From: Fibrobacteria bacterium
Lineage (GTDB): Bacteria; Fibrobacterota; Fibrobacteria; UBA11236
Assembly (NCBI GenBank): GCA_050486505.1
Contig: JBJHDK010000003.1
Location: 8,287-72,286, forward strand
Direction: 5' to 3'
DNA: 64,000 bases
A program made the translations under genes and the position numbers. The notes beneath the pieces were generated by a model. It worked only from the letters and a program-made list of their open reading frames with translations, did not search any database and was not told the DNA's origin. This document shows positions 1 to 64,000 of the stretch, one piece after another. Within the stretch, counting starts at the first letter, position 1; each line of letters opens with the position of its first letter.

Positions 1-1
1 C

Positions 2-1588
2 GACCTCGGTCTGATTGCGACGATTCGCGACGGCAAGCGCGGGTTCGAGTATTACGTGGGCGGGGGCCTCGGTGCCGTGCCCTACGCGGCGAAGCTGTTC
101 AGTGATTTCGTGCCCGAGGAGGAAATCCTTCCGCTCGCGCAGGCGGTGTGCCGCATCTACGGTCGTTACGGCGAAAAGAAGAAGCGCCATCGTGCCCGCA
201 TCAAGTTTCTCATTGCCGATCTCGGATTCGAGAAGTTCAAGGAACTCGTGCTCGCCGAGCGCGCCATCCTGCCGCACGACGATCGCTGGTCCTCATACAT
301 CAAGGACATCGCGAAGTTCGAGGAGAAGCCCTCGCGTCCCGCGGGAAAGGCGATTGCCCCCACGGGTGACAAGGAATACGATTTCTGGGTGAAGACCAAC
401 GTCAAGCCCCAGCGTCAGGAAGGCTACGCTGCCGTGATCGTGACGCTTCCGCTGGGCGACATTACGTCGAACCAGATGCGCGACCTCGCCGACATCACCC
501 GCAAGTACCTCAAGGACACCGTGCGCACGATGGTCGAGCAGAACCTGCTGCTGCGCTGGGTCAGCATCGACGATCTGCCCGCACTCTACAAGGACCTGAA
601 GGTGATCGGACTGGCCCTGCCCGGTGCGGAGTCGATCCTTGATGTCACAGCTTGCCCCGGAACCGATACCTGCAAGCTGGGGGTTTCTTCGTCGCGCGGC
701 CTTGCGGGCGAACTGCGCAAGCGTCTCTACGCCAAGGGGCCCGAGATTGCCGAGGCGGCGCGCGCGCTGCGCATCAAGGTCTCCGGCTGCTTCAATTCCT
801 GCTCGCATCACCACATCGCCGACATCGGGTTCTACGGAATCTCCCGGAACGTCGGCGGCTACGTGGTGCCGCACTTCCAGATGGTGCTGGGCGGCCAGTT
901 CGAGAACAACGGCGGCGCCTTCGGCATCGGCGTGGGCGGCGTGCCCTCGAAGGCCGTTCCGGTGGTGGTCGAGCGCCTGCTCGAGCAGTTCGTGGCGCAG
1001 CGCAACGAGAACGAGAAGTTCCGCGACTGGGTGGAGCGCACCGGCAAGGCCACCATCATGCAGGGCCTGCAAGATCTCATGGCCGTTCCCGCCTACGACC
1101 AGGACAAGTCCTGGTACGTGGACTGGGGTGACGTGCGCGAGTATTCCGTGAAGGACAAGGGCATGGGCGAGTGCGCGGGCGAAGTGGTGACGCTCACCGA
1201 CTTCGGTCTCAAGGCCGCAGACCGAGAGCTTTTCGACGCGCAGCTCAAGCTGGAACAGGGCGGTGGCTCCGCGGAAGTCGGTGCGATGGCGTACCGCGCC
1301 ATGGTGCTGGCGGCACAGGGCCTTCTTAAGGCGAAGCATCCCTACGTGAACGAGGATCCCGACACGGTCATGGATCTGTTCATCAAGGACTTCCACGAGA
1401 CCGCGATCTTTCACGATCCGTATGCGGGTCCCAAGTTCGCGCAATACTACTTCGCAGCCCACAAGCACCGCGGCGCCGGGCTCGACAAGGAGAAGGCCTC
1501 CCTGTTCCTCCATGAGGCACAGCTATTCGTGGAGGCGGCCCACAGCTGCCACGCGCGCACGAGCCTGGCGGCACCGGCATCGACATGA
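2..1588 (+). CDS. sir: Ferredoxin-dependent sulfite/nitrite reductase hemoprotein, 5'-partial (runs off the window start)
   Basis: The frame is open from nt 2. Translation contains the siroheme/[4Fe-4S] Cys clusters TACPGTDTCK and SGCFNSC and a ferredoxin-type SiR/NiR C-terminal extension. The first in-frame start listed by the ORF track is GTG at 56, but the upstream codons (DLGLIATIRDGKRGFEYY) also read as protein. Confidence 0.8.
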   Translation, partial: DLGLIATIRDGKRGFEYYVGGGLGAVPYAAKLFSDFVPEEEILPLAQAVCRIYGRYGEKKKRHRARIKFLIADLGFEKFKELVLAERAILPHDDRWSSYIKDIAKFEEKPSRPAGKAIAPTGDKEYDFWVKTNVKPQRQEGYAAVIVTLPLGDITSNQMRDLADITRKYLKDTVRTMVEQNLLLRWVSIDDLPALYKDLKVIGLALPGAESILDVTACPGTDTCKLGVSSSRGLAGELRKRLYAKGPEIAEAARALRIKVSGCFNSCSHHHIADIGFYGISRNVGGYVVPHFQMVLGGQFENNGGAFGIGVGGVPSKAVPVVVERLLEQFVAQRNENEKFRDWVERTGKATIMQGLQDLMAVPAYDQDKSWYVDWGDVREYSVKDKGMGECAGEVVTLTDFGLKAADRELFDAQLKLEQGGGSAEVGAMAYRAMVLAAQGLLKAKHPYVNEDPDTVMDLFIKDFHETAIFHDPYAGPKFAQYYFAAHKHRGAGLDKEKASLFLHEAQLFVEAAHSCHARTSLAAPAST

Positions 1589-1594
1589 ACCTTC

Positions 1595-1622
1595 GTAAGG
1601 GCGACCCGCTGGTTGCCCATAC
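1595..1622. repeat. REP-like palindrome copy 1 (GTAAGGGCGACC-cgct-GGTTGCCCATAC)
   Basis: Imperfect 12-bp inverted arms sharing the 11-mer TAAGGGCGACC with copies at 8872, 37430 and 37515. Intergenic, just after the sir stop. Confidence 0.45.
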
Positions 1623-1661
1623 CCAGTGCCGCCTTTGGGCGAGTGCGCAACAAGGAAGACT

Positions 1662-2234
1662 ATGAACCTGCAGAACATCCAATGGAAACTCCACGTCGAC
1701 GAGAACACCGTCGGTGACCACCACAACTGGTTCAAGGCCTTCGCGGCCTGGATCCCCGACAGTCCCGAGGTGTTTGTCGACGTCGCGGATTACAGTCACG
1801 TGCAGGATGGACCGATCGTGTTCCTCTCCGGGCACAACGAGTGCTATACCCTCGACGCGACTTCGCGTCGTCTCGGCCTCCTGTACGAGCGTCGCCAGCC
1901 GGCCGACGGCACGAACGCCGAGAAGCTGCATGCGTCCTTCAAGACGCTGCTGCTGCACGCCGCACGTCTTGAAACGGATCCGGTGTTCGGTGACAAGGCT
2001 CCGAAGTTCCTCGCAGGTGACGTGAAGTTCATCGTCAACAACCGCGCCATCGCTCCGAACACCGATGAGACGCTCGCCACCGTGAAACCCGAGCTCGACG
2101 CCTTGTTGTCCAAGGTTTACGGCGCGGACGGCTATACGCTGGAGCGCGAGCAGGACGCCCGTCAGCGCTTCATGGTGCACGTGAAGGCCAAGGCGTCGGT
2201 GACGGTCGCTGAGGCGCTTAAGACGTTGGGTTAA
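1662..2234 (+). CDS. Hypothetical protein (about 190 aa) immediately downstream of sulfite reductase
   Basis: Open reading frame with ATG at 1662 preceded by AAGGAAG. No recognizable motifs. Confidence 0.55.
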   Translation: MNLQNIQWKLHVDENTVGDHHNWFKAFAAWIPDSPEVFVDVADYSHVQDGPIVFLSGHNECYTLDATSRRLGLLYERRQPADGTNAEKLHASFKTLLLHAARLETDPVFGDKAPKFLAGDVKFIVNNRAIAPNTDETLATVKPELDALLSKVYGADGYTLEREQDARQRFMVHVKAKASVTVAEALKTLG

Positions 2235-2272
2235 GAGGACCGCGCCGGAATCCAGAGGCACGAAATTCATAA

Positions 2273-2305
2273 CCCCTTGGGACCTCGTCCCGAGGGGTTT
2301 TTTGT
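2273..2305 (+). terminator. Rho-independent terminator (CCCCTTGGGAC-ctcg-TCCCGAGGGG followed by T6)
   Basis: GC-rich hairpin followed by TTTTTTGTTG, directly downstream of the hypothetical gene. Confidence 0.6.
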
Positions 2306-2389
2306 TGTGGGGTGCACGGTGATGGCGAGGCTGCGTACGGGAAGAGAGTTCGCTTTGGCGAACTTCGGTTTTTCCCGAACCCCTAGCTT

Positions 2390-2734
2390 TTGCGGCACTT
2401 TCGGGGTGCCCAAAACTTGGAACTACTCAGTCTCATCGGCGAGCGCATCAGGAAGCGCATCTTGGGCAGGGGATACCCGAGCATTGAGTTGTTCGCCCAT
2501 GAAAACGGGATTCCGAAGTCCACCCTGAGCGAGTTGCTGAACGGAAAAAACGACCCCAAGCTCACCACGCTCGCGAAAATCTGCGCGGGACTCGAGATCA
2601 CCCTCTCCGATCTTTTGCGTGATCCGCAGATCGATACCTGGATCCGTGAAGAGGCGCCGTACTATGATCCCCGCACGACCCGGGCCGACGCGAAGAGATC
2701 CCCAACAAGGCCTACCAGGAAAGGCCGAGCATAA
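2390..2734 (+). CDS. XRE-family helix-turn-helix transcriptional regulator (start codon uncertain; TTG at 2390 or 2417)
   Basis: HTH_3-like segment IGERIRKRILGRGYPSIELFAHENGIPKSTLSELLNGKNDPKLTTLAKICAGLEITLSDLL. Confidence 0.55.
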   Translation: MRHFRGAQNLELLSLIGERIRKRILGRGYPSIELFAHENGIPKSTLSELLNGKNDPKLTTLAKICAGLEITLSDLLRDPQIDTWIREEAPYYDPRTTRADAKRSPTRPTRKGRA

Positions 2735-2759
2735 CGGCGCCCAGGGGATGACATGACGA

Positions 2760-3626
2760 TTACCCCGCTTTAGGAAATCGTTTCTCCAGGTACTCCCGGT
2801 AGGGTGACTTCGGCATGTCGGCGAGAGTCTTGTCGAAGCGGGCGCGGTCGATGAACCCGCGCTCGTATGCGATTTCCTCGAGGCAGGCGATCTTCAGACC
2901 CTGCCTGGCTTCCAGTGTGTAGATGAAGTGGCTGGCCTCGAGCAATGAGGCGTGCGTCCCGGTGTCGAGCCACGCGATGCCGCGGCCCAGCGGGGAGACG
3001 GCGAGCTTTCCGTCGCGCATGTAGGAGAGGTTGAGATCGGTGATCTCCAGTTCCCCGCGCGGCGAGGGGCGCAGCGCTTTTGCGCGCGCGACCACGGTGG
3101 AGTCATACACGTAGAGGCCGGGCACGGCATGGTGCGATTTCGGCTTCGCGGGTTTTTCCTCGATGCCGACGGCCTTTCCGGATGCGTCGAACTCCACCAC
3201 TCCGTAACGCTCGGGATCCTTCACCGGATAGCCGAAGATACGCGCGCCTTCGCGGAACGATGCGATGATGCCTTCGAGATCGAGCTCGCCGTAGAAGATG
3301 TTGTCGCCCAGGATCAAGGTTGCCGGGCTTCCGGCCAGGAACTCTTCACCGAGCAGGAAGGCCTGCGCCAGGCCCTCGGGCTTGGGTTGCACCTTGTAGG
3401 AGAGGTGGATTCCCCATTGGGAACCGTCCCCGAGCAAGGCCTCGAAGCGGGGGGTGTCCTCCGGCGTCGAAATGATCAGGATGTCGCGGATGCCCCCCAG
3501 CATGAGCGTGGACAGGGGGTAGTAGATCATCGGCTTGTCGTACACGGGCTGGAGCTGCTTGCTCGCGACCCGTGACAGGGGATACAACCGGGACCCGGCC
3601 CCCCCGGCAAGGATGATGCCCTTCAC
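2760..3626 (-). CDS. rfbA: Glucose-1-phosphate thymidylyltransferase
   Basis: [18 protein letters not shown]... is the canonical RmlA N-terminus and the fold matches throughout. GTG start at 3626. Confidence 0.9.
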
Positions 3627-4327
3627 GCGTGGCGCCCTTTCTTGTTCCCCTTGCCTGGGGTCCGGAAGGTACGGAAGTTCAGGGGTTGCGGGTCAGGAAG
3701 GCCGAGCGCCGTGCGGATGTCATCGTGCACCTTGGGGATTTCCTGCGTGGCGTCGACCTCGGCGAGCACGCCGACGTCGCGAAAGAAGCGCAGCATGGGC
3801 TCGGTCTTGTCGTGGTAATCCGAAAGGCGCTTGTGGATGGCGTCTGCGTGGTCATCGCTGCGCTGCACCAGAGTGCCTCCGCACACGTCGCAGATGCCAT
3901 CGACCTTGGGGCGGTGACCGATCAGGTTGTAGTCGAGCCCGCAGCGGGAACAGGCGCGCCGGGCGAGCATGCGCTCGGTCACGAGGCTGTCGGGCGCATC
4001 GAGATGGATGACCGCATTGATGTTGTAATTCTCGAAGAGAAACTCGGCCTGCGCGAAGTTGCGTGGATAACCGTCGAGCACGAAGCCGTAATTCCAGTCG
4101 TGCATGGCGAGACGCTCCGAGACCACGCCCGCAACGAGTTCGTCGTCGACCATGCGGCCGCGCGAGATGACGCGGTGGACCTTGGCGGCCAGCTTGGTGT
4201 GGTTGGCGATGTTCCAGCGGAACTGGTCGCCGATCGAAATGTGCACGAAATCGTAGGCCTCGCACAGGAGCTTTGCCTGCGTGCCTTTGCCCACCCCTTG
4301 GATGCCCATGATGATGTACTTGTACAT
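3623..4327 (-). CDS. adk: Adenylate kinase with a zinc-binding lid
   Basis: P-loop [10 protein letters not shown] and a CSRCG...CDVCGG lid. Likely start is MYKYIIMG at 4327. The stop overlaps the rfbA start by 4 nt. Confidence 0.9.
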
Positions 4328-4625
4328 GCGCCGTGAAGGTAGGAAAAGGGGCTGCTGCATTGGATGCCATAGCCCTTTTCATGGAGTTTGCGGCGGGCTG
4401 ATGTCTTCGTTTCGCCGGACTGCGGACGCGCCATGCGGCGTCGGCCTCAGTCGCGGTACTCCCGGTACCGCTCCTTCGGTCCTCCTGGCCTGACACGTCC
4501 TCGTTCCGGCGCCCCTGTTCGGCAGAGAAGTTGTCTTCATGACCGTCGCGAGCGTCGCCCTGTTTTGCCTTGTCGTCCGTCCCGCATCTGTGCCTGCTTG
4601 CCCTTACAGGTCTACCTTTGGGCCC

Positions 4626-6125
4626 ATGCACAAGCACATCGAAGCTCTCCGTAAATCCGCCCGCGAGATCGGCGCGCTGCGGTCCGCCGCCGGCTTGCTC
4701 GGCTGGGACCAGGAAACCTTCATGCCCCCGCACGGCGGAGCGGCGCGCGCCGAGAGCCAGGCCGCCCTGGGCGCGCTCATCCACCGCCTGCTCACGTCCG
4801 ATGCGCATTGGCGTCTCATCGAAGACGCGTCCGCAATGGACCTTGCGCCGCGCGAGCGCGCATTGGTGCGGGAGCTGCGCCGCGATGCAGAGGACGCGCG
4901 CAAGGTTCCGGCGGACCTCGCGGAGGACCTCGCGCGCACGGCCTCGCTGGCGCAACAGGCGTGGTCGAAGGCGCGCGCCGCCGACGGAGGCAAGGGCGCG
5001 CCCGCGGAGTTTCTGCCGTGGCTGCGCAAGATGGTTGCGCTCAAGCGTCGCGAGGCCGAGTGCCTGGCACGCGGCGACTCGGCGTACGATGCGTTGCTCG
5101 ACCAGTTCGAGCCGGGCGCGCGCGTCGCGACGGTGAGCCCCGTGCTCCAAAGCTTGCGCGACGGCCTGGTTCCCCTGCTGAATCGCGTGCTTGCAAAGAG
5201 TCCCCCCGGCTCCCTTTCTGCCGAGCCTTGGGAAGGAAAGGCCTTTCCGCTGGATGCGCAGGCGCGCTACAACGAGCGCCTGCTGCGCGACATGGGGTTT
5301 GATCTCGAATCCGGTCGGCTCGATGCGAGCGCGCATCCTTTCACGCAGGGCATGGCGCCCGGCGACGTGCGTTTGACGACGCGGTATCGCGAGGATGATT
5401 GGCTCAACGCCCCGTTCAGTACTCTGCATGAAGGGGGGCACGGGTTGTACGAGCAAGGGCTTCCGCAAGAAGACTGGGGAACGCCGCTGGGCGAGGCGAC
5501 CTCGCTGGCGATCCATGAGTCTCAGTCGCGCTTCTGGGAGAACCGCGTGGGGCGTTCGCGCGCGTACTGGGAGTTTTGCCTGCCGGTGGCGGGCGAATAT
5601 TTCGGGGGGCTGCTCGCGGGCGCAACGGTGGACGGGGTGCTTGCCCGGGTCAATGCGGTGGAGAGGTCCTTCATCCGCGTGGAGGCGGATGAGATGACAT
5701 ACAACCTCCATGTGCTGCTGCGCTTCCAGCTCGAGGAGGCGATTTTCTCCGGTGCTCTCGAAGTCGAGGGACTATCTGCCGCATGGGATGAAGGAATGGA
5801 GAAGCTCCTGGGCATTCGTCCGCCCGATGCCGCGCGCGGATTTTTGCAGGACGTGCATTGGAGCTGCGGGTTGTTCGGGTACTTTCCGACCTACACGTTG
5901 GGGAACCTGTACGCGGCGCAGTTCGCGGCGGCGATGGAGAGTGATCTCGGTGATCTCGACACGAAGATTAGAGTCGGCGACTTCGCGCCGATGCGGGACT
6001 GGTTGCGCGAAAACATCCATCGGCACGGCCGGGAGTTTTCCGCCGCCGAGCTGTGTCTCCGCGCGACGGGCAAGGAACTTGATGCGTCACATTTTCTGCG
6101 TTATCTGGAAGGGAAGTACCTGTGA
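4626..6125 (+). CDS. Carboxypeptidase Taq-type (M32) metallopeptidase
   Basis: M32 signatures HEGGHGLYEQG (HExxH) and IHESQSRFWEN. Start taken at MHKHIEALRKS. Confidence 0.85.
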   Translation: MHKHIEALRKSAREIGALRSAAGLLGWDQETFMPPHGGAARAESQAALGALIHRLLTSDAHWRLIEDASAMDLAPRERALVRELRRDAEDARKVPADLAEDLARTASLAQQAWSKARAADGGKGAPAEFLPWLRKMVALKRREAECLARGDSAYDALLDQFEPGARVATVSPVLQSLRDGLVPLLNRVLAKSPPGSLSAEPWEGKAFPLDAQARYNERLLRDMGFDLESGRLDASAHPFTQGMAPGDVRLTTRYREDDWLNAPFSTLHEGGHGLYEQGLPQEDWGTPLGEATSLAIHESQSRFWENRVGRSRAYWEFCLPVAGEYFGGLLAGATVDGVLARVNAVERSFIRVEADEMTYNLHVLLRFQLEEAIFSGALEVEGLSAAWDEGMEKLLGIRPPDAARGFLQDVHWSCGLFGYFPTYTLGNLYAAQFAAAMESDLGDLDTKIRVGDFAPMRDWLRENIHRHGREFSAAELCLRATGKELDASHFLRYLEGKYL

Positions 6126-6973
6126 ATTCGATCTTGCTTGTGCAGTGCGGGGATCGTGCCGGCATCGTGGCCGGGTTGTCCGGATGGGTTCACGAGAACG
6201 GTGGCAATATTCTCGACGCGGACCAGCACACCGACCCCGACACGGGACAGTTCTTCATGCGCATCGAGTTCGACCGCGGCCGCTTTCGGCTTGATGCAGG
6301 GCAAACGCGCGTCTCCCTGCAGGGGCTCGGCGCCCGTCTTGGGATGTCCTGGTTGTTGCATGATGCCGGAGCCCTGCCGCGCGTGGCGGTGTTCGCGAGC
6401 AAGACTCCGCATTGCCTTTATGACCTCCTGCTCAACCGGCAGCTGGATGAGCTTCCCGGCGAGATCGCGATGGTGATTTCGAACCATCCGGATGTCGGCG
6501 AAGTCGCCCGCCACTTCTCGGTTCCGTTTCACCACATTCCCGTGGAGGAACAGGGAAAGATGGAGGCCGAGAAGCGGCAGCGGCAACTATTGCGCAACGA
6601 GGGCGTGGATCTTGTCGTGCTGGCTCGCTACATGCAGGTGTTGTCGCCCGAATTCGCCGCGGAATGGGAGGGGCGGGCGATCAATATCCACCACTCGTTT
6701 CTCCCGGCCTTCGCGGGGGCGCGCCCCTACCATCAGGCGAAGGAACGCGGGGTGAAGCTCATCGGTGCGACGGCGCACTATGTGACGTCCGATCTAGACG
6801 AGGGGCCGATCATCGCGCAGGCGACGACGGCGGTGACGCACCGCGACGCGGTGTCGGACATGGTGCGGAAAGGCCGCGATCTCGAACGGAGCGTCCTCAC
6901 CCGCGCGGTGCGGTTGCACCTGCAGCACCGCGTGCTGACGTCGGGACGGCGGACGGTTGTGTTTGGGGAGTAG
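6122..6973 (+). CDS. purU: Formyltetrahydrofolate deformylase
   Basis: N-terminal ACT-like domain plus a formyltransferase domain (HHSFLPAFAGARPYHQA). GTG start overlaps the M32 stop. Confidence 0.9.
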   Translation: MNSILLVQCGDRAGIVAGLSGWVHENGGNILDADQHTDPDTGQFFMRIEFDRGRFRLDAGQTRVSLQGLGARLGMSWLLHDAGALPRVAVFASKTPHCLYDLLLNRQLDELPGEIAMVISNHPDVGEVARHFSVPFHHIPVEEQGKMEAEKRQRQLLRNEGVDLVVLARYMQVLSPEFAAEWEGRAINIHHSFLPAFAGARPYHQAKERGVKLIGATAHYVTSDLDEGPIIAQATTAVTHRDAVSDMVRKGRDLERSVLTRAVRLHLQHRVLTSGRRTVVFGE

Positions 6974-6976
6974 TTG

Positions 6977-6998
6977 AGTGACGAGTTACGAGTGAAGA
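6977..6998. repeat. Solo partial copy of the ACGAGTT-type heptamer repeat (shares TGACGAGTTACGA with the element at 10748)
   Basis: A 13-mer identical to the left arm of the 10748..10900 element. Lies between the convergent purU and ABC ATPase genes. Confidence 0.3.
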
Positions 6999-7879
6999 TG
7001 CGTTTCGGGATTTCGTGCAACTTCTCCCCGCTTCTCCATCCTCGGCACCGCATCGAGAAGCGTCCGCGTATACGGATGCTGCGGGTTCGCGAAAAGCTCC
7101 GCCGTCGGGCCTTCCTCGACCACCTTCCCCGCGTTCATCACCAACACCCGGTCCGCGATCGCGCGCACAAGGGACAGGTCGTGCGTGATGAACAACAGCG
7201 CCAGGCCCTCCTCGCGCTTCAGGTCGAGCAACAGGTTCACGATCTGCGCCTGCACCGACACGTCGAGTGCCGAGACCACCTCGTCGCACACGATCAGCTT
7301 CGGCTTGAGCCCCAGCGCGCGGGCGATGCACAGGCGTTGGCGCTGACCTCCCGAGAACGCGTGCGGGAAGCGCCCCAGTGCATCCTCGGGGAGCCCGACG
7401 CGATGCAGCAGTTCCGCCGCGGCGGCCTTCAACCCGGATGCGGGAACCATCTTGTGGGTGCGCAGCGGCTCCGCGAGCAACTCGAAGACAGTCAACCGTG
7501 GGTTGAGCGCCGTGTAGGGATCCTGAAAGATGATCTGGAAGTCGCGGCGGTGCGGCTTCCACGCGGAGGGATTCGTCGTGTCGATGCGCTTCCCCGAAAG
7601 GGTGATGTCTCCGGAGGTGGGCTGGGTCAGTCCCAACAGGGAGAACCCCAAGGTGCTCTTGCCGCAACCTGATTCCCCCACCAATGCCACGATCTCTCCC
7701 GGAAAGATTTCCAGTGACACGCCGTCGACCGCGCGCACGTGATCGACGGTGCGCTGCAGCAACCCGCCCGTGATCGGGAACCAGGTACGGAGGTTCCGTG
7801 CGGACAGCAGAGATCGGGGCGAATGGGTCTTGTTTCCCTCCAAGCTCTTGCCTCCTGTCTCATTGCCGATGTCAGCCAC
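6986..7879 (-). CDS. Peptide/nickel ABC transporter ATP-binding protein (DppF/OppF-like)
   Basis: Walker A GESGCGKST, signature LSGGQRQR, and the C-terminal oligopeptide-transporter domain. Likely GTG start at 7879 behind a GGGGGAA RBS, overlapping the upstream stop (GTGGCTGA). The longest ORF runs to 7912. Confidence 0.8.
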   Translation of the reverse strand: MADIGNETGGKSLEGNKTHSPRSLLSARNLRTWFPITGGLLQRTVDHVRAVDGVSLEIFPGEIVALVGESGCGKSTLGFSLLGLTQPTSGDITLSGKRIDTTNPSAWKPHRRDFQIIFQDPYTALNPRLTVFELLAEPLRTHKMVPASGLKAAAAELLHRVGLPEDALGRFPHAFSGGQRQRLCIARALGLKPKLIVCDEVVSALDVSVQAQIVNLLLDLKREEGLALLFITHDLSLVRAIADRVLVMNAGKVVEEGPTAELFANPQHPYTRTLLDAVPRMEKRGEVARNPETHLHS

Positions 7880-8855
7880 TCGTTCCCCCCTGATACAAAT
7901 GGCACGCCACATGATGCCCGGTGTGCGCCTCCGTCCATGCAGGGTCGGTCGTGCAAGGGTCGAAGACGCGCGGGCAGCGGTCGTGGAAGCGACACCCCGC
8001 GGGATAGCGCCCCGGCGGGGGGACGGATCCGGGAATGGGGCGGGGGATGGCGCCGGTTTCGAGGTTGGGCAGCGCGTCGAGCAGGCCGCGCGCGTACGGA
8101 TGCAGCGGATCCCGCAACAGGTCGAGCGCGGGCCCCGATTCGACGACGCGGCCGGCGTACATCACCGCCGCACGATCTGCGTACTGGGCGACGAGGTTGA
8201 GGTTGTGCGTGATCAGCACGATGCCGGTGCCGGTCTCGCGGCGGAGTTCCGCCAGCAGGTCGAGGATTTGCGCCTGAATGGTCACGTCGAGCGCGGTGGT
8301 CGGCTCGTCGGCGAGGATGAGCTTCGGCTTGAGCAACAGGGCGTGCGCGATGAGCACACGCTGCAGCATGCCGCCCGAGAGCTCGTGGGGGTAGGAGCGC
8401 AGCACGCGGTCGGGGTCGCGGAAGCCCACGCGGTCGAGCAGCTCGCGGATGCGCGTCGCGGGGTCTCCCGCGTGTTTATGGTGCCGGAAGGGGAAGCGCA
8501 GCTGCGTGCGAATGGTCTGCAGGGGGTTCATCGCGGCCGACGGCTCCTGGAAGATCATGGCGATGTCGGCTCCGCGTGTCGCGCGCATCTCGTCGGGCGG
8601 GAGCCGCAGCAGGTCGCGCCCGCGATAGAGCGCGCGGCCCGAGAGCACGACCGTGGAGTTCGCGGGCAGAAGCCGCAGCAGGCCGAGGCAGGTGACGGTT
8701 TTGCCGCATCCCGACTCGCCGACGAGCCCGAAGATCTCGCCTTCCCTGACGTCGAAGGACACGCCGTCGGTCACGGGTGTCACGCGCCCTTCGTCCCGGA
8801 AACCGAGCGAGAGGTTCTCAACACGCAGCAGGGGTTCGTTCGACGCGGCGGGCAT
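7872..8855 (-). CDS. Peptide/nickel ABC transporter ATP-binding protein (DppD/OppD-like)
   Basis: Walker A GESGCGKT, signature LSGGMLQR, and the C-terminal HPYARGLL oligopeptide domain. Confidence 0.8.
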   Translation of the reverse strand: MPAASNEPLLRVENLSLGFRDEGRVTPVTDGVSFDVREGEIFGLVGESGCGKTVTCLGLLRLLPANSTVVLSGRALYRGRDLLRLPPDEMRATRGADIAMIFQEPSAAMNPLQTIRTQLRFPFRHHKHAGDPATRIRELLDRVGFRDPDRVLRSYPHELSGGMLQRVLIAHALLLKPKLILADEPTTALDVTIQAQILDLLAELRRETGTGIVLITHNLNLVAQYADRAAVMYAGRVVESGPALDLLRDPLHPYARGLLDALPNLETGAIPRPIPGSVPPPGRYPAGCRFHDRCPRVFDPCTTDPAWTEAHTGHHVACHLYQGGTSG

Positions 8856-8865
8856 TGTGACCTCG

Positions 8866-8910
8866 AAGGTAGTAAGGGCGACCTGCAGGTCGCCCGTACA
8901 GGGCTACCTT
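8866..8910. repeat. REP-like palindrome copy 2 (GTAAGGGCGACC-TGCA-GGTCGCCCGTAC nested inside AAGGTAG...CTACCTT)
   Basis: Near-perfect 28-nt palindrome with an extended outer inverted repeat. Sits in the divergent promoter region between the ABC ATPase and the IMPase genes. Confidence 0.55.
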
Positions 8911-8916
8911 TACATC

Positions 8917-9759
8917 ATGCCCGCCGCGCCGGTGAACATCTTCCTCGAAACCGCGATCGACGCCGTGCGTGCCGCGGGTGCGGTGGCGCTGCGTCGCCGG
9001 GCCGCGTTGGGTCCCGCACGCTTCAAGGGCGAAAAGGACCTCGTCACCGACGCCGACATCGAATGCGACGGGCTCATCCGCGCGAAGATCCTCGAGCGCT
9101 TCCCCGGCCACGACCTGCTCACCGAAGAAGAAGGCGCGCTCGACCAAGGCAGCGCCTGGCGCTGGCTCGTCGACCCGATCGACGGTACCATCAACTATTC
9201 CCGGGGAATCCCGCTGTGGGGAGTTTCCGTCGGTCTTGCGCACGAGGGGCGCATGCTGTGCGGCGCGATATACCTCCCCGTGTTCGACGAACTCTTCACC
9301 GCCGTCGCGGGCGGCGGAGCCACCCTGAACGGAGAGCCGATCCGGGTGGCCCCCCGGTCCGACCTCTCCACCGCCATCGTGTCGCACGGTGATTTCAACG
9401 TCGGCGCCGACGACAACGCGCGCCGCGACCTCAACGCCGCCAACTTCTGGGGCCGCATGCGCACCGTCTCCGGCGTGCAGCGCGTGAAGTGCCTCGGTTC
9501 CGCAGTGGTCGAGGGCGCTTACGTCGCCTGCGGCCGCATGGACGGCTATTGGATGGGGTATCTCAAGCCCTGGGACGTCGCCGTCACCAGCCTGCTCGTC
9601 ACCGAGGCGGGCGGCCGTGTCACCGACCTTGCCGGCAAGCCGTGGACGCTCGAGTCGCGCACGATCTTGTTCTCCAACGGAACGCTGCACGACGCCTTGC
9701 TCGAAGCGCTGTCGTGGGATCGCAGGAAGTTTCCGGAAACATCGGAAGGGAAGGCATGA
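8917..9759 (+). CDS. suhB: Inositol monophosphatase family protein
   Basis: IMPase motifs DPIDGT and WDVA. ATG at 8917. Confidence 0.8.
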   Translation: MPAAPVNIFLETAIDAVRAAGAVALRRRAALGPARFKGEKDLVTDADIECDGLIRAKILERFPGHDLLTEEEGALDQGSAWRWLVDPIDGTINYSRGIPLWGVSVGLAHEGRMLCGAIYLPVFDELFTAVAGGGATLNGEPIRVAPRSDLSTAIVSHGDFNVGADDNARRDLNAANFWGRMRTVSGVQRVKCLGSAVVEGAYVACGRMDGYWMGYLKPWDVAVTSLLVTEAGGRVTDLAGKPWTLESRTILFSNGTLHDALLEALSWDRRKFPETSEGKA

Positions 9760-10742
9760 TGGGGGCCACCTCCGCAGACGCGGCGTCGTTCGGGTACGTC
9801 GACATCTCGCCCGCCCTGCGCGAGGTGCTCGCGCGCGGCGGCACGCGGGACGCCCCGCTTTCCCTCGCGGGGTCGGCCGGGTCGGGCAGGGCGTACTACC
9901 GCGTGCACGGCACGGGCCTCGTGCTGCTGGTCTCCCCGGACGAGGACGCCGACTTCGGCCGCTTTCTGCGCATCACCCAGTTCTACCGCATGCTGCGCGT
10001 GCCCGTGCCGCGTGTCCACGCCGTGGACGACGCCGCGCGCCAGGTGTTGCTCGAGGACCTGGGAGAACGCCGGCTCTATGACGTCCTCAAGTCCGACCGG
10101 GCCGCGGGCCTCGGGGCCTACCAAAAGGCGCTCGCGATCCTGGCCGACTTGCAGGGGCGCTGCGACCCCTTCCGCGACGAATGTCCCGACATCAAGTCGC
10201 GCGTATTCGACACGTCGCAGTTGCTGTGGGAAACAGGGTATTATCGCGCCCACTATCTTGAAGCTTACCGCGGCTTGCGTCCCGCGCCCGCGATGCAGGA
10301 GGCCTTCGACCGGCTCGCGGCCCGCGTCGATACGCACCCCAAGGTCATCATGCACCGCGACTTCCAGTCGCAAAACCTGATGGTGAAGCCCGATGAATCG
10401 GTGCACGTCATCGATTATCAGGGAAGCCGGCTCGGTTCGATGTTCTACGACGCGGCCTCGCTGTTGCTCGATCCCTACGTGATGCTTGCGGATGATGAAA
10501 TCGAGGGACTTCTGCGCGGCTTTCACGCCGCACGCGGCGGGGGCACGGGGTTTTCGGCGTTCCGCACCGCCTTCCTCGAAGCGGGCCTGCAGCGTGTCAT
10601 GCAGGCGCTCGGCGCGTATTGTTTCCTGTCGCGGGTCAAGGGGCTCGCGGCCTTCGCGGACCACATCCCGGCAGGGGAGGAAAGGCTGCGGTGGCTTGTC
10701 CGGGAAACAGGCGGTGACTGGAAGGCCTTGCTGCCGGATTAA
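9756..10742 (+). CDS. Phosphotransferase (APH/choline-kinase fold), possibly an anomeric sugar kinase
   Basis: Catalytic motif HRDFQSQNLMV and IDYQGS. The ATGATG start overlaps the suhB stop. Confidence 0.7.
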   Translation: MMGATSADAASFGYVDISPALREVLARGGTRDAPLSLAGSAGSGRAYYRVHGTGLVLLVSPDEDADFGRFLRITQFYRMLRVPVPRVHAVDDAARQVLLEDLGERRLYDVLKSDRAAGLGAYQKALAILADLQGRCDPFRDECPDIKSRVFDTSQLLWETGYYRAHYLEAYRGLRPAPAMQEAFDRLAARVDTHPKVIMHRDFQSQNLMVKPDESVHVIDYQGSRLGSMFYDAASLLLDPYVMLADDEIEGLLRGFHAARGGGTGFSAFRTAFLEAGLQRVMQALGAYCFLSRVKGLAAFADHIPAGEERLRWLVRETGGDWKALLPD

Positions 10743-10747
10743 GCCAA

Positions 10748-10900
10748 TGACGAGTTACGAAATACGAATTACGAATTACGAGTTACGAATGACACGAAGG
10801 GCGTTCGAATCTTGGAACCGATGTTCCTGTCCGCCTTATGTCCTGGCGTTTTGATTCGTTCCTTGTTTTCCGTAATTCGTAACTCGTAATTCGTAATTTT
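10748..10900. repeat. MITE-like inverted-repeat element. Arms of 30-45 bp are built from tandem heptamers ACGA(G/A)TT, separated by an AT-rich spacer of about 76 bp
   Basis: Left arm tgacgagttacgaaatacgaattacgaattacgagttacgaatgac. Right arm cgtaattcgtaactcgtaattcgtaatt is its reverse complement. Intergenic, between the kinase and dUTPase genes. Confidence 0.55.
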
Positions 10901-10929
10901 CGCCCCACTCACTTTTCCCCGGATTCCCC

Positions 10930-11388
10930 ATGCCGAACCAAGACAAACTCGACCGCCTTTTTGCACTTCAGTCCGAACTCAATGACCGCATCTTCGCCAA
11001 GAAGGACATCCGCGATGCGGAGGGCAAGGTGCTGACCATGGAAACCCTGATCGCCGAGGCGCGCGCGGGGAGTCCCCTCGGCCCGAACACCAAGGTGAAC
11101 GAATGGCTGGGGAAATACCTGACGGCCCTCGATGACGAGTCGCGCGAGTTGCGCGAAGAGCTGCTGTGGAAGTGGTGGTCGAAGGATCACCTCGACATGC
11201 AGAACATCCGGGTCGAGATCATCGACCAGTTGCATTTCTGGATGTCGATGGCCCTCACCGCCGGGCTCGGGCCCGACGAGGTGTTCGACATCTACATGCA
11301 GAAGAACGCCGTCAATCACGCGCGCCAGGAGAACGACTACGCGCGCGGGAACAAGACCGAGGGCGACAACAAGACGATCCGGACGTGA
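10930..11388 (+). CDS. Dimeric all-alpha dUTP pyrophosphatase (dUTPase_2/MazG-like fold)
   Basis: Pattern LFALQSELNDRI...KWWSKDH...EIIDQLHFWMSMAL resembles dimeric dUTPases. Recognition is from memory, not a search. Confidence 0.55.
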   Translation: MPNQDKLDRLFALQSELNDRIFAKKDIRDAEGKVLTMETLIAEARAGSPLGPNTKVNEWLGKYLTALDDESRELREELLWKWWSKDHLDMQNIRVEIIDQLHFWMSMALTAGLGPDEVFDIYMQKNAVNHARQENDYARGNKTEGDNKTIRT

Positions 11389-11418
11389 CGCTTCGCGTCC
11401 GTCGGCATCAAGGCGCCG

Positions 11419-12456
11419 CTACTCCAGGCAACCCTGTCCGCGCCGGATGTCGTTTACCCGGATTTCCCCGTCCTTGAAGCGGGCACGCATGCGCGTCTCC
11501 GAAGCTCCATCGTGGATGCATGCCGCAGGCAGCGCGACCGGACGGTAGAGGGGGGTCTCGTTGGGAAAGACTTCGTCGTCGGGGCGCACGTATTCGCCCA
11601 GCAGGATTTTGGGAGCGTCATTGACCCCCACCATTTCGACACGGATGAGCATCCCGGGAAGATCAGGGCAGACGTTGCTCACGATTTGCGCGAGACTGTA
11701 TTCATCCTCCACGTGACCGTTGACCTCGAAGGCGAAGGCGGTGCTCGTGAGACTGTCCAGAAGGCATGTGGCCCATGTGGAATCGGCATCGCCCAAGAGG
11801 CCGATGCGTCCTTCTTCCAGCAGGGCGGAGTCTTCCCCGGAGACTTGCACGAAGCGAAGGCCGCGGGGGTGTGCGCGAAAGCGGATTTCCGGCTCCAGGT
11901 GGGCGGCTTCCGGAGGCATCAGACCAAGATCGTACGTTCCGTCGGGAAGGATGGGAGCGAACCTGCTCGTGCCCCGGAGGAAGACGGTGCCCTCGTCGGG
12001 CAGGTATCCCGATTTAAGGCGGACCGATCCATTGAAAGACTCCGGCGCGCGCGCCAGAAAACGGGCCGTGTCGCGCTCAGTCGCCTTGAAGGCACGGACC
12101 GTGTCGAGAATGACCATGATGCCGAGCAGCCTTCCTTCGGCCATGTAAACTCCCGGTTGCCGGACAGTGAAGGACGTAAAGCCATGGGCGTCGGTTCGTG
12201 GGGCGGTGACAGCGGGCGAGGCTCCGGAGTCGGGGCGCGATTGCGCGTGGCGCAGCTCGAGTTCGACTCCCGCCACGGGGACTCCGGAGCTGTCCACCAC
12301 GCGGGCACGCATGTGGACGGGTTGGAGCCCGTTTTCGGTGTCGGTTCCCGTCCCCCCCATGCATGCTGAAAAACCGGACAACACGAGGAGAAACCCGGCA
12401 GCGAGTCGGACCAGTCCCCTGACAGGGAGATGCCGGCGGAGGATACCCCCGCTCAT
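11419..12456 (-). CDS. Lipoprotein, hypothetical (signal peptide plus a LSGFSAC lipobox-like cysteine)
   Basis: N-terminal hydrophobic segment ending in Cys. Overlaps the upstream TIGR02147 gene by 4 nt. Confidence 0.6.
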   Translation of the reverse strand: MSGGILRRHLPVRGLVRLAAGFLLVLSGFSACMGGTGTDTENGLQPVHMRARVVDSSGVPVAGVELELRHAQSRPDSGASPAVTAPRTDAHGFTSFTVRQPGVYMAEGRLLGIMVILDTVRAFKATERDTARFLARAPESFNGSVRLKSGYLPDEGTVFLRGTSRFAPILPDGTYDLGLMPPEAAHLEPEIRFRAHPRGLRFVQVSGEDSALLEEGRIGLLGDADSTWATCLLDSLTSTAFAFEVNGHVEDEYSLAQIVSNVCPDLPGMLIRVEMVGVNDAPKILLGEYVRPDDEVFPNETPLYRPVALPAACIHDGASETRMRARFKDGEIRVNDIRRGQGCLE

Positions 12457-13313
12457 TGCCGTTTCCTCCTTCCGCGTTTGCGCGGGCCTGTCGTCAAGGG
12501 AAAAAGCTGCATGTTCAAGTGGTAGACGCGCTCGGGCGATGGATCCGCCTTGACATGCTCGAGGATTTCACGACGCAGGGCGCGCACTTTTTCCACGATG
12601 ACGGAGTACACCTCCGGCGAAATGCTGACGGTCGTTCCGCTGAAGTAACGCTCATGCTTGCGGAACCGGTCGAGAGCCTCCACGGCGAGCTTCGCCATGG
12701 ACTGATGGAAGCGGGGGAGCAGCAGCGACTCCATGCTAGGGTCGGTTTTGAGCAACGCCGTCGCCGCGCGCAAACCGCCGTCGGCGTCGCGCGTGAGCAG
12801 GTCGAGGGCGTCGAGTAGTTCCACCGCTTTCTTGACACGCTTTGGCTGGATCGGGGGGACGAGCTGCTTCGCAAAATCCGAGGGGTTGTCACGGTAGGGG
12901 AGGAAGGCCAGCATTTCCCGGATCGCGACGTTGTACCAGTCCTGATAGTACTCGTACTGGTGACGCTCCAGGGTCGCGACCGAAGGCGGACACTTGAGTT
13001 CCATGACGAGGGCGAACTGCTTGTCCTTCTCCGCAAGGGTCGCCGCCTGGTTGAAGCGCACGAGAGCCTCGAAAAAAGCCGATTCCGGCGGGGCGAGCTC
13101 GAGTGCCCGCAGAAACTTCGGAATGCTCCCGTCGGTCAGGTCGTTGTGGCCTTCCATGACACGTTTGAGGTAGGTGGGGCCGGACATTCCCGCTTTTTTA
13201 AGGAAGGAGCGGTGCGAAAAGCCGCGTTTGTGGCTTTTTGACCACGCATAGAAATCACGCAGAAAGGCGCGATAATCGGTATACTCAAAAACTGACGGCG
13301 CTGGAGGGTGCAT
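12453..13313 (-). CDS. TIGR02147/DUF4423 family protein (Fibrobacter-type paralogous family, putative HTH regulator), copy 1
   Basis: N-terminus FEYTDYRAFLRDFYAWSK...GFSHRSFLKKAGMSGPTYLKRVMEG matches the family hallmark (YxDYRxFL...FSxRxFxxKAG). Confidence 0.7.
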   Translation of the reverse strand: MHPPAPSVFEYTDYRAFLRDFYAWSKSHKRGFSHRSFLKKAGMSGPTYLKRVMEGHNDLTDGSIPKFLRALELAPPESAFFEALVRFNQAATLAEKDKQFALVMELKCPPSVATLERHQYEYYQDWYNVAIREMLAFLPYRDNPSDFAKQLVPPIQPKRVKKAVELLDALDLLTRDADGGLRAATALLKTDPSMESLLLPRFHQSMAKLAVEALDRFRKHERYFSGTTVSISPEVYSVIVEKVRALRREILEHVKADPSPERVYHLNMQLFPLTTGPRKRGRRKRQ

Positions 13314-13446
13314 GCGGGCCCGATCGGCTGAAAAACAAATTTACGCGGGAACATAGGGTTCTCGTGTAGTCTTAAAATACCCCCATGATCGTCTTCGCGC
13401 CCGCCGAAACACGACTGAATGCGGAAGTGGCTATCTTGCGCGTACC

Positions 13447-14925
13447 ATGCATTTTCGTGCTTTTTTGTTGTTTTTGCTCACCCTTCTTGCGACAGGTGCA
13501 TTTGCCGCTCTCCCGGACGAAGAGGAAGGCGGTTCCGTTGCGCCGCGGGCGGTGGTGATTCCCGTCGAGCGGGAAGTGGATTACGGGCTTTACGCTTTTC
13601 TCAAACGCGCGGTTTCCGAGGCTCTGGAGATGGAGCCGGATTACATCGTCTTCAAGGTCAACACCTGGGGCGGTGAACTGAATTCGGCCTTCGAGATCAC
13701 CGATCTGATCTTGTCGATCCGCCAGTGCAGCACCTACGTCTTCGTTGATCAGAAGGCGATTTCGGCGGGAGCTTTGATTTCACTGGCCTGCAACCGCATG
13801 GCCATGGGCGAGGGCACCACGATCGGGGATTGCGCGCCGATCATGCGTTCTTCCGAGGGGGGGATCGTCGTTCTCGGGGAAAAGATCCAGTCGCCGTTAC
13901 GCGCGAAGTTCAGGAATCTCGCCGAGCGGAACGGCTATCCCAGTTTGCTGAGCGAGTCGATGGTGACGATGGACATCGGGGTGGTGGGGGCCTACTTCGC
14001 CGACACGACGAAGGCCCCGGATTATTTCACCGTCGCGGAGTGGAACGCCCTGTCCGATGAACGGAAAGCGAAGTATGCGAGCCACCGTACGATCGTGCGC
14101 GAGGGAGAGCTTCTCACCCTCACGGACCGGGAGGCGCTGGAGCACGGGTTTTCGCAGGGGTCCTTCGTTGATTTCGAGGCATTCCTCGAGCACAAGGGGT
14201 GGGACGTCGTCAAGACCTTCTCCCCGACATGGTCGGAGAGCATGGTCCGGGTGCTGGGCAAGTTTACGCCCATCCTGATGCTGCTGGGGTTTGGGGCGCT
14301 GTACATGGAATTCAAGTCGCCGGGGTTCGGGCTGTTCGGCACGTTGGGGATCCTCCTGCTCGGGGTGGCCTTCGGGGCAAAGTACGCCGTGGGGCTGGCC
14401 GCGCATACCGAACTCCTCCTGCTCATCGGGGGGTTCGTCCTCTTCGCCATCGAGATTTTCGTCGTACCAGGCACGTTCATCGCCGGTGCGATCGGCATCA
14501 TTCTCATCATTGTCGCGTTGACGTTGTCGATGCAGGGGTTTGTGATTCCGAACCCCGACCTGCCCTGGGAGTTCAACACGCTGGTGGACAACCTTGCCCT
14601 CACTTTCGGCATGGCGGCGCTGGCGCTTTTCCTTCCCCTGCTGGCGATCCGGTACGCGCTTCCGAAGCTTCCGAAACGCGCCGCCGTTGTTGCGGACGTT
14701 ACTTTGGGCGATGCCCGCAGCGCCGCGTTCGACACACCGCCGCTGGCCGTCGGCGCCGTCGGCGAGACGCGCACCGGCTTGCGCCCCGCGGGCAAGGCCG
14801 TGTTCGACGGCACCACATTCGAGGTGGTTTCGCGCGGCGAGTTCGTGGAGCCCGGAAAAACGGTCGAGGTGGTGCGTGTGCACGGACGGAACGTGGTCGT
14901 CCGTGCCCTGGAGAACAAGCCATGA
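13447..14925 (+). CDS. NfeD-family membrane-bound ClpP-class serine protease (long form)
   Basis: Signal peptide, ClpP-like domain, multiple TM helices, and a C-terminal OB-fold (GKAVFDGTTFEVVSRGEFVEPGKTVEVVRV). Confidence 0.85.
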   Translation: MHFRAFLLFLLTLLATGAFAALPDEEEGGSVAPRAVVIPVEREVDYGLYAFLKRAVSEALEMEPDYIVFKVNTWGGELNSAFEITDLILSIRQCSTYVFVDQKAISAGALISLACNRMAMGEGTTIGDCAPIMRSSEGGIVVLGEKIQSPLRAKFRNLAERNGYPSLLSESMVTMDIGVVGAYFADTTKAPDYFTVAEWNALSDERKAKYASHRTIVREGELLTLTDREALEHGFSQGSFVDFEAFLEHKGWDVVKTFSPTWSESMVRVLGKFTPILMLLGFGALYMEFKSPGFGLFGTLGILLLGVAFGAKYAVGLAAHTELLLLIGGFVLFAIEIFVVPGTFIAGAIGIILIIVALTLSMQGFVIPNPDLPWEFNTLVDNLALTFGMAALALFLPLLAIRYALPKLPKRAAVVADVTLGDARSAAFDTPPLAVGAVGETRTGLRPAGKAVFDGTTFEVVSRGEFVEPGKTVEVVRVHGRNVVVRALENKP

Positions 14926-15395
14926 TGAGCTACGCGTGGCCGATCGTGCTGCAACTGCTGGCCTTCGCCGTGGTGTTCGCGGAGGTCCTGATCCCCTCGT
15001 TCGGCCTGTTGGCGCTTATCGCGTTCGCCTTGGGGGCCTGGTCCTGGTACTACATCGTGACGGAACTTCCCCAGGGTGCGATCATCGGGTTCGCCATCGC
15101 CGACATGATCCTGATCCCGGTCGTCATCCGCTACGGTTTCGCTTACCTCGGCAAGTCGCCGGTGTCCCATCAGGCGCGGCTCGAGATCGGCTCCGGACTG
15201 GAAGAAAAAAGCGTCGCCCTGTCGCGCCTTGTGGGATCCACCGGCGTGACGGAGAGTTTCCTTCGCCCTTCGGGCAAGGTCCGGATCGAAGGGGATCTTT
15301 ACGAGGCGCAAACCACGGGAGATTTCGTGGAGAAAGGCGCCGAGGTGCGCGTCGTCGCCGTGCGCGGAAGCGGCTTCATCGTCGAGCGGGCTTGA
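14922..15395 (+). CDS. NfeD short-form membrane protein (two TM helices plus an OB-fold)
   Basis: ATGA overlap with the upstream NfeD gene. C-terminal motif [30 protein letters not shown]. Confidence 0.7.
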
Positions 15396-15423
15396 ACGGA
15401 TTCATTCAAAGGAGAACAAACAC

Positions 15424-16422
15424 ATGGACATCAGTTTCATTCTAGTCATCGTCGCCATCCTCGTCATCGTGGTGATGGCGATCATTCTCTTGAACTTCTT
15501 CAGCCTGTGGTTCCAGGCGCTCATGTCGAAGGCCAATGTCTCGCTGGTCCAACTCATCGGAATGCGCTTCCGGAAAGTGCCGGCCAAGAACGTGGTGGAA
15601 GCCAAGATCATGGGCCTCAAGGCAGGCCTTGAGCTCGGCACGGAGGAACTCGAGGCGCACTACATGGCCGGTGGTCACGTCATGCGCGTCGTGCAGGCCC
15701 TGATCGCCGCCGACAAGGCGAACATTCCCCTGAACTTCAAGCGTGCCGCAGCCATCGACCTGGCGGGCCGCAATGTGCTCGAGGCCGTGCAGATGTCGGT
15801 GAATCCCAAGGTCATCGAGACCCCCGTGGTTGCGGCCATGGCGACCGACGGCATTCAGCTCAAGGCCGTCGCGCGCGTGACCGTGCGGGCGAACCTCGAC
15901 AAGTTGGTCGGCGGTGCGGGTGAAGAGACGATTCTCGCGCGCGTCGGCGAGGGGATCGTGTCGACCATCGGTTCAGCCAAAAACCACAAGTCGGTGCTGG
16001 AGAACCCCGACCAGATTTCGAAGACAGTACTCAGCAAGGGCCTTGATTCCGGGACCGCCTACGACATCCTTTCGATCGACATCGCGGACGTGGACGTCGG
16101 CAAGAACATCGGAGCCGAGCTCGAGACCGATCGCGCCGAGGCCGACAAGAAGATCGCCCAGGCGAAGGCCGAGGAGCGTCGCGCGATGGCCATCGCCCAC
16201 GAGCAGGAGATGATCGCGCGCGTCGCCGAGATGCGCGCCAAGGTCGTCGAGATGGAGGCGCTCGTCCCCCAAGCGATCGCCGATGCCTTCCGCAACGGGA
16301 AGCTCGGGGTCATGGACTACTACAACATGAAGAACGTCATCGCCGACACCACCATGCGCGAGCAGATCGCCGGTGGAGAGGGTGGTTCTTCGGGCAAGGG
16401 CGGCGGCAACCCCAAGTCCTGA
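15424..16422 (+). CDS. floA: Flotillin-like protein FloA (UPF0365/YqfA family)
   Basis: N-terminal TM and an SPFH-like body with a conserved C-terminus ([27 protein letters not shown]). Classic NfeD-FloA synteny. Confidence 0.85.
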
Positions 16423-16457
16423 CCGGACGACGGCAGACGCAAGGCACGGGAACACGC

Positions 16458-17165
16458 ATGCGGTTCGAATACCTCATCCTTCTGATCATTCTCTTCAACA
16501 TCGTCACCGCGATGGCGCAGAAGCGTGCGCGGAAGGCGCGCGAGGAAGATGAGGCCCGTGCTGCCGCCGCGCAGGGCAGGGAACCTTTGCCTCCCGCCGA
16601 CGAGGACGCATTCGATGCCTGGGAGCAGGAGTGGGAGGATCCCGTCGAGGTTCCCGCCTCGTCGCGCGAGACGTCCCGGCGTGGACCCCCTGCCGATCGT
16701 TCGACCCGCTACGAACAGCGCGCTGAGGAACGTCGGCATGCGGTTTCCGACGAGTCGCGCCAGGTTCGCGACCCGGTGCGGAAGGTCGAGGAGATGAGTC
16801 GGCGGGTCGGGGAACCCGGTGAACACGCCTCGAAAGGCGGAGGTTTTCTGGAGAGGATCGCCAGGGATCTCGGCATCGAGATTCCCGGAGCCCGCGACGA
16901 AGAACGCCGGATGCGCCGCGAAGAGTTGCGTCGCCGCCCTCTGCGCGCACCGGAGCTCGGGAAATTCGAGCGCATCAAGGCCGCGCAACCCGTGAAGCCG
17001 GTCGCCGTCGAAACTTCGGAAGCGCGTGCGCGCCCCAAGCCGGTGAGAATCGATCTTTCGAGTCCTCAAAAACTGCGCGAGGCGGTTGTGGTGCGCGAGA
17101 TTCTCGACCCACCGGTGGCCAGGCGAGATCGTCGCCCGGGCCAGGGCCCCCAACTCAGGGGCTGA
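16458..17165 (+). CDS. Hypothetical membrane-anchored, highly charged, low-complexity protein
   Basis: N-terminal TM (LILLIILFNIVTA) followed by an E/R/D-rich region. Last gene of the flotillin operon. Confidence 0.45.
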   Translation: MRFEYLILLIILFNIVTAMAQKRARKAREEDEARAAAAQGREPLPPADEDAFDAWEQEWEDPVEVPASSRETSRRGPPADRSTRYEQRAEERRHAVSDESRQVRDPVRKVEEMSRRVGEPGEHASKGGGFLERIARDLGIEIPGARDEERRMRREELRRRPLRAPELGKFERIKAAQPVKPVAVETSEARARPKPVRIDLSSPQKLREAVVVREILDPPVARRDRRPGQGPQLRG

Positions 17166-18423
17166 CCACGAGGAACACCCCCGTCCTCGCCAATTCTTCT
17201 CCCGCAATCGTGCGCAGGCGAATCTGGCAGGTGGCCGGGAGATTTTGGCCGGGCGGCATCCACATGCGCTTGTTGATGCCGGGGCGCGAAGGATAGCCCG
17301 CGTCGAATATCGTCCAGGTCGCTCCGCCGTTGCGGGTGAATTCCAGAACCAGTGTTTCCTGCGTTCCTGCTTCCCAGGCGATTTCCGTCGGCTGGCCCGC
17401 GCGTAGCGTGTCGCTTTCCGTCGGCACGATGAATGCCGGGAGTTCGATGGCCCCGTGCACGCCGATCGTCACCGTGTCCGAGGATCGGTGCGGTCCCATT
17501 GCCGCGGAGAGCGCGAAGCGGTAAAGGCCCGGCCTTGGAAATTGCACGCGCGTTCCGAGGGAGGTGGGGTTCTCGATGTGGGCCCGTGTGCCTTGGGGGA
17601 TCGGCGGCACCTGCCGCCATAGCAGGGCGAGCCTCGGATCCTGGAGGGATGCGCCCGATACGGTCCCCGCAAGAAAGGTCGGGGAACCGATCCACACCGT
17701 GCGGTCGGGCCCGGCCTGCACGACCGGCGGCACGGGCGGCGCGGGCGGATGCGGCCTGGGCACGGGCGGAGCATCGGGGTCGACCTGGTGGCGTCGCGGT
17801 TGTCCGGGAGTGATGGGCTCGGGCAAGGGCAGTTCGATGCCTTCGGACGTCAGCACGTGCGCCGGAAACTCGCCCTCGGGAATGGCCTCGAACACGAAGG
17901 TGCTGTCCACCATCACGGCCTGGAAGGGTGAACCGGGAACGAAGATCCGGTTGATCCCGGAATCATTGGGGAGATCGAGCTCCGCTTCGTAGCGCACGAG
18001 CCGCGAAACCGTGATGGATGCGGCCGGCTCGCCCGGGATCCCGTCGCGCGCGTAGCGTCCGGCGGCGGGGTCGTAGGAGAGTCGAAGCAACAACCCTCCG
18101 GTGGAGTCGTCGGCGACCAGCAGCACGTTGAAGGGAACGTGGCCGACGATGTCGTGCGCGGAGAGAATGATCCCGGTTCCATCCTCGACCCGCTTGCTGA
18201 CGATGGCCGAAGGGTTCAACGCGGGGTTCTGGTCGGATGCGTAGACGGCGAGGGATCCCGAGACGCGCGCGGCGACGCCCTCCCCATCGACGAAGGTGAT
18301 CTGCAACGGGTTGTCGACCTCGGAACTGCCGCCCGCGAGATGCCCGTCGCTGTTGCATCCCGAAAGTGCGAGCAGGGGAACCACCCACAGCGCCGCGCGC
18401 AGGTGACGTCCGAACGAGGTCAT
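17155..18423 (-). CDS. Lipoprotein, hypothetical (LSGC lipobox), Pro-rich central linker
   Basis: Signal peptide plus LALSGC. The 4-nt overlap with the upstream TIGR02147 gene implies co-transcription. Confidence 0.6.
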   Translation of the reverse strand: MTSFGRHLRAALWVVPLLALSGCNSDGHLAGGSSEVDNPLQITFVDGEGVAARVSGSLAVYASDQNPALNPSAIVSKRVEDGTGIILSAHDIVGHVPFNVLLVADDSTGGLLLRLSYDPAAGRYARDGIPGEPAASITVSRLVRYEAELDLPNDSGINRIFVPGSPFQAVMVDSTFVFEAIPEGEFPAHVLTSEGIELPLPEPITPGQPRRHQVDPDAPPVPRPHPPAPPVPPVVQAGPDRTVWIGSPTFLAGTVSGASLQDPRLALLWRQVPPIPQGTRAHIENPTSLGTRVQFPRPGLYRFALSAAMGPHRSSDTVTIGVHGAIELPAFIVPTESDTLRAGQPTEIAWEAGTQETLVLEFTRNGGATWTIFDAGYPSRPGINKRMWMPPGQNLPATCQIRLRTIAGEELARTGVFLVVSP

Positions 18424-19400
18424 GGAGATTCCGCCTTGCCTTCACCCGCGTCGAGCTCCGGGAGGCGACTGTTGGGAAACAACTGGAGGGTCAGGCTGTA
18501 GATGCGATCCTCCCCGCTGTCGCGGTCGAGGATCTCGCGCAACTCCTCGAGGAAGGAGCGGACGCGTTCCTTCACGGTGGCGAAGCCGCCCGGAGAGACC
18601 GTGAACATGAGCGCATTGTACTGGCGCAGCGCGGGCGGGACCTTGTCAAGAAGCTCTTGCGACATGCGCGTCAGTTCCAGCATGTGTTCGCGCGCGGCCT
18701 TTGCCTGCACGTCCTTCGGGCTGGAAATATGCCTTTCGGTGACCATGTAGCCGTTGGCCGTCCGCTTGATCAGGTCGAGATCGAGAAGAAGGCGGATGGC
18801 TTCGGCGACCTGGGTTTCGCTGACGGACGGGAAAAGCTTCCGGGCAATCGTTTCCGGGTCGCGCACGCCGGTTTCCATGCTGAAAAAGTTGCGTACGGCG
18901 CTGTAATGCCATTTCGAAAAAAACTCGAACTGGGACTCTCCCAGCACCCGGGCGCGTGAAGCCCGGAACTTCGAGAGTTGGTCGAAGAAATGATTCTTTT
19001 CTGCCATGCCCTTGGCTTGGTTGAATTGCACCAGCAGGTCGAAGTATTGCGCCTCCCGTTCCGGCAGGGCGAGTGCCGATGCGAATTTTACCCGCAAGGT
19101 CTGGCTGAGGTTGCGTCGCCCGCGAATGACCGCGGGCAGCAGGCTCGAGCTGGAGGGGGGGAGGCCGGCTTCCCGCGCGAAGGTTCGTTGCGAAAAGCCG
19201 GGGTCGTGGCTCCGTCGCCATGCGCAATGGTCCGCAAGGAATGCCCTGTAATCGAGATATTGCAGGGCCTCGGGGCGCTTGTCCGCGCGCGCGGACGTGT
19301 CGGAAACGGATCGGGGCATACCCCGGAGTATACTCTCAGGCGGGGGGATGCGGCTGTTGTTCCGTGATCCCGGCTGGGGACAAATCGTCCCGGATCGCAT
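18420..19400 (-). CDS. TIGR02147/DUF4423 family protein, copy 2 (start possibly internal, near MPRSVSD)
   Basis: LQYLDYRAFLADHCAWRR...GFSQRTFAREAGL matches the same family hallmark as copy 1. Confidence 0.7.
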   Translation of the reverse strand: MRSGTICPQPGSRNNSRIPPPESILRGMPRSVSDTSARADKRPEALQYLDYRAFLADHCAWRRSHDPGFSQRTFAREAGLPPSSSSLLPAVIRGRRNLSQTLRVKFASALALPEREAQYFDLLVQFNQAKGMAEKNHFFDQLSKFRASRARVLGESQFEFFSKWHYSAVRNFFSMETGVRDPETIARKLFPSVSETQVAEAIRLLLDLDLIKRTANGYMVTERHISSPKDVQAKAAREHMLELTRMSQELLDKVPPALRQYNALMFTVSPGGFATVKERVRSFLEELREILDRDSGEDRIYSLTLQLFPNSRLPELDAGEGKAESP

Positions 19401-19482
19401 GCGAAAAACAGTGGCGCGTCATGGTCGAGCCGGGATAGATTGCCGACGTGTGCCGGTCATGTGCACATCACAGGAGGATCTC

Positions 19483-20391
19483 ATGATTGATGTGAGAATG
19501 AAAACAGGCTTGTTGTTCCCTGCCTTTGCCCTGTTGGTGCTGGCGGGGTGCCAAACCGTTCCCGACCAGGGGGTTGCCGCGGTCTCGGAAGACCCCGCGA
19601 CGGCCGACGCCGGGTTTCGTGTCGCCGTGAAGAACACGGAGGATTGCATCGCGTTGAGGGCCGCGATCAGGGCGGGCGAAGCGGACGCCGAAGCCCGTGC
19701 GGCTTTCGTCGCGGAATGTCTCGAGGAATTGCCTCCCGGAACACCCGTTCCCCCCGGCCTGCATCCCACGCCCGAACTCCGTTGCGAATGGGCGGCCGCT
19801 GAAATCGAGGCGGGCAGAACAGGCTTGATCCCGGGATTCGTGCGTCATTGTGCCGCGACATGCGCGCATTTGGCCCAAACCGACACGGAGGCGCATGAGC
19901 GCTTGTGCGTTCTCCCCCCGCGCCCGCCGCTTCCCGAGCCTCGCCAGGCGCGTTGCGACTCCCTGACTGCGGAGCTCGAGGTGGCTGATACCGCCTCTCC
20001 GGGGTACCATGAACTTGCCAGGCATCGCGCGGCGGTGTGCGGCTTGCCGCCGCCTCCCCGCCCGAATCCCCCGCAATTGCCTCCGGCGCGGCAGGCGCGT
20101 TGCGACTCGCTGCAGACGGTGCTCGCGGGTCTCGACACGAATTCCGCTGATTACCAGCACTTCCTGCGACATGTCGCGGCCGTTTGCGCGTTGCCGCCTC
20201 CGCCCCGCCCGGAGCGTCCGGTGCCTCCCCCACCGCCTCCGGCGCCACCGCATGTCTGCGCGCGCCAGGCCGAGATGCTTGGAACCCTGACCCCGGGTAC
20301 ACCGGAATACGACAGGAAGCGCGCCCACCATGAGTTGGTTTGCCCGCAGCCGGTCGACCCGCCTGGAGACGATCCCGCAGAAGAACAATAA
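19483..20391 (+). CDS. Lipoprotein with three tandem Cys-pair/polyproline repeats of about 45 aa
   Basis: LAGC lipobox. Repeat unit is ARCDSL...YxxxxRHxAAVC-LPPPPRP. Ends with PQPVDPPGDDPAEEQ. Confidence 0.6.
   Translation: MIDVRMKTGLLFPAFALLVLAGCQTVPDQGVAAVSEDPATADAGFRVAVKNTEDCIALRAAIRAGEADAEARAAFVAECLEELPPGTPVPPGLHPTPELRCEWAAAEIEAGRTGLIPGFVRHCAATCAHLAQTDTEAHERLCVLPPRPPLPEPRQARCDSLTAELEVADTASPGYHELARHRAAVCGLPPPPRPNPPQLPPARQARCDSLQTVLAGLDTNSADYQHFLRHVAAVCALPPPPRPERPVPPPPPPAPPHVCARQAEMLGTLTPGTPEYDRKRAHHELVCPQPVDPPGDDPAEEQ
19840..20353 (+). repeat. In-frame tandem coding repeats of about 135 bp (three copies) inside the lipoprotein gene
   Basis: CAGGCGCGTTGCGACTC(C/G)CTG... recurs with a period of about 135 nt. 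Confidence 0.5.
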
Positions 20392-20436
20392 GGGGGAGAG
20401 GGGGAGTGCGGCTGGGGGCAGCCGTATGACCCGGGG

Positions 20437-20471
20437 CCCGGCGTTCCCGCGAACGCCGGGCTTTCTTTTTT
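20437..20471 (+). terminator. Rho-independent terminator (CCCGGCGTTC-ccgc-GAACGCCGGG followed by CTTTCTTTTTT)
   Basis: Hairpin plus T-tract between convergent genes. Confidence 0.55.
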
Positions 20472-20494
20472 CCTGCCCGGGGCCCCTGCGGGGG

Positions 20495-22006
20495 CTACTC
20501 CTGGCTTCCGGAGACGGTTTCGGGGCGCACGATGTTGGAGGTGCCCCCTTCGACGATGCTTTGTTCCGAAACCATCGTGAGCACGGCGTTTTCCGTAAAA
20601 TCCCGGAGATTCAGCGAGCCGAGATTGCACATGGTGGCACGCAGCTTCGACAACGTGACGCTGAGGGCTTCAGACACGGTCCCCACCACCGGGACATAAC
20701 CGTCGACCCCCTCTTCGAACTTGAGCTTGCTTTCGCCCTCATCGGAGTAGCGTTGCCAGTTGCGGGCGCGATTCGAACCCTCGCCCCAGTAGGGCTTGTA
20801 GATGCGGTTTCCAATGGAAACCTTCGGGGTCGGGCTCTCTGCGGTCATCGCGAAGTAGCGTCCCATCATCACGAAGTCCGCGCCCATGGCAAGGGCAAGA
20901 ATGATTTGCGTGTCGTTGGAGAGGCCCCCATCGGAGCAAACCGGCACGTAGCGCCCGGTTCTCGCATGGAGTTCGTCCCGGGCGCGCACGACGTCCATGA
21001 GGGCGGAGGCCTGACCGCGTCCGATCCCCTTCTGTTCGCGCGTGATGCAAATCGAGCCCCCCCCGATCCCCACCTTGATGAAATCGAGCTTGCCCTCTTC
21101 CACGAGGTAATGGAAGCCCTCGGCGGAGACAACATTGCCGCCTCCCACCACGACGGAGTCGCCGTACTTCTCCCTGATCCACAGCGCGGCGTCCTTTTGG
21201 AACTCGGAGTACCCGTCTGAAGAATCGAAGGCGAGAACGTCCGCGCCCGCCTCGACGAGTGCCGGGACGCGTTCGCGGTAGTCGTGGGTGTTGATTCCCG
21301 CCCCCACGCCAAGGCGCTTGTGAGCGTCCAGCACCTCGTCGGGGTTATTCATGTGGTCGACGTAGTCCTTCTTGAAGACCAGGGAGTTGAGCCTGCCGTC
21401 TTCCTCGAGAACGGGGAGGCATTCCTTTTTGTGGCGATGGAGGAGCCTGTTGGCCTCCGCGAGCGTGATGCCGACGCGGCCGTGCACCACTTTTTCCAGC
21501 GGAGTCATGTGTTCGGAGACCTTGCTCTCGAGGTCGTCTTCGAACTCCCAGAAATCCTTGTCGGTGATGATGCCCAGGAACTTGCCCGCGTTGGTGCCGT
21601 CGTCGGTGACCGCGGCCGTGGAGTGTCCGGTGCGCTTTTGCACGGCGAGCAGTTGGCGCAATGTCGATTCGGGGTGCACGGTGGTGTCGCTGCGAACGAA
21701 CCCGGCCTTGTGCGCCTTGACCTTGGCGATCATCGCGGCCTGGTTTTCGATGGACTGGGAGCAGTACACGAATGCCAGCCCGCCCTGCCGGGCCAAGGCG
21801 ATGGCCATTTCCGCGCCGGAAACAGCCTGCATGCTTGCCGACACGACGGGCGCGTTCAGCGAGAAACGGCTCTTTTCTCCGTTGCGGAAGGCCGCGACGG
21901 GTGTGGTCAGGGAAACGTTACGAGGGAGGTGCTCCTTGCGGCTCAAGCCCGGAAGGAGGAGGTATTCGGCGAAAGTACGGGAGACGTCAGGAAGGATTCT
22001 GGCCAT
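20495..22006 (-). CDS. guaB: IMP dehydrogenase family protein with CBS pair
   Basis: Catalytic-loop signature GIGGGSICITRE with a CBS pair inserted. Start taken at MARILPDV. Confidence 0.85.
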   Translation of the reverse strand: MARILPDVSRTFAEYLLLPGLSRKEHLPRNVSLTTPVAAFRNGEKSRFSLNAPVVSASMQAVSGAEMAIALARQGGLAFVYCSQSIENQAAMIAKVKAHKAGFVRSDTTVHPESTLRQLLAVQKRTGHSTAAVTDDGTNAGKFLGIITDKDFWEFEDDLESKVSEHMTPLEKVVHGRVGITLAEANRLLHRHKKECLPVLEEDGRLNSLVFKKDYVDHMNNPDEVLDAHKRLGVGAGINTHDYRERVPALVEAGADVLAFDSSDGYSEFQKDAALWIREKYGDSVVVGGGNVVSAEGFHYLVEEGKLDFIKVGIGGGSICITREQKGIGRGQASALMDVVRARDELHARTGRYVPVCSDGGLSNDTQIILALAMGADFVMMGRYFAMTAESPTPKVSIGNRIYKPYWGEGSNRARNWQRYSDEGESKLKFEEGVDGYVPVVGTVSEALSVTLSKLRATMCNLGSLNLRDFTENAVLTMVSEQSIVEGGTSNIVRPETVSGSQE

Positions 22007-22202
22007 GCCAAATTTTAGCTCGATTTTCCCCGAACGTAAATCCCGGAACGGACTTCGCGCGAAAATTGCTTTCAATGGGACTTTTTTTTCAAAAAGCGAC
22101 TTGTTTACTGATATTTAACCACCTTTCTCGATATGTTAGGCTTTAACAAACGGGCGCAGGGTCGTGCCCGGTGTCTGACTTCCAAAAGAAGGGTTGAGCA
22201 GA

Positions 22203-23537
22203 ATGAACAAAAACACCGCCAAATTCCTCCAAGTGTCTGCTTTGGCCGGAATTTTCGCCGCTGTGACGGCGAATGCCGACCTTGTGCGTAATCCCCCCCA
22301 GGTCTCGGCATACGTTGACGTGGGACAAATTGTCGAGGGCAACATCTACGCGGGTGCCGTTCTCGAAGGTCCGATCGAGAACCAGACCATTACGCGCACG
22401 GGTGTCTATTTGACGGAATCGGGGGTGTACCACGATCGTCTGACCATCCGCATGACCATCGGCGGTCTTTTCTGGTTCGCCATTCCCGAAACCCAGGACT
22501 TCCAGACCCGTCGCGTGCAGTTCGGCCCCGGCGTCGGCCAGGTGCAGGGCATTTACGCCTTTGGGCACGATCCGAAGAACCCGGTCGCCACGCTCCAGTT
22601 CGGACTCTTCCCGCACAAGTACTCCGAATCGGTGAACCTTGGTGAGTATCTGTATCGCAGCGGTACCTACCCGAGCATGCTCACCTCGGGGGGCTGGTCC
22701 TACATCAACGCCGCGAGCTTCCTCGCGCAGGGCATCCGCCTGACCGTGCCGATGCTGAACGGGACCCTCAAGCATGACCTGACCGTGTACATGGAGCGCG
22801 GTCTCGCGCCGGCGCACGACCTGTCGCCCGGCTACATGGTGACATACAAGCCCCTGCCGTTCCTCGAGCTCGGTGCCGGCGTGGTTTGGTCGCACGCGAT
22901 CTCGCTTGACTCCGACCGTCTCGCTCCCGAGGATCCTGCGAACGCCTACGACAAGACCACGGGACGTCCTGTTACGGGAGACACCGCCGCGGTCAACGAG
23001 TGCCGCGACAATCAAACCAACTGCGGCTACTACACCTTCAAGGGGTTCAAGGCCATGGCGCGGGTTTCCGCTGACATCGGCTCCCTGCTCGGGGTCGACG
23101 GCATTCGCCCCGGAGACTTCAAGCTTTACGCCGAAGCCGCCTTGCTGGGCGTCGAGGATCAGCCCTACTACTACGAAGACAAGATGGAGCGCCTGCCCAT
23201 CATGTTCGGCGTGAACCTTCCCACCTTCGGCCTTCTCGATCGCTTGGCAGTGGAAGCGGAATACCTGAACTCCTCTTTCCCGAACTCCAACGTCGAGGTG
23301 CTGCAGGCCCGCTATCCCATCCCCGTTTCGGATCCCTACTCCTACGACATGAACGACGACAGCTGGAAGTGGACGGTGTACGCGCGGCGTCGCGTCGTCG
23401 ACGGCGTGACGCTCTATGCGCAGGCCGCCAGCGACCATTTGCGCCACTTCGACTATGCGGCGGTTCCTGCGGCGCAGACCGCGACCCCCAAGGCCAGCGA
23501 CTGGTACTACGTCATTCGTCTTGAGTTCGGAATGTAA
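22203..23537 (+). CDS. Secreted putative outer-membrane beta-barrel protein, paralog A
   Basis: Signal peptide (AAVTANA). C-terminus YYVIRLEFGM. About 40% identical to the gene immediately downstream. Confidence 0.6.
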   Translation: MNKNTAKFLQVSALAGIFAAVTANADLVRNPPQVSAYVDVGQIVEGNIYAGAVLEGPIENQTITRTGVYLTESGVYHDRLTIRMTIGGLFWFAIPETQDFQTRRVQFGPGVGQVQGIYAFGHDPKNPVATLQFGLFPHKYSESVNLGEYLYRSGTYPSMLTSGGWSYINAASFLAQGIRLTVPMLNGTLKHDLTVYMERGLAPAHDLSPGYMVTYKPLPFLELGAGVVWSHAISLDSDRLAPEDPANAYDKTTGRPVTGDTAAVNECRDNQTNCGYYTFKGFKAMARVSADIGSLLGVDGIRPGDFKLYAEAALLGVEDQPYYYEDKMERLPIMFGVNLPTFGLLDRLAVEAEYLNSSFPNSNVEVLQARYPIPVSDPYSYDMNDDSWKWTVYARRRVVDGVTLYAQAASDHLRHFDYAAVPAAQTATPKASDWYYVIRLEFGM

Positions 23538-23548
23538 GGGGGGAAGGA

Positions 23549-25057
23549 ATGAAAAAAATCAACCTGATGAGCGGATTGACTCCGCTGCTTTGCGCAGCCG
23601 CATTCGCGGCGGCCCCCTTCAGCGCAAGTGCCAGCACGATGCCGGCGCCTTGCATCGGCATGGACTGCCCGGACGACGCGCTGTCCGCGCCGGCAGGCTT
23701 GCAGCAGGGGCTTGTTGTGAATCCCAAGCAGATCGCCGGCTATGTCGACATCGGGCAGGCGTTCAAGGATGACGACAAACAGCCCTTGCAACGCACGGGC
23801 GCGTATCTGACCATTTCGGGCGTGCACAATGAGCGCCTCGAGGTGCGGGCCACCATCGGCGGCTTGTTCTGGTATGCCTTTCCCGAGCTTGCCCAGTCCT
23901 CCCGTGTCTTGCGGTTCGGACCTGGCGTCGGTCAGGCCCAGGCCATCTACCGCCTGGGTGACGAGCCGTCTGCCACCGGTTCGCGCATCCAGTTCGGTCT
24001 GTTCCCTGTCAAGTACAACCGCGATGCAGCCAATCTCGGTGAGTATCTCTACCGGTCGGGAACCTACCCCGCCTATCTCTGGACGGGGGGCTGGTCCTAC
24101 CTCAACTCTGCCAGCTTTCTGATGCAGGGTGTCAGGGTGCACTTGTCGACCATGAACGGTACGCTGCTTCATGACTTCGGCATGCACATGGAGCGCGATA
24201 TCGCACAACCTCTCCACGACTTTTCGCCCAGTTACATGATCACGGCGCGACCGAATTCCTTCTTGGAGCTCGGCGCCGGCCTGGTCTGGTCGAATGCAAT
24301 CACGTTCAACTCCAGCCGGCTCGCTCCCCGTGATGCCGACAATGCTTACAGCAAGACGACGAACATGCCGGTTCAGGGCCTTAACGAGTTCGTTTGCAGC
24401 GAGACGTCGGCCGCACGCCAGTTCTGCGCCGACCAGGACACGATCCGGGCCGCGCAGACCTGGGCGGACTGGGAGCAGTGCCAGAACGGTGATTGCAGCA
24501 ATATCGGCTTTTACACCTTCCGGGGCGTGAAGACGATGGCGCGTGCGTCAGTCGACATGGGCGTGTTGCTGGGATTGCCGTCGTTCAGCCCGCGTCGTGG
24601 CGATTTCCGGATCTACTCGGAAATCGCGTTGCTGGGCGTCGAGAACCAGCCGTTCTTCTACGAAGAGCGGTATGAGCGCATGCCCGTCATGGCCGGCCTG
24701 TCGATTCCGACCTTCGGCTTCATCGACCGGATCGCCGTCGAAGGCGAGTATCGCCGGTCAAGGTTCCCGAACACCTTCGCCTACCCGTTCGATAACCTCG
24801 GCGCGATTCCCCTTCCCATTGCGAGTGGCGACATTTCGTACGACTATGAGGGCAAGGAGCGTCGTTGGCAGGCGCGTGAGAACTGGAAATGGTCTGTGTA
24901 CGCGACCCACGAAATCACGGAAGGCGTCACGATCACGGCCCAAGCGGCCAGTGACCACCTCCGCCCCCCGAGCAACGTGGCGAACCCTCCCAGCGAACCG
25001 TACACCCAGACCCCCAGTCACTGGTACTACGTCCTGCGGGTGAATTTCGGGATCTAG
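23549..25057 (+). CDS. Secreted putative outer-membrane beta-barrel protein, paralog B (carries an extra Cys-rich insertion)
   Basis: Shares long blocks with paralog A (GEYLYRSGTYP...GGWSY, GPGVGQ, FLELGAG, AQAASDHLR, WYYV). C-terminus YYVLRVNFGI. Confidence 0.6.
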   Translation: MKKINLMSGLTPLLCAAAFAAAPFSASASTMPAPCIGMDCPDDALSAPAGLQQGLVVNPKQIAGYVDIGQAFKDDDKQPLQRTGAYLTISGVHNERLEVRATIGGLFWYAFPELAQSSRVLRFGPGVGQAQAIYRLGDEPSATGSRIQFGLFPVKYNRDAANLGEYLYRSGTYPAYLWTGGWSYLNSASFLMQGVRVHLSTMNGTLLHDFGMHMERDIAQPLHDFSPSYMITARPNSFLELGAGLVWSNAITFNSSRLAPRDADNAYSKTTNMPVQGLNEFVCSETSAARQFCADQDTIRAAQTWADWEQCQNGDCSNIGFYTFRGVKTMARASVDMGVLLGLPSFSPRRGDFRIYSEIALLGVENQPFFYEERYERMPVMAGLSIPTFGFIDRIAVEGEYRRSRFPNTFAYPFDNLGAIPLPIASGDISYDYEGKERRWQARENWKWSVYATHEITEGVTITAQAASDHLRPPSNVANPPSEPYTQTPSHWYYVLRVNFGI

Positions 25058-25066
25058 CCGCTAAAT

Positions 25067-25116
25067 CCCGCTGAAAATGGCCCATGTGGCCTTTTCAGCG
25101 GGTCGGCGTGTTTTCT
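25067..25116 (+). terminator. Rho-independent terminator (CCCGCTGAAAA...TTTTCAGCGGG followed by a T-rich tail)
   Basis: Long hairpin then TCGGCGTGTTTTCTG. Confidence 0.5.
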
Positions 25117-25206
25117 GCGAGCGAAAAAAGAACTTTGGCCGTATCTTTAGGGTCTTCATTTCAACCAACCGGTCTCGGGGTATCCCCGGTGCATCAAGGA
25201 GAGAAT

Positions 25207-26730
25207 ATGTCTGTTAGAAACGGGAAGTATGGGGCCGGTTACTGGCGCCTCGCTGGTGCGGCGATTGTTGCCGTGACCTTGGGTGCCGCCGCGACTGTTG
25301 AAGCACAAAACTGCCAGGCCTTCACTTCGGCCGCCGATGTCAACGCCAACGCTGGCGCTTCCCCGAACGTCTGTGCCTTCAATGAGGCCGTCAACGTTCA
25401 GGCCCAGACCAACATCAAGCATGTCCTTCTGTATGACTGGTCCGCAGGCGGCCACAACCGCGGCCATACCCAGCGCAACATGCTCCGCCTCGCTCGCGAC
25501 TATGGCTTCCGCCTTGACCGCAGCCAGGCCCAGACCTACATCACCGCCTCGACCTTGCAGGGCGTCGACATCGTCGTTTTCAACAACGGTGACCAGGACC
25601 CCCTGCAGAACTCGACCTCGCTTCAGGCGATGCGCAACTACATCGAGCTGGAAGGCAAATCGATGTTCGCGACCCACGCGGCACTGGCCTTTATTCCGTG
25701 CCCGAACGAGGACATGACCAATGCCAACTGCCGTTGGTTCCTGCGCGCATACCGCACGCAGTTCTGGCAGCACAACAACCACTCCTCCAACGCGACCGCA
25801 CGAATCTACGTCGACTCGGTGACGATCGGCCAGATCCCGCCCAATGCGATCGGTGTTGACATCCAACCCGCAACCCTGAACCACGGCAAGACCAACGAGG
25901 CGACGCGCAACATCTTCGCCGACATCGAAACCATCGGAATCGCCGATCCACGCCAGCAGCTCCCCATGAATGGCGGGACCGGCGCCACGTCGACCAGCCG
26001 CCACATCTGGGACGCTCTTTGGGACGAGTGGTACAATTATCGTAATCACCCCCGCCGTGAAAACAACGTTGCGGGCACGAACTACGGTGTTGCCGGCGGT
26101 CCGACCTATGGCCCCATCAACATCCTGTTGAGCCTTGACGAAACGTCCCAGCCCAACAACGTCGGCTGCAACCAGTCGTCGCCCTGCAAGACGGGTGACC
26201 GTCCGATCTCGTGGACGCGCACAGTGGGCTTCGGTCTGGCTGCCTACAACAACGCCGGTCACGGCGACGTGTTCATCCGTACGCGCAGCGTCGGTGGTGC
26301 GACGGTCAACGACAGCTTGATGCAGAAGTACAACTGGCGCCTGATGAAGTATCTGGCCCGCGACTACGTGGGATGCATGGATCCCGGATACGAGGAATAC
26401 AACCCGCAGGCCTCCGTCGAATGGCTGACCCTGATCGACAACCAGGCGCCCTGCCAGACACCGGTCTCGGTTCTTCCGGGGACAGGCCGCAACGGGATGC
26501 TTCCCGGGGTTCGGGTTGAGGCCGGCGTGGTTCGCGTTCCGACTCCCGAGCATGGCGCTTATCGCGTGCTCATCACCGACCTGAACGGTCGTACGGTGTT
26601 CTCGCAAGCCGCGCTTGGGGGAGCTTCCACCCAAATGATCGAGGCGACGGGACTGACACGCGGCAACTACGTCCTGCGCGTCACCACTCCTGACCGGGGC
26701 ACTGCGGCCACCCGGATCGCATTGAACTGA
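25207..26730 (+). CDS. Secreted protein (possible ThuA-like/class I glutamine-amidotransferase-like fold) with a T9SS C-terminal sorting domain
   Basis: Signal peptide. C-terminal about 80 aa (AYRVLITDLNGRTVFSQ...GNYVLRVTTPDRGTAATRIALN) matches the Por/T9SS CTD pattern. The ThuA-like assignment is tentative. Confidence 0.7.
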   Translation: MSVRNGKYGAGYWRLAGAAIVAVTLGAAATVEAQNCQAFTSAADVNANAGASPNVCAFNEAVNVQAQTNIKHVLLYDWSAGGHNRGHTQRNMLRLARDYGFRLDRSQAQTYITASTLQGVDIVVFNNGDQDPLQNSTSLQAMRNYIELEGKSMFATHAALAFIPCPNEDMTNANCRWFLRAYRTQFWQHNNHSSNATARIYVDSVTIGQIPPNAIGVDIQPATLNHGKTNEATRNIFADIETIGIADPRQQLPMNGGTGATSTSRHIWDALWDEWYNYRNHPRRENNVAGTNYGVAGGPTYGPINILLSLDETSQPNNVGCNQSSPCKTGDRPISWTRTVGFGLAAYNNAGHGDVFIRTRSVGGATVNDSLMQKYNWRLMKYLARDYVGCMDPGYEEYNPQASVEWLTLIDNQAPCQTPVSVLPGTGRNGMLPGVRVEAGVVRVPTPEHGAYRVLITDLNGRTVFSQAALGGASTQMIEATGLTRGNYVLRVTTPDRGTAATRIALN

Positions 26731-26750
26731 CAAATCTTTCCCGTGAGTTC

Positions 26751-26785
26751 AAAAAAGGCGACCACTGGTCGCCTTTTTTGTTTTT
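26751..26785 (+). terminator. Rho-independent terminator built on the REP core (A6-GGCGACC-act-GGTCGCC-T6)
   Basis: Perfect 7-bp arms flanked by an A-run and a T-run. Potentially bidirectional. Confidence 0.65.
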
Positions 26786-26964
26786 ATCCGTATCCGCCGC
26801 GATCTTATCAAAACGATCTTTTTATGAAAGAGTGGTCAAGGTTACCCTATATTCGTTAGTAACTTGAGGATATTTAGGTCTAATTAAAGTAAAGTCAAAA
26901 AAATAACCGACTTCAGTTGGTATTTTTTATATTAGGTATGCATTCTTGAACAAAGTTGGGGAAA
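26786..26964 (+). promoter_or_regulatory. Strikingly AT-rich island of about 175 bp upstream of ilvB. Putative promoter/UP region, possibly with an attenuator-like hairpin (ACCGAC-ttca-GTTGGT followed by ATTTTTTAT)
   Basis: Base composition far below the flanking DNA. Contains TTG and TA-rich motifs and a small hairpin with a T-tract. Confidence 0.35.
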
Positions 26965-28680
26965 ATGCAGAAAAAAATTTGCACAGGCGCGGAGGCCCTG
27001 ATCCATTGTATGGAGCAGCAAGGTGTCGAATACATGTTTGGGCACCCCGGTGGTGCCGCGATCCCGATTTTTGACGCATTGGTGGACTCTTCCATCAAGT
27101 TTATCCTGACGCGCCACGAACAAGGTGCAACCCACATGGCCGACGGCTACGCGCGCGCGTCCGGAAAGGCCGGAGTTTGCCTGGTGACCTCGGGACCGGG
27201 GGCAACCAATACCGTGACAGGCCTTTTGACGGCGCTCATGGACTCTGTGCCTATCGTCGTGGTTACGGGGCAGACCATCCAGAGCATGTTGGGTCTGGAC
27301 GCTTTCCAGGAAGCGGACGTGTCGGGTTTGACCTATGCGACCGTGAAACACTCGTATCTGGTGCGCGATCCCAAGGATATTCCCAGAATCGTCAAGGAGG
27401 CCTTCTACATCGCTGAAAGCGGCCGCCCGGGCCCCGTGCTCATCGATGTGCCCAAAGACGTTTCCGGTGCCCTCTTTGAGCCGGACTATAACGTCGAAAT
27501 CGACCTTCCGGGATACTCGGTTCCTTCGGGCGGCGATTCCGTCGCGATCGCTCGGTGCGCCGACCTGCTTCAGCAGGCGAAGAAGCCGCTTCTCCTCGTG
27601 GGACACGGTGCAGTCATTGCCGACGCCAGCAAGCCACTCAAGGAGCTCGTGGAGAAACTGCAGATTCCTGTGGTGAATACGCTCCATGGAAAGGGCGCAT
27701 TCCCCGAATCACATGAGCTCAGCCTCGGCATGCTCGGCATGCATGGAACCGCCTATGCCAACAAGGCGGTGGTAGAATGTGATCTCATCATGTCCATCGG
27801 CTCCCGCTGGGACGACCGCATCACAGGCAAACTTTCGCACTTCTGTCCCGATGCCGTTAAAATCCACGTGGACATCGATCCCGCGGAAATCGGCAAGATG
27901 GTCCGTCCGGATTGCGCCATCGTAGGCGATGCGCGCCTCGTGCTCGAAGAACTGCTGCCGCAGACGCGCAAGGGCGATACCGCCGCTTGGGTCTCACATG
28001 TCAAGAAGCTGCGCAAGCGCTTCCCCCTGCAATATCGCAAGCACGGCGGGCTCAAGGCGCAGTACGTTCTCGATGAGTTATACCGCATTACCAAGGGCAA
28101 GGCGATCGTGACGACGGACGTCGGGCAGCACCAGATGTGGGCGGCGCAGTTTTACCGCACCGACCAACGCAACTATTGGATTTCGAGCGGTGGAGCCGGC
28201 ACGATGGGCTTTGGCATGCCCTCTGCCATTGGCGCGCAGCTCGCCAAACCCGACGCCCTGGTCGTCGCAGTCGTAGGTGACGGCGGCTTCCAGATGACGC
28301 AGGCGGAGTTGGCGACTGCAGCAGTCAACAAGCTCCCGATCAAAATCCTGATCCTGAACAACAGGTATCTGGGGATGGTGCGCCAGTGGCAGAGTCTTTT
28401 CTTCGACAATCGCCTCTCCGGCGTGGACCTCGAAGGGAACCCCGATTTCGTGAAACTTGCGGAAGCCTATGGCATGAAAGGCTTCCGCATCAAGCGGAAC
28501 GCCGACGCGGGTCGCGTACTCGAGCGGGCCTTGGACTATAATGAAGGCCCCTGCATCATCGAAGCGGAAGTCGAGAAGGAAGACAACGTCTTTCCGATGA
28601 TCCCCGCGGGCGCGAGTTATGAGGAAATGGTCCTCGAGGCTCCGCGCCACAAAATGGAAAAGCCCACCGGAAGCACTTGA
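26965..28680 (+). CDS. ilvB: Acetolactate synthase large subunit
   Basis: TPP-enzyme motifs ([12 protein letters not shown]). N-terminus [32 protein letters not shown]. Confidence 0.9.
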
Positions 28681-28702
28681 CCGAAACGCAAACGAGGAAA
28701 CC

Positions 28703-29257
28703 ATGATCAACGGCACCGTCCGCGTCCCGGTCAATGAGGGACAGGCACAACTCTCCGCGGCACTGCGGGGCAATCAGCACAGCATCAGCCTGCTTGTCAA
28801 CAACAAGCCCGGCGTGCTCATCCGTATCGCGCTCGTGTTCGCGAGGCGCGGCTACAACATCGATAGCCTCGTGGTGTCTCCGGCACACAACGGGAAGTTC
28901 GCGCGCATGAACATCGTCGCGTCCGGAGAGCCAAAAACCCTGGAGCAAATCCTCAAGCAACTGAACAAGTTGATCGATGTGTTGCACGCCAAGGACCATA
29001 CCGGTGAAGCTTCGGTCGAAAAGGAACTGGCTCTGGTCAAGGTGCGTTGCGTGCCGGAGAAGCGCTCAGAGATTCTTCAGATCGCCGAGCACTTCAAGTC
29101 CCAGACCGTGGATCTTTCCGAGAACACCTTGATGCTCCAGATCACGGGCGGCACCGAGAAGCTTGATGCCGCTGAAGCCATGCTCGACAAATACGGCATC
29201 CTCGAGATGGTGCGCACGGGCAAGGTCATCATGGCGCGTGGTGAGTCCGGAACCTGA
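28703..29257 (+). CDS. ilvN: Acetolactate synthase small (regulatory) subunit
   Basis: ACT domain (ISLLVNNKPGVLIRIALVFARRGYNIDSL) plus a C-terminal domain. Confidence 0.85.
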   Translation: MINGTVRVPVNEGQAQLSAALRGNQHSISLLVNNKPGVLIRIALVFARRGYNIDSLVVSPAHNGKFARMNIVASGEPKTLEQILKQLNKLIDVLHAKDHTGEASVEKELALVKVRCVPEKRSEILQIAEHFKSQTVDLSENTLMLQITGGTEKLDAAEAMLDKYGILEMVRTGKVIMARGESGT

Positions 29258-29286
29258 TTCGGCCCCTTAAAACGTCTTGATCGCGA

Positions 29287-29322
29287 AATGGGGGGCACCT
29301 TGTGGGCCCCATTTCGTTTAGG
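29287..29322 (+). terminator. Weak terminator-like hairpin (AAATGGGG...CCCCATTT followed by CGTTT)
   Basis: Inverted repeat after the ilvN stop. Confidence 0.35.
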
Positions 29323-29381
29323 GGCCGGAATCGGCCAAGAAACAGGACGTCTGGCAGGCGGGATCGGGGTAGATTTTCTCC

Positions 29382-30701
29382 ATGAAATTTTCCTTCCCAA
29401 GAACCTCCGGGGCATTCAAAATCCTCTGTCCCGCACTTGTGCTTGCAGTCGCGTCGCAGGCTCAACCGGGGTATGTCAGCCCCCTGACGGGGTCCCTGAA
29501 CACCCACGATCCCGTGATCATGAAGCAGGACAGCATCTACTACCTGTTCCACACGGGAAACGGGGCGCAGATCAAGCGATCCACGAACCGGGTGCATTGG
29601 GAAACCGGGAGCCCCGACAGGGTGATCCCCCAGGGTGGAAACCCCGAATGGCAGGCGAAGTACTCGACCGCCAACAGCATGTGGGCTCCCGCTATCGCGC
29701 ACTGGGGAGGCAAGTATTGGTTGTACTACTCAATGTCGAACTTCGGATCGCGGCGATCGGCGATCGGCTTGCGAACGAACACGACCTTGCATCAGGACGA
29801 TCCTGCCTATGAGTGGGTGGATCAAGGCATGGTGGTTTGCACCTATGACAACGCTACCACCCATCCCGAGTGTTTTCACGCTCCCACCCAGAGCGTGACC
29901 TCCAATAACGATTCGGCCTTCAATGCGATCGACCCGGACATCTTCATCGATGACGACGGCAGCATATGGCTGTCATTCGGTTCGTTCGGCGCCGGAATCC
30001 AGTTGATCAGGCTCAATCCCGAAACGGGGAAGCCCTATCCTCCCGAGATGCGTCCGTTCATTCCCGGCTCGGAACGGCGCACCATCGCTCACCGCTACCA
30101 CACGCCTGCAGGTTCCGGTTACTTCCATTCCATTGAGGCTCCGGTGATTACCAAGCACGGGCCGTGGTATTATCTCTGGTATTCGCACGATCGTTGCTGC
30201 AACAGCGCGGGGAGCACCTACAAGATCAAGGTGACGCGCGCCGACAATGTCATGGGGCCCTATTTCGACAAGGACAGCAACATGGCCCACCCGCCCTACA
30301 GGGCGGGGGGAGCGACGACCGGAACCTGGCAGGCAGCCAATGCCGGGACGCTGGTGTCGCAGGGCGACTCCATCAACTGGGCTGCCACCGGCCACAATGA
30401 CATCTTCGTGGATAACGACACGGTCTTCCTCGTGAACCACGGCTATACCTGGCCGCAAGGACAGACACGCCTGATGATTCGCCCTTTGTACTGGGATGAG
30501 GACGGCTGGCCGACCCTCGACTCGACGCAGGGCGTTATCACGGCGCCCGTGGACACTTCGGTCGTTTCCGTAAGGGGGGCCCCTGCCCATGGAGTTGCAC
30601 CCACGGGCAGGGGCAAGCCGTTGCACCGTGAAGGCGGCTCCCTGCTGGTTCCCTGGGAGGGCGGGGTGCGCGACTTGCTGGGGCGTGATCCCGTCAGATA
30701 A
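29382..30701 (+). CDS. Glycoside hydrolase family 43 (endo-arabinanase/xylosidase-like), secreted
   Basis: Signal peptide plus a GH43 N-terminus (HDPVIMKQDSIYYLFHTG) and a five-bladed propeller pattern. Confidence 0.8.
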   Translation: MKFSFPRTSGAFKILCPALVLAVASQAQPGYVSPLTGSLNTHDPVIMKQDSIYYLFHTGNGAQIKRSTNRVHWETGSPDRVIPQGGNPEWQAKYSTANSMWAPAIAHWGGKYWLYYSMSNFGSRRSAIGLRTNTTLHQDDPAYEWVDQGMVVCTYDNATTHPECFHAPTQSVTSNNDSAFNAIDPDIFIDDDGSIWLSFGSFGAGIQLIRLNPETGKPYPPEMRPFIPGSERRTIAHRYHTPAGSGYFHSIEAPVITKHGPWYYLWYSHDRCCNSAGSTYKIKVTRADNVMGPYFDKDSNMAHPPYRAGGATTGTWQAANAGTLVSQGDSINWAATGHNDIFVDNDTVFLVNHGYTWPQGQTRLMIRPLYWDEDGWPTLDSTQGVITAPVDTSVVSVRGAPAHGVAPTGRGKPLHREGGSLLVPWEGGVRDLLGRDPVR

Positions 30702-30751
30702 CCCCGGGCAGGCGCCCCTTCAGGATCCCCCCGCATCAGCTCCCCTGTGCC

Positions 30752-30805
30752 CTGGTCCTTGCATCGAAAAAGCCTCCGTGGGGAGGCTTTTTTGATGCAA
30801 GGACC
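30752..30805. terminator. Bidirectional terminator: extended palindrome GGTCCTTGCATC-G-AAAAAGCCTCC-gtgg-GGAGGCTTTTTT-GATGCAAGGACC
   Basis: Hairpin with A and T tracts on both sides, between convergent genes. Confidence 0.6.
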
Positions 30806-30815
30806 AGGTTTCGCT

Positions 30816-31313
30816 TCAGCCCCGGAACTCGGCTACGGCCGAGGTGAGCAGAATCCATCGGGGAGGGCGTTCGCCACGGTCGGCGGGGAAGTCCACCTGA
30901 ACCGAGAGACCGAGGCCGTACTTCAGTGCAACGGGCCGGTCGAGGCGGAAGGTGTTCGATTTGTCGGGCTTGGCGGCGTGATCTCCGAACAGTTCAACAT
31001 CATCCCAAGCCTGCAACAGATTCGCGCCGTCATAGAGATGCACAGCCGTGATCGGAGAGCGTGAAGTGTTGTGGTAGTAAAGGAAAACCCGGGTCAGCCG
31101 GGGCGTGCCGCCGTCGATCTGGTGGGGGATGGCGAAGGGAAGGTGGAACCAGTTGCTGGTGGATTCGCGTCCCCAGTAGGTGGAGCCCCAACCCTTGCGG
31201 GAGACCTCTTCGATGCGGGAGGGGTACTCGGGACGACTGGCGTTGCCGTGGACGGAGACGAGGGCCTTGACGGGCCCGCTTTCGACAGGGATCCGGGTTC
31301 GTGTGATGCGCAT
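30816..31313 (-). CDS. Hypothetical protein (165 aa), co-transcribed downstream of the cytochrome c gene
   Basis: ORF only, with no recognizable motifs. A 19-nt gap separates it from the upstream gene. Confidence 0.5.
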   Translation of the reverse strand: MRITRTRIPVESGPVKALVSVHGNASRPEYPSRIEEVSRKGWGSTYWGRESTSNWFHLPFAIPHQIDGGTPRLTRVFLYYHNTSRSPITAVHLYDGANLLQAWDDVELFGDHAAKPDKSNTFRLDRPVALKYGLGLSVQVDFPADRGERPPRWILLTSAVAEFRG

Positions 31314-31332
31314 GCGGTTAGTCTAACATTTT

Positions 31333-32343
31333 TCAGGGGTTCGCGCGTCCCGAGAACTCCGTTTCGGGTTGCAGCATGGGACCATTGTCGCGATAAACGG
31401 GATCCAGGCCTTGCAGGTAGCGGTACAGGGCGCGCAGGTCGGTTTCCGTCATGCGACGGTAATTACCCCATGGCATGGGGGAGTCTTCGTGCATCGATCC
31501 GGCCTGCATGCGCGCGACGAAGAAGTCCTCGTCCCAAAATGCGATGTGCCCGGTGGCTGAGTCCGGCGTCAGGTTGGGGCTGACGTACACCATGCCAGGT
31601 TGACCGCGCGCCCGGAACGGCATCCCTCCCGAGAGGGGGGCTCCCAGGAAGGCCCCCGTCTTGAGATTGCGCGGGGTGTGGCAAGATTCGCAGCGTCCCA
31701 CGACATGCGCGAGGTACTTCCCGTACTCCGCCGTGGCCTCAGGCGGAAAATTGCCGCGGATTTCCGCGGTGGGCCCGTAAGGCTCGAGGAAATAAGCGAG
31801 CGTGATTTTCCCCAGGATGTTGATGTCTTTCCGCGGCCCCACCCCCGGCTCGGGAGGGAGCGTTCGCAGGTAGGAGATGATGGCGACCAGGTCCGACTCG
31901 GCCATGTCGGCGTAGGCGTCCTTGAACGGCAGGGCGATGCGGCCCTCGCGGTTAACGCCCGTACGGATCAGGCGGGCGATCTCTCCGTCGCTCATGGTGC
32001 CGATGCCCGTCACCGTGTCGGGGGTGAGGTTGGGTGCCGTCCAGTCCCCGAGGAAGGTGATCTCGCCCGTGCCCCCGGTCAGCGGCACGATCTCGCCGCG
32101 GAACATGCGCTCCTTGGCGTGATCGGGCGCATGGCAGTCGGCGCAGTGCGCGGGGCCGTGCACGAGGTACTGTCCGCGCGCGATCACGTCGGGCTCGTAC
32201 ACCGCGCGCGTGTCGGGCAAGGGAACGTCCCAGGTGCGTTCGTAGGTGCGCAGGGCGTTCAGCACCAGGCCGGTGACGAGCACGAGCAGCACCGCTGCCG
32301 TCGCGGCAAGCGTAATTCCGGTGCGCTTGATCCAAAGTCTCAT
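31333..32343 (-). CDS. Membrane-anchored diheme cytochrome c
   Basis: Two CxxCH motifs (CADCHA, CESCHT) after an N-terminal TM helix. Start taken at MRLWIKRTG. Confidence 0.75.
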   Translation of the reverse strand: MRLWIKRTGITLAATAAVLLVLVTGLVLNALRTYERTWDVPLPDTRAVYEPDVIARGQYLVHGPAHCADCHAPDHAKERMFRGEIVPLTGGTGEITFLGDWTAPNLTPDTVTGIGTMSDGEIARLIRTGVNREGRIALPFKDAYADMAESDLVAIISYLRTLPPEPGVGPRKDINILGKITLAYFLEPYGPTAEIRGNFPPEATAEYGKYLAHVVGRCESCHTPRNLKTGAFLGAPLSGGMPFRARGQPGMVYVSPNLTPDSATGHIAFWDEDFFVARMQAGSMHEDSPMPWGNYRRMTETDLRALYRYLQGLDPVYRDNGPMLQPETEFSGRANP

Positions 32344-32709
32344 GCCGGGGTTCCGGGGATTGGGAGTGGGAAATCGGGAACAGGGAAGATACTGAAAATC
32401 CGCGCGTGTCCGAACCCCGAAAACCGCTCGGGCGCGGGGCGGGGCCCCGAAGTCCGGAAATTTTTTTTCGGGAGCTTTTCTGTTTGAACTCAAGGAGTTA
32501 CGGGGGTACCCTCCCTCGGCCCTGAATTTTTTCGGGGACGGGGAAATCCCTCAAAATCCCTTTGAAATCAAGGTTTTATGGCCTTTGCGGGACCTCTTCG
32601 AAGGCATTTCGGGCCTTGCAGGACCGGCAAATCAACAGATTAAATTGTCCAATGGAATGTCGCCGGATTCACCCCCGCCGGCGCCACGACATTCCCCGCA
32701 GGAGGCCAC

Positions 32710-35700
32710 ATGCGTTTTCAACGACTCTTCACCCGTGAAGGCAAGAACCCCTTCGACTCCGTGCAATATGCGTGGCGCAAGTCACAGGTGCGATCCCTCG
32801 ATGCATCCTCCTCTTCGGTGATGGACGTCGAAGTGCCTGAGTTCTGGTCGCAGACGGCCACCGACATTCTCGCGCAGAAGTACCTGCGCCGTCGCGACGT
32901 TCCCGCCGCCGCGGCGGGCAAGGACGGCAAGCCTTCCGCGACCGGCGGCGAGAACAGCGTGCGCCAGGTGGTCGACCGCCTCGCGGGTTGCTGGCGCCAC
33001 TGGGGTGAGCAACTGGGGTACTTCGACACACCTGCCGACGCGCAGGTGTTCTACGATGAGACCGTGCACATGCTCCTGCAGCAGATGGCGGCCCCCAACT
33101 CTCCTCAGTGGTTCAACACCGGCCTTCACTGGAAGTACGGCATCACCGGTTCCGCCCAAGGGCACTTCTACGTCGACCCCGCCGATGACCAGGTGAAGGC
33201 CTCCGGGGACGCCTACACGCGCCCGCAGCCGCACGCCTGCTTCATCCAGTCGGTGGACGACGACCTGCTCGGCGAGAACGGAGTGTTCTCGCTCCTGCAG
33301 CGCGAGGGGCGCATCTTCAAGTACGGCTCCGGCACGGGGACCAACTTCAGCGCCATCCGCGCGGCGGGCGAGCCGCTCGCGGGCGGCGGGGTTTCCTCGG
33401 GGCTGATGTCGTTCCTCAAGGTGTTCGACCGCGCCGCGGGCGCGATCAAGTCGGGCGGCACCACGCGCCGCGCCGCCAAGATGGTCTGCCTCGACCTCGA
33501 TCACCCCGAGATCGAGGAGTTCATCGACTGGAAGAGCCGCGAAGAGCAGAAGGTGGCGGCGCTGATGGCGGGATCCGCCCTGCTGCGTGCCGGTGATCAG
33601 GCCATGGCCCGCCAGGGCAAGGATGCGGCGGATCCCGCCATCGCGGGCGCGGAATTCGTGCCCGAGGGCGTCTGGGATCGTGACCGCGCGCTGTTGGCAC
33701 AGGGCCAGTCCCTCGGTGAACGGGAAGTCTACGACTCCCATTTCGAGGGGGAAGCCTACGTCACGGTGAGCGGGCAGAACTCCAACAATTCCGTGCGCGT
33801 GCCCAACGGGTTCCTTGATGCCGTGGACTCGGACGGAGACTGGAACCTGATCGGCCGCGTCGACGGGTCAGTCCGCAAGACGGTGAAGGCACGCAAGCTG
33901 TGGGACAGCATCGGGCGCGCGGCATGGAACTGTGCCGATCCCGGCGTGCAGTACGACGACCTTATCAACGAGTGGCACACCTGTCCCGCGGACGGACCCA
34001 TCCGCGCCTCGAACCCGTGCAGCGAGTACATGTTCCTCGACGACACGGCCTGCAACCTCGCCTCGCTCAACCTCGTGCGCTTTCAGAAGGAAGACGGCAC
34101 GCTCGACACGGAGCGCTTCGCGCACGCCGCACGCCTGTGGACGGTAGTGCTCGACGTATCCGTCGGCATGGCCCAGTTCCCCTCGCCGCAGATCGCGCGC
34201 AAGTCGTACGACTACCGCACCCTCGGTCTCGGTTACGCGAATCTGGGCGCGTTCCTGATGCGCGCCGGCATTCCCTACGATTCCCCCGAGGCGGCCGATT
34301 GGGCCGCGGCCATCACCGCGCAGCTGGGGGGCGAGTCGTACGCGACCTCGGCGGAGATCGCCGCCAACCTTGGCGCCTTCCCTCGCTTCGCTCCCAACCG
34401 CGACTCGATGCTGCGCGTCATGCGCAACCATGAGCGCGCGGCCCGCGCGGTGTCGGCCTCTGAGTACGAGGGTCTCTCGGTGATTCCGCGCGCCCTCTCC
34501 GGAGAGTTCTGTCCCGCGCCCATGGTGAAGGCCGCCCGCGAGTCGTGGGCGCGCGCCCTGAAGCTCGGCGAGAAGCACGGCTACCGCAATGCGCAGGTGA
34601 CTGTACTGGCGCCCACCGGCACCATCGGATTGCTGATGGATTGCGACACGACAGGCATCGAGCCCGACTTCGCCATGGTGAAATTCAAGAAGCTGGCGGG
34701 CGGCGGTTACTTCAAGATCGTGAACCGCTCCTTGCCCGTGGCCTTGCGTCATCTGGGGTATTCCCCCGAGGAGGCCGAGGCCGTGGAACGCTACTGCCTC
34801 GGCAGCGGGTCTCTCGAAGGGGCCCCCCACGTCAACAAGGCCACGCTCTCGGAACGCGGCTTCACGACCGACGTTCTGCTCAAGCTGGAGAAGGCCCTGC
34901 CGCTTTCGCTTTCGCTGGAGGATGCCTTCCACCCCCGCCTGTTGGGCACGGATTTCCTTGCTGGCCTCGGCGTCAGCCCGGTCGCCCTCGCGGGCGACGG
35001 CTACGACGTGCTCGAGTCGCTGGGATTCACCGACGAGCAGATCACCGCCGCAGATCTTCACATCTGCGGCGCGCAGACGGTGGAAGGCGCGCCCTCGCTC
35101 AAGCCCGAGCACTACCCGGTGTTCGACTGCGCGAGCAAGTGCGGCAAGGGCACGCGCATGATCGCGCCCATGGGGCACGTGCGCATCATGTCGGCTGCGC
35201 AGCCCTTTATTTCGGGCGCGATCTCCAAGACCGTTAACCTGTCCAACGAGGCGACGGTCGCCGACATCCAGGGAATTTATCGCGAGGGACACCGCGGCCT
35301 GCTCAAGGCCATTTCGATCTACCGCGACGGGTGCAAGCTTTCGCAACCGCTCAACGTGCGCAAGGAGCGCAAGAAGACGGTATCCTCCGGTGCTCCCGCT
35401 CCGGCGACGGCCCATGCGGTGGCGCGGCCCGGTGCCGCGACCGGCCCCATGCGGCGGCGGCTTCCGGCCCGTCGCGGCGGGTTCGTGCAGGAGATGACCG
35501 TGGGCGGTCACAAGTTGTTCCTGCGCACGGGGGAGTACCCTGACGGAGCGCTCGGGGAGATTTTCATCGACATGTACAAGGAGGGAGCGGGATACCGCGC
35601 CATCCTCAACTGTTTCGCCGTGCTGGCCTCGAAGGCCCTGCAATACGGGGTGCCGCTCGAGGAACTGGTCGACACGTTCACCTTCACGCGCTTCGAGCCG

Positions 35701-36045
35701 GCGGGGCCCGTCGAGGGGCACGACAACATCAAGAACTGCACGTCGCTGCTCGACCTGGTGTTCCGCACGCTGGGATTGTCGTACCTCGGCCAGACCGACT
35801 TCGTGCACCTGAAACCGGTCGAGGCGCCGGGTTCGCTGGCACCGACGCGCGCGCCGGAGCCGAAACCCGCTCCCGTGGCGGCGCCGACGCCGTCCGGGAC
35901 GCAGACGCGCGCCGAGGCGGCCGAGATGTCGCGCCGCGCGGGCTACACCGGCGACGGCTGCGGTTCGTGCGGGTCGATGCGCGTGCGCCGCAACGGCACC
36001 TGCGTGGTGTGCGAAGATTGCGGCACCACGAGCGGGTGTTCGTAG
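32710..36045 (+). CDS. nrdJ: Class II (adenosylcobalamin-dependent) ribonucleotide reductase
   Basis: Conserved blocks (NPCSEYMFLDDTACNLASLNL, SGAISKTVN, GCKLSQPLN) and a C-terminal Cys4 zinc ribbon (CGSCGS...CVVCEDCG). Confidence 0.9.
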   Translation: MRFQRLFTREGKNPFDSVQYAWRKSQVRSLDASSSSVMDVEVPEFWSQTATDILAQKYLRRRDVPAAAAGKDGKPSATGGENSVRQVVDRLAGCWRHWGEQLGYFDTPADAQVFYDETVHMLLQQMAAPNSPQWFNTGLHWKYGITGSAQGHFYVDPADDQVKASGDAYTRPQPHACFIQSVDDDLLGENGVFSLLQREGRIFKYGSGTGTNFSAIRAAGEPLAGGGVSSGLMSFLKVFDRAAGAIKSGGTTRRAAKMVCLDLDHPEIEEFIDWKSREEQKVAALMAGSALLRAGDQAMARQGKDAADPAIAGAEFVPEGVWDRDRALLAQGQSLGEREVYDSHFEGEAYVTVSGQNSNNSVRVPNGFLDAVDSDGDWNLIGRVDGSVRKTVKARKLWDSIGRAAWNCADPGVQYDDLINEWHTCPADGPIRASNPCSEYMFLDDTACNLASLNLVRFQKEDGTLDTERFAHAARLWTVVLDVSVGMAQFPSPQIARKSYDYRTLGLGYANLGAFLMRAGIPYDSPEAADWAAAITAQLGGESYATSAEIAANLGAFPRFAPNRDSMLRVMRNHERAARAVSASEYEGLSVIPRALSGEFCPAPMVKAARESWARALKLGEKHGYRNAQVTVLAPTGTIGLLMDCDTTGIEPDFAMVKFKKLAGGGYFKIVNRSLPVALRHLGYSPEEAEAVERYCLGSGSLEGAPHVNKATLSERGFTTDVLLKLEKALPLSLSLEDAFHPRLLGTDFLAGLGVSPVALAGDGYDVLESLGFTDEQITAADLHICGAQTVEGAPSLKPEHYPVFDCASKCGKGTRMIAPMGHVRIMSAAQPFISGAISKTVNLSNEATVADIQGIYREGHRGLLKAISIYRDGCKLSQPLNVRKERKKTVSSGAPAPATAHAVARPGAATGPMRRRLPARRGGFVQEMTVGGHKLFLRTGEYPDGALGEIFIDMYKEGAGYRAILNCFAVLASKALQYGVPLEELVDTFTFTRFEPAGPVEGHDNIKNCTSLLDLVFRTLGLSYLGQTDFVHLKPVEAPGSLAPTRAPEPKPAPVAAPTPSGTQTRAEAAEMSRRAGYTGDGCGSCGSMRVRRNGTCVVCEDCGTTSGCS

Positions 36046-36073
36046 GAACATGAGCGGCGATCAAGTTGAGGTG

Positions 36074-36112
36074 AAGCGGGGGGCCGGAGTGCCGCCCGCT
36101 TCCTTTTGGGGA
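36074..36112 (+). terminator. Terminator hairpin (GAAGCGGG-gggccggagtgccg-CCCGCTTC followed by CTTTTGGGG)
   Basis: Between the convergent nrdJ and dsbD-like genes. Confidence 0.5.
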
Positions 36113-36139
36113 CGCTTTGCGGGATGGCCCGCGGCCCGT

Positions 36140-37402
36140 TCAGTTCGCCGCGTTTAATGTGCCGAGCACGATCCCGGGCGTGAGGATCTGCGGCAGCATC
36201 TTGTACTCCCGGCTGCCTTCCGGGTAATACACGTAGACCGGAATGCTGTTGCGACCGTAGCCGGCCAGCGTCTCCGTGATCACGGGATCAGAGTTGGTCC
36301 AGTCGGCCTTCAGCGCCACGATCTCCGCCTCCGCGAATGCCCGCACCACCTCGGGGCGGTTCAGCGCCACGCGCTCGTTCACCTTGCAGGTCAGGCACCA
36401 GTCGGCCGTGAAGTCGATGAACACGGCTTTGCCGTCGCCGAGCGCAGCCTCAAGCACTTCGGGGCTGAACGGTGCCCAGGCGATGGCATTCGCCCGCGTC
36501 GCATCGCCCGTTGTTCCTGCGGCGGGAGCGGCGGCGGCCGAGACGAACGTCTCGCGCTTCTGCACGCCGTCGAGGACCCACAACAAAGTCGGCGTGAAGA
36601 TCACCACGGCGACGAGGGCGGCGGTGAGGCGCACGCGGCCGGGATGATGCAGGGCCATCCATGTGCCCACGACCCAGGCGCTCAGGCCCACGGCGAGGAA
36701 CAGTCCAAGCAACATGGCCATGGTGTCGATGTCGGTCTGGCGGCCGAAGATCCACGCCAGCCAGATCACGGTGGCCAGCAGCGGGAAGCCCATGAACTGT
36801 TTGAGGTGCTCCATCCACGGGCCGGGCTTGGGGAGGAAGCGCGCCAGACCCGGTGCGGCGGAGAGCAGCAGGTAGGGGAACGACACCCCGAGCGCCAGGA
36901 AGGTGAAGACCAGCAGGGAGACGGCGTTGCTCTGCGTGAACCCGTAGGCCAGCGCGGTGCCCATGAAGGGGCCCGTGCAGGGAGTCGCGACGATGGTGGC
37001 CGTCACGCCCGCGAGGAAGGATCCCCCCAATCCCTTGTTCTCGTCTCCGCGCCGCAGGCGGGTGAAGAGGTATCCCATCTCGAACACGCCGAAGAGATGC
37101 AGGCTGAAGAACAGGAAGAAGGCGCTGAGGACGACCAGGAATGCGGGGGATTGCAGCTGGAAGCCCCATCCCAGGCTCTGTCCGGCGCCGCGCAGGGCGA
37201 TGAGCAGGCCCGCCAATACCCAGAACGAGGTGACGGTGCCTGCCGTGAAGGCCAGGCCGTGCGCCAGCAGGTGGGATCGCTTGCGGTGGGCCCGCTGCAC
37301 GAAGTCGAAGATCTTCAGCGAGAGCACCGGCAAAACGCAGGGCATCAGGTTCAGGATGACACCGCCCGCGAAGGCCAGGGACAGGATGACGAGGAGTTCC
37401 AT
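36140..37402 (-). CDS. DsbD-like thiol:disulfide interchange protein (CcdA-type TM domain plus a C-terminal thioredoxin domain)
   Basis: TM Cys pair (PCVLP / TPCTGP) and thioredoxin motif WCLTCK. Confidence 0.8.
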   Translation of the reverse strand: MELLVILSLAFAGGVILNLMPCVLPVLSLKIFDFVQRAHRKRSHLLAHGLAFTAGTVTSFWVLAGLLIALRGAGQSLGWGFQLQSPAFLVVLSAFFLFFSLHLFGVFEMGYLFTRLRRGDENKGLGGSFLAGVTATIVATPCTGPFMGTALAYGFTQSNAVSLLVFTFLALGVSFPYLLLSAAPGLARFLPKPGPWMEHLKQFMGFPLLATVIWLAWIFGRQTDIDTMAMLLGLFLAVGLSAWVVGTWMALHHPGRVRLTAALVAVVIFTPTLLWVLDGVQKRETFVSAAAAPAAGTTGDATRANAIAWAPFSPEVLEAALGDGKAVFIDFTADWCLTCKVNERVALNRPEVVRAFAEAEIVALKADWTNSDPVITETLAGYGRNSIPVYVYYPEGSREYKMLPQILTPGIVLGTLNAAN

Positions 37403-37422
37403 GAGGTCTAAAGGTACTAGGA

Positions 37423-37483
37423 CCCCTTGTTAAGGGCGACCTCGTCACCCCGGCGAAGGCCGGGGAGGTCGCCCTTGCAGGGG
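37423..37483. repeat. REP-like palindrome copy 3 (CCCCTTG-TTAAGGGCGACCTC-gtcaCCCCGGCgaagGCCGGGGa-GGTCGCCCTT-GCAGGGG), with a half-site GTCGCCCTTAAC at 37515
   Basis: Nested perfect inverted repeats about 60 nt long, between the dsbD-like start and the rhodanese stop. Confidence 0.55.
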
Positions 37484-37521
37484 TTATCCGGTGATCGCAT
37501 GCAGGTGCGTTTGCGTCGCCC

Positions 37522-37836
37522 TTAACGTCCGTTCGGGTTGATTTCGTTCAACCAGGCGAGGATGCCGCCGGTGACGTTGTATCCGTTGGTGTAGCCCTGC
37601 TTTTTCAGGGCTTCGAGCGCGGTGCGGGAACGGCGCCCCGAGCGGCAGTAGATGTAGACCGGCTTGTCGCGGGGGACTTCCTGCCAGCGGGCTTCGAATT
37701 CGCTGAGGGGGATGAGCGTGCCACCCAGGTTGACTTCTTCGAACTCTTCCTGTTCGCGCACGTCGACCAGCACGGTGTCAGGGTTTCTTTCAAGCAACTC
37801 GCTCAATTCCAGCACCGAAATTTCATCTTCCACCAT
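37522..37836 (-). CDS. Rhodanese-domain protein (single domain)
   Basis: Active-site loop YCRSGRRS. Start taken at MVEDEIS. Confidence 0.75.
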   Translation of the reverse strand: MVEDEISVLELSELLERNPDTVLVDVREQEEFEEVNLGGTLIPLSEFEARWQEVPRDKPVYIYCRSGRRSRTALEALKKQGYTNGYNVTGGILAWLNEINPNGR

Positions 37837-38081
37837 GTTGCCTCCGAATGGCCGGGAGCCGGCCTGTTTTTGCAAAATTTCCCGGTTTTCCCTGAAATAT
37901 AGGCAGAACGGGAGGAAACGCAGGGGGAAGAGTCGGGGGGAGCCCCCGTGAAACGCTTCCCGGCGGGGGAATCGCGCGTTGAAATCCCGTCGTCGGGGAG
38001 TTAGGTTTTACTGCCTTAAAAATCGCATGATTTTGCGGAGTTTACAGGTTATTCGAGGACGCTAGGAAGCAAGGAAGCAAT

Positions 38082-38687
38082 ATGGCAGCAGGACCGAAGG
38101 TCAAAATTTCCCGTGCCTTGGGCATCGCCCTGACCCCCAAGGCCGCCCGCGTGATGGAGCGTCGCTCCTTCCCTCCCGGACAACACGGTCTGGCGCGCAA
38201 GAAGAGCCCGTCCACCTACAAGCTTCAGTTGCTTGAGAAGCAGCGCCTCAAGGCCACGTACGACGTGCCCGAGATGCAGCTCCGCAAGTACTACGAGCGA
38301 GCCACGCACAGCCACGAGTCGACCGGCACGGCCATGCTTGCCTTGCTCGAGACCCGTGCCGACGCGGCCATCTACCGCATGGGCTTCGCCCGCACCATCT
38401 ACGCCGCGCGCCAGTACATCGCGCACGGTCACTTCAGCATCAATGGCCGTCGCATCTTCACGGCCAGCCACCCGCTCAAGGTCGGCGACGTGATCGCGGT
38501 CGTGGAGAAGTCGAAGAACCATCCCCAGATCGTCGAGGCGCTCTCGCACTCCGGCAGCGTCGTGGTTCCCGACTACTACGAGGTCAACAAGGTCAAGATG
38601 GAAGGTCGCCTGGTGGCAAAGCCCCTGCGCGACCAGATCCCCGTGAAGCTCGCCGAGCAGCACGTGGTCGAATACTACTCGCGCTGA
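38082..38687 (+). CDS. rpsD: 30S ribosomal protein S4
   Basis: Canonical S4 N-terminus (PKVKISRALG...) and S4 domain. Confidence 0.9.
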   Translation: MAAGPKVKISRALGIALTPKAARVMERRSFPPGQHGLARKKSPSTYKLQLLEKQRLKATYDVPEMQLRKYYERATHSHESTGTAMLALLETRADAAIYRMGFARTIYAARQYIAHGHFSINGRRIFTASHPLKVGDVIAVVEKSKNHPQIVEALSHSGSVVVPDYYEVNKVKMEGRLVAKPLRDQIPVKLAEQHVVEYYSR

Positions 38688-38705
38688 TCCTGCATCCGCA
38701 ACCAA

Positions 38706-38739
38706 CAAAAAACCCTCCGCCTCAGGCGGAGGGTTTTTT
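38706..38739 (+). terminator. Rho-independent terminator (A6-CCCTCCGCC-tca-GGCGGAGGG-T6)
   Basis: Perfect hairpin flanked by A and T tracts after rpsD. Confidence 0.7.
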
Positions 38740-38818
38740 GTTGGGCGATTTCCGGGATCCCCTGCGAAGGCGTGGCGGCGCAGGGTTCCCCCGCGCTTTT
38801 GTCTTCCGGTCGATTCGT

Positions 38819-39274
38819 TCAGGACTTTTTCTTGCCCTCGAAGGAGCCGAAGATCTGGAGATTGTAGCGCTTGACGGTGAAATTCTCCTTGCGCAACAAT
38901 TCGGTGAGCGCGGCATCGAGCTTTGCGCTGGTGACTTCGCGCACGTCGTCGCTGTCGAGCGAAACCAGGTGCGCGTGGGGCTTGTCGTCCAGGTCGATTT
39001 CGTAGTGCGTGTGCCCGTGTCCGAAGTCGGATTCGGAGAGAACTCCCGCTTCCACGAGTTGGCTCAGGGTCCGGTAGAGGGTGGCGCGTGAGGCCTTGAG
39101 ACCGGTTCGCTGCATTTCGAACAGAAGTTCGTCGGCGCTGAAGTGGCCGTTCTGCGCGAGGATGAACTCGAGCAGCGCCATGCGCTCCTTGGTCAGGAAC
39201 ATCCTGTTCCGCTTGAGGAACTCGGTGTAGCGCGCCTGCGCGGTCGCGATCTGGGTTTTATTCATGCCGGTCAC
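38819..39274 (-). CDS. Fur-family metalloregulator (Fur/Zur/PerR-like, His-rich, no CxxC)
   Basis: Fur fold with a His cluster (HGHTHYEIDLDDKPHAH) and an HTH in the N-terminal half. The ATGA overlap with the upstream PBP4 gene points to co-transcription. Confidence 0.65.
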   Translation of the reverse strand: MTGMNKTQIATAQARYTEFLKRNRMFLTKERMALLEFILAQNGHFSADELLFEMQRTGLKASRATLYRTLSQLVEAGVLSESDFGHGHTHYEIDLDDKPHAHLVSLDSDDVREVTSAKLDAALTELLRKENFTVKRYNLQIFGSFEGKKKS

Positions 39275-41514
39275 CGTGACAAGTTACGTTCGCGTTCGGA
39301 AACGGGGGGGAGGAATTCGAACAAAACAATTCCCGAACAGCGTCCGCGCCGCGATTCGAGGTAATCCGCGAGGCTTTCGGAGGCGACGCGACCGCGCAGC
39401 TGGCTGGCGTGACGAAGCATCGGGACGCCGCCGCGCGCATCGACGAAACCGGTATGTGTGGCATCGAGACCTTCGCGGTCGGTCAGGAAGGCGATGCCGA
39501 GAAAGCGGTCGCCGAGGGTCCAGTTCCGTGCCAGGCGAAGCGCTTCCTCGTAGGGAAGCTGCCTGATCTCGGCGGTGAGGTCGGGGCCCGTGACGCCCTT
39601 GCCCGCGAGCAGTTGCCTGCGATGGAGCGTCTTGCGGAACACCGTGTCGCCGGGGAGTTCGAGCACGCGGAAGTCGTCGGGGTTGTTGGCGAGCCATTCA
39701 CCGACGAAGTAGTGGTTGCGGTTCTCGTAGCTGACGGTGTCACCACGGTAGCGAAAGGGAATGATCGCGGGTACCAGATCGGCAGCGCGGCGCACCCGCG
39801 CCAGGCCGAGAACGGCTTCCATGTAGGTGACGCAGTCCATGCGCTCCATGTCGACGATCGGCAGCGGATCGACATCGGCGTGGCGCCCCTCGCCGGTGGG
39901 GCCGAGGAAGTAAGGGGTTCCTTCGAGCTCCTTCGAGAAGTGGCGCAGGCGCTCGGCGTACCCGCGCGGGACATCGGGCCGGTTCAGCAACGTATGGGCG
40001 CGCGCGGCTGCAGGGCGTTCCTTGTTGTACCACAGGGCGGTGCGCATCAACAGCGTGTCGAGCAGGTCCGCTGCGGGTGCAGAGGGGCCGGCGAAGTTGT
40101 TCAGAAGCAGGGTGGCCGCCAGGGTGTCGCCATCGAGGGCGAAAACGTATCCGCTGAGGCCGGAGACGCCGTTGAGCGACCCGGTCTTGTAGCGTGCCAT
40201 GCCGCTGCCGGTGAAGCCGCGCAGCCGTGCCCCGGTGGCTCCGTCGAGGCCGGGCTGGGCGAGCGAGGCGATGTAGTCCCCGCCGTCGGGGTGACGGGCC
40301 ATGCGGGCGAGCAGCCCGGTGAGGGCGCCGGCCTGCAGGCGGTTGCGATCCGAAAGGCCGCTGCCGTCGTGAAGTTCGAACGCTCGGGGATCGACGCCCT
40401 GCCGCGCGACGAAGTCCATGGCAGCCGTGATGCCCGCCTTTGCCGTGCCCTCGCCCTTGATCCTCTTGCCGAGATGGCGCACGAGACGCTCCGCATGGAG
40501 GTTCTGGCTGCGTTGGTTCACCTCGTCGATCAGGGAGATCATGGGGGCCGTGGTGAACCGGTACTCTCGCAGGAGGGGAGCCGTGGCCGCGCCGTCCTCC
40601 GCGATGAAGCGGATGCCCGAAGAGTCCAGCGCGGCGAGTAGCGCGCGGCGGAAGTATTCCGGAGGGTTGCGCACGGGAAAGACCCAGGTGCGCGGCGCGG
40701 CTCCCGCACCCACAGTCCCGGTGAGGATGACATCGGACACATCGTCGCGCAGGGTGAGCGTCACGCCGTGGCGCGCGCCCTGCACCGTGCGGGCCTGGTT
40801 CACCACGCGGACGTGGCCCACGTCGGGATCCAGCGCAAAGGCGGCGGGAACACCCGGGCGCTCTCCGGGGCCCACGGTGATTTCGTAGGCGTTGTCGTTG
40901 TACGACAGGGCCGATACCTCGGCACCGTACCACGCATTGAAATGCCGCTCCGGCCAGGCGGCGGGGCGATGCGGTCCTGTGAAGAAGGTGTCGAGCGCGA
41001 CCACGCTCCCCCGTACGGTGTCGATGCCGAGCGCCCGCAGCGAGTCGGCCCAGACGCGCAAGGGTGCGAGAGCGTCCGGGTAAAAGCGTTTCGAAACGTT
41101 GGGGTCGCCGCCGCCGACGGCGCGCAGGGTTCCGTGGAGCGTGCGCCCGCGCAGGGTTCCAGCGACTTCCAGCGTGGTGTATGGGGCCGCGTCCACGGGA
41201 AAGGCCTCGATCGCCGCGGCGGTGATGACGAGCTTGGCCGTGGACGCGGGCACGAAGGGAACGGTGTCGTTCTGCCGCGCCTCGAAACGACCGTGCCGCA
41301 GGGAATACACTGAGACGGCAAGATCTCCGCCGATGCCGGAACGCGCGTGCACTTCGCGAAGTTCCTTCAGCAGCAGGGGGGACGCTTCGCCGTGCCAGCT
41401 GCGCGAGGGGGTGTACTCCGCGTCGCGCGCGCCTTCGGCCCCCCCGGCGGAGGCGCAGGAGGCGAGGACGAGGAGGGAGAGCAGGGGGAGGAGACGGGTG
41501 ACGGGCGCGACCAC
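39271..41514 (-). CDS. dacB: Lipoprotein fusing a D-Ala-D-Ala carboxypeptidase/endopeptidase (PBP4/S13) with a C-terminal DUF1460 (amidase-like) domain
   Basis: S13 motifs (PASTAKL, SGLSDRN, KTGSL) in the N-terminal half. C-terminal about 250 aa resemble DUF1460 (VDMERMDCVTYMEAVLGLA...NHYFVGEW). Proposed GTG start at 41514 with a GGAG RBS gives the lipoprotein signal MVAPVTRLLPLLSLLVLASC. The longest ORF extends to 41709. Confidence 0.7.
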   Translation of the reverse strand: MVAPVTRLLPLLSLLVLASCASAGGAEGARDAEYTPSRSWHGEASPLLLKELREVHARSGIGGDLAVSVYSLRHGRFEARQNDTVPFVPASTAKLVITAAAIEAFPVDAAPYTTLEVAGTLRGRTLHGTLRAVGGGDPNVSKRFYPDALAPLRVWADSLRALGIDTVRGSVVALDTFFTGPHRPAAWPERHFNAWYGAEVSALSYNDNAYEITVGPGERPGVPAAFALDPDVGHVRVVNQARTVQGARHGVTLTLRDDVSDVILTGTVGAGAAPRTWVFPVRNPPEYFRRALLAALDSSGIRFIAEDGAATAPLLREYRFTTAPMISLIDEVNQRSQNLHAERLVRHLGKRIKGEGTAKAGITAAMDFVARQGVDPRAFELHDGSGLSDRNRLQAGALTGLLARMARHPDGGDYIASLAQPGLDGATGARLRGFTGSGMARYKTGSLNGVSGLSGYVFALDGDTLAATLLLNNFAGPSAPAADLLDTLLMRTALWYNKERPAAARAHTLLNRPDVPRGYAERLRHFSKELEGTPYFLGPTGEGRHADVDPLPIVDMERMDCVTYMEAVLGLARVRRAADLVPAIIPFRYRGDTVSYENRNHYFVGEWLANNPDDFRVLELPGDTVFRKTLHRRQLLAGKGVTGPDLTAEIRQLPYEEALRLARNWTLGDRFLGIAFLTDREGLDATHTGFVDARGGVPMLRHASQLRGRVASESLADYLESRRGRCSGIVLFEFLPPVSERERNLSR

Positions 41515-41525
41515 CAGTCTCCGCA

Positions 41526-41547
41526 GGGGCGACCCATGGGTCGCCCC
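41526..41547. repeat. REP-like palindrome copy 4 (GGGGCGACCCATGGGTCGCCCC, a perfect 22-mer)
   Basis: Shares the GGCGACC/GGTCGCC core. Lies in the aroA-dacB intergenic region under the proposed dacB start. Confidence 0.5.
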
Positions 41548-41591
41548 TACAGGACGCCCGTCACCCGTCTGCCACCCACAGCCTCTGCCTT

Positions 41592-42890
41592 TCATGTCGT
41601 CATCCTCGCGAACTCGTTCCAGTAACCCGGATAGGTCTTGCGCACGCAGTCGGGATCGTTGATCGTCACCGGAACGCCCTTGGGTCCGAGACTGACGAGG
41701 GAGAAGCACATGGCCATGCGGTGGTCGTCGTAGGTGTCGATGGCGACGTCCGGAATCAGTCGTTCCGGCGGATCGATGGAGATCCAGTCGTCGCCTTCTT
41801 CCACCGTCGCGCCGAGCTTGCGCAGCTCCGTCGCCATGGCCTTGAGGCGGTCGGTTTCCTTGAGACGCCAGTTGCCCACGTTGCGGATGGTGGTCTTGCC
41901 TTCGGCGAACAACGCCGTCACGGCGAGCGTCATGCCCGTGTCCGACATGAGATCCATGTCGATATCGATGCCGCGAAGGTCGCCGCCGCCGCGAACTGCC
42001 AGACGATCCGCACTCTGCTCGACGTGAGCACCCATGCGACCGAGAGCGTTGATGAATCCGGCCTCGCCCTGCGGTGAAGACCTGCCGATGTCCGTGACGA
42101 CGATCTTGCTCGATGCGATCGCTCCCGCCGCCAGAAAGTACGATGCGGATGACGCGTCCGGTTCAACGGCGTAACGCCCGGGGCTTTGGTATCCGCAGGG
42201 TTCTTCGATCCGGAAATTCCGATAATCGTCGCGTTCGATGCTCGCGCCGAAATCCCGCATGACCTTGAGCGTCAGGTCCACATAGGGCGCGGATACAAGC
42301 GTTCCCTCGATCTCCACTTCGACCGGGCCACGGCACAACGGCATTGCCATGAGCAGACCCGTCACGAACTGACTCGACAGGTTGCCCCTGATTTTGGTCT
42401 TGCCTCCGGCGAGCCCCCTGGCCTTGAGGGTCAGCGGAGGAAACCCCACCTTGCCGTCATAGATGATTTCCGTATCTCTGCACAGCGGTTGCAATGCGTC
42501 CACGAGATCGCCAATGGGGCGTTCGTACATGCGAGGGATGCCGGTGATACGGAAGGTTCCTTCTCCGGCCGCGAGCAGCGCGGTGAGGATGCGGGTGGCG
42601 GTGCCGGAGTTCCCCAGGAAGAGTTCGAGGGTTCCGTCCTGCGCGCGGAAGAGTCCGGTGCCCTCCAGCGTTTCGGAGGTTCCGGAACCGGTGGCAGCAT
42701 TCCCGAGCGATGCGAGCGCCTTCCGCATGAGCGTGACGTCCTCGCCGTCGGGGAGGTTCTCCAGCGAGGTGGTTCCGCGCGCCAGGGCGGCCAGCGGCAA
42801 CACGCGATTGGCGATGCTTTTGGAGCCGGGGGGCCTGACGGAGAATGGCCGGGGGAGGCGCGCGACGTGCGGGATCTGCAAAGTTTCCAT
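41592..42890 (-). CDS. aroA: 3-phosphoshikimate 1-carboxyvinyltransferase (EPSP synthase)
   Basis: EPSPS motifs (LPGSKSIANR, DxxxDHRMAM). Confidence 0.9.
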   Translation of the reverse strand: METLQIPHVARLPRPFSVRPPGSKSIANRVLPLAALARGTTSLENLPDGEDVTLMRKALASLGNAATGSGTSETLEGTGLFRAQDGTLELFLGNSGTATRILTALLAAGEGTFRITGIPRMYERPIGDLVDALQPLCRDTEIIYDGKVGFPPLTLKARGLAGGKTKIRGNLSSQFVTGLLMAMPLCRGPVEVEIEGTLVSAPYVDLTLKVMRDFGASIERDDYRNFRIEEPCGYQSPGRYAVEPDASSASYFLAAGAIASSKIVVTDIGRSSPQGEAGFINALGRMGAHVEQSADRLAVRGGGDLRGIDIDMDLMSDTGMTLAVTALFAEGKTTIRNVGNWRLKETDRLKAMATELRKLGATVEEGDDWISIDPPERLIPDVAIDTYDDHRMAMCFSLVSLGPKGVPVTINDPDCVRKTYPGYWNEFARMTT

Positions 42891-43004
42891 TGGGGGAACA
42901 ACTTAGAAATCACGGGTTTTCGGGGAAATCCGCGCGGTCGCGGCGGTGGAGGGGCGGATCTCCGTGGTGTTGGTGCCGCGTGTCGATCGTATTACCTTCC
43001 CTGC

Positions 43005-43508
43005 ATGCGTTTCCCGATCCGCTTCGCTTTTTCCGTGCTGCTCCTCGGCGCCATTGTCGCGCCGGCCCAGGACGCCTCCCGCATCCCCCCGCAGAAGCTC
43101 GATATGATCAAGGATGCCATGGCTTCGATGCGCCTTGATGACCGCATCCAGTCGATGGTCGACCAGCAAATCGACATCAAGGCGCGTCGAATCGCCAACG
43201 ACAATCCCGACCTCACCGAAGACGAGGTCCGAGTCGTCAGGCGCACGATCGCCGGCGTGTACGCGGCCAACATGCGTGGTCGCGGGGGGCTTATGGATCG
43301 CGTGCATGTCATCTTCGATCGCTATTTCACCGAAGAGGACCTGCGCTTTGCGGTGCGGTTCCGTGATTCGGACGGCGGTCGCCGCTATCGGGACCTGGCG
43401 CCGCGCGCAGTGCACGACGCGATGGACGCGGGCATGCGCTGGAGCGAGGAACTCGAGCCCGAGATCAGGCGGCGCTTGTTGATCGCCAACCGTGATTTAA
43501 GGCTCTAG
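43005..43508 (+). CDS. Secreted DUF2059-like protein
   Basis: Signal peptide plus YFTEEDL...FRDSDGGRRY, resembling DUF2059. Confidence 0.55.
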   Translation: MRFPIRFAFSVLLLGAIVAPAQDASRIPPQKLDMIKDAMASMRLDDRIQSMVDQQIDIKARRIANDNPDLTEDEVRVVRRTIAGVYAANMRGRGGLMDRVHVIFDRYFTEEDLRFAVRFRDSDGGRRYRDLAPRAVHDAMDAGMRWSEELEPEIRRRLLIANRDLRL

Positions 43509-43515
43509 GGCACCT

Positions 43516-43929
43516 CTACGCGCGCGGCGTGATCGGCGCCTTCTTGTGGCGGCCCCACGCCACGAAGGCAGCGATCAACCCAAGGACGATCGGCATCAGC
43601 AGGGATCCCCCCTCGCCGCGGGCGATATGGAAGAACACGGCCAGAATCATGACGATCGCAAGAAGCGCGCCTGACAGCGGCGTCAACGACGGCTTGATGC
43701 GCGTGAGCGCGGGGAGCACCAGCCCTGCCGCACCTGCGAGCTCGGCGGAGCCGATGAAACGCACCAGCCACAGCGGGACATCCGGAGACCAGGGGACGTA
43801 CATCGCCAGATCGAGAGGGGCCATGGTGACCTTCATCCACCCCGCCATGCCGAAAACCAACGCGAGCACGAGTTGAGCGACCCAAAGGGTCAGGCGAAGC
43901 GATCTCGAGTCGGATGTGCGTGATTCCAT
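43516..43929 (-). CDS. DoxX-family membrane protein
   Basis: Four TM helices with a DoxX-like pattern. Confidence 0.65.
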   Translation of the reverse strand: MESRTSDSRSLRLTLWVAQLVLALVFGMAGWMKVTMAPLDLAMYVPWSPDVPLWLVRFIGSAELAGAAGLVLPALTRIKPSLTPLSGALLAIVMILAVFFHIARGEGGSLLMPIVLGLIAAFVAWGRHKKAPITPRA

Positions 43930-43986
43930 GCGGACCTCCTGCGTTTCAGGTGAACGTAACGCGGCAGGGCATCCCGCGCACGCGAT

Positions 43987-45228
43987 TTATCCCAGGGCGC
44001 GGCTGAAGTCCGCGACCAGGTCTTCCACGTCCTCGATTCCGACCGACACGCGCACCAAGGATTCCGCGATCCCCATTTCGTGGCGCTTCTCCGCGCCCAT
44101 CTCCCAGAAAATGGTCTGGGCGACCGGGATCACCAGGGTGCGCGAGTCACCGAGGTTGCTCGAGAGAATGGCGACCTGCAACCGGTCGAGGACGGCGAAG
44201 GTTTCCGAGGCATCGTCGAGTTCAAAGCTCAGCAAGGTTCCCGCACGGGAAAAAAGTTCTTTTGTTCGCGCGTACTGCGGATGGGAGGCTAGCCCGGGGT
44301 AATTGACCTTGCGAACACGTGGATGCTTCGACAGGGCCTCGGCCAGGATCTGCGCGCTGTCGCAGGCACGGGCGATGCGCAGCGGCAGCGTCTCCGATCC
44401 GATCGACAAGGTGTGCGCGGCCTCGGGCGAAAGCGTGCCTCCGAAGTCGCGCAGGCCTTTCTTGCGCAGCTGCAGCAGCGCCCACTGCTTCGTGTCGGGG
44501 ACCTTGTAGAGATCGAGGATGCCCGAATATTTCGTCCAGTCGAAGCGGCCGAGATCGGTCACGCTGCCACCCAGGGCGTCGCCGTGTCCGCCGAAGTGCT
44601 TCGACAGGGAGTTCACCGAGAACGTCGCATCGACGCTCTTCGGGAGGAAGAGGCAGGCCGAGGTCAGGGTGTTGTCGACCACGTACATGATGCCTCGGTC
44701 GTGGCACAGAGCGCCGATGCCGGCCAGATCCGCGATCTGGGTCACGGGGTTGGCGATGGTTTCCACCAGCACGGCGCGGGTTTCAGGTCGAAGCGCCGAC
44801 TCCACGGTGCGAACGTCCGTGGCATCCACGAAGGTGACTGAAATGCCGACACGCGCCAGTGTGTTCAACTGGCTGGCAGTGTTTCCGAACAGGTAGCGGC
44901 TCGATACGATGTGATCCCCCTGGCGCAGCAGCGACAGCAGGAGTCCCCCCAATGCCGCCATGCCCGTACCGAAGCACACGGTGCCCACGCCCTGTTCCAG
45001 CGCGGTGACCTTGGCTTCCACCGCGGCGACGGTGGGGTTCGATTGGCGGGCGTAGGCGTAACCCTTTTGTTTTCCCTGGAACACGGCGGCCAGATCGGCG
45101 GCCTTCTCGTAACCGTAGGCAATGGACGTGTGGATCGGCTTGTGGAGTGAGCCGTGTTCGGGTTTGCCGAGGCGGTCGGAGTGCAGCAGGGTCGTGGTCA
45201 GACCGTGTTTAGGGGGCTCGGATTTCAT
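43987..45228 (-). CDS. PLP-dependent O-acetylhomoserine/O-succinylhomoserine sulfhydrylase family (Cys/Met metabolism)
   Basis: PLP-lysine region SVNSLSKHFGGHGDALGG and the overall CGS/MetY fold. Confidence 0.8.
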   Translation of the reverse strand: MKSEPPKHGLTTTLLHSDRLGKPEHGSLHKPIHTSIAYGYEKAADLAAVFQGKQKGYAYARQSNPTVAAVEAKVTALEQGVGTVCFGTGMAALGGLLLSLLRQGDHIVSSRYLFGNTASQLNTLARVGISVTFVDATDVRTVESALRPETRAVLVETIANPVTQIADLAGIGALCHDRGIMYVVDNTLTSACLFLPKSVDATFSVNSLSKHFGGHGDALGGSVTDLGRFDWTKYSGILDLYKVPDTKQWALLQLRKKGLRDFGGTLSPEAAHTLSIGSETLPLRIARACDSAQILAEALSKHPRVRKVNYPGLASHPQYARTKELFSRAGTLLSFELDDASETFAVLDRLQVAILSSNLGDSRTLVIPVAQTIFWEMGAEKRHEMGIAESLVRVSVGIEDVEDLVADFSRALG

Positions 45229-45253
45229 TTCAGGGGTAAAAATGCATTGAAAA

Positions 45254-48200
45254 TCAGAACCCGCCGAGCGTGAACCCCACGAAGAAGCGCGCCTGGCGCA
45301 CGTTTTCGAGGTAATCCCCGGGAGTGGCGTAACCGCGCCCCGCCCATTCCTGGAGGTAGACGTTTTCCTCACGGAGTTGGTTCCAGGGCTTGAAAACCAT
45401 CGCATACAGATCCATGGGGATACGGTGGTAGAACATGAAGGTTGCCGACACGCGCGCCCCGTAATCCATCAACAAGTAGTGTTCGCCGCGTGACAGCGCT
45501 CCCGGAAGGTTGTCTGGCGTTCGGTTGAGCACTGTGCCCGCGTTTCCGATCAGGCTCAGTTGGAGCTTGTTCAGCGAACTGAAGGGCGACGGTGGCTCCA
45601 GATAACTCCGGACCTTCAGGGGGAAGTCGGCCTGCACCCGGGTCCAGGTCATCGCCGTTCCCTGCAGGATGTCGCGCCCCCGGTACTGGAAGCTGTAGGG
45701 ATAGCCCGGCATGAAAAAGGCCAGACGATAGGGCATCACCCACAGGTTGGGGTGCAGTGAGGCGGCCTCGGTGCGGCTTGCCTGTGAGACGGCGATGCTG
45801 TCGCGCACCACGGGAAACTTGTGGGTGAAGAATCCGGTCTGGTGCTGCAGCGAGAGGGTCACGCGTTCTCCGTGCGACCAGGCTCCGAACCCTCCGAAGT
45901 CCATCTGCCACGGCGCGAAATCGGCCTTGGTGTATTGGAATGCGGGAACCGGTCGATCTTGCCAGAGAGCTTGCGCGAAGCCTCCGGGAATCGAGTCGGT
46001 GGGAATGGGCTCGTCCGCGTAGCGCGTCCACCATTGCGCCAGCGAGGCCTGGAACCCGAAGTATTGCGGCAGGGCGGTGCCGAAGGCGGGGCGGTACCAC
46101 TGCAATGTCGCGCGCTGGAAGAGGTGGCGGTGCAGGGAGGTTTCCAGCACCCTGTAGGAGTAGGGGAAGACCAGCTCCTGGCCAGTGGACTGGTTGCGGT
46201 AGCGTTCGGTCACCGACTCGTCGAAGACCACATTCTGGTTCCAGTAGCGTGCCTGCCACCACGTCCCGAGGAATCCGCCGCCCAGGCGCAGCCCGTTGAG
46301 TGGAAGCATCGTCTCGCCCTGCAGCACGTCGTAGGTGTACTTGATGCGGTCATCCACGCGAATGCTCGCGTCGTACAGGTCGACGCCGTCGGTGACCGTG
46401 TCGCGCAGGGTGAAACCGAACGCCTGGTGCCGCACGTCGCGCGACGCCACATAGAAGAGGTTGGGCGTCCAGCCATAGCGGTGGTGCCATGCGGTCACGC
46501 CGGACCATTGCCCTCCGTACGAAAGGCCGTAGTCGAGCTGCGTGCTCGCATCAACCTTCTTCGACATGTACCCGCCGAAGAATTGCGAAAGTCCTCCCGA
46601 GACGGGGCCGAGCGCGACCTGCAACCCGATGTCCACATTGAGGTCGGCGAAGGTGGTGTCGTCGAGGAACTGCGGCGAGACGCTCAGGTAGGGCGCGAGG
46701 TTCCATGCCACTTTCTTCACGCGCGGCTCGCGCGATTGCGCTGCCTTCGAATATTCCAGCCGTTTGGGGTGGAGGGGGGCCAGCGTGTCGGCCGTTCCCT
46801 GCCAGGGGGCTTCCGGAGTCAACTCCGCCGGGCCTCGGAAGATGCCGAAGCGCTGGTTTCGGTAGCCTTGGTAGTAGAGCTGCCCGGCGTGCAATTGCGG
46901 TTCCAGCGCCTGGGTGCGGTTGCGTGTCATGCGGTACAGGGTGTCGCCGGGCGGGAGCGCGAACGCGTTGTAGACCCCGTCGCGTCCATCGGTGGAGAAC
47001 AGCAGCGTATCCCCCGTGAAGCGCAGGTCGCGATACGACGCTTCCTCCAGCGGGGTGACCAGCCGCACGGAGTGCCCCGCGGCGACGTGTAGCGAGTCCG
47101 GGAAGGTCGCCGAGTCCTCGAGCGCGGCGAAGGGGTCCCACGCGGGGACGTCGGCCGCCACGGCGGCGATGGCCTCGCGGCCGTGGCGGCCGAGCACGAA
47201 GTAGATGCTGTCGGCCGCAGGGTTGTAGCGCGGGGTGTAAACCTGTTCGCCGTTCGTGAAGCGCGTAAGTTGGCGGATGCGTCCCGAGGCGTCCATCACG
47301 GCGACATTCGAGCTGCCGCGCTCGAAGCGGGCATATACGATGGTGCCCGACTCGGTCGGGTGGTAGGCGGCATCGGAAGCCCGCTCATGCCAGGTGAGTC
47401 GCCGCCATTTTTCCCGCTCCGGTACGCGGGCACGGAAGGCGTACTCCCAGATGTCGCTGTAGGGCGAACCCCAGGCGTTGCGCGTGGTGAGCAGGCGCGT
47501 GCCGTCATGGTTGAATTCGAGCCCGGCCGACCCGAACTCGCGGCTGCGCCCCCCGGGAAGGTGCAGGGGATCGTGGGCCACCGCCGGCTCGGGCAGGGAG
47601 AATCGCGGGCGCAGGGCGGGGTGGGCGCCTGCAGGGAACCGGAAGTCCGGTGCCGGGGACGCGAGTCCCGGAGCGCTGCGCGGCGGGGAGTCCCCTCCCT
47701 CGGCGGGATAGTCCGTCACGGGTTCCGCCGAGCGGCCTTCCTCCGGCCCCCCCACTTCCTTCCAATGGATCCAGTTGAGCGGGAAGCGGCGGTCGTCGTT
47801 GCCCAGCCAGGCCATGTACCGGCCGTCGCGCGAGAAGGCGAGCGATTGCACGTAGCTTCCCTTCATGTCGGCGTCGGCGGGGACATCTTCGGGAAGTTGT
47901 TCGAAGTCGCCGTAGGTTTCGGCCAGATAGTGCGTCCATTCGGCGTAAAGGGCGGAGAGAGGCCTGCCGAACGCTTCCTCGACGGCCCGCCCGAAGTGGA
48001 ACAGGGGCTTGGGGAAGGCGAGCTCGCGGACGGCGTCGATGCCGTCGCGGTCGCGCAGCCAGCGGAGGAAGGCGTAGCCGGTGTTGTAGACGCGCTCGGC
48101 CTGGACCCAGTCGCCGTCGAAGGTTTCGATCTCGCCGAGCGTGGGCAAGGTGCCCGTGAGCCAGGCGTCGCGCACGATCATGTCGCGCTGCGAGTCCCAC

Positions 48201-48757
48201 GTGTCGAAGCCTGCCTCCTCGGCCTCGAGCTGGGCGATGCCCTCGATCCACCAGTTGGGAGCGGCGACGGGGATCCACGGCAACGTCAGCCCGTAGTTGA
48301 TGCGGCGGTTGAAGGTGTAGCCGCCGAGCATGGCGTGGCTGAAGGGAGTGAGACGGGCCTTCTGGCGCAGACTGAAGACGTGCGCGAGCTCGTGGACGAC
48401 GACGTTGCCCAGCCAGTTGCGCCGCCCGCGCATCACCCAGTTCATGTGGGGCAGGTAGATCTCCACGCGGGAGAAGGGGTAAATGGCGCTTCCGTTCGCC
48501 ACGTCGCCGCGGTCGGAGAGAAAGATGTCGATGATCTGGTAGTCGCCGTAAGCGTCGTAGGCGCGGGCGAGGGTCGGCCAGACCGCCTCCGAAATGCGAA
48601 GGATTTCACCGGCGACCTGTTCGTGCTCCTTGGCGAAATAAATGCGGTAGTGCTGGCTTTGCAGCATCTGGGCATTTTGCGCGAAGGCTCCCGTGGAGAG
48701 CAGGATGAGCAGTGCGATCCACGGGGTTCCGGGGCGAAAGAAAGGACGGAAAGTCAT
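45254..48757 (-). CDS. Large secreted protein (1167 aa): N-terminal zincin-like HExxH domain, then a TolB-like beta-propeller, then a C-terminal putative outer-membrane beta-barrel
   Basis: Signal peptide. VVVHELAHVF. Propeller-like repeats (WLGNDDRRF, YSDIWEY, SIYFVLG). Barrel-like C-terminus ending ...FFVGFTLGGF. Confidence 0.7.
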   Translation of the reverse strand: MTFRPFFRPGTPWIALLILLSTGAFAQNAQMLQSQHYRIYFAKEHEQVAGEILRISEAVWPTLARAYDAYGDYQIIDIFLSDRGDVANGSAIYPFSRVEIYLPHMNWVMRGRRNWLGNVVVHELAHVFSLRQKARLTPFSHAMLGGYTFNRRINYGLTLPWIPVAAPNWWIEGIAQLEAEEAGFDTWDSQRDMIVRDAWLTGTLPTLGEIETFDGDWVQAERVYNTGYAFLRWLRDRDGIDAVRELAFPKPLFHFGRAVEEAFGRPLSALYAEWTHYLAETYGDFEQLPEDVPADADMKGSYVQSLAFSRDGRYMAWLGNDDRRFPLNWIHWKEVGGPEEGRSAEPVTDYPAEGGDSPPRSAPGLASPAPDFRFPAGAHPALRPRFSLPEPAVAHDPLHLPGGRSREFGSAGLEFNHDGTRLLTTRNAWGSPYSDIWEYAFRARVPEREKWRRLTWHERASDAAYHPTESGTIVYARFERGSSNVAVMDASGRIRQLTRFTNGEQVYTPRYNPAADSIYFVLGRHGREAIAAVAADVPAWDPFAALEDSATFPDSLHVAAGHSVRLVTPLEEASYRDLRFTGDTLLFSTDGRDGVYNAFALPPGDTLYRMTRNRTQALEPQLHAGQLYYQGYRNQRFGIFRGPAELTPEAPWQGTADTLAPLHPKRLEYSKAAQSREPRVKKVAWNLAPYLSVSPQFLDDTTFADLNVDIGLQVALGPVSGGLSQFFGGYMSKKVDASTQLDYGLSYGGQWSGVTAWHHRYGWTPNLFYVASRDVRHQAFGFTLRDTVTDGVDLYDASIRVDDRIKYTYDVLQGETMLPLNGLRLGGGFLGTWWQARYWNQNVVFDESVTERYRNQSTGQELVFPYSYRVLETSLHRHLFQRATLQWYRPAFGTALPQYFGFQASLAQWWTRYADEPIPTDSIPGGFAQALWQDRPVPAFQYTKADFAPWQMDFGGFGAWSHGERVTLSLQHQTGFFTHKFPVVRDSIAVSQASRTEAASLHPNLWVMPYRLAFFMPGYPYSFQYRGRDILQGTAMTWTRVQADFPLKVRSYLEPPSPFSSLNKLQLSLIGNAGTVLNRTPDNLPGALSRGEHYLLMDYGARVSATFMFYHRIPMDLYAMVFKPWNQLREENVYLQEWAGRGYATPGDYLENVRQARFFVGFTLGGF

Positions 48758-48888
48758 ATGGCCGCCAATTTAGCGCAAAATCGTCGAGAGGCCGGCGAAA
48801 ATAAACGTGACGGACATTATCCTTTGTGAATCCCACGCTGGCCGGACAGGGTAAATTTTCCCCGATCACCTTCGTCCGGGAGCCCGAC

Positions 48889-50277
48889 ATGCATCAGATT
48901 CTCCGCCTCAGCGTGCTGCTTTCCCTGTGCCTGGCCGTTGCCGTCGAGGCGCGCTTGCGGGGCCAGCTCGAACTGTTTTTCGACTTCGCTCCCCAGGACT
49001 CGGTCGTGCGCCTTGAACAGCCCGCCGCGGGGCAATTGCGCGTCGAGGTCGTCGACACCGAATCCGGAGAGCGCCGCGTGCTCACGGAGCGGGTCGCGGC
49101 GGGCGCGGCGGAGCGGCTGCGGGAGCAGGCGCTCGAGCAGGGCGTCTCCGTGGGAACATGGGTTGCAGGACGCGTCGACGCGACGACGGTGGATGGGGAC
49201 GGGCGCAGGGAGGATTACCTGTCGGGCCCGCGCGAGCTCAGGCGCAACCGCCTCAACTATGTCATCACCCAGACGGTCTACAGCATGTACGTCTACTCGA
49301 TCGCCGTTCCCGTGGCATTTGATGCTCCCGACAAGGCTGCGGCCGCCCAGCTTCTCAGCATTCCGGTGGGTTTCGGCACCCACTTTTATCTCTCCCGCGA
49401 CAAGGAATTCCACGACGCCCACGTGTGGTCCACCGCGTACTTCGCCGGCAGCGGGATCGCCCTCTCCTACGCGATTCCGTTCGCGCTTCTGGGCTTCAAC
49501 GAAACCGCCTTCAGGACGGGAAGCTTAGCCGCCATGGCCGGGTATCCCGTCGGCCTGTGGATGGGGTACACCCACGGAGACCAACTCGTGGATAACCCGG
49601 GTCGCGTGAGATTGCAGTCGACGATGGCCGTGACCGCCGCCGCGATGGGGTTCCTGACGGGGATGACCTGGACTCCCGAAAACGGCGGTGACATCTACGG
49701 ACGGGTAATGGTCGCCCAGGCCGCCGCCGCAGGTGTGGCGGGCCATTACCTCTCCTACTCCTACAGGGCGCACGAGGCGGTTCCCGCGGGGGTGGGCACC
49801 GGTGTCGGCACGCACGCGATTCTGGGGTTCCTGGGGGGTGCCACGCTGGCGGTTTGGGCCGATCTTGATGATGTCCGCCCCGCCGCGGCCCTCATGCTGG
49901 CCGGCACGGGCGCGGGTCTCGCAGAGGGCTTGTATTTCTTCCGGAACCGGTACGATTCCTTCGAGAAGGCGCGTTATGACCGCTGGGGTGCGATCGGTGG
50001 CGCTGTCATCCCCCTGGGATTGGCCGCGCTGTTCGGAGGGGAACCTGATCCGAAGCTGTTGATGGGGCTCACCACCGCGGGAGCCGTGGGCGGTTACGCC
50101 ATCACCTACAGCCTGACGAGCCATTTGCAGGAGTCCCCCCGCGATGTGCGGCACAAGGGGCACCCCGGTTTTTCGTTCGATCTGATGCCGGTCCCCGAGA
50201 TGTATGCCTACGAAACACCCGAGGGTCGCGAGGTTGCCATGCGATTGCGCGTCCCCGGCGCGACCTTGCGGTTTTGA
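48889..50277 (+). CDS. Hypothetical polytopic membrane protein (Gly/Ala-rich TM bundle)
   Basis: Signal/TM at the N-terminus and many hydrophobic helices. No motifs recognized. Confidence 0.55.
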   Translation: MHQILRLSVLLSLCLAVAVEARLRGQLELFFDFAPQDSVVRLEQPAAGQLRVEVVDTESGERRVLTERVAAGAAERLREQALEQGVSVGTWVAGRVDATTVDGDGRREDYLSGPRELRRNRLNYVITQTVYSMYVYSIAVPVAFDAPDKAAAAQLLSIPVGFGTHFYLSRDKEFHDAHVWSTAYFAGSGIALSYAIPFALLGFNETAFRTGSLAAMAGYPVGLWMGYTHGDQLVDNPGRVRLQSTMAVTAAAMGFLTGMTWTPENGGDIYGRVMVAQAAAAGVAGHYLSYSYRAHEAVPAGVGTGVGTHAILGFLGGATLAVWADLDDVRPAAALMLAGTGAGLAEGLYFFRNRYDSFEKARYDRWGAIGGAVIPLGLAALFGGEPDPKLLMGLTTAGAVGGYAITYSLTSHLQESPRDVRHKGHPGFSFDLMPVPEMYAYETPEGREVAMRLRVPGATLRF

Positions 50278-50289
50278 TTCCGCAACGAA

Positions 50290-51195
50290 TCAGTCGCCGG
50301 GGTTGAGTCCCAGCAAGGCGATTCCCGCGACTGCGGCGGCGGCCCCGATCAGGGTGCGTGGCTCGAAGCGTGTGCCGTAGTGCCAGGCGCCCAAGGGCAT
50401 CACGATCAGTGGCGTCATGAACGTGATCGTCGCGACCACGCCGGCGGGCTGGTATTTCATCGCGGCGACATAAAGACTCATGCCGCCGACGGGACCGACG
50501 AGGGTTCCCAGCAGCATGCGCTTGCGTATCCACGGGTCGCGCAAGGTCGCGAAGCTTCGGGGAACGAGCCCGCGTGCGCCGGCGATGGCGAAGATGAGCG
50601 CGGCGGCAGCTCCCACCCGGACAACGGTTGCATCGAGCGGAGAGAGGTCGGGCGCGCGCAGGAAAGCCTCGCGCGCCAGTACGGTGCCCAGCCCGAGGCA
50701 CATCGCCGCGATGACGCCGTTCGACGCGCCGCTCCATGCGCTCGTGTTACCGCCCGCCGGCCGCCATGTCGCGGCTACCAGTCCCGACAGGATGAGGGCC
50801 ATGCCGCCGATCTGCACGAGCGAGAGGATCTCACGCAACCAGAACCATGCGATGACGGCGGTGGCCGCAGGTGCCAGCGAGATCAGCAGGGAGGTACGTT
50901 CGGGTCCGATGTGGTAGAACGAGCGGTACAGATAGTAGTCGCCCAGTCCGAGGCCGACCCAACCCGACAAGGCGAGAAGCAGGACGGCGTCCGCGCCGGG
51001 GAGGCCGCTGTATCCCGAGGCGAGCCGCTGCGCGACACAGAGCGCCAGCAGGAGGGGCATCGCCAGCTGCAGGCGCAGGAGGTTCGTGGCGAACGGGCCG
51101 ATGCGCCGTCCGGTGGCCGTGAAGAAAAACGGCGACAGCGACCACAGGCTGAGGGCGCCGAGAGCGAGGAAAAGGCCGAAGGTGCTGTTCGACAT
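50290..51195 (-). CDS. DMT-superfamily (EamA-like) transporter
   Basis: Ten TM segments in two EamA-like halves. Confidence 0.75.
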   Translation of the reverse strand: MSNSTFGLFLALGALSLWSLSPFFFTATGRRIGPFATNLLRLQLAMPLLLALCVAQRLASGYSGLPGADAVLLLALSGWVGLGLGDYYLYRSFYHIGPERTSLLISLAPAATAVIAWFWLREILSLVQIGGMALILSGLVAATWRPAGGNTSAWSGASNGVIAAMCLGLGTVLAREAFLRAPDLSPLDATVVRVGAAAALIFAIAGARGLVPRSFATLRDPWIRKRMLLGTLVGPVGGMSLYVAAMKYQPAGVVATITFMTPLIVMPLGAWHYGTRFEPRTLIGAAAAVAGIALLGLNPGD

Positions 51196-51218
51196 CAGGG
51201 GTTACCGCGGCGGCGGTC

Positions 51219-51306
51219 AATGGACCCGGTGGACCCGATGGACAGCATGGACTTTATGGACAGAAAATGGATGACCGCCTTGTCCATAAAGTCCATGCTG
51301 TCCATC
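51219..51306. repeat. Perfect 26-bp inverted repeat (GATGGACAGCATGGACTTTATGGACA / TGTCCATAAAGTCCATGCTGTCCATC) embedded in a run of 9-bp ATGGAC-type direct repeats
   Basis: Arms at 51237..51262 and 51281..51306 with an 18-nt spacer. The right arm abuts or overlaps the htpG stop codon. The ATGGAC motif recurs about 7 times with a 9-10 nt period. Confidence 0.6.
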
Positions 51307-53191
51307 AATTTTCGCCGCCGCCCAGCGCTTCCTTCAACAGCCCGTTCACCTTGGCGACGTAGCCTGCCGGGTCGCGGGGTTCCGAGCCCTCGGCGAGCAG
51401 GGCCTGGTCGACGAGCACCGCGTACCAGTCCGTCAGCTTCGCATCCTGCGGGTCGGCTTCGAAGCGGGCTTTCAGACGGGCGATGATGGGATGCTCCGGG
51501 TTGATTTCGAGGATGCGCTTGCTTTCGGGAACCTTCTGGTTCGACATCTTCAGGATGCGCTCCAGGTTCGCCCCGAGCTCGTCCTCGCCCGACACCAGGC
51601 AACAGGGGCTCTCGTCGAGCCGCGAGGTGACCCGTACTTCCTTGAGCGTTTCGCCCATCTTCGCCGCGAAGTCTTCCGTAAACGTCGCGTAGTCGCCCTT
51701 GGCCTTCTCTTCGCGTTCCTTCTCCTCCTTCGTCAGTTCGCCGAGATCAAGCGCGCCCTTGGCCGCGTGCACGAGTTTTTTACCGTCGAAGTCGGGCAGG
51801 GCCTGCACCACCCATTCGTCGATCGGGTCGACGAGGTACAGCACCTCCACGCCCTTCTTGCGGAACACTTCGAGGTGCGGGCTGCCCTCGGCCGCTTTGC
51901 GGCTCTCGGCGGTGAGGTAATAGATGTCCTTCTGCCCGTCCTTCATGTTCACCACATAATCCTGCAGGCCGGTCAGCTCGCCCGCCGCGAGTCGGCCCGA
52001 CTCGAAGCGCAGCAGGCGCGTCAACGCATCGAGGTGTTCCCAGTTCATGTGGAACCCCTCCTTCAGCACCGAGCCGAACTCCTTCCAGAACGCCTTGTAT
52101 TTCTCCGGTTCGTCCTTCGCCAATGTCTCGAGAAGGTTCAGCGACTTGGTCACCGCCGATTCCTGGATCTTGCGCACCACGGCATTCTTTTGCAGGATCT
52201 CGCGCGACACATTGAGCGGCAGATCCTCGGAGTCCACCACGCCGCGCATGAAGCGCAGCCACGACGGCAGCAGTTCCTTGCAGTCATTCATGATGAACAC
52301 CCGCTTCACGTAGAGCGAAAGCCCGTGCGGGCGGTCGGGGTAGAAAAGGTCATGGGGGGCCTTGGAGGGCACGTACAGCAGCGTGGTGAACTCGAGCGTG
52401 CCCTCGACCTTGTTGTGGGACCAAGCCAGGGGAGCTTCCGTGTCGTGGGACAGGTGCTTGTAGAATTCCGCGTGCTGCTCCGCAGACACCTCGCCCTTGG
52501 GGCGGCGCCACAACGGGGCGCGGTCGTTGAGGATCTCTTCCTCGCCCTTGTCGTTCACAAGGGCGATGGGGTGGGTGACATACTCGCTGTACTTCTTCAC
52601 GATCGACCGCACGCGCCAGTCCTCGAGGAACTCCTTCGCGTCGTCCTTGAGGTGCAGCTCGATCACCGTGCCGCGCTTCTCCTTCTCGGTCTCTCCCAGC
52701 GTGAACGTCCCGTCGCCGGTGGATTCCCAGCGCAGGGCCGGGCCGTCTTCCCCGAGGCGTCGCGTCTCCAGGGAGACCCGGTCGGCCACCATGAACGCGG
52801 AATAGAACCCCACGCCGAATTGGCCGATGAGATTGGCGTCTTTCTTCTGGTCTCCGGTGAGCGATTCCAGGAACTTCTTCGTTCCCGAGTTGGCGATGGT
52901 GCCGATGTTGCGGATCACTTCCTCGCGGTTCATGCCGATGCCGTTGTCGATGATGCGCAGGACGCCTTGATCCTTGTCCGCCTCGAGGCGGATCTTGAAG
53001 GCGGAGTCGGCCCCCAACAGTTCCGTGTTCGTCAGCGACTCGAAGCGGGCCTTGTCGATGGCGTCCGAGGCGTTGGACACGAGCTCGCGCAGAAAGATTT
53101 CGCGGTTCGAGTAGAGGGAATGGATCATGAGGTGCAGCAGCTGCCGGACCTCGGTCTGGAACTCCATTTTTTCGGGTGCTTGCGTTGTCAT
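51305..53191 (-). CDS. htpG: Molecular chaperone HtpG (Hsp90)
   Basis: GHKL ATPase N-terminus (LVSNASDAIDKAR, GQFGVGFYS). Length 628 aa. Confidence 0.9.
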   Translation of the reverse strand: MTTQAPEKMEFQTEVRQLLHLMIHSLYSNREIFLRELVSNASDAIDKARFESLTNTELLGADSAFKIRLEADKDQGVLRIIDNGIGMNREEVIRNIGTIANSGTKKFLESLTGDQKKDANLIGQFGVGFYSAFMVADRVSLETRRLGEDGPALRWESTGDGTFTLGETEKEKRGTVIELHLKDDAKEFLEDWRVRSIVKKYSEYVTHPIALVNDKGEEEILNDRAPLWRRPKGEVSAEQHAEFYKHLSHDTEAPLAWSHNKVEGTLEFTTLLYVPSKAPHDLFYPDRPHGLSLYVKRVFIMNDCKELLPSWLRFMRGVVDSEDLPLNVSREILQKNAVVRKIQESAVTKSLNLLETLAKDEPEKYKAFWKEFGSVLKEGFHMNWEHLDALTRLLRFESGRLAAGELTGLQDYVVNMKDGQKDIYYLTAESRKAAEGSPHLEVFRKKGVEVLYLVDPIDEWVVQALPDFDGKKLVHAAKGALDLGELTKEEKEREEKAKGDYATFTEDFAAKMGETLKEVRVTSRLDESPCCLVSGEDELGANLERILKMSNQKVPESKRILEINPEHPIIARLKARFEADPQDAKLTDWYAVLVDQALLAEGSEPRDPAGYVAKVNGLLKEALGGGEN

Positions 53192-53288
53192 GCGTTCTCT
53201 CCAACGTTGAAAATCAGGGAATTCGGGACGTGGAAATTTAGCAGTTTCCCCGCCGTTTCCTAAGTTTCATCCACACAAGGAGGGTCGT

Positions 53289-53975
53289 GTGGACGCCAAG
53301 GAACGCGCAGGAATCTGGGCCGCCTCGCAGGTCGAGAACGGGATGGCGGTGGGGCTGGGAACCGGGTCCACCGCGGACTTTTTCATCAGGGAGCTGGCCC
53401 GCCGCGTCCGCGAGGAGGGGCTCAAGCCCCGGACGGTCGCTTCCAGCTCGAATGCGTCCACCGACCTTGCCGCGGGCCTCGGTCTCCCCGTGATTCCCCT
53501 CGGCGCGGCGGCCGACCTGGATCTCTACGCCGACGGGGCCGATGAATGGGATCCTGCGAAGCGCCTGCTCAAGGGGCGGGGCGGGGCCATGGTGCGGGAA
53601 AAGCACCTCGCGCACATGTCGGCGCGCTTCCTCGTGCTCGTTGACCCCTCGAAGCGCGTGGAGCGTCTCGGAAGCCGGTTCGCGATTCCGGTCGAAGTGC
53701 TGCCCTTCGCCGCGGAGCTGGTGCGCCGGGAGCTCGAGTCTCTGGGCGCCCACGAGGTGGTTTTGCGCCCGGCCCTCAACGGAGGAGTCCCCTGGATCAC
53801 CGATCAGGAGAACCACATCCTCGACGCCCGCTTCGATCCGACCGGCGATGTCGCCGGGCTCGACGGCCCGTTGGCGGCGATTCCCGGAGTGGTCGGCCAC
53901 GGACTTTTCACCCGCTACGCGGCCCGTTCGACCATTGTGGTGGGACACCCCGATCGTGTGGAGGTGATTCCATGA
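53289..53975 (+). CDS. rpiA: Ribose-5-phosphate isomerase A
   Basis: GLGTGSTA and DGADE motifs. GTG start. Confidence 0.85.
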   Translation: MDAKERAGIWAASQVENGMAVGLGTGSTADFFIRELARRVREEGLKPRTVASSSNASTDLAAGLGLPVIPLGAAADLDLYADGADEWDPAKRLLKGRGGAMVREKHLAHMSARFLVLVDPSKRVERLGSRFAIPVEVLPFAAELVRRELESLGAHEVVLRPALNGGVPWITDQENHILDARFDPTGDVAGLDGPLAAIPGVVGHGLFTRYAARSTIVVGHPDRVEVIP

Positions 53976-54598
53976 GAGGTCTTCCCGTCGATCGTCGCGA
54001 ACTTCCGCAGTGGCTTCTGAAGACCTTCCTCAAGGGGCTGCTTCTCGTTGTCCCGCTGACGGTGACGCTGGCCGTGTTCTGGTTCGTCTTCGTCAAGATC
54101 GATGGACTCCTGGGGTTCTCCATCCCGGGCCTGGGGTTCATCCTCACCATCCTTATCATCATCGGCGTCGGCGCGCTGGGTTCGACGCTGCTCGTCAACC
54201 GCATCGTAATCGACATCGAGAAGGCCGTGGGGCGCGTGCCCATGGCGAAGCTCATTTACTTCTCCCTCAAGGATTTCGTCGGCGCCTTCGTCGGCGAAAA
54301 GAAGCGCTTCAATCGGCCTGCCATGGTGTCGATCGCGGGCACGGGTGGCGAGGTCAAGATCCTCGGTTTCGTGACCGCCGACGGACTCGACATTCCCGGC
54401 ATGGAAAACTCGGTGGCGGTCTACCTGCCGCAGTCCTACAACTTCGCGGGCAACCTCATCCTCGTTCCTCGCGAGCGGGTGACCTTGCTACCGCAGGGAG
54501 AGAGCTCGCGCTGGCTGACCTTCATCGTCTCGGGCGGCGTGTCGGGAGGCTCGGATCTGACGGGGAATCCGGTGGAGACGCAAGTGCCCCCGAAGTGA
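53972..54598 (+). CDS. DUF502-family membrane protein
   Basis: Two N-terminal TM helices plus a conserved cytoplasmic domain. ATGA overlap with rpiA. Confidence 0.65.
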   Translation: MRGLPVDRRELPQWLLKTFLKGLLLVVPLTVTLAVFWFVFVKIDGLLGFSIPGLGFILTILIIIGVGALGSTLLVNRIVIDIEKAVGRVPMAKLIYFSLKDFVGAFVGEKKRFNRPAMVSIAGTGGEVKILGFVTADGLDIPGMENSVAVYLPQSYNFAGNLILVPRERVTLLPQGESSRWLTFIVSGGVSGGSDLTGNPVETQVPPK

Positions 54599-54606
54599 AG
54601 AGAGGA

Positions 54607-54783
54607 CAATGGGGCAATAGAACAATAGAGCAATGCAACAATAGTACGCAGCTCTACATGGTCACTCCTGTGCGCGGTCTGTGGTACCCGTCTTCGGCTG
54701 CGACTTTGTTGTTTCGCTCTTCCGCCTTTCCGTAGCCTTGTCGCTCTATTGTTCTATTGCCTCATTGTTGCATTGTTCTATTG
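54607..54783. repeat. MITE-like inverted-repeat element. Arms of about 40 bp are built from tandem 8-mers CAATAGAA/CAATGCAA, separated by a 97-bp spacer
   Basis: Left caatggggcaatagaacaatagagcaatgcaacaatag. Right ctctattgttctattgcctcattgttgcattgttctattg. Same architecture as the element at 10748. Lies between convergent genes. Confidence 0.55.
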
Positions 54784-54797
54784 AAAAACTCCTCCTC

Positions 54798-55718
54798 CTA
54801 CCTCAACCCTTCCTCCAGCTTCCGGTCCATGTGCGAATCGTCCACGGGATCGAGGTGGATGTTGATCGACCAACGACCTTTCTCGAGGCCGCGGATGCGC
54901 ATCTCGATCTCGTCGGCTACGCGGTGGGCTTTGCCCAGGGGCATGTGTTCGTTGAAGACAAGATGGAATTCCACGAAATTCACTTCGCCGGAACGACGGG
55001 TCTTGAGCTCGTGCATGCCGTTCACCAAAGGTGAATGTGTCATGGCGATTTCCTCGATTTTTTCCACCAAGCCATCGTGGAGGGCACGATCCATGAGCAT
55101 GTCGTAAGCCTTGCGTAGCAGGGGAATCGCCTCGCGCATGATGTAGAGGCCCACGAAGATCGCGAGAAGTGGGTCGGCCAGTTCCCACCCACTGGCCAGG
55201 ATAATCAGCATTCCGAGGAGTACGCCGGCGTTCGCCCAAACGTCCATCCGGTAATGGAGAGCGTCGGCCTCGAGCACCAGGCTGCGCGACTTTCGCGAGG
55301 CGGCGCGCAGGTAGAGCACCAGAGCGGCTGAAACGAGCATCGAGACGACCATCGCCCCCACGGCGAGATTGAGACCCGAGGAATCGAGCGGGACCGGCTC
55401 CACGATCTTGCCGATCGCCTTGTACAGGATGAAACCCGCCGAACCGAGGATCAGAACGCTTTCGAACAGGGCGGCGATCCCTTCGAGTTTGCCGTGACCG
55501 TAGTTGTGCTCCGCGTCTCTGGGCTTGTCGGCGACCCGCACCGTGATCGCGTTGAACAGGGAAATGATGAAGTCCAGGAATGAGTCCACCGCCGAAGCCA
55601 GAACCGCAATCGACCCCGAGAGGATTCCTACGATGGTCTTGAGGACAGCAAGTGAAAACGAGGTGGCGGTGGTAACCAGCGTCGCGCGACGGGGGACGGA
55701 AGATTTCGGCGGGGTCAT
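54798..55718 (-). CDS. czcD: Cation diffusion facilitator family transporter
   Basis: CDF TM domain with HxxxD motifs and a C-terminal cytoplasmic domain. Confidence 0.85.
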   Translation of the reverse strand: MTPPKSSVPRRATLVTTATSFSLAVLKTIVGILSGSIAVLASAVDSFLDFIISLFNAITVRVADKPRDAEHNYGHGKLEGIAALFESVLILGSAGFILYKAIGKIVEPVPLDSSGLNLAVGAMVVSMLVSAALVLYLRAASRKSRSLVLEADALHYRMDVWANAGVLLGMLIILASGWELADPLLAIFVGLYIMREAIPLLRKAYDMLMDRALHDGLVEKIEEIAMTHSPLVNGMHELKTRRSGEVNFVEFHLVFNEHMPLGKAHRVADEIEMRIRGLEKGRWSINIHLDPVDDSHMDRKLEEGLR

Positions 55719-55933
55719 GACGGCGCAAAATTAGTTCCGGCATCGACACGTGTTTCGTTATCGAAAATGCCGTTTTTTCAGGGCTGGTGCTACGAACCAC
55801 CCCTTCTTTAAGGAGATTCTGTTATGAATTGGGCGATATTGTCAGACAAACGGCTTGCGTTTTTATGCAAAACGAAATAGGTTGGCAGTACCCCGCGGTT
55901 TGCGGGAACCATTTCAAATAGAGGGAGTTAAGC

Positions 55934-56794
55934 ATGAAGACAAAGGTCACCCTGGCATGTCTTGCTTTGGTTGGTGCGGGTTTCGCAGCGGATATGCGCA
56001 TGCCTGTTGCGCCCGGTGTCGTGGAGTTGAGCGCCGGAATTTCGCTGGATCGGGTTACGGGAGCTTATGATGCCTCGGGCTCGTTGAACGAGGACGCTGT
56101 CGGCGCGGGCTCGCCGATCGTCTACGGTCTTCCCTTGCGTGCCGAGTACGGGGTCATGCCCGGGCTCAGCATCGCCCTGACCTTGCCGGTCATCATTGAG
56201 GAATCCTCGGTGACCCCCACCGTGTCGGGAGGTCGCACGGGCATCGAGCGCCCCGAACTCATGGTCAAGTACGCGGTGCCCGATCTTGGTGTCGCCGGTT
56301 TTCTGAACATTTACGTTCCGTTCGGTCTGGGTGACAATGCCGAATTGCCGGCGACCATGCGCCTGGACAGGCGGACGACCGAGGCGGGTGACCCGGGTGC
56401 GGCGATTGCCATCGGTGCGGTCTACAGCAACACATTCGCCGGAAACTATAGGGTTTCGGGGTTGGCGGCTTACCAGTACAGCGTCCCCTATACCGACGGT
56501 GATGCCAAGAACAGCGACGTGATCACCGTTGCCGTGAAGCCGGAATATCGCTGGGATGCGCAGGTCGGCACCTATCTCGGCATCCGCTACAACCATGTCC
56601 TGGAATCCAAGGACAGTGATGGCAACGCCATTCCGAACATCGAGGGCTATCGCCTTACGATCGCTCCCGGCTTCAACCTGGTCCAGAACGAGCGAATTGC
56701 CTACGATGTGGCAATCCCCGTTACGGTTGCCGGTGAGAACCAGTATGCTTCATGGGGGTTGCATGGAACCGTGCGGGTAACCTTGCCGCTTTGA
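55934..56794 (+). CDS. Secreted putative outer-membrane beta-barrel protein, hypothetical
   Basis: Signal peptide with alternating amphipathic beta-strand pattern. C-terminus VRVTLPL. Confidence 0.55.
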   Translation: MKTKVTLACLALVGAGFAADMRMPVAPGVVELSAGISLDRVTGAYDASGSLNEDAVGAGSPIVYGLPLRAEYGVMPGLSIALTLPVIIEESSVTPTVSGGRTGIERPELMVKYAVPDLGVAGFLNIYVPFGLGDNAELPATMRLDRRTTEAGDPGAAIAIGAVYSNTFAGNYRVSGLAAYQYSVPYTDGDAKNSDVITVAVKPEYRWDAQVGTYLGIRYNHVLESKDSDGNAIPNIEGYRLTIAPGFNLVQNERIAYDVAIPVTVAGENQYASWGLHGTVRVTLPL

Positions 56795-56817
56795 ATCGAG
56801 AGACACCCAAAAGGAAA

Positions 56818-56845
56818 AGCCCGGGAAACTCCCGGGCTTTTTTTG
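56818..56845 (+). terminator. Rho-independent terminator (AGCCCGGGA-aac-TCCCGGGCT followed by T7)
   Basis: Perfect hairpin plus T-tract. Confidence 0.65.
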
Positions 56846-56860
56846 TCGTGCGATTCTCCC

Positions 56861-58495
56861 TTATTCGACATCGCGGCACAGGATACGGTGGGTCTCCCCG
56901 TTCGCCCGGCAGAAGGACTTGAGTCCTTCAGTGCAGGCCGGGAGTTCGCCGGTGTCCCAATAACCGAGTTCGCATCTCTTCCAGAGGATGCGCTGGCACT
57001 CGTTGCGCAGGGGGCCGGCTTCGCACTCCGCGCGCACGGGGGCGCATTCCGCGACGCTCGCGGGATAATCGTTCTCGATGCACCATCGGCGTTCGCTCTC
57101 CTGTTTCCTCACGGGGTTCTGAGCCGCCCAGATCGCTGCCGAGTCGCATAGCCCGGGCGGGGCGGCCGGGCCCTCCACGGGGTCGAGACAGGTGGACATG
57201 GCATCAAGGCGGCAATCGGAACGCTCCCACCCCGTGGCAATGCAATACTCGCGGTAGTAGCCAAGGCAGTCGCGCGAATCGAACCAGCCGTTCTCGCGGC
57301 ACGCGGCGGCCCGCGCCAAAGGGTAGGGAACCGCAGGGGTTGCCCCGTCGAGGCGAATGTGGATGTCGAACGAGTCGACGCCCATGCCCGCGAAGAAACC
57401 CCTCCCTCCCGAAACATTCGTGGGAATGCGGATCTTCGCGTTTCCTCCTGCCTCCTGGATGGCGAGAACATAGTCGGTGTAGTTCTGATCGACCCCGTAG
57501 AAATACAGCCGGTTCAGGCCCGTCCAGAAGAATGCGTTCGAGGTCCCCAGCGAGTCCAGGATCGATCCTCCCGTGGTGTTCGGAAAGTCAGGGAAGAACA
57601 GAAGGCGACGGATGTCTCCGGGGTAATAGAAACCCGACGTATCGGGCCGCAGGCCGAAGAGTTCGTCGAAAAGGGTGAAGGGGCGGGCCTCTGTGGTGTC
57701 ATAACGGTGCGTCATGAGAACGCCGCGCACGTCGTTGCTCCGGAGGGTGCGAAAGAAGTGGGACAGGTTGGAGAAACGGCCTCCCAGATAGAACAACGTG
57801 TCTTCCTTGCCGTATCGTAGCATGTCGTTCTGCAGCCATCCGAGCAGGCGCGCATTCATGCGGTCGCCGTTGCGACGCAGCCATGTCCCAAGCGCGGCGG
57901 AATCCCCGTCCATGGCGGTCAGGGTGTCGCCGAACTCCGCGATGAACAGCGCCCGCGGCCCCGGAGGTAGCTGCATGAATACGGAAGGCTTGAAGATGCT
58001 GTCGAGGCTCGCCCCCACGCCCGCGATGCTGGGCGCGACCGCGGAATCCGCGACTGCGAAGGAGGCGGGGACGTGCGCGACCGCCGAGAGCTCGGTGACG
58101 GTACGCGCGCCGGCGCTGTCCCACACGACGCGGGCGTTCAGGGTATAGCTCTGCCCGTGCATGAAGTGTGCCGCCGTGTCGCCCGCGAAGCAGTTTCCCG
58201 AGCGTACCCTGCGTTGCAGCGCCAAGGTCTGGCCCCCGTTCGAGAAGGTTCCCGAAATCCCGATGGAGATACTGTCGTAAAACGGCTTCGCATCGGTGAA
58301 GGCCTCGTCCAGTGCGAGCAGTCGCTCGATGCACACGTTTTCGACCGGCCGATCCGCCACTGCATACGCCGTCAGGGTCAGACCCTTGAAACCCGGAGTC
58401 CTCTCCGGTTTATAGTCCCACGGCCCGGGCAGGCACCCCGACAGGAACAGCGCGTATCCGGCGAGGATCGGCAGGATTCTAGAAGTAAAACTCAT
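56861..58495 (-). CDS. Lipoprotein with a C-terminal Cys-rich domain (about 20 Cys), hypothetical
   Basis: LSGC lipobox. Last about 150 aa carry many paired cysteines. Overlaps the upstream TonB-dependent receptor gene by 17 nt. Confidence 0.55.
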   Translation of the reverse strand: MSFTSRILPILAGYALFLSGCLPGPWDYKPERTPGFKGLTLTAYAVADRPVENVCIERLLALDEAFTDAKPFYDSISIGISGTFSNGGQTLALQRRVRSGNCFAGDTAAHFMHGQSYTLNARVVWDSAGARTVTELSAVAHVPASFAVADSAVAPSIAGVGASLDSIFKPSVFMQLPPGPRALFIAEFGDTLTAMDGDSAALGTWLRRNGDRMNARLLGWLQNDMLRYGKEDTLFYLGGRFSNLSHFFRTLRSNDVRGVLMTHRYDTTEARPFTLFDELFGLRPDTSGFYYPGDIRRLLFFPDFPNTTGGSILDSLGTSNAFFWTGLNRLYFYGVDQNYTDYVLAIQEAGGNAKIRIPTNVSGGRGFFAGMGVDSFDIHIRLDGATPAVPYPLARAAACRENGWFDSRDCLGYYREYCIATGWERSDCRLDAMSTCLDPVEGPAAPPGLCDSAAIWAAQNPVRKQESERRWCIENDYPASVAECAPVRAECEAGPLRNECQRILWKRCELGYWDTGELPACTEGLKSFCRANGETHRILCRDVE

Positions 58496-60920
58496 AGCTC
58501 AGCAGAAAGGGAAAGAAAGGAAACTGCGGAATCGTAAGCCGTTCCGGAGGGTTGGTCGAGCGGTCATAGCTGTAAAGCAGGACATTCTCGTGATCGGTGA
58601 TGTTCAGCATCGTGAATGAGAAATTCCAGCGGCCCTCGCGCCCCCAGTCCACGGGCTTTACGTCCCAGCGAAAGTAAGAGGGAACGAAGGACATGTTGTA
58701 GCTGCCGTTTTCGGTCTGGATGTTCCCCTGAAATTCCGGCCCGGGCCCTCCCGACGGACGCCCTTGGTTCTGGTCGATCAGGTGGGAGGGTTGGTACCCG
58801 GTCACGCGCGTGTAGGGAAGGCCCGTGGCGTACTTCGCCTGGGTCGAGGACCTGAAATACCGGCCCTGTTTTCGTGACGGCCAGATCCCGTCGCGGCCGA
58901 TCCAGTTCACGGCGAGGTCGGCCTTGGCGCTGTGCGGCTGGTGCCAGCTCGGGAAATACGCCTTCTCGAAGGTTTCCTCGCGAATGACGGCCACGCCGTG
59001 GGCGTAACTGAGGCCGCCTGAAACGACGCCGCCCGGCTTGCGCAACTCCGCTTCGAAGCCGTAGGAATATCCTTCCGCTCCCCGGAAAAAGTCCGCGAAC
59101 TCCGCCTCGGGATCATTCCGGATCGAGTCGGGGACCTCCGCGTCCGGTGCGCTCACGACGAGATCGTAGAGCGCCTTGTAATAGCCTTCGAGCGTGAAGT
59201 CGAAGATTCCGGAGATGTCGCGGCGCGAGTATCCCAACGCGAGAAGAAGCGAGGACGACGGGGGGACGCTTCGATATTTTCCCCTTGTCGCGGGGTAGTA
59301 GAACTCATTGAGATTTTCCTGGTCGCTGAAGAGGATGGAATTCACGTGCTGCACGTAGTAGCCTGCGTGCGCCTCCACCGACTGGTTGGCGGGAAGCTGC
59401 CTGCGCACCGTGAACCGCGGCTCCGCCGTGAAAGCGTTCAGGCCGGTCAGAAAGTTCAGGCGTGCGCCCGACACGAGTTCCCACTCCCGCGCTCCCGCGG
59501 GAATCCACGAGTCCTGCGCGAAGGCGCTCGCCAGCAGGAAATCGGGCGCGTCGCGGAAGGTCACCCCCGCGATGTCCTGGGTGTTGCGAAAAACCACGGA
59601 CGTGTGCTCCAGGCTTCCCCCGAAGAGCAGGCGATGGTCGTCGAGGCCGGTGTACTCCACCGAGTGGCGCAGCTTCCATGTCACGATGTTGTTGTAAAAC
59701 TCGAAGAGGTCCTCCAGCCCGAAGGACTGGCTCATCAGGCTGTACGACAGCGTGGTGGAGGTGGCGAGATCGTTCGAGAAGCGCCAGCGCAGGTTGAGGG
59801 GGATCACGGTGTTGCCCCACTCGATGAGGAAGGGGTCGAACTTCAGCCGGTCCCTGCCTTGGTACACGGAAAGGCCGATCTCGCGGTCCGGGCCGAGGGC
59901 GTAGGCGAAATGCCCCTGCAGGTCGTAGAAGTAATAGTCGAGGATCAGGTCGGTGAGGCCTTGGTCGCGCAGGTAGTCCACCAACTGCCTGATGTAGGTG
60001 GTGCGCCCCGCGAACAGCCAGCTGAAGTCTCCTTGCCGCCCTTCGGTATGCGCCTGCGAGGCGATGGTGCTGATCTTCACGGAGGATCCCCGGAACCACG
60101 TGTCCACCGTGTCGTTCCCCCCCTTCCTCGACTGGATATCGAGCACCGACGACAGACGGTTGCCGTACTCGGGAGGGAAACCGCCCTTGTAGAAGGTCAC
60201 TTCGTCGATGCCTTCGACAAGGAAGGTCGAGAACAGGCCGAAGAAGTGTACCGGGGAGTACACCACGGCATTGTCGAAGAGGATGAGGTTCTGGTCGCTC
60301 GCGCCGCCGCGCACGTAGATCTTCGTGGAGAAGTCGGAGCTGGCGACCACGCCCGGGAGCCCCTGGATCGCGCGGATGACGTCGGCTTCGGCCAGGCCGG
60401 GCAGGCGGCGGATGCGGTCGGCGTCGAGGGTCTCGCGGCCGCCTGGTGCGGAGGCGCGGCGTCCGCGCGCAACGGCGTCGCCCAGGTCCAGAATCTCCGA
60501 GGCGTCATCGGGAGGCTGTATAACGACCGGGGTGACGTCCTCGCTCGCCACTTCGGCGAGGGTGTCCGCGTCCCAGCGGTGGGGATCCGGGTCGACCAGA
60601 AGCACCTGGTCGGGAGTCAGTGCGCCGCCTTCGAGCAGCACGGTGAAGAGCGTGTCGGTTCCGGGCCTTGCGATGCGGAAACAGCCTTCGCCGTCGCGGC
60701 CCCGCGCACAGAGCGTCCAGGAGTCGCGCGCGGGGAGGCGCAGCGAGAAGGGCTGATCGGGAATGATCGACAACGTGTCTCCCGTCTCGAGCACCTCGAA
60801 ACGATACGGGCCGGGCGGCGGAAACGCAACGTCGCCGAGGATCCCGTCGACGCGCACTGTTCCGGTCGCGGCTGCGACGGAGGAGGCAATGAGCAGGGCC
60901 GTGACGAGTCTGGAAATCAT
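58479..60920 (-). CDS. TonB-dependent receptor-like outer membrane protein with an N-terminal extension
   Basis: Plug motifs (DADRIRRLPGLAEADVIRAIQGLPGV, IYVRGG) and a 22-strand barrel-like body ending ...SYEFYF. Start taken at MISRLVTALL. Confidence 0.75.
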   Translation of the reverse strand: MISRLVTALLIASSVAAATGTVRVDGILGDVAFPPPGPYRFEVLETGDTLSIIPDQPFSLRLPARDSWTLCARGRDGEGCFRIARPGTDTLFTVLLEGGALTPDQVLLVDPDPHRWDADTLAEVASEDVTPVVIQPPDDASEILDLGDAVARGRRASAPGGRETLDADRIRRLPGLAEADVIRAIQGLPGVVASSDFSTKIYVRGGASDQNLILFDNAVVYSPVHFFGLFSTFLVEGIDEVTFYKGGFPPEYGNRLSSVLDIQSRKGGNDTVDTWFRGSSVKISTIASQAHTEGRQGDFSWLFAGRTTYIRQLVDYLRDQGLTDLILDYYFYDLQGHFAYALGPDREIGLSVYQGRDRLKFDPFLIEWGNTVIPLNLRWRFSNDLATSTTLSYSLMSQSFGLEDLFEFYNNIVTWKLRHSVEYTGLDDHRLLFGGSLEHTSVVFRNTQDIAGVTFRDAPDFLLASAFAQDSWIPAGAREWELVSGARLNFLTGLNAFTAEPRFTVRRQLPANQSVEAHAGYYVQHVNSILFSDQENLNEFYYPATRGKYRSVPPSSSLLLALGYSRRDISGIFDFTLEGYYKALYDLVVSAPDAEVPDSIRNDPEAEFADFFRGAEGYSYGFEAELRKPGGVVSGGLSYAHGVAVIREETFEKAYFPSWHQPHSAKADLAVNWIGRDGIWPSRKQGRYFRSSTQAKYATGLPYTRVTGYQPSHLIDQNQGRPSGGPGPEFQGNIQTENGSYNMSFVPSYFRWDVKPVDWGREGRWNFSFTMLNITDHENVLLYSYDRSTNPPERLTIPQFPFFPFLLSYEFYF

Positions 60921-61023
60921 GCGAGGGAGGGCCGGGAAGCGGGCAAAGTTAGAACCGCACCGCGTTCTTCGCACCTGAAAAACGCGACGGGAGGGAAAAG
61001 GGACGTTTCATGTCGATGACGGG

Positions 61024-63537
61024 TCACTTGCCGATGCGGATGCCGGCGAATGCCCCGGGCCAGAGGCTTACGTTGTCGTTGATGGTGCGGAGGTAGGGGA
61101 GGTCGGTCCCGGTGAGGGGGACGTCGGTATTGATGTGCGTCGCAACGTTGTACGAAATGCCGCCGAAGACGGAGAAGATCGGAGCCGCCTTCCAGCCCAG
61201 CGCGACGCGCAGGCGGGTCCATTCGGTGGTCACGTCCCCGTCGTCGAACGAGAACCCCTTGGGTTCGAACAGTGTGCTGTAGAGGAGATCCGGTTCGACG
61301 AAGAGGGGCGTGCCCGGGATCCCGAAATGGATTCCGGTCCCGAACGTGGGAGCGATCAGGGTTTGGTCCGCGAGAGGACGGGTGCCGACCGCCAGGATCG
61401 AATAGACGGAGCGAACCCCCGTCCTCAGGCCCGCGTACGCCGTTCCGGTTTCATCCGCCCAGGATTGACCGTGAAAGGAACCCTTGCGGCTGATGTTGAC
61501 GAGCCCGATCGGGAAACCCGACTCATAGTCGCTCGAGAGATTGATGAGCCCGATCTGGTGCCCTTGCACGGTGCCGGCAAGGTTCAGCACCCCGGCTCCC
61601 TGTACCCCCTGGAGCGATCCGAAGGCCATGTTGAAAACCCCCGAGGCCTGGACACCCTCGACGCCACCCGCGGCATTGAAAACGCCCGCTCCCTGTCCGC
61701 CCTGGACGCTGCCGGCGGCTGCGTTGAAGATTCCCGCTCCCTGTCCGCCCTGGACGCTGCCCGCGGCCAGGTTGAAGATGCCTGCGCCCTGCCCGCCCTG
61801 TACATTTCCGGCCGCCATATTGAAGATTCCTGAACCCTGTCCGCCGTACACATTCCCTGCGGCCATGCTGAAGATCCCCGCGCCCTGCCCGCCGTGGACG
61901 CCTCCCGCAGCCATGTTGAAAATGCCTGCGCCCTGCCCGCCGTGAACCCCCCCGGCCGACATGTTGAAGATTCCCGCGCCTTGGAGACCGCGAAGGCTGT
62001 CGGCGGAGATGTTGAAGATTCCCGAGAGTTGGCCTCCCCTCACGGTGTCGGCGGAGATGTTGAAAACTCCGGAGCCTTGCCATCCCTCGACACCGCCGCC
62101 GGCGATGTTGAAGATTCCCGCGCCCTGGACCCCGCGGACGGATCCGCCTGCGATCCCGAAGACGCCCGAGATTTGCGCCCCTGAAAGTTCCTCGCCCACG
62201 ATGCTGCCGACCTGGTTGAGTTGGAACCCCCGCAGCCCGCCCTCGACGGCATTGATGCCGACGGCGGCCTGGTATCCCTCCAGGTCACCCCGTGTCCGGT
62301 TGAAGAGGAAGGAAAGCTGTCCTCCCCGCCTGTTGGCGTGCGCGTCGGTCGCCAGCAACGCGATCTGGGTGCCGTGCCAGTCGTGCCTTTGCACGTCGTA
62401 AAAAATCGAGGAAGAAAACCCCGGCTCCCCGTCGTCGGGAACGCGCTGAAACTCTCGCCGCGCCGAAGCCGTGCCGCCGCGTGTCACGGTCGGTTCCCCC
62501 GACACGGGACGGAAGGAGGCGGGGGTGAGCTGCGTGGCCTGCCCTTCCGTCAGGGTGACGCGGGCCATGCTCCAGTCGGCGCCGCGCAGCAGGCGCACGC
62601 TGTAGGTTCCCGGCGCGAGACCGATGCGCATTTCGCGGCCTGCGGGTTTGTTCAGCTCGGCCGCGAGCTGGTCGAGGCTGTCGCGCAGGAAGAGACGGCC
62701 GTGCAGCGCCTCCGGACGCTCGAGGAAGGCCGATGCCTGGCGCAGGTCGGTGAGCACGATGTCGCCGCTGCCGCTGAGCTGGATGTCGTAGGCGGCATGC
62801 TGCGGGCCTCCCCGCGTTCTCTCGGTGCGCGCCAGTGTCTCGTGGTAGGCGAACTGGTAGGCCTCGTGCAGGGTCACGCGCCCGTCGCGCGAGGCGTCGG
62901 CGGCGCCGCGCAATCCCGTGTTCAGCGCATGGGTGAAGAACGATCCGCCCACGCGGTCGCTTTCCTGCGCCACCTCGCTCTCCGAGGAGGAGGTGAGGAT
63001 CGCGTAGCCTTCAGAGCGTGTGGACTGGTCCACGAGAAACGCGGGAACGTGCTGGCCGCCCTTGATGCGCGTCAGCGCGCCCGAGGCGCAGGCATCCACC
63101 ACGGCGATGCGCACGTCGGCATCGAGCCCGTTCATGCCGTCGCGGAAGGACCGGTACGAAAACCCTTCCCTGCCCAGCAGCAGGCCGCGCTCGTCGGCGT
63201 GCCCGGAGTAATACACGATGGCCTCCACGCGTTCTCCCGCGCGCCTCAGCGACGCGGATTGCCTGCGCAGGTCGGAGAAGGCGCGGGCGATGCCTGCGCT
63301 GTCGGGGTCGAGCAGCACCACCGCATCGGCCGGATCGAGCCCGCCGAGCTCCACCAAGGTGCGTTTGAACGCGGCGGCATCGGATCCGGCGTAGAGCAAA
63401 CGCTCACGTCCCTGACCCCCATCGTGGTGCCCGATCAACAGGGCGACGCGCCGGGTGTTGCCGTCACCGGTGAACGCCGGGGAGGGGGTGGCGCTCCAGG
63501 CCAGCGCGCATGCGAGAAACAGGGCGAGGTGTTTCAT
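61024..63537 (-). CDS. Caspase-like (peptidase C14) domain protein with about 15 tandem 16-aa Gly-rich repeats and a C-terminal putative membrane/beta-barrel domain
   Basis: Signal peptide. Caspase His/Cys dyad context (IVYYSGHADE, AVVDACASG). Repeat GAGIFNMAAGxVxGGQ about 15 times. Confidence 0.7.
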   Translation of the reverse strand: MKHLALFLACALAWSATPSPAFTGDGNTRRVALLIGHHDGGQGRERLLYAGSDAAAFKRTLVELGGLDPADAVVLLDPDSAGIARAFSDLRRQSASLRRAGERVEAIVYYSGHADERGLLLGREGFSYRSFRDGMNGLDADVRIAVVDACASGALTRIKGGQHVPAFLVDQSTRSEGYAILTSSSESEVAQESDRVGGSFFTHALNTGLRGAADASRDGRVTLHEAYQFAYHETLARTERTRGGPQHAAYDIQLSGSGDIVLTDLRQASAFLERPEALHGRLFLRDSLDQLAAELNKPAGREMRIGLAPGTYSVRLLRGADWSMARVTLTEGQATQLTPASFRPVSGEPTVTRGGTASARREFQRVPDDGEPGFSSSIFYDVQRHDWHGTQIALLATDAHANRRGGQLSFLFNRTRGDLEGYQAAVGINAVEGGLRGFQLNQVGSIVGEELSGAQISGVFGIAGGSVRGVQGAGIFNIAGGGVEGWQGSGVFNISADTVRGGQLSGIFNISADSLRGLQGAGIFNMSAGGVHGGQGAGIFNMAAGGVHGGQGAGIFSMAAGNVYGGQGSGIFNMAAGNVQGGQGAGIFNLAAGSVQGGQGAGIFNAAAGSVQGGQGAGVFNAAGGVEGVQASGVFNMAFGSLQGVQGAGVLNLAGTVQGHQIGLINLSSDYESGFPIGLVNISRKGSFHGQSWADETGTAYAGLRTGVRSVYSILAVGTRPLADQTLIAPTFGTGIHFGIPGTPLFVEPDLLYSTLFEPKGFSFDDGDVTTEWTRLRVALGWKAAPIFSVFGGISYNVATHINTDVPLTGTDLPYLRTINDNVSLWPGAFAGIRIGK
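61534..62265 (-). repeat. In-frame 48-bp tandem coding repeats (about 15 copies) encoding the GxGIFN 16-aa repeat
   Basis: CTGGACGCTGCCGGCGGCTGCGTTGAAGATTCCCGCTCCCTGTCCGCC-type units recur with 48-nt periodicity. Spurious ORFs appear on other frames here. Confidence 0.6.
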
Positions 63538-64000
63538 ATTCCGTTTTCCTTGGTGACGTCGAAGCGAACGACGCGGGTGTTTCGGGGCTGCCTGCCCGAC
63601 GGGATGTCGCGGTGGGCATGGAGTACTTCAAGCAAGGGATTCAGCGCGAACGTTCCGTCCGAGACGACCAGGAAGAAACGCTCGTACCCCGGCGCGGCGT
63701 CCAGTTTGAACGCCGACGGCAGCAGGACTTCGCCTCCGCGGAGCGAACCGGCCTCGTCCCCTTGCGCGGGCCAGTGCCGGGTCACGTTTCCGTTTCCGTC
63801 CACCGAGAAAATCGCCCCGTACCGGAAGCCTCCGGACTGATACCCCAGGCGCAGGATGTCGCCGGGACGGGCTTTTCCACCGGGATGCAGTGCCTCCGCG
63901 CCCTCGGTTGTCCTGCGGAACACGGCCAGTTGCGGCTCCAGTCCCTTGATGCGCGTCTCTTCGATCAGGGTTCCTGCGTCGCTGCCGACGGTTCCGGAGG
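63534..64000 (-). CDS. DUF4384-like domain protein, 5'-partial (runs off the window end). The frame stays open beyond the listed start at 63923
   Basis: Motif GDILRLGYQSGGFRYGAIFSVDGNGNVTRHWP resembles DUF4384, a domain that often accompanies caspase domains. ATGA-type overlap with the downstream caspase gene. No stop codon between 63924 and 64000 in frame. Confidence 0.5.
   Translation of the reverse strand, partial: SGTVGSDAGTLIEETRIKGLEPQLAVFRRTTEGAEALHPGGKARPGDILRLGYQSGGFRYGAIFSVDGNGNVTRHWPAQGDEAGSLRGGEVLLPSAFKLDAAPGYERFFLVVSDGTFALNPLLEVLHAHRDIPSGRQPRNTRVVRFDVTKENGI

Follow-up and report, generated by a model that had tools for sequence, protein, structure and literature searches.

Inverted arrays of tandem octamers between convergent DUF502 and cation diffusion facilitator genes of a Fibrobacterota genome, with an apparently inverted inner segment in a close relative

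The element described here lies between two convergent genes, encoding a DUF502 membrane protein and a czcD/FieF-like cation diffusion facilitator (CDF), in a 64-kb stretch of DNA from a member of the Fibrobacterota; we refer to this whole stretch as the window. A first-pass annotation had placed the element between these two genes, and our analysis agrees (Table 1). The gap of 199 bp that separates the two stop codons (54599-54797) is filled by a pair of repetitive arms and the spacer that they enclose.

Table 1. Coordinates of the element, its flanking genes, its predicted pairings and the two sister elements in the window.
Feature	Position	Strand	Description
Heptamer sister element	10746-10898		AATTACG, 6.4 copies; CGTAATT, 4 copies; spacer of ~80 nt
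Nonamer sister element	51220-51305		ATGGACNNN units; perfect 27-bp hairpin overlapping the htpG stop codon
DUF502 membrane-protein gene (PF04367)	53972-54598	+	Stop codon 9 nt before the element
Main pairing register	54606-54631 with 54743-54768		26 nt, 96% complementary; stem of the minimum-free-energy fold
Left arm	54607-54646		Five tandem octamers: CAATGGGG CAATAGAA CAATAGAG CAATGCAA CAATAGTA
Block inverted relative to the closest relative (L144)	54614-54779		Counterpart in L144: 850-1016, reverse complement; 74% identical
Alternative pairing register (two-unit shift)	54623-54642 with 54764-54783		20 nt, 95% complementary
Inner hairpin (predicted)	54638-54715		Spacer segment GCTGCGACTTTGTTG pairs with CGCAGC and the final left-arm unit
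Unique spacer	54647-54743		97 nt, 59% GC
Right arm	54744-54783		Five octamers on the opposite strand; reverse complement CAATAGAA CAATGCAA CAATGAGG CAATAGAA CAATAGAG
CDF gene (czcD/FieF-like)	54798-55718	-	Cation_efflux and ZT_dimer domains; stop codon 15 nt beyond the element

Both arms are built from a single unit type, CAATNNNN, present five times on the left and five times in reverse complement on the right. Inspection of the sequence, a repeat search and TRF all bore out the architecture of tandem-octamer arms inverted around a 97-nt spacer: the repeat search recovered direct repeat families at an exact 8-nt spacing on both sides, and TRF also called both arrays. Over their full length (38 nt) the inverted arms were 74% complementary. 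Two mutually shifted pairing registers, displaced by two units, gave better matches than this full-arm alignment, and they correspond to the "permuted registers" of the first-pass annotation. The outer ends of the spacer are themselves degenerate octamers; the segment at 54718-54743, for example, reads CAATAGAG CGACAAGG CTACGGAA in reverse complement. The CAAT core was unchanged in all ten units, and 14 changes fell in the N4 half. The pattern CAATN4CAATN4CAAT occurred six times in the window, always inside the element, against 0.10 occurrences expected from shuffles. The spacer had been described as lower in GC; this was a mistake, as the spacer is 59% GC, the two arms together 36% and the window as a whole 63.5%. 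A second assembly (Logan contig L126, SRR31311414) contained an identical element in the same orientation as in the MAG and read straight through it; the two may rest on the same reads. We conclude that the element is a real, non-random pair of inverted arrays.

Two sister elements in the window repeat the design with unrelated units, as had been proposed: the units of the three elements are 7, 8 and 9 nt long, and each unit type is confined to one locus within the 64 kb. The heptamer sister sits between co-directional genes for an APH-family kinase and a dimeric dUTPase, and is missing from the orthologous gap of relatives with an 84-85% identical dUTPase. The nonamer sister lies between htpG and an EamA gene, co-directional on the minus strand; in two other contigs (L002 and L005), unrelated arrays occupy the 3' flank of htpG. 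Among relatives of the genes flanking these sisters at 90% identity or more, none spanned either sister: the APH, HtpG and EamA clusters had none, and the sole dUTPase relative (P0241, contig L128) begins inside the gene. The start of one Logan contig (L145) coincides exactly with the inner boundary of the heptamer sister's right arm. The possibility that an 8-bp unit is phased to the DNA helical repeat was rejected because the periods of the three elements are 7, 8 and 9.

RNA structure prediction, proposed as a check in the first-pass annotation, returned a significant fold on both strands relative to shuffles (z = -6.4 on the plus strand and -7.2 on the minus strand). The predicted structure includes a hairpin between the left arm and the spacer (Table 1); this inner helix is predicted in the closest relative too, with one-sided changes only. 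Rfam searches gave nothing at gathering score across the whole window and nothing at E <= 1 for 54550-54850, and no tRNA or tmRNA genes were found in the window. The element lacks the hallmarks of a canonical intrinsic terminator: the stem is AU-rich (36% GC), the loop is ~100 nt long, and the stem is followed by AAAAAC on the plus strand and UCCUCUCUUC on the minus strand rather than by a U-tract. A terminator scan likewise found nothing at the element, and no other terminator-like site near either convergent gene. The same window does contain a canonical terminator at ~26750. Without a U-tract or a short GC-rich stem, a terminator role is weak, and the element is not a canonical intrinsic terminator. 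Nor does the idea of terminators at convergent gene ends, raised earlier, hold as a rule, as convergent genes flank only one of the three elements in the window. A scan of 54599-54797 for sigma-70-type promoters found no site; the promoter type of this phylum lies outside the coverage of such a scan.

We compared the locus with that of its relatives. The closest of these, represented by contig L144, encodes a DUF502 protein 95% identical in amino acids (88% in nucleotides) and a CDF protein 91% identical (84% in nucleotides). It carries an orthologous element at the same site, with an array directly after the DUF502 stop codon, and its arms comprise five to six units of another type (CAGTACAG/CAGTACAA) than the CAAT units of the window. 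Both flanks of the element align in direct orientation. The spacer aligned to that of the window only when reversed and complemented: the local score was then 38.5 (null, 9.2 +/- 1.7; z = 17.6), and in direct orientation z was -0.5. The breakpoints of the inversion fall within the arms, the outer parts of which have not moved. Identity between the two spacers was ~72-74%, compared with 78% in the neighboring intergenic region.

The change of unit type did not disrupt the stem. All 23 stem pairs of the window element are paired in both genomes (23/23); seven carry changes in both partners, and no pair is lost. Only 4 of 500 shuffles conserved pairing equally well, and slid controls were 26-70% paired. 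For the element of the relative, too, the predicted fold is stronger than that of shuffles (z = -4.2 and -3.5). This comparison of two genomes indicates that the arms co-evolve. Selection for pairing and homogenization by arm-to-arm exchange give the same two-genome pattern and are indistinguishable by it. The first-pass annotation had reasoned that motifs unique to these loci and varying freely among close relatives would point to neutral slippage products. Half of that description applies: the motifs are locus-specific, and units and copy numbers vary. The arms do not vary freely, because both change together. As judged from these alignments, the new observation is an inner segment that is inverted in a close relative, between arms that have different units and are nevertheless fully paired.

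A more distant relative, covered by contigs L001 and L127, encodes DUF502 and CDF proteins with 91% and 80% amino acid identity, respectively, its coding regions being ~75-80% identical in nucleotides. Here a single direct array of at least eight units (CAATAGAA ... CGATGGGG) follows the DUF502 stop codon; the two contigs are joined by a 23-nt overlap inside the repeat, so this array length is a minimum. There is no inverted arm, and the fold is not significant (z = -1.1), which suggests that the inverted arrangement is either young or easily lost. Arrays at this site therefore differ by whole units, with five in the window, at least eight in this relative, and five to six of another type in the closest relative. 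In the L001 and L127 relative (SRR12687296), contigs break within the array, and its spacer has no detectable homology to that of the window or of the closest relative in either orientation. Relatives with a 67-71% identical DUF502 have an htrA-like gene, sometimes with one more, between the DUF502 and CDF genes. No indels were seen in the arrays of three strains (L002-L004) that are 99.98% identical; at that scale, therefore, slippage is not fast.

The element had been called MITE-like, a label that did not survive searches for further copies and for traces of transposition. Arms and spacer had no second copy in the window, the 145 loci compared, JGI metagenomes, plasmids or phages; single copy here means single within the 64-kb window and the collections searched. 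A 21-mer from the spacer had no match in the JGI metagenomes. A 19-mer from the arm had nine, all in unrelated low-GC organisms, and several of these are chance matches in coding DNA. Neither plasmids nor phages matched the element by blastn. No target-site duplication was found: the flanks, ending in GAAGAGAGGA before the first CAAT and beginning with AAAAACTCC after the last ATTG, have no direct repeat in common. The 51 ORFs of the window encode no transposase or recombinase domain, with Phage_integrase, Resolvase, Recombinase and Y1 transposase domains all absent. No relative presented an empty site; the closest has the orthologous element, and the L001 and L127 relative has an orthologous single array.

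The suggestion that such elements form a lineage-specific class was not sustained either, since arrays of this type occur in many phyla and tandem-heptamer hairpins have already been described (PMC4692102, PMC2670836). A scan of contigs found arrays of five CAAT-N4 units in at least 120 genome stretches, and the matches listed came from Bacteroidota, Acidobacteriota, Chloroflexota, Ignavibacteriota, Gemmatimonadota and other phyla. Among the matches listed, ~127 arrays yielded 17 inverted pairs, and ~13% of the arrays had an inverted partner. The cross-phylum pairs listed, a sample ascertained on CAAT, included nine between co-directional genes, two between convergent genes (three with the window element) and two between divergent genes. 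The same architecture with other units also recurs in many phyla, and there was no link to gene class or gene orientation. We considered the CAAT core as a protein-binding site and rejected it, given that the units lack independence, CAAT itself served to ascertain the sample, and relatives have CAGT or CGAT in its place.

The nearest parallels are found among described short tandem repeats. Each of two Xanthomonas genomes has 70-75 sites where heptamer repeats form inverted pairs, and the repeat length differs between species while the pair type is usually kept (PMC4692102). Like our element, these GGGAATC pairs (Rehm et al. 2015, PMC4692102) have units longer than 6 nt, are intergenic in a genome of ~65% GC, comprise two convergent (inverted) arrays able to form stem-loops, vary in length among related species with the single or paired type usually maintained, and show no association with mobile elements. 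They differ in that a single G-rich, G-quadruplex-capable unit is used genome-wide at ~186 sites, whereas in the window the unit is AT-rich, lacks G-tracts and differs from one element to the next, with a period of 7, 8 or 9. The element also has a ~100-nt spacer between its arms, inverted in the relative.

The STRR heptamers of cyanobacteria form hairpins between hupS and hupL, where transcript stabilization has been tentatively suggested (PMC2670836), and they also occur in the RNase P RNA gene, going by a title cited in PMC2858038 (Vioque 1997). They resemble the element in being non-coding, tandem and hairpin-capable (with 7-nt units rather than octamers), and the window elements more generally in also occurring between co-directional genes, with transcript stability as the suggested role. 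Our arrays share with STRRs non-coding, head-to-tail units within the 5-11-nt range and whole-unit differences between relatives; genome-wide reuse of the unit was not seen within the 64-kb window. STRRs instead reuse a few heptamers throughout the genomes of filamentous cyanobacteria, unlike the locus-specific octamers of this Fibrobacterota host. The TAACTGA repeats of Beggiatoaceae, Cyanobacteria and Bacteroidetes (MacGregor 2015, PMC4679880) are likewise intergenic and often beside start or stop codons. Strains differ by 7-nt indels in these arrays, which also interrupt contigs (PMC4679880); whole-unit strain indels, assembly breaks and a patchy distribution across phyla are further points of resemblance to the element. 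These repeats differ from it in being nearly all direct (one indirect set in 170) with a fixed unit sequence, and in lying mostly just upstream of start codons, where a translational role has been proposed.

The REP, BIME and REPIN sequences of Proteobacteria are palindromic and extragenic as well, lying at the 3' ends of genes or separating co-directional ones. REP elements serve as mRNA 3' stabilizers or barriers to read-through, and it is by analogy with them that we propose such a role for the element. They differ from the element in forming high-copy conserved families with GTAG/CGTC tags (PMC3733652), mobilized by RAYT, with arms that are not tandem subrepeats; the element is single-copy, its arms start with CAAT without a GTAG or CGTC tag, and none of the 51 ORFs encodes a Y1 transposase. 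We conclude that the element is akin to cyanobacterial STRR hairpins and to the inverted heptamer pairs of Xanthomonas, and that its kind is widespread and partly described.

On balance, these comparisons favor the reading of the element as a long-motif simple-sequence-repeat hairpin that is vertically inherited and non-mobile, shaped by slippage and by exchange between its arms, and probably serving as a generic 3'-end hairpin. Replication slippage would add, drop and swap units in 8-nt steps, and copying of the first arm in reverse complement would have produced the second. The complementarity of the arms would then be preserved by exchange between them, through recombination, gene conversion or replication template switching. 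Template switching is known to create reverse-complement repeats and to repair stems (PMC8794818). The same exchange would have flipped the inner segment at least once since the split from the closest sampled relative. Transcription of either convergent gene would place an AU-rich stem of 23-30 bp at the 3' end of the mRNA. Most plausibly, this stem would act between the DUF502 and CDF genes as a generic hairpin against read-through or 3' exonucleases, a role in which pairing rather than sequence would matter.

We also weighed the possibility that natural selection preserves base pairing in a cis-acting RNA element, its 3'-UTR stem functioning as an RNase III site, a stabilizer or a bidirectional insulator, with slippage as mere noise. 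The retention of all 23 pairs with seven double-sided changes, the significant fold of the element in the closest relative and the lack of another terminator-like site near either convergent gene are consistent with this, as is the fact that both arm mismatches of the window element are G-U pairs on the plus strand, which is the sense of the DUF502 mRNA. However, the next relative has no hairpin, a sister element is missing from orthologous gaps, a flipped element would work equally well, no Rfam family matches, and the compensatory changes are whole-unit replacements of the kind that arm-to-arm copying yields. We consider this reading unlikely.

It is quite unlikely that the element is a phase-variable invertible switch, in which RecA or a trans-acting recombinase would reversibly flip the ~100-bp segment at the arms and so point a directional signal, be it an antisense promoter or a one-way terminator, toward the DUF502 or the CDF gene. 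The arm length of the element (20-40 bp) and its segment size fit known invertons. As in phase-variable invertible promoters such as fimS or those of Bacteroides capsules, inverted repeats enclose a short segment that occurs in either orientation, here in two close genomes with co-linear flanks. The start of contig L145 at an arm edge and the array breaks in SRR12687296 could also stem from a population mixture. Against this, the orientations differ between genomes only, with a single orientation per sample (L126 matching the MAG); there is no invertase gene nearby and no tyrosine or serine recombinase domain among the 51 ORFs; and the arms, unlike those of invertons, are tandem repeats. Both neighbors present their 3' ends to the element, which leaves no downstream gene for it to switch on, and the scan found no sigma-70-like promoter in the spacer. 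Moreover, the spacer is no better conserved than neighboring intergenic DNA, and one flip over ~12-16% nucleotide divergence needs no dedicated machinery.

We give little credence to the view that the element is a purely neutral by-product, with slippage arrays and an accidental inverted duplication in a dispensable gap and no cellular effect. The fast turnover of unit type, copy number, orientation and presence among relatives speaks for it, as do the unremarkable conservation of the spacer and the absence of any association with gene class or orientation. The near-perfect complementarity retained by the arms in two genomes, and the recurrence of arrays in like places, such as the htpG 3' flank in three lineages, speak against it, though both can be explained by mechanism alone.

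That the element is a MITE or foldback-type non-autonomous transposon is scarcely credible: it is small (177 bp in total), its inverted arms amount to terminal inverted repeats around a spacer, and their internal tandem repeats recall eukaryotic foldback elements, whose arms are built of short tandem repeats, but the reading is already largely refuted by single-copy arms and spacer, the missing target-site duplication, transposase and empty site (relatives hold the orthologous element or half of it), inversion breakpoints inside the arms that leave the outer parts in place, and arms that differ among the three window elements.

Short tandem repeats with 7-9-nt units are over-represented in the intergenic DNA of some phyla and are among the least understood repeats of bacteria. 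Inverted array pairs might be widespread, unrecognized and self-maintaining invertible segments of bacterial intergenic DNA, the repetitive arms recombining in several registers to flip a ~100-bp cassette without a dedicated invertase. We see only a slim chance of this; if true, terminator or antisense signals could be reoriented between neighboring genes, a recombinase-independent form of phase variation extending from Fibrobacterota to Bacteroidota and Acidobacteriota. On the practical side, such elements break short-read assemblies and may be mistaken for MITEs or structured RNAs. The three genomes compared here form a series, from a direct array only, to an inverted pair, to a pair with a flipped inner segment and replaced complementary units. 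This series indicates that sequence information passes between the arms, which can also flip the DNA that they enclose. Such exchange would provide a concrete mechanism by which a hairpin persists despite turnover of its sequence, and it cautions that covariation in stems built from repeats need not signal selection on the RNA.

An inverted pair of octamer arrays takes up the 199-bp gap between the stop codons of two convergent genes, and Pfam agrees with the first-pass annotation that these encode a DUF502 protein and a czcD-like cation diffusion facilitator (CDF). Sequence reading over 54300-55100, repeat search, TRF, shuffles and folding showed that the structure it described, octamer arrays in inverted arms around a 97-nt spacer, is real. 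TRF detected both arrays. In the repeat search each side showed the 8-nt spacing, and the inverted arms (38 nt, 74% complementarity) also paired more sharply in two registers offset from each other, one of 26 nt at 96% and the other of 20 nt at 95%; these are the permuted registers of the first-pass annotation. Read in reverse complement, the second arm matches portions of the first almost exactly. A triple CAAT core at 8-nt spacing occurs six times, always within the element; shuffles predict 0.10 occurrences. RNA folding of the region was far better than that of shuffles on both strands (z = -6.4 and -7.2). The spacer had been called the lower-GC part; the reverse is true, with 36% GC in the arms, 59% in the spacer and 63.5% in the window. 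An identical element is present in a second assembly of the region (L126, a Logan contig from SRR31311414), so an assembly artefact is unlikely. While the initial observation was thus confirmed, its interpretation was borne out only in part.

Coordinates of the element, its neighbours and other repeat arrays
Feature	Position	Strand	Units or remarks
DUF502 gene (Pfam)	53972-54598	+	
Left arm, five head-to-tail octamers	54607-54646		3' of DUF502 stop codon; CAATGGGG CAATAGAA CAATAGAG CAATGCAA CAATAGTA
Unique spacer, 97 nt	54647-54743		between arms
Right arm, five octamers	54744-54783	opposite	reverse complement: CAATAGAA CAATGCAA CAATGAGG CAATAGAA CAATAGAG
CDF gene (Cation_efflux + ZT_dimer; Pfam)	54798-55718	-	
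Sister element, heptamers	10746-10898		AATTACG/CGTAATT
Sister element, nonamers	51220-51305		ATGGACNNN; 27-bp perfect hairpin across htpG stop codon
htpG 3' flank, distant relative L002	6863-6990		imperfect inverted pair, ACAGCA/TGTTTTGC-type
htpG 3' flank, distant relative L005	4120-4176		TTTCATA x4.6 and CCCCTC x4.3
Start-codon-adjacent array, scan match L010	~7850-7940		dihydrofolate reductase
Start-codon-adjacent array, scan match L099	3317-3403		ATP synthase beta subunit
Start-codon-adjacent array, scan match L121			ABC ATPase
Start-codon-adjacent array, scan match L011			groEL

Where homologues of the flanking proteins are named, they belong to Fibrobacterota/Fibrobacteria MAGs. The closest relative sampled, L144 (JGI metagenome 3300073325, located via 90% protein clusters), matches the window at 95% amino acid and 88% nucleotide identity in DUF502 and at 91% and 84% in CDF; its 240-nt gap holds an inverted octamer-array pair at 843-883 and 986-1026, with units mostly CAGTACAG/CAGTACAA and some CAATAGAA. 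The next relative, from Logan run SRR12687296, is represented by two contigs (L001 and L127) sharing a 23-nt overlap within the array; its DUF502 and CDF are 91% and 80% identical in amino acids, and coding nucleotides about 75-80%. Immediately 3' of its DUF502 stop lies an orthologous, longer direct array (...CAATAGAA CAATAGAG CAATAGAA CAATGGAG CAATGGGG CGATGGGG CGATGGGG CGATGGAG), followed by an unrelated spacer of ~115 nt and a 7-mer array, CTTTACC x3-4, beside the CDF stop. Its gap has no inverted CAAT arm and folds no better than shuffles (z = -1.1). Arrays differ among relatives in whole units, and the inverted arrangement is missing from this relative. The two gap ends of L127 carry different direct arrays, CAAT/CGAT octamers on the DUF502 side (1786-1808) and CTTTACC heptamers on the CDF side (1922-1979), with a separate 11-bp GC-rich hairpin between them (ATGTTCGGGG...CCCCGAACAT). 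In L002-L005 (DUF502 67-71% identical), an htrA-like gene, sometimes with another, separates the DUF502 and CDF genes, and an element of this kind is absent between them.

With L144 set in the window's gene orientation, both flanks of the element align directly. The spacer scored no better than the null in direct orientation (local score 6.0 vs 6.5 +/- 1.0), whereas it aligned over its full length with the L144 reverse complement (38.5 vs 9.2 +/- 1.7, z = 17.6). The inverted block corresponds to window 54614-54779 and L144 850-1016, at 74% identity; the segment between the arms has undergone inversion. This orientation difference is real, because the perfect arm parts, at most about 19-26 nt, are below assembly k-mer length and the second assembly reproduces the window's spacer orientation. 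The outermost arm units are unmoved and the inner units are inverted along with the spacer. Crossing over or strand switching between the two arms gives this pattern; excision and re-insertion would not.

Stem pairing was compared by aligning the window with reverse-complemented L144. All 23 pairs of the outer stem are maintained in both genomes, seven having changed on both sides and none being broken; column shuffles did equally well in 4 of 500 trials. Sliding the partner by 1-3 columns lowered pairing to 26-70% and left no more than one pair with a two-sided change. The L144 element, too, has a more stable fold than shuffles (z = -4.2 and -3.5). The arms co-evolve, a result from two genomes that is compatible with selection for pairing or with arm-to-arm homogenisation. 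Given the inversion, the arms must interact.

Searching a single genome of each species for runs of five CAAT cores with an 8-nt period returned at least 120 stretches (chance expectation ~1, by our own estimate). The matches listed include Bacteroidota, Acidobacteriota, Chloroflexota, Ignavibacteriota, Gemmatimonadota, Binatia, Desulfobacterota and others, a spread over many phyla that contradicts the suggestion of a lineage-specific class. Many of these listed arrays are degenerate, like the window element, and 17 pairs among ~127 arrays have an opposite-strand partner within 400 nt (e.g., L033, L085, L096, L106, L115 and L030); a further pair, in metagenome locus L142, has units nearly identical to those of the window. 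Among the matches listed, inverted pairs often occupy the whole intergenic gap, and their gene contexts are co-directional in nine cases, convergent in two (three with the window element) and divergent in two; the proposed link to convergent gene ends is therefore not borne out as a special one. The order ATTG...CAAT is ~4x commoner than CAAT...ATTG in the listed pairs (13 vs 3-4). Many listed CAAT-type octamer arrays of other phyla (L006-L125) end a few bases from a start codon. TAACTCG/TAACTTA/TAATTCG-type heptamer arrays in unrelated genomes (L089 ~6740-6830; L073 6960-6999) resemble CGTAACT/CGTAATT of the window (10871-10898) and published TAACTGA (5/7 bases).

Both sister elements mentioned by the first-pass annotation are real, and units differ in each of the three window elements. 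Within the clade arrays are common and their sequence is not conserved. Tandem arrays or repeat-built hairpins occupy the htpG 3' flank in three different Fibrobacterota lineages (window, L002, L005), a recurring position with entirely unrelated units. Relatives whose dUTPase is 84-85% identical lack the heptamer element between their APH and dUTPase genes, and three strains 99.98% identical showed no array indels. Another Logan contig of the sample that yielded L126, L145, starts precisely where the right arm of the heptamer element meets its spacer (L145 1-35). The heptamer arms have only 24-27 identical bases in common, fewer than k = 31; reduced coverage at the hairpin, or a population mixing inversion or copy-number variants, might explain this start. 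Elsewhere in the window, a direct octamer array, AGGAAGCA x3 (38056-38080), stops 1 nt short of the ribosomal protein S4 start codon (gene at 38082-38687), with a Shine-Dalgarno-like AGGA in every unit. A 48-nt tandem repeat (61655-62127; 9.2 copies, 74% matches) encodes 16-residue protein repeats within a large minus-strand gene (61024-63537) for a protein with a caspase (Peptidase_C14) domain. The minus strand also carries two DUF4423 paralogues, separated by 5 kb (12453-13313 and 18420-19400), amid several large ORFs without Pfam match, e.g., 45254-48757 (1167 aa).

We propose that replication slippage remodels the arrays, that the second arm arose and is kept matched through template switching or recombination between the arms, and that the same process flipped the spacer. 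Any effect on the cell would come from a long, generic hairpin at both convergent mRNA 3' ends, perhaps a barrier to read-through or 3' exonucleases, by analogy with proposals for REP and STRR hairpins. A canonical intrinsic terminator was rejected (AU-rich stem, ~100-nt loop, no U-tract). A selected RNA element is possible, although the hairpin is lost in the next relative and inversion is tolerated. A true phase-variable inverton would account for both spacer orientations and for contig ends at array borders, but is improbable: the window has no invertase, a sigma-70-type scan showed no promoter in the segment, there is no gene available to switch, and the two orientations were seen between genomes, not within a sample. 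The MITE reading is largely refuted, since no second copy of spacer or element occurs in the window or any fetched locus, the element borders lack a target-site duplication, none of the window's 51 ORFs has a transposase or recombinase domain, and units differ between the window elements. A spacer 21-mer had no match in JGI metagenomes, where arm 19-mer matches were confined to low-GC, unrelated organisms, and plasmids and phages gave no match; across the window and these collections the element shows no sign of mobility.

Comparable repeats have been described. Intergenic GGGAATC heptamers of Xanthomonas form two convergent arrays, potential stem-loops, at 70-75 sites per genome; array lengths vary between two species, the single-or-pair type is usually retained, and there is no association with mobile elements (Rehm et al., PMC4692102). 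[quoted passage not shown] TAACTGA arrays of Beggiatoaceae, Cyanobacteria and Bacteroidetes adjoin start or stop codons, vary by 7-nt indels between strains and break contigs (MacGregor, PMC4679880). Template switching during replication makes reverse-complement copies and repairs stems (Monttinen and Loytynoja, PMC8794818). The window element differs from the described repeats in its occurrence in Fibrobacterota, 8-nt period, locus-specific units and ~100-nt spacer. It belongs to an already known, poorly understood kind of repeat, an ordinary one with a single instructive twist: inversion together with co-evolution of the arms.

Follow-up and report, generated by a model that had tools for sequence, protein, structure and literature searches.

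Organisation of the locus

The analysed window is a stretch of 64,000 nucleotides, the last part of which (56861–64000) carries four co-oriented open reading frames, all on the minus strand. Read in that direction, these are the 3′ part of a gene for a predicted single-pass anti-sigma factor (63534–64000; 154 codons and the stop, with the frame open to the window edge), a gene for a caspase-like protein of 837 residues (61024–63537), a TonB-dependent receptor-like gene (58479–60920; 813 residues from the ATG at 60920), and a gene for a lipoprotein of 544 residues (56861–58495). The tight packing described in a sequence-only reading of this DNA holds in each detail, i.e., the partial upstream gene and the caspase gene overlap by 4 nt (ATGA), the receptor and lipoprotein genes share 17 nt, and 103 nt (60921–61023) separate the caspase stop (61024) from the receptor ATG at 60920. 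This gap contains neither a terminator-like site nor an ECF-type promoter, and a terminator scan finds none before position 56841 along the genes. A strong intrinsic-terminator-like hairpin on the same strand (56815–56841; 12 pairs followed by a T-rich tail, CCTTTTGGGT) starts 20 nt past the lipoprotein stop and marks the end of the transcription unit. Scans for Rfam families and tRNAs found nothing, and none of six proteins matched a PADLOC model.

The sequence-only reading had taken the four genes as a single envelope system. Its view of the architecture and the linkage is partly right, but the genes do not make up one four-gene unit; they are two adjoining units, the tail of a signalling module and a TonB-dependent receptor/lipoprotein pair. 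The same gene order is kept in six related genomes (the window, L003, L004, L088, L089 and L090), but each half is also found without the other: the caspase trio described below occurs without receptor and lipoprotein in more than 85% of loci, and the receptor, lipoprotein and Ton genes occur without the caspase module in L083–L087. L088 and L089 have additional genes inserted between that for the caspase and that for the receptor.

The caspase-like protein

The 837-residue protein consists of a signal peptide, a C14 protease domain, a beta-sandwich, a beta-solenoid and an eight-stranded barrel. The Peptidase C14 domain (residues 28–253; 62779–63456) has the caspase/metacaspase-type fold of the caspase-hemoglobinase class and scores 41.4 bits against the PF00656 cut-off of 21.4 in a Pfam profile search (E = 1.7e-10). 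The catalytic His113 (63199–63201) lies in the sequence YYSGH and the catalytic Cys150 (63088–63090) in the D-A-C motif of D-A-C-A-S-G. The dyad is intact, as had been proposed: both residues are invariant in an alignment of 36 homologues and in one of 99 full-length homologues, and many of the residues around them are likewise invariant among the 99 sequences, which come from several phyla. A D-x-C motif is typically seen in metacaspases with cleavage after arginine or lysine, such as TbMCA2 and Yca1, and the motif found here suggests a metacaspase-like P1 preference for Arg/Lys.

The next domain is a beta-sandwich (residues 261–345; 62503–62757), delimited by the secondary structure and pLDDT of an AF2 model and by the conserved motifs GRLFIRD...KP.G...G.Y. 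A low-confidence linker (residues 346–372) leads into the beta-solenoid stalk (residues 373–680; 61498–62421), with about 17 rungs of a 16-residue repeat of consensus G-x-Q-G-A-G-I-F-N-x-A-x-G-x-V-x and a length of roughly 80 Angstrom. The anticipated beta-helical stalk, the kind of fold expected of a passenger, is therefore present. Where about 15 near-identical repeats had been counted, we find about 17 units (residues 389–660), only about eight of which are close to GGQGAGIFNxAAGxVx. At the DNA level the 48-bp repeats are not near-perfect, as had been claimed: Tandem Repeats Finder (TRF) reports an array of 9.2 copies with 74% matches (61685–62127), adjacent units are 75–83% identical, the best pair of units reaches 87.5%, and the longest exact repeat is 29 nt. 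At 74% matches and a 29-nt longest exact repeat, slippage is implausible, and the suggestion of a hotspot for length variation falls away. An assembly artefact was considered and rejected, since the repeat architecture recurs in independent assemblies, in which the copy number varies. A simple "molecular ruler" would make the stalk and the anti-sigma linker vary inversely in length, and this prediction fails, as the two show no negative correlation (r = +0.38, n = 26), a point against the mechanism proposed below.

The C-terminal segment, suspected to be associated with a membrane or a barrel, is a real barrel: residues 687–836 (61030–61479) form an eight-stranded outer-membrane anchor, with eight strands and no helix in the AF2 model, and its best barrel matches (OprF-N, NspA, OmpA, PagL and OmpW) are all eight-stranded. 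The earlier description of the protein as autotransporter-like is rejected, as the barrel is OmpA/OprF-like with 8 strands rather than 12 and no alpha-helical linker is predicted. Surface display fails with it, because so small an anchor of the OmpA type is too small to export a passenger. It is this eight-stranded barrel from which we derive the placement of the caspase head, and on the model the protease is much more probably periplasmic than displayed at the cell surface.

The predicted anti-sigma factor and its DUF4384-like domain

The partial gene upstream had been described as encoding a DUF4384 protein. The window fragment itself gives a sub-threshold match to PF14326 (63660–63869; 18.9 bits against the Pfam threshold of 27, E = 1.6e-3), but 16 of 32 orthologous domains match DUF4384 and no other family (E <= 0.01, best 1.4e-6), and the homologue P0305 carries PF14326. 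Judged by its orthologues, this DUF4384-like domain would form the end that a membrane-spanning anti-sigma factor exposes to the periplasm. The orthologues are 270–350 residues long and are encoded directly downstream of an ECF sigma gene; their N-termini match the NCBIfam model NF052375 'antisigma' (E = 2e-9 to 9e-5) and PRK13920, in both cases below the curated cut-offs, and they contain a conserved LER..LGELP motif and a hydrophobic stretch. Beyond position 64000 about 180 further codons of the anti-sigma gene and the ECF sigma gene are expected; the orthologous loci suggest that this genome has both of these as well as the promoter.

Just ahead of the DUF4384-like domain is a conserved R-x-K-G motif (RIKG here; 63942–63953), the Arg, Lys and Gly of which are at least 90% conserved across 71 orthologues; in A4, K18 is invariant and R16 and G19 are at least 90% conserved. 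As a possible cut site, the motif would suit a protease that cleaves on the C-terminal side of basic residues. The association of caspase and DUF4384 put forward in the sequence-only reading is borne out by the tight linkage of the two genes. In addition, single proteins that combine DUF4384 with a caspase or another protease domain are frequent (PMC6426788, PMC7475262, bioRxiv 10.1101/2022.08.17.504292), a hint that the two are physically linked.

A conserved three-gene module

The gene order ECF sigma factor, single-pass anti-sigma factor with periplasmic DUF4384, and caspase protein is found in 61 of 69 non-redundant loci with sufficient upstream DNA. Counted separately, directly upstream and on the same strand, the anti-sigma gene is present in 63 and the ECF gene in 62 of these loci. 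The ECF gene of the orthologous loci is assigned by TIGR02937 (72 bits against a cut-off of 42.9) together with Sigma70_r2/r4_2. The loci belong to Fibrobacterota, Spirochaetota, Myxococcota, Pseudomonadota and Latescibacterota; linkage of the three genes is tight across these phyla, often with overlapping stop and start codons. The trio has no fourth conserved neighbour, no other family occurring in more than eight loci. This module of a sigma factor, a membrane anti-sigma factor and an outer-membrane-tethered caspase-like protease is widespread and previously undescribed, and is present in culturable organisms, among them Fibrobacter succinogenes and many myxobacteria, including the genera Archangium, Corallococcus, Stigmatella and Cystobacter. 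In five loci the caspase gene has neither partner next to it, and extra caspase paralogues likewise occur without the adjacent pair.

The stalk-and-barrel part of the caspase protein extends well beyond the trio, with 4484 clusters at 50% identity, and some of its members carry an STN head in place of the caspase head. All three STN-headed paralogues examined lie in trios of ECF, FecR and STN-stalk-barrel genes. From work on FecA and FecR, STN is known to make the contact with the anti-sigma factor. The caspase head, attached to the same stalk and barrel, therefore probably engages the anti-sigma factor, and by this analogy the stalk-and-barrel module would be a general partner of anti-sigma factors.

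The ECF-type promoter motif

Upstream of the ECF start codon, at a distance of 40–85 nt, 54 of 65 loci contain the motif GGT(G/A)ACAC-N14-GGTGTT, against a maximum of 6 in shuffled sequences. In the relatives, the motif thus has the position and recurrence of an autoregulated ECF-type promoter. The motif also immediately precedes the caspase gene in L055, L061 and L070, where no ECF gene is adjacent, and four of the five loci with a partnerless caspase gene keep it at that gene. The motif is partly palindromic in some loci and could be the site of a dimeric regulator. The classical AAC-N15-18-CGT promoter was rejected, as it precedes the sigma genes in just 7 of 65 loci; for the same reason, a TGAAAC...CGTC string in the 103-nt gap is unsupported as a promoter.

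With respect to the receptor, the motif lies upstream of seven of the eight receptor-like genes identified by sequence match near a trio in the 80 loci scanned, and of those of L089 and L090; receptor-like genes of several spirochaete loci are among those preceded by it. Among the six adjacent arrangements, GTGACAC-N14-GGTGTT precedes the receptor in three (L003, L089 and L090) and not in the window. There, the gap at 60921–61023 has a best position weight matrix (PWM) score of -10 bits (13.8–41.9 for the training sites), and the PWM finds no ECF-type promoter in the whole window, the best score of 5.5 bits being below that of shuffles. The sole regular-expression match (63553–63581, plus strand) is antisense, at chance level, and was discarded. 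The coupling of caspase and receptor that had been proposed is hence a probable functional link in some relatives, by way of the common promoter motif, but the gap in the window is without it. In those relatives the sigma factor probably switches on the receptor/lipoprotein pair, which, where it has its own copy of the promoter (three of the six genomes), is likely to be a target of the regulon. Because the window has no motif match, sigma control of this genome's receptor is unproven.

The receptor and the lipoprotein

The receptor-like protein contains a Plug domain (60156–60452; PF07715, 34.1 bits against 23.9, E = 4e-8), and its size of 813 residues and C-terminal sequence ...YEFYF fit a TonB-dependent receptor. 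The barrel itself, which had been part of the earlier assignment, gives no match to TonB_dep_Rec (PF00593), and the protein has no sequence match in the PDB and no STN domain in a Pfam search. Orthologues of the receptor head an operon of the order TBDR-lipoprotein-DUF3450-ExbB-ExbB-ExbD-TonB-TPR, and the association with TonB, ExbB and ExbD is seen in L003, L004 and L083–L090, with or without the caspase module. In the window, no Ton genes follow the receptor/lipoprotein pair.

The lipoprotein has a lipobox (LSGC, with Cys21), two beta-sandwich domains, and a Cys-rich helical C-terminal domain. It is indeed a Cys-rich lipoprotein, but with 17 cysteines rather than the roughly 20 first estimated, 14 of them within residues 399–540. 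The window protein gives no match to DUF4249 (PF14054); seven of 49 family members do (best 3.4e-6), and the position downstream of a TonB-dependent receptor fits that family. By sequence the lipoprotein appears to be a divergent relative of DUF4249.

Proposed mechanism and alternatives

Taken as a whole, we consider it somewhat better than an even proposition that the locus is two units, the first of which is protease-gated ECF signalling, a new form of a known logic. Unit 1 (61024–63537, and 63534 to beyond 64000) would be the distal two-thirds of a trans-envelope signalling module. The anti-sigma factor would cross the inner membrane once, binding the sigma factor by its cytoplasmic N-terminus and reaching with a flexible linker into the periplasm, where it would end in the DUF4384 domain. 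From the other side, the caspase-like cysteine protease would hang from the outer membrane into the periplasm, by way of its barrel anchor, rigid stalk, beta-sandwich and C14 head, so that the head could engage the anti-sigma factor at its DUF4384 end. In response to a signal from the envelope, the head would cut at or near the R-x-K-G motif ahead of DUF4384. This would be the site-1 cleavage, after which an intramembrane protease would finish the anti-sigma factor and free the sigma factor, which in turn would drive its own operon from GGT(G/A)ACAC-N14-GGTGTT. Coupling to Unit 2 (56861–60920) in this genome, if any, would be by read-through to the terminator at 56815–56841.

The caspase could, alternatively, be a mere output of the ECF factor, i.e., a periplasmic protease, anchored in the outer membrane and induced by stress, that serves in envelope quality control, in remodelling or in self-destruction, with an anti-sigma factor that senses through DUF4384 and needs no protease. 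The caspase gene is co-transcribed with, or itself bears, the ECF-type promoter, effector genes are common in ECF operons, and the partnerless loci, four of five with the motif at the caspase gene, together with the extra paralogues, fit this reading. Against this stand the very tight linkage of the trio across phyla, down to overlapping stop and start codons, the recurrent fusion of DUF4384 to caspase domains (PMC6426788), and the STN-headed paralogues, which hold the same third position after ECF and FecR and whose head has an established sensor/transducer role. We therefore regard the output reading as unlikely.

More improbable still is signalling by docking, in which the caspase head would bind DUF4384 as STN binds FecR and signal through a change in conformation or occupancy, the dyad being kept for another substrate or for self-processing. 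The parallel to the ECF/FecR/STN-stalk-barrel trios, in which the head is non-catalytic, is exact, and in DdvA of Myxococcus xanthus the CHAT active site is incomplete and cleavage was not demonstrated (PMC11506125). However, the invariance of His113, Cys150 and many of their neighbours in 99 sequences from several phyla argues for retained catalysis, and the conserved basic motif is located exactly at the boundary of the anti-sigma domain. A single envelope machine encoded by all four genes, in which an autotransporter-like caspase on the cell surface, for example, cuts extracellular proteins whose products the receptor imports, is very improbable: the idea accounts for the co-orientation, the lack of a terminator before 56841, the order shared by six genomes, the resemblance of the beta-solenoid to autotransporter and two-partner secretion (TPS) passengers and the ECF-type promoter of the receptor in several relatives, but not for an eight-stranded barrel too small for passenger export, the separate occurrence of either half (L083–L087, and more than 85% of the trio loci) or the genes inserted in L088 and L089.

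Returning to protease-gated signalling, a wider generalisation is possible, if on balance doubtful. The stalk and small barrel may define a large undescribed class of outer-membrane partners of ECF/anti-sigma pairs, the periplasmic heads of which (STN or caspase) are interchangeable and correspond to the anti-sigma domain (FecR_C or DUF4384, respectively). The caspase branch would then be the first stand-alone caspase-family site-1 protease of an ECF pathway, reading the state of the outer membrane or envelope and, in some lineages, controlling uptake genes (the TonB-dependent receptor and the Ton system). Such an exchangeable-head protein suggests a general outer-membrane-to-ECF wiring without a TonB-dependent transducer. 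Bacterial caspase homologues are abundant, and almost none has a known substrate or role; the module provides a concrete, testable candidate, with the anti-sigma factor as proposed substrate, R-x-K-G as possible cut site, and an ECF sigma factor with a recognisable promoter as proposed output. If the proposal is true, DUF4384 has a function as the protease-facing module of anti-sigma factors.

Comparison with known systems

The literature on an operon of ECF, caspase and DUF4384 genes yielded just two analogues, DdvA and craspase, and the main text of the ECF reclassification paper mentions neither caspase, C14 nor DUF4384. More distant parallels are found in other envelope systems. As in RseA/DegS/RseP (sigma-E), a periplasmic site-1 protease would strip a single-pass anti-sigma factor and free an ECF sigma factor; DegS, however, is an inner-membrane-anchored serine protease activated by porin C-termini, whereas the candidate here is a caspase-fold cysteine protease anchored in the outer membrane. 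As in FecI/FecR/FecA, an outer-membrane protein would offer a periplasmic N-terminal domain to an inner-membrane anti-sigma factor that controls an ECF sigma factor, and a TonB-dependent receptor is among the likely targets. FecA is a 22-stranded transporter with an STN domain, in contrast to the small barrel, solenoid stalk and protease head described here, and the anti-sigma factor is not FecR.

The caspase protein differs from Type Va autotransporters and TPS passengers in that its barrel has eight strands rather than 12, no alpha-helical linker is predicted and its 16-residue solenoid belongs to another sequence family, so that one would not expect its N-terminal part to be exported. The second unit resembles the pairs of TonB-dependent receptor and DUF4249 protein with a TonB2-like Ton cluster (DUF3450, ExbB, ExbB, ExbD, TonB, TPR) of the FCB group, in having a Plug receptor, an overlapping lipoprotein gene and, behind the orthologues, the Ton cluster. 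It differs from them in that the window lipoprotein has no direct Pfam match and an extra Cys-rich helical C-terminal domain, and in that the Ton genes are missing.

The closest likeness is to DdvS/DdvA of Myxococcus xanthus, an ECF sigma factor and a membrane-spanning anti-sigma factor, the periplasmic part of which contains a caspase-like TPR-CHAT domain (PMC6061681, PMC11506125). In both cases a periplasmic His/Cys module of caspase fold is tied to a single-pass anti-sigma factor and an ECF sigma factor, the protease is proposed to make the site-1 cut before RseP, and the promoter is autoregulated. In DdvA, however, the CHAT protease is part of the anti-sigma polypeptide itself, on which it acts within a dimer, whereas here the protease is a C14 domain on a protein of its own, fixed to the outer membrane by solenoid stalk and barrel; the anti-sigma orthologues, at 270–350 residues with DUF4384 only, are not TPR-CHAT fusions of the DdvA type. 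The DdvS regulon is a defence island, and the visible targets here are envelope and uptake genes.

Craspase of Type III-E CRISPR systems comprises Csx29 (TPR-CHAT), Csx30 and the ECF sigma factor RpoE; in one group of Csx30 proteins the C-terminal domain is DUF4384, as on the anti-sigma factor here (bioRxiv 10.1101/2022.08.17.504292). The likeness is that of a caspase-like protease that cleaves, or here is proposed to cleave, a sigma-binding, anti-sigma-like protein. Craspase is cytoplasmic, RNA-guided, CRISPR-linked and of the CHAT type, in contrast to a C14 protease with no CRISPR context, a membrane anti-sigma factor and an outer-membrane anchor. Both DdvA/DdvS and Csx29/Csx30/RpoE are precedents for caspase-fold proteases that gate ECF sigma factors, and in this respect support the explanation favoured here. 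If that explanation is true, the periplasmic module, the cytoplasmic craspase/Csx30/RpoE system and the fused DdvA are variations on one theme.

Gene organization at 56861-64000

The four minus-strand genes proposed to form an envelope system are borne out, with co-oriented open reading frames spanning 56861-64000. The first is partial and open to the window edge, and its TGA overlaps the ATG of the caspase gene (ATGA), whose 837-aa product carries a signal peptide and scores above Pfam's threshold for Peptidase_C14. After a gap of 103 nt, within which no terminator-like site was found, the receptor gene starts with an ATG at 60920 on the minus strand and encodes an 813-aa protein, whose Plug domain agrees with its reading as a TonB-dependent receptor (TBDR). 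The final 17 nt of the receptor gene are also the first 17 nt of the minus-strand lipoprotein gene (544 aa, lipobox LSGC), so both overlaps and the gap are as first described. The lipoprotein has 17 cysteines, not the roughly 20 first counted, and 14 of the 17 lie within residues 399-540. A strong terminator-like hairpin (56841-56815) is located 3' of the lipoprotein gene.

Elsewhere in the window, a short AT-rich island at about 26600-27200, with A and T runs, has a GC content of about 0.47 versus about 0.60 in its flanks. The 64-kb window contains no match to a tRNA or an Rfam family.

A conserved sigma/anti-sigma/caspase trio

In L001, the locus of a relative at 62% identity, the caspase gene is preceded by genes for an ECF sigma factor (165 aa) and a 287-aa protein, and the downstream genes are unlike those of the window. 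Contigs from one genome per species gave 80 loci, which were searched as six-frame ORFs with the proteins of the window and of L001; synteny was counted in 69 non-redundant loci whose sequence extends 1700 nt or more 5' of the caspase gene. A gene of the 287-aa type lies directly upstream of the caspase gene in 63 of the 69 loci, an ECF gene lies upstream in 62, and both are present in 61. The trio genes are on one strand throughout and usually overlap, and no further neighbor family recurs in more than eight loci.

The first gene of the trio encodes an ECF sigma factor, with matches to Sigma70_r2/r4_2 and to TIGR02937 above its cut-off. The N-terminus of the 287-aa-type protein matches the NCBIfam 'antisigma' model NF052375 and PRK13920, at E values of 2e-9 to 9e-5 that fall short of the curated cut-offs, and is followed by a hydrophobic helix, a variable linker of low complexity and a C-terminal domain; DUF4384 is matched by 16 of 32 such C-terminal domains, and no other family is. 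Immediately N-terminal to the DUF4384-like domain is an R-x-K-G motif (RIKG in the window, 63942-63953, minus strand), at least 90% conserved in 71 orthologues. The partial ORF of the window is this C-terminal domain, and, given the gene order in the other loci, the window would hold the last two-thirds of a trio whose sigma gene is predicted to lie past 64000. Shorter caspase-domain paralogues, of about 315-366 aa, also occur beside the trio (L031 4760-5707, L069 7355-8419 and L079 12446-13546, coordinates being internal to each locus).

Active site, stalk and barrel of the caspase protein

Database matches to this protein exceed 3000, many of them full-length at about 710-920 aa and distributed among Fibrobacterota, Myxococcota (Archangium, Stigmatella, Cystobacter), Spirochaetota and Pseudomonadota; homologues from independent assemblies share the architecture and differ in repeat copy number. 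The His/Cys dyad is intact, with His113 and Cys150 unchanged across alignments of 36 and of 99 sequences. The cysteine lies within a D-x-C motif, as in metacaspases, where this motif is associated with Arg/Lys specificity, which suggests the same preference for the window caspase.

In the AlphaFold2 model, built from 99 sequences (mean pLDDT 89), the caspase domain (residues 28-253) is followed by a beta-sandwich (residues 261-345), a short disordered linker, a regular solenoid with two strands per 16 residues (residues 373 to about 680) and eight longer antiparallel strands (residues 687-836). The stalk would be about 80 Å long, i.e., about 17 rungs at 4.8 Å per rung. Since a passenger cannot be exported through an eight-stranded barrel, the modeled N-terminal part is most likely periplasmic, suspended from the outer membrane by the stalk. 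The sequence-only reading was thus right about the beta-helical stalk and the C-terminal barrel, while its autotransporter-like surface display is contradicted by the eight strands.

The 16-residue repeat occupies residues 389-660 as about 17 units; only about eight are close to the consensus, against the roughly 15 near-identical copies first reported. Nor is the underlying DNA a near-perfect 48-bp repeat: TRF reports 9.2 copies with 74% matches, identity reaches 87.5% in the best pair of units, and no exact repeat exceeds 29 nt. With units so imperfectly repeated, a slippage hotspot or a collapsed-repeat assembly artefact is therefore unlikely.

An ECF-type promoter motif

In 54 of 65 loci a dyad, GGT(G/A)ACAC-N14-GGTGTT, lies 40-85 nt 5' of the ECF start, whereas in shuffled sequences the best dyad occurs in at most six. 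Its spacing and AAC-containing upstream element are compatible with an autoregulated ECF promoter. A weight matrix with a threshold of 20 bits gave 64 matches in 1.26 Mb, about 44 of them 5' of an ECF gene. Others precede caspase paralogues or caspase genes with no adjoining ECF gene (L031, L055, L061, L070, L079), TonB-dependent receptor-like genes (L003, L019, L024, L028, L029, L072) and an ExbB-like gene that is itself upstream of a receptor (L021, 8208 and 8379, minus strand); a few lie before genes for small envelope proteins. No match is seen in the window, its best score (5.5 bits) being below that of shuffled sequences, and the 103-nt gap between caspase and receptor has none either (best score -10). 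The sole match in the window to the looser pattern GTGAC-N17-19-GTGTT (63553-63581, plus strand) falls on the antisense strand within the anti-sigma gene's 3' end; chance alone predicts 0.25 matches, and this one is probably fortuitous.

Among the short caspase paralogues, those of L031 and L079 have a motif of more than 20 bits directly upstream, and that of L069 has only a looser pattern match at the start of the reading frame. The motif is also found before signal-peptide proteins of 176-190 aa, possibly small outer-membrane proteins (L009 at about 8583, L034 at about 2202 and L066 at about 4840, all minus strand), whose genes are divergent from the sigma gene in L009 and L066. In Fibrobacter succinogenes (L074, 7950, plus strand), it precedes a gene for a 199-aa flavodoxin/NADPH-FMN-reductase-like protein just upstream of the sigma gene.

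The receptor operon

The lipoprotein belongs to a small family: its 50 homologues are all Fibrobacteres-like, and DUF4249 is matched by seven of 49 members. The predicted lipoprotein structure (pLDDT 89.8) shows two beta-sandwich domains and, at the C-terminus, a helical domain rich in Cys, and its structural neighbors are generic Ig-like folds only. In five loci (L083-L087) the operon reads TBDR, lipoprotein, DUF3450, ExbB, ExbB, ExbD, TonB and TPR; next come the genes for a 263-aa protein and for cation efflux, and no caspase module is near the operon. In five other loci (L003, L004, L088, L089, L090) the trio lies directly 5' of the receptor operon. An ECF-type promoter precedes the receptor in L003 (33 bits), L089 (30.4) and L090 (28.7), and was not found there in L004, L088, the window or L083-L087. 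As the receptor operon also occurs without the caspase module, the four genes do not make up a single conserved machine. The four-gene interpretation is supported in part. The receptor operon remains a probable regulatory target of this sigma factor in several relatives and some spirochaetes.

One or two genes of about 350 aa each, with no Pfam match, are inserted between caspase and receptor in L088 (10412-11482) and L089 (10442-11488 and 11563-12642); in L089, the gene at 11563 is preceded by a separate ECF-type promoter at 11498. The six genes from DUF3450 to TPR, which in relatives (L003, L004, L086, L090) separate the lipoprotein gene from those for the 263-aa protein and cation efflux, are absent from the window at 54798-56861, and no Ton gene was detected in the 64 kb at E < 1e-5. 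The lipoprotein-gene terminator is followed instead by a gene homologous to that of the 263-aa protein (55922-56794, plus strand) and then by the cation-efflux gene (54798-55730, minus strand), as if the Ton cluster had been deleted or moved elsewhere.

STN-headed paralogues and a proposed mechanism

The stalk and barrel alone, used as a query, returned 4484 clusters at 50% identity, some without a caspase domain. Several have an STN plus CarboxypepD_reg-like head before the same stalk and barrel, and in all three contig-placed cases (L091 4468-7941, L093 3389-7055, L094 3300-7241) the protein, whose 16-residue solenoid and small barrel are those of the caspase protein, forms a trio with an ECF sigma factor and FecR. 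Proteins of this kind seem to partner FecR-type anti-sigma factors from the outer membrane without being transporters. In FecA/FecR signaling, the contact with the anti-sigma factor is made by the STN domain. The caspase head takes the corresponding place opposite the DUF4384 anti-sigma factor, and the parallel would support a direct contact between the two. We note an HtpG/HSP90 gene a few kb 3' of the stalk modules in the window (51305-53191, minus strand), L093 (10032-11939) and L094 (8472-10520); this could be coincidence or lineage synteny.

We infer a mechanism in which the outer-membrane-tethered protease would engage the DUF4384 end of the anti-sigma factor and, upon an envelope signal, cut at or near R-x-K-G. 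This cut would be the site-1 step, leading to intramembrane cleavage and release of the sigma factor, which would then act on its own operon and, in some lineages, also on the receptor and Ton genes. A fixed-span 'ruler' prediction failed, there being no negative correlation between the lengths of stalk and anti-sigma linker.

The protease may instead be merely an output of the ECF pathway, a reading compatible with promoter matches before caspase genes that adjoin no ECF gene; the STN parallel points rather to head and anti-sigma factor in contact. That contact would also suit a head that signals through binding with no cutting, for which the invariant dyad and the conserved R-x-K-G would be less expected. 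A surface proteolysis-and-uptake machine of the four genes, suggested by their adjacency, fits neither the eight-stranded barrel nor the receptor operons that have no caspase module.

Relation to known systems

Full-text literature searches returned no description of an ECF/caspase/DUF4384 operon, although supplementary ECF classifications may list the ECF group. DUF4384 itself is found fused to caspase domains and to other protease domains (PMC6426788, PMC7475262), and Csx30, the anti-sigma-like protein cleaved by craspase, can also end in a DUF4384 domain (bioRxiv 10.1101/2022.08.17.504292). In DdvS/DdvA, the anti-sigma factor has a fused periplasmic TPR-CHAT domain (PMC6061681, PMC11506125). 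The module is closest in logic to DdvS/DdvA, craspase Csx29/Csx30/RpoE, FecIRA cell-surface signaling and RseA/DegS/RseP. It differs from all four in that the C14 protease is a stand-alone protein, the outer-membrane anchor is a solenoid stalk with a small barrel, and the anti-sigma factor carries DUF4384.
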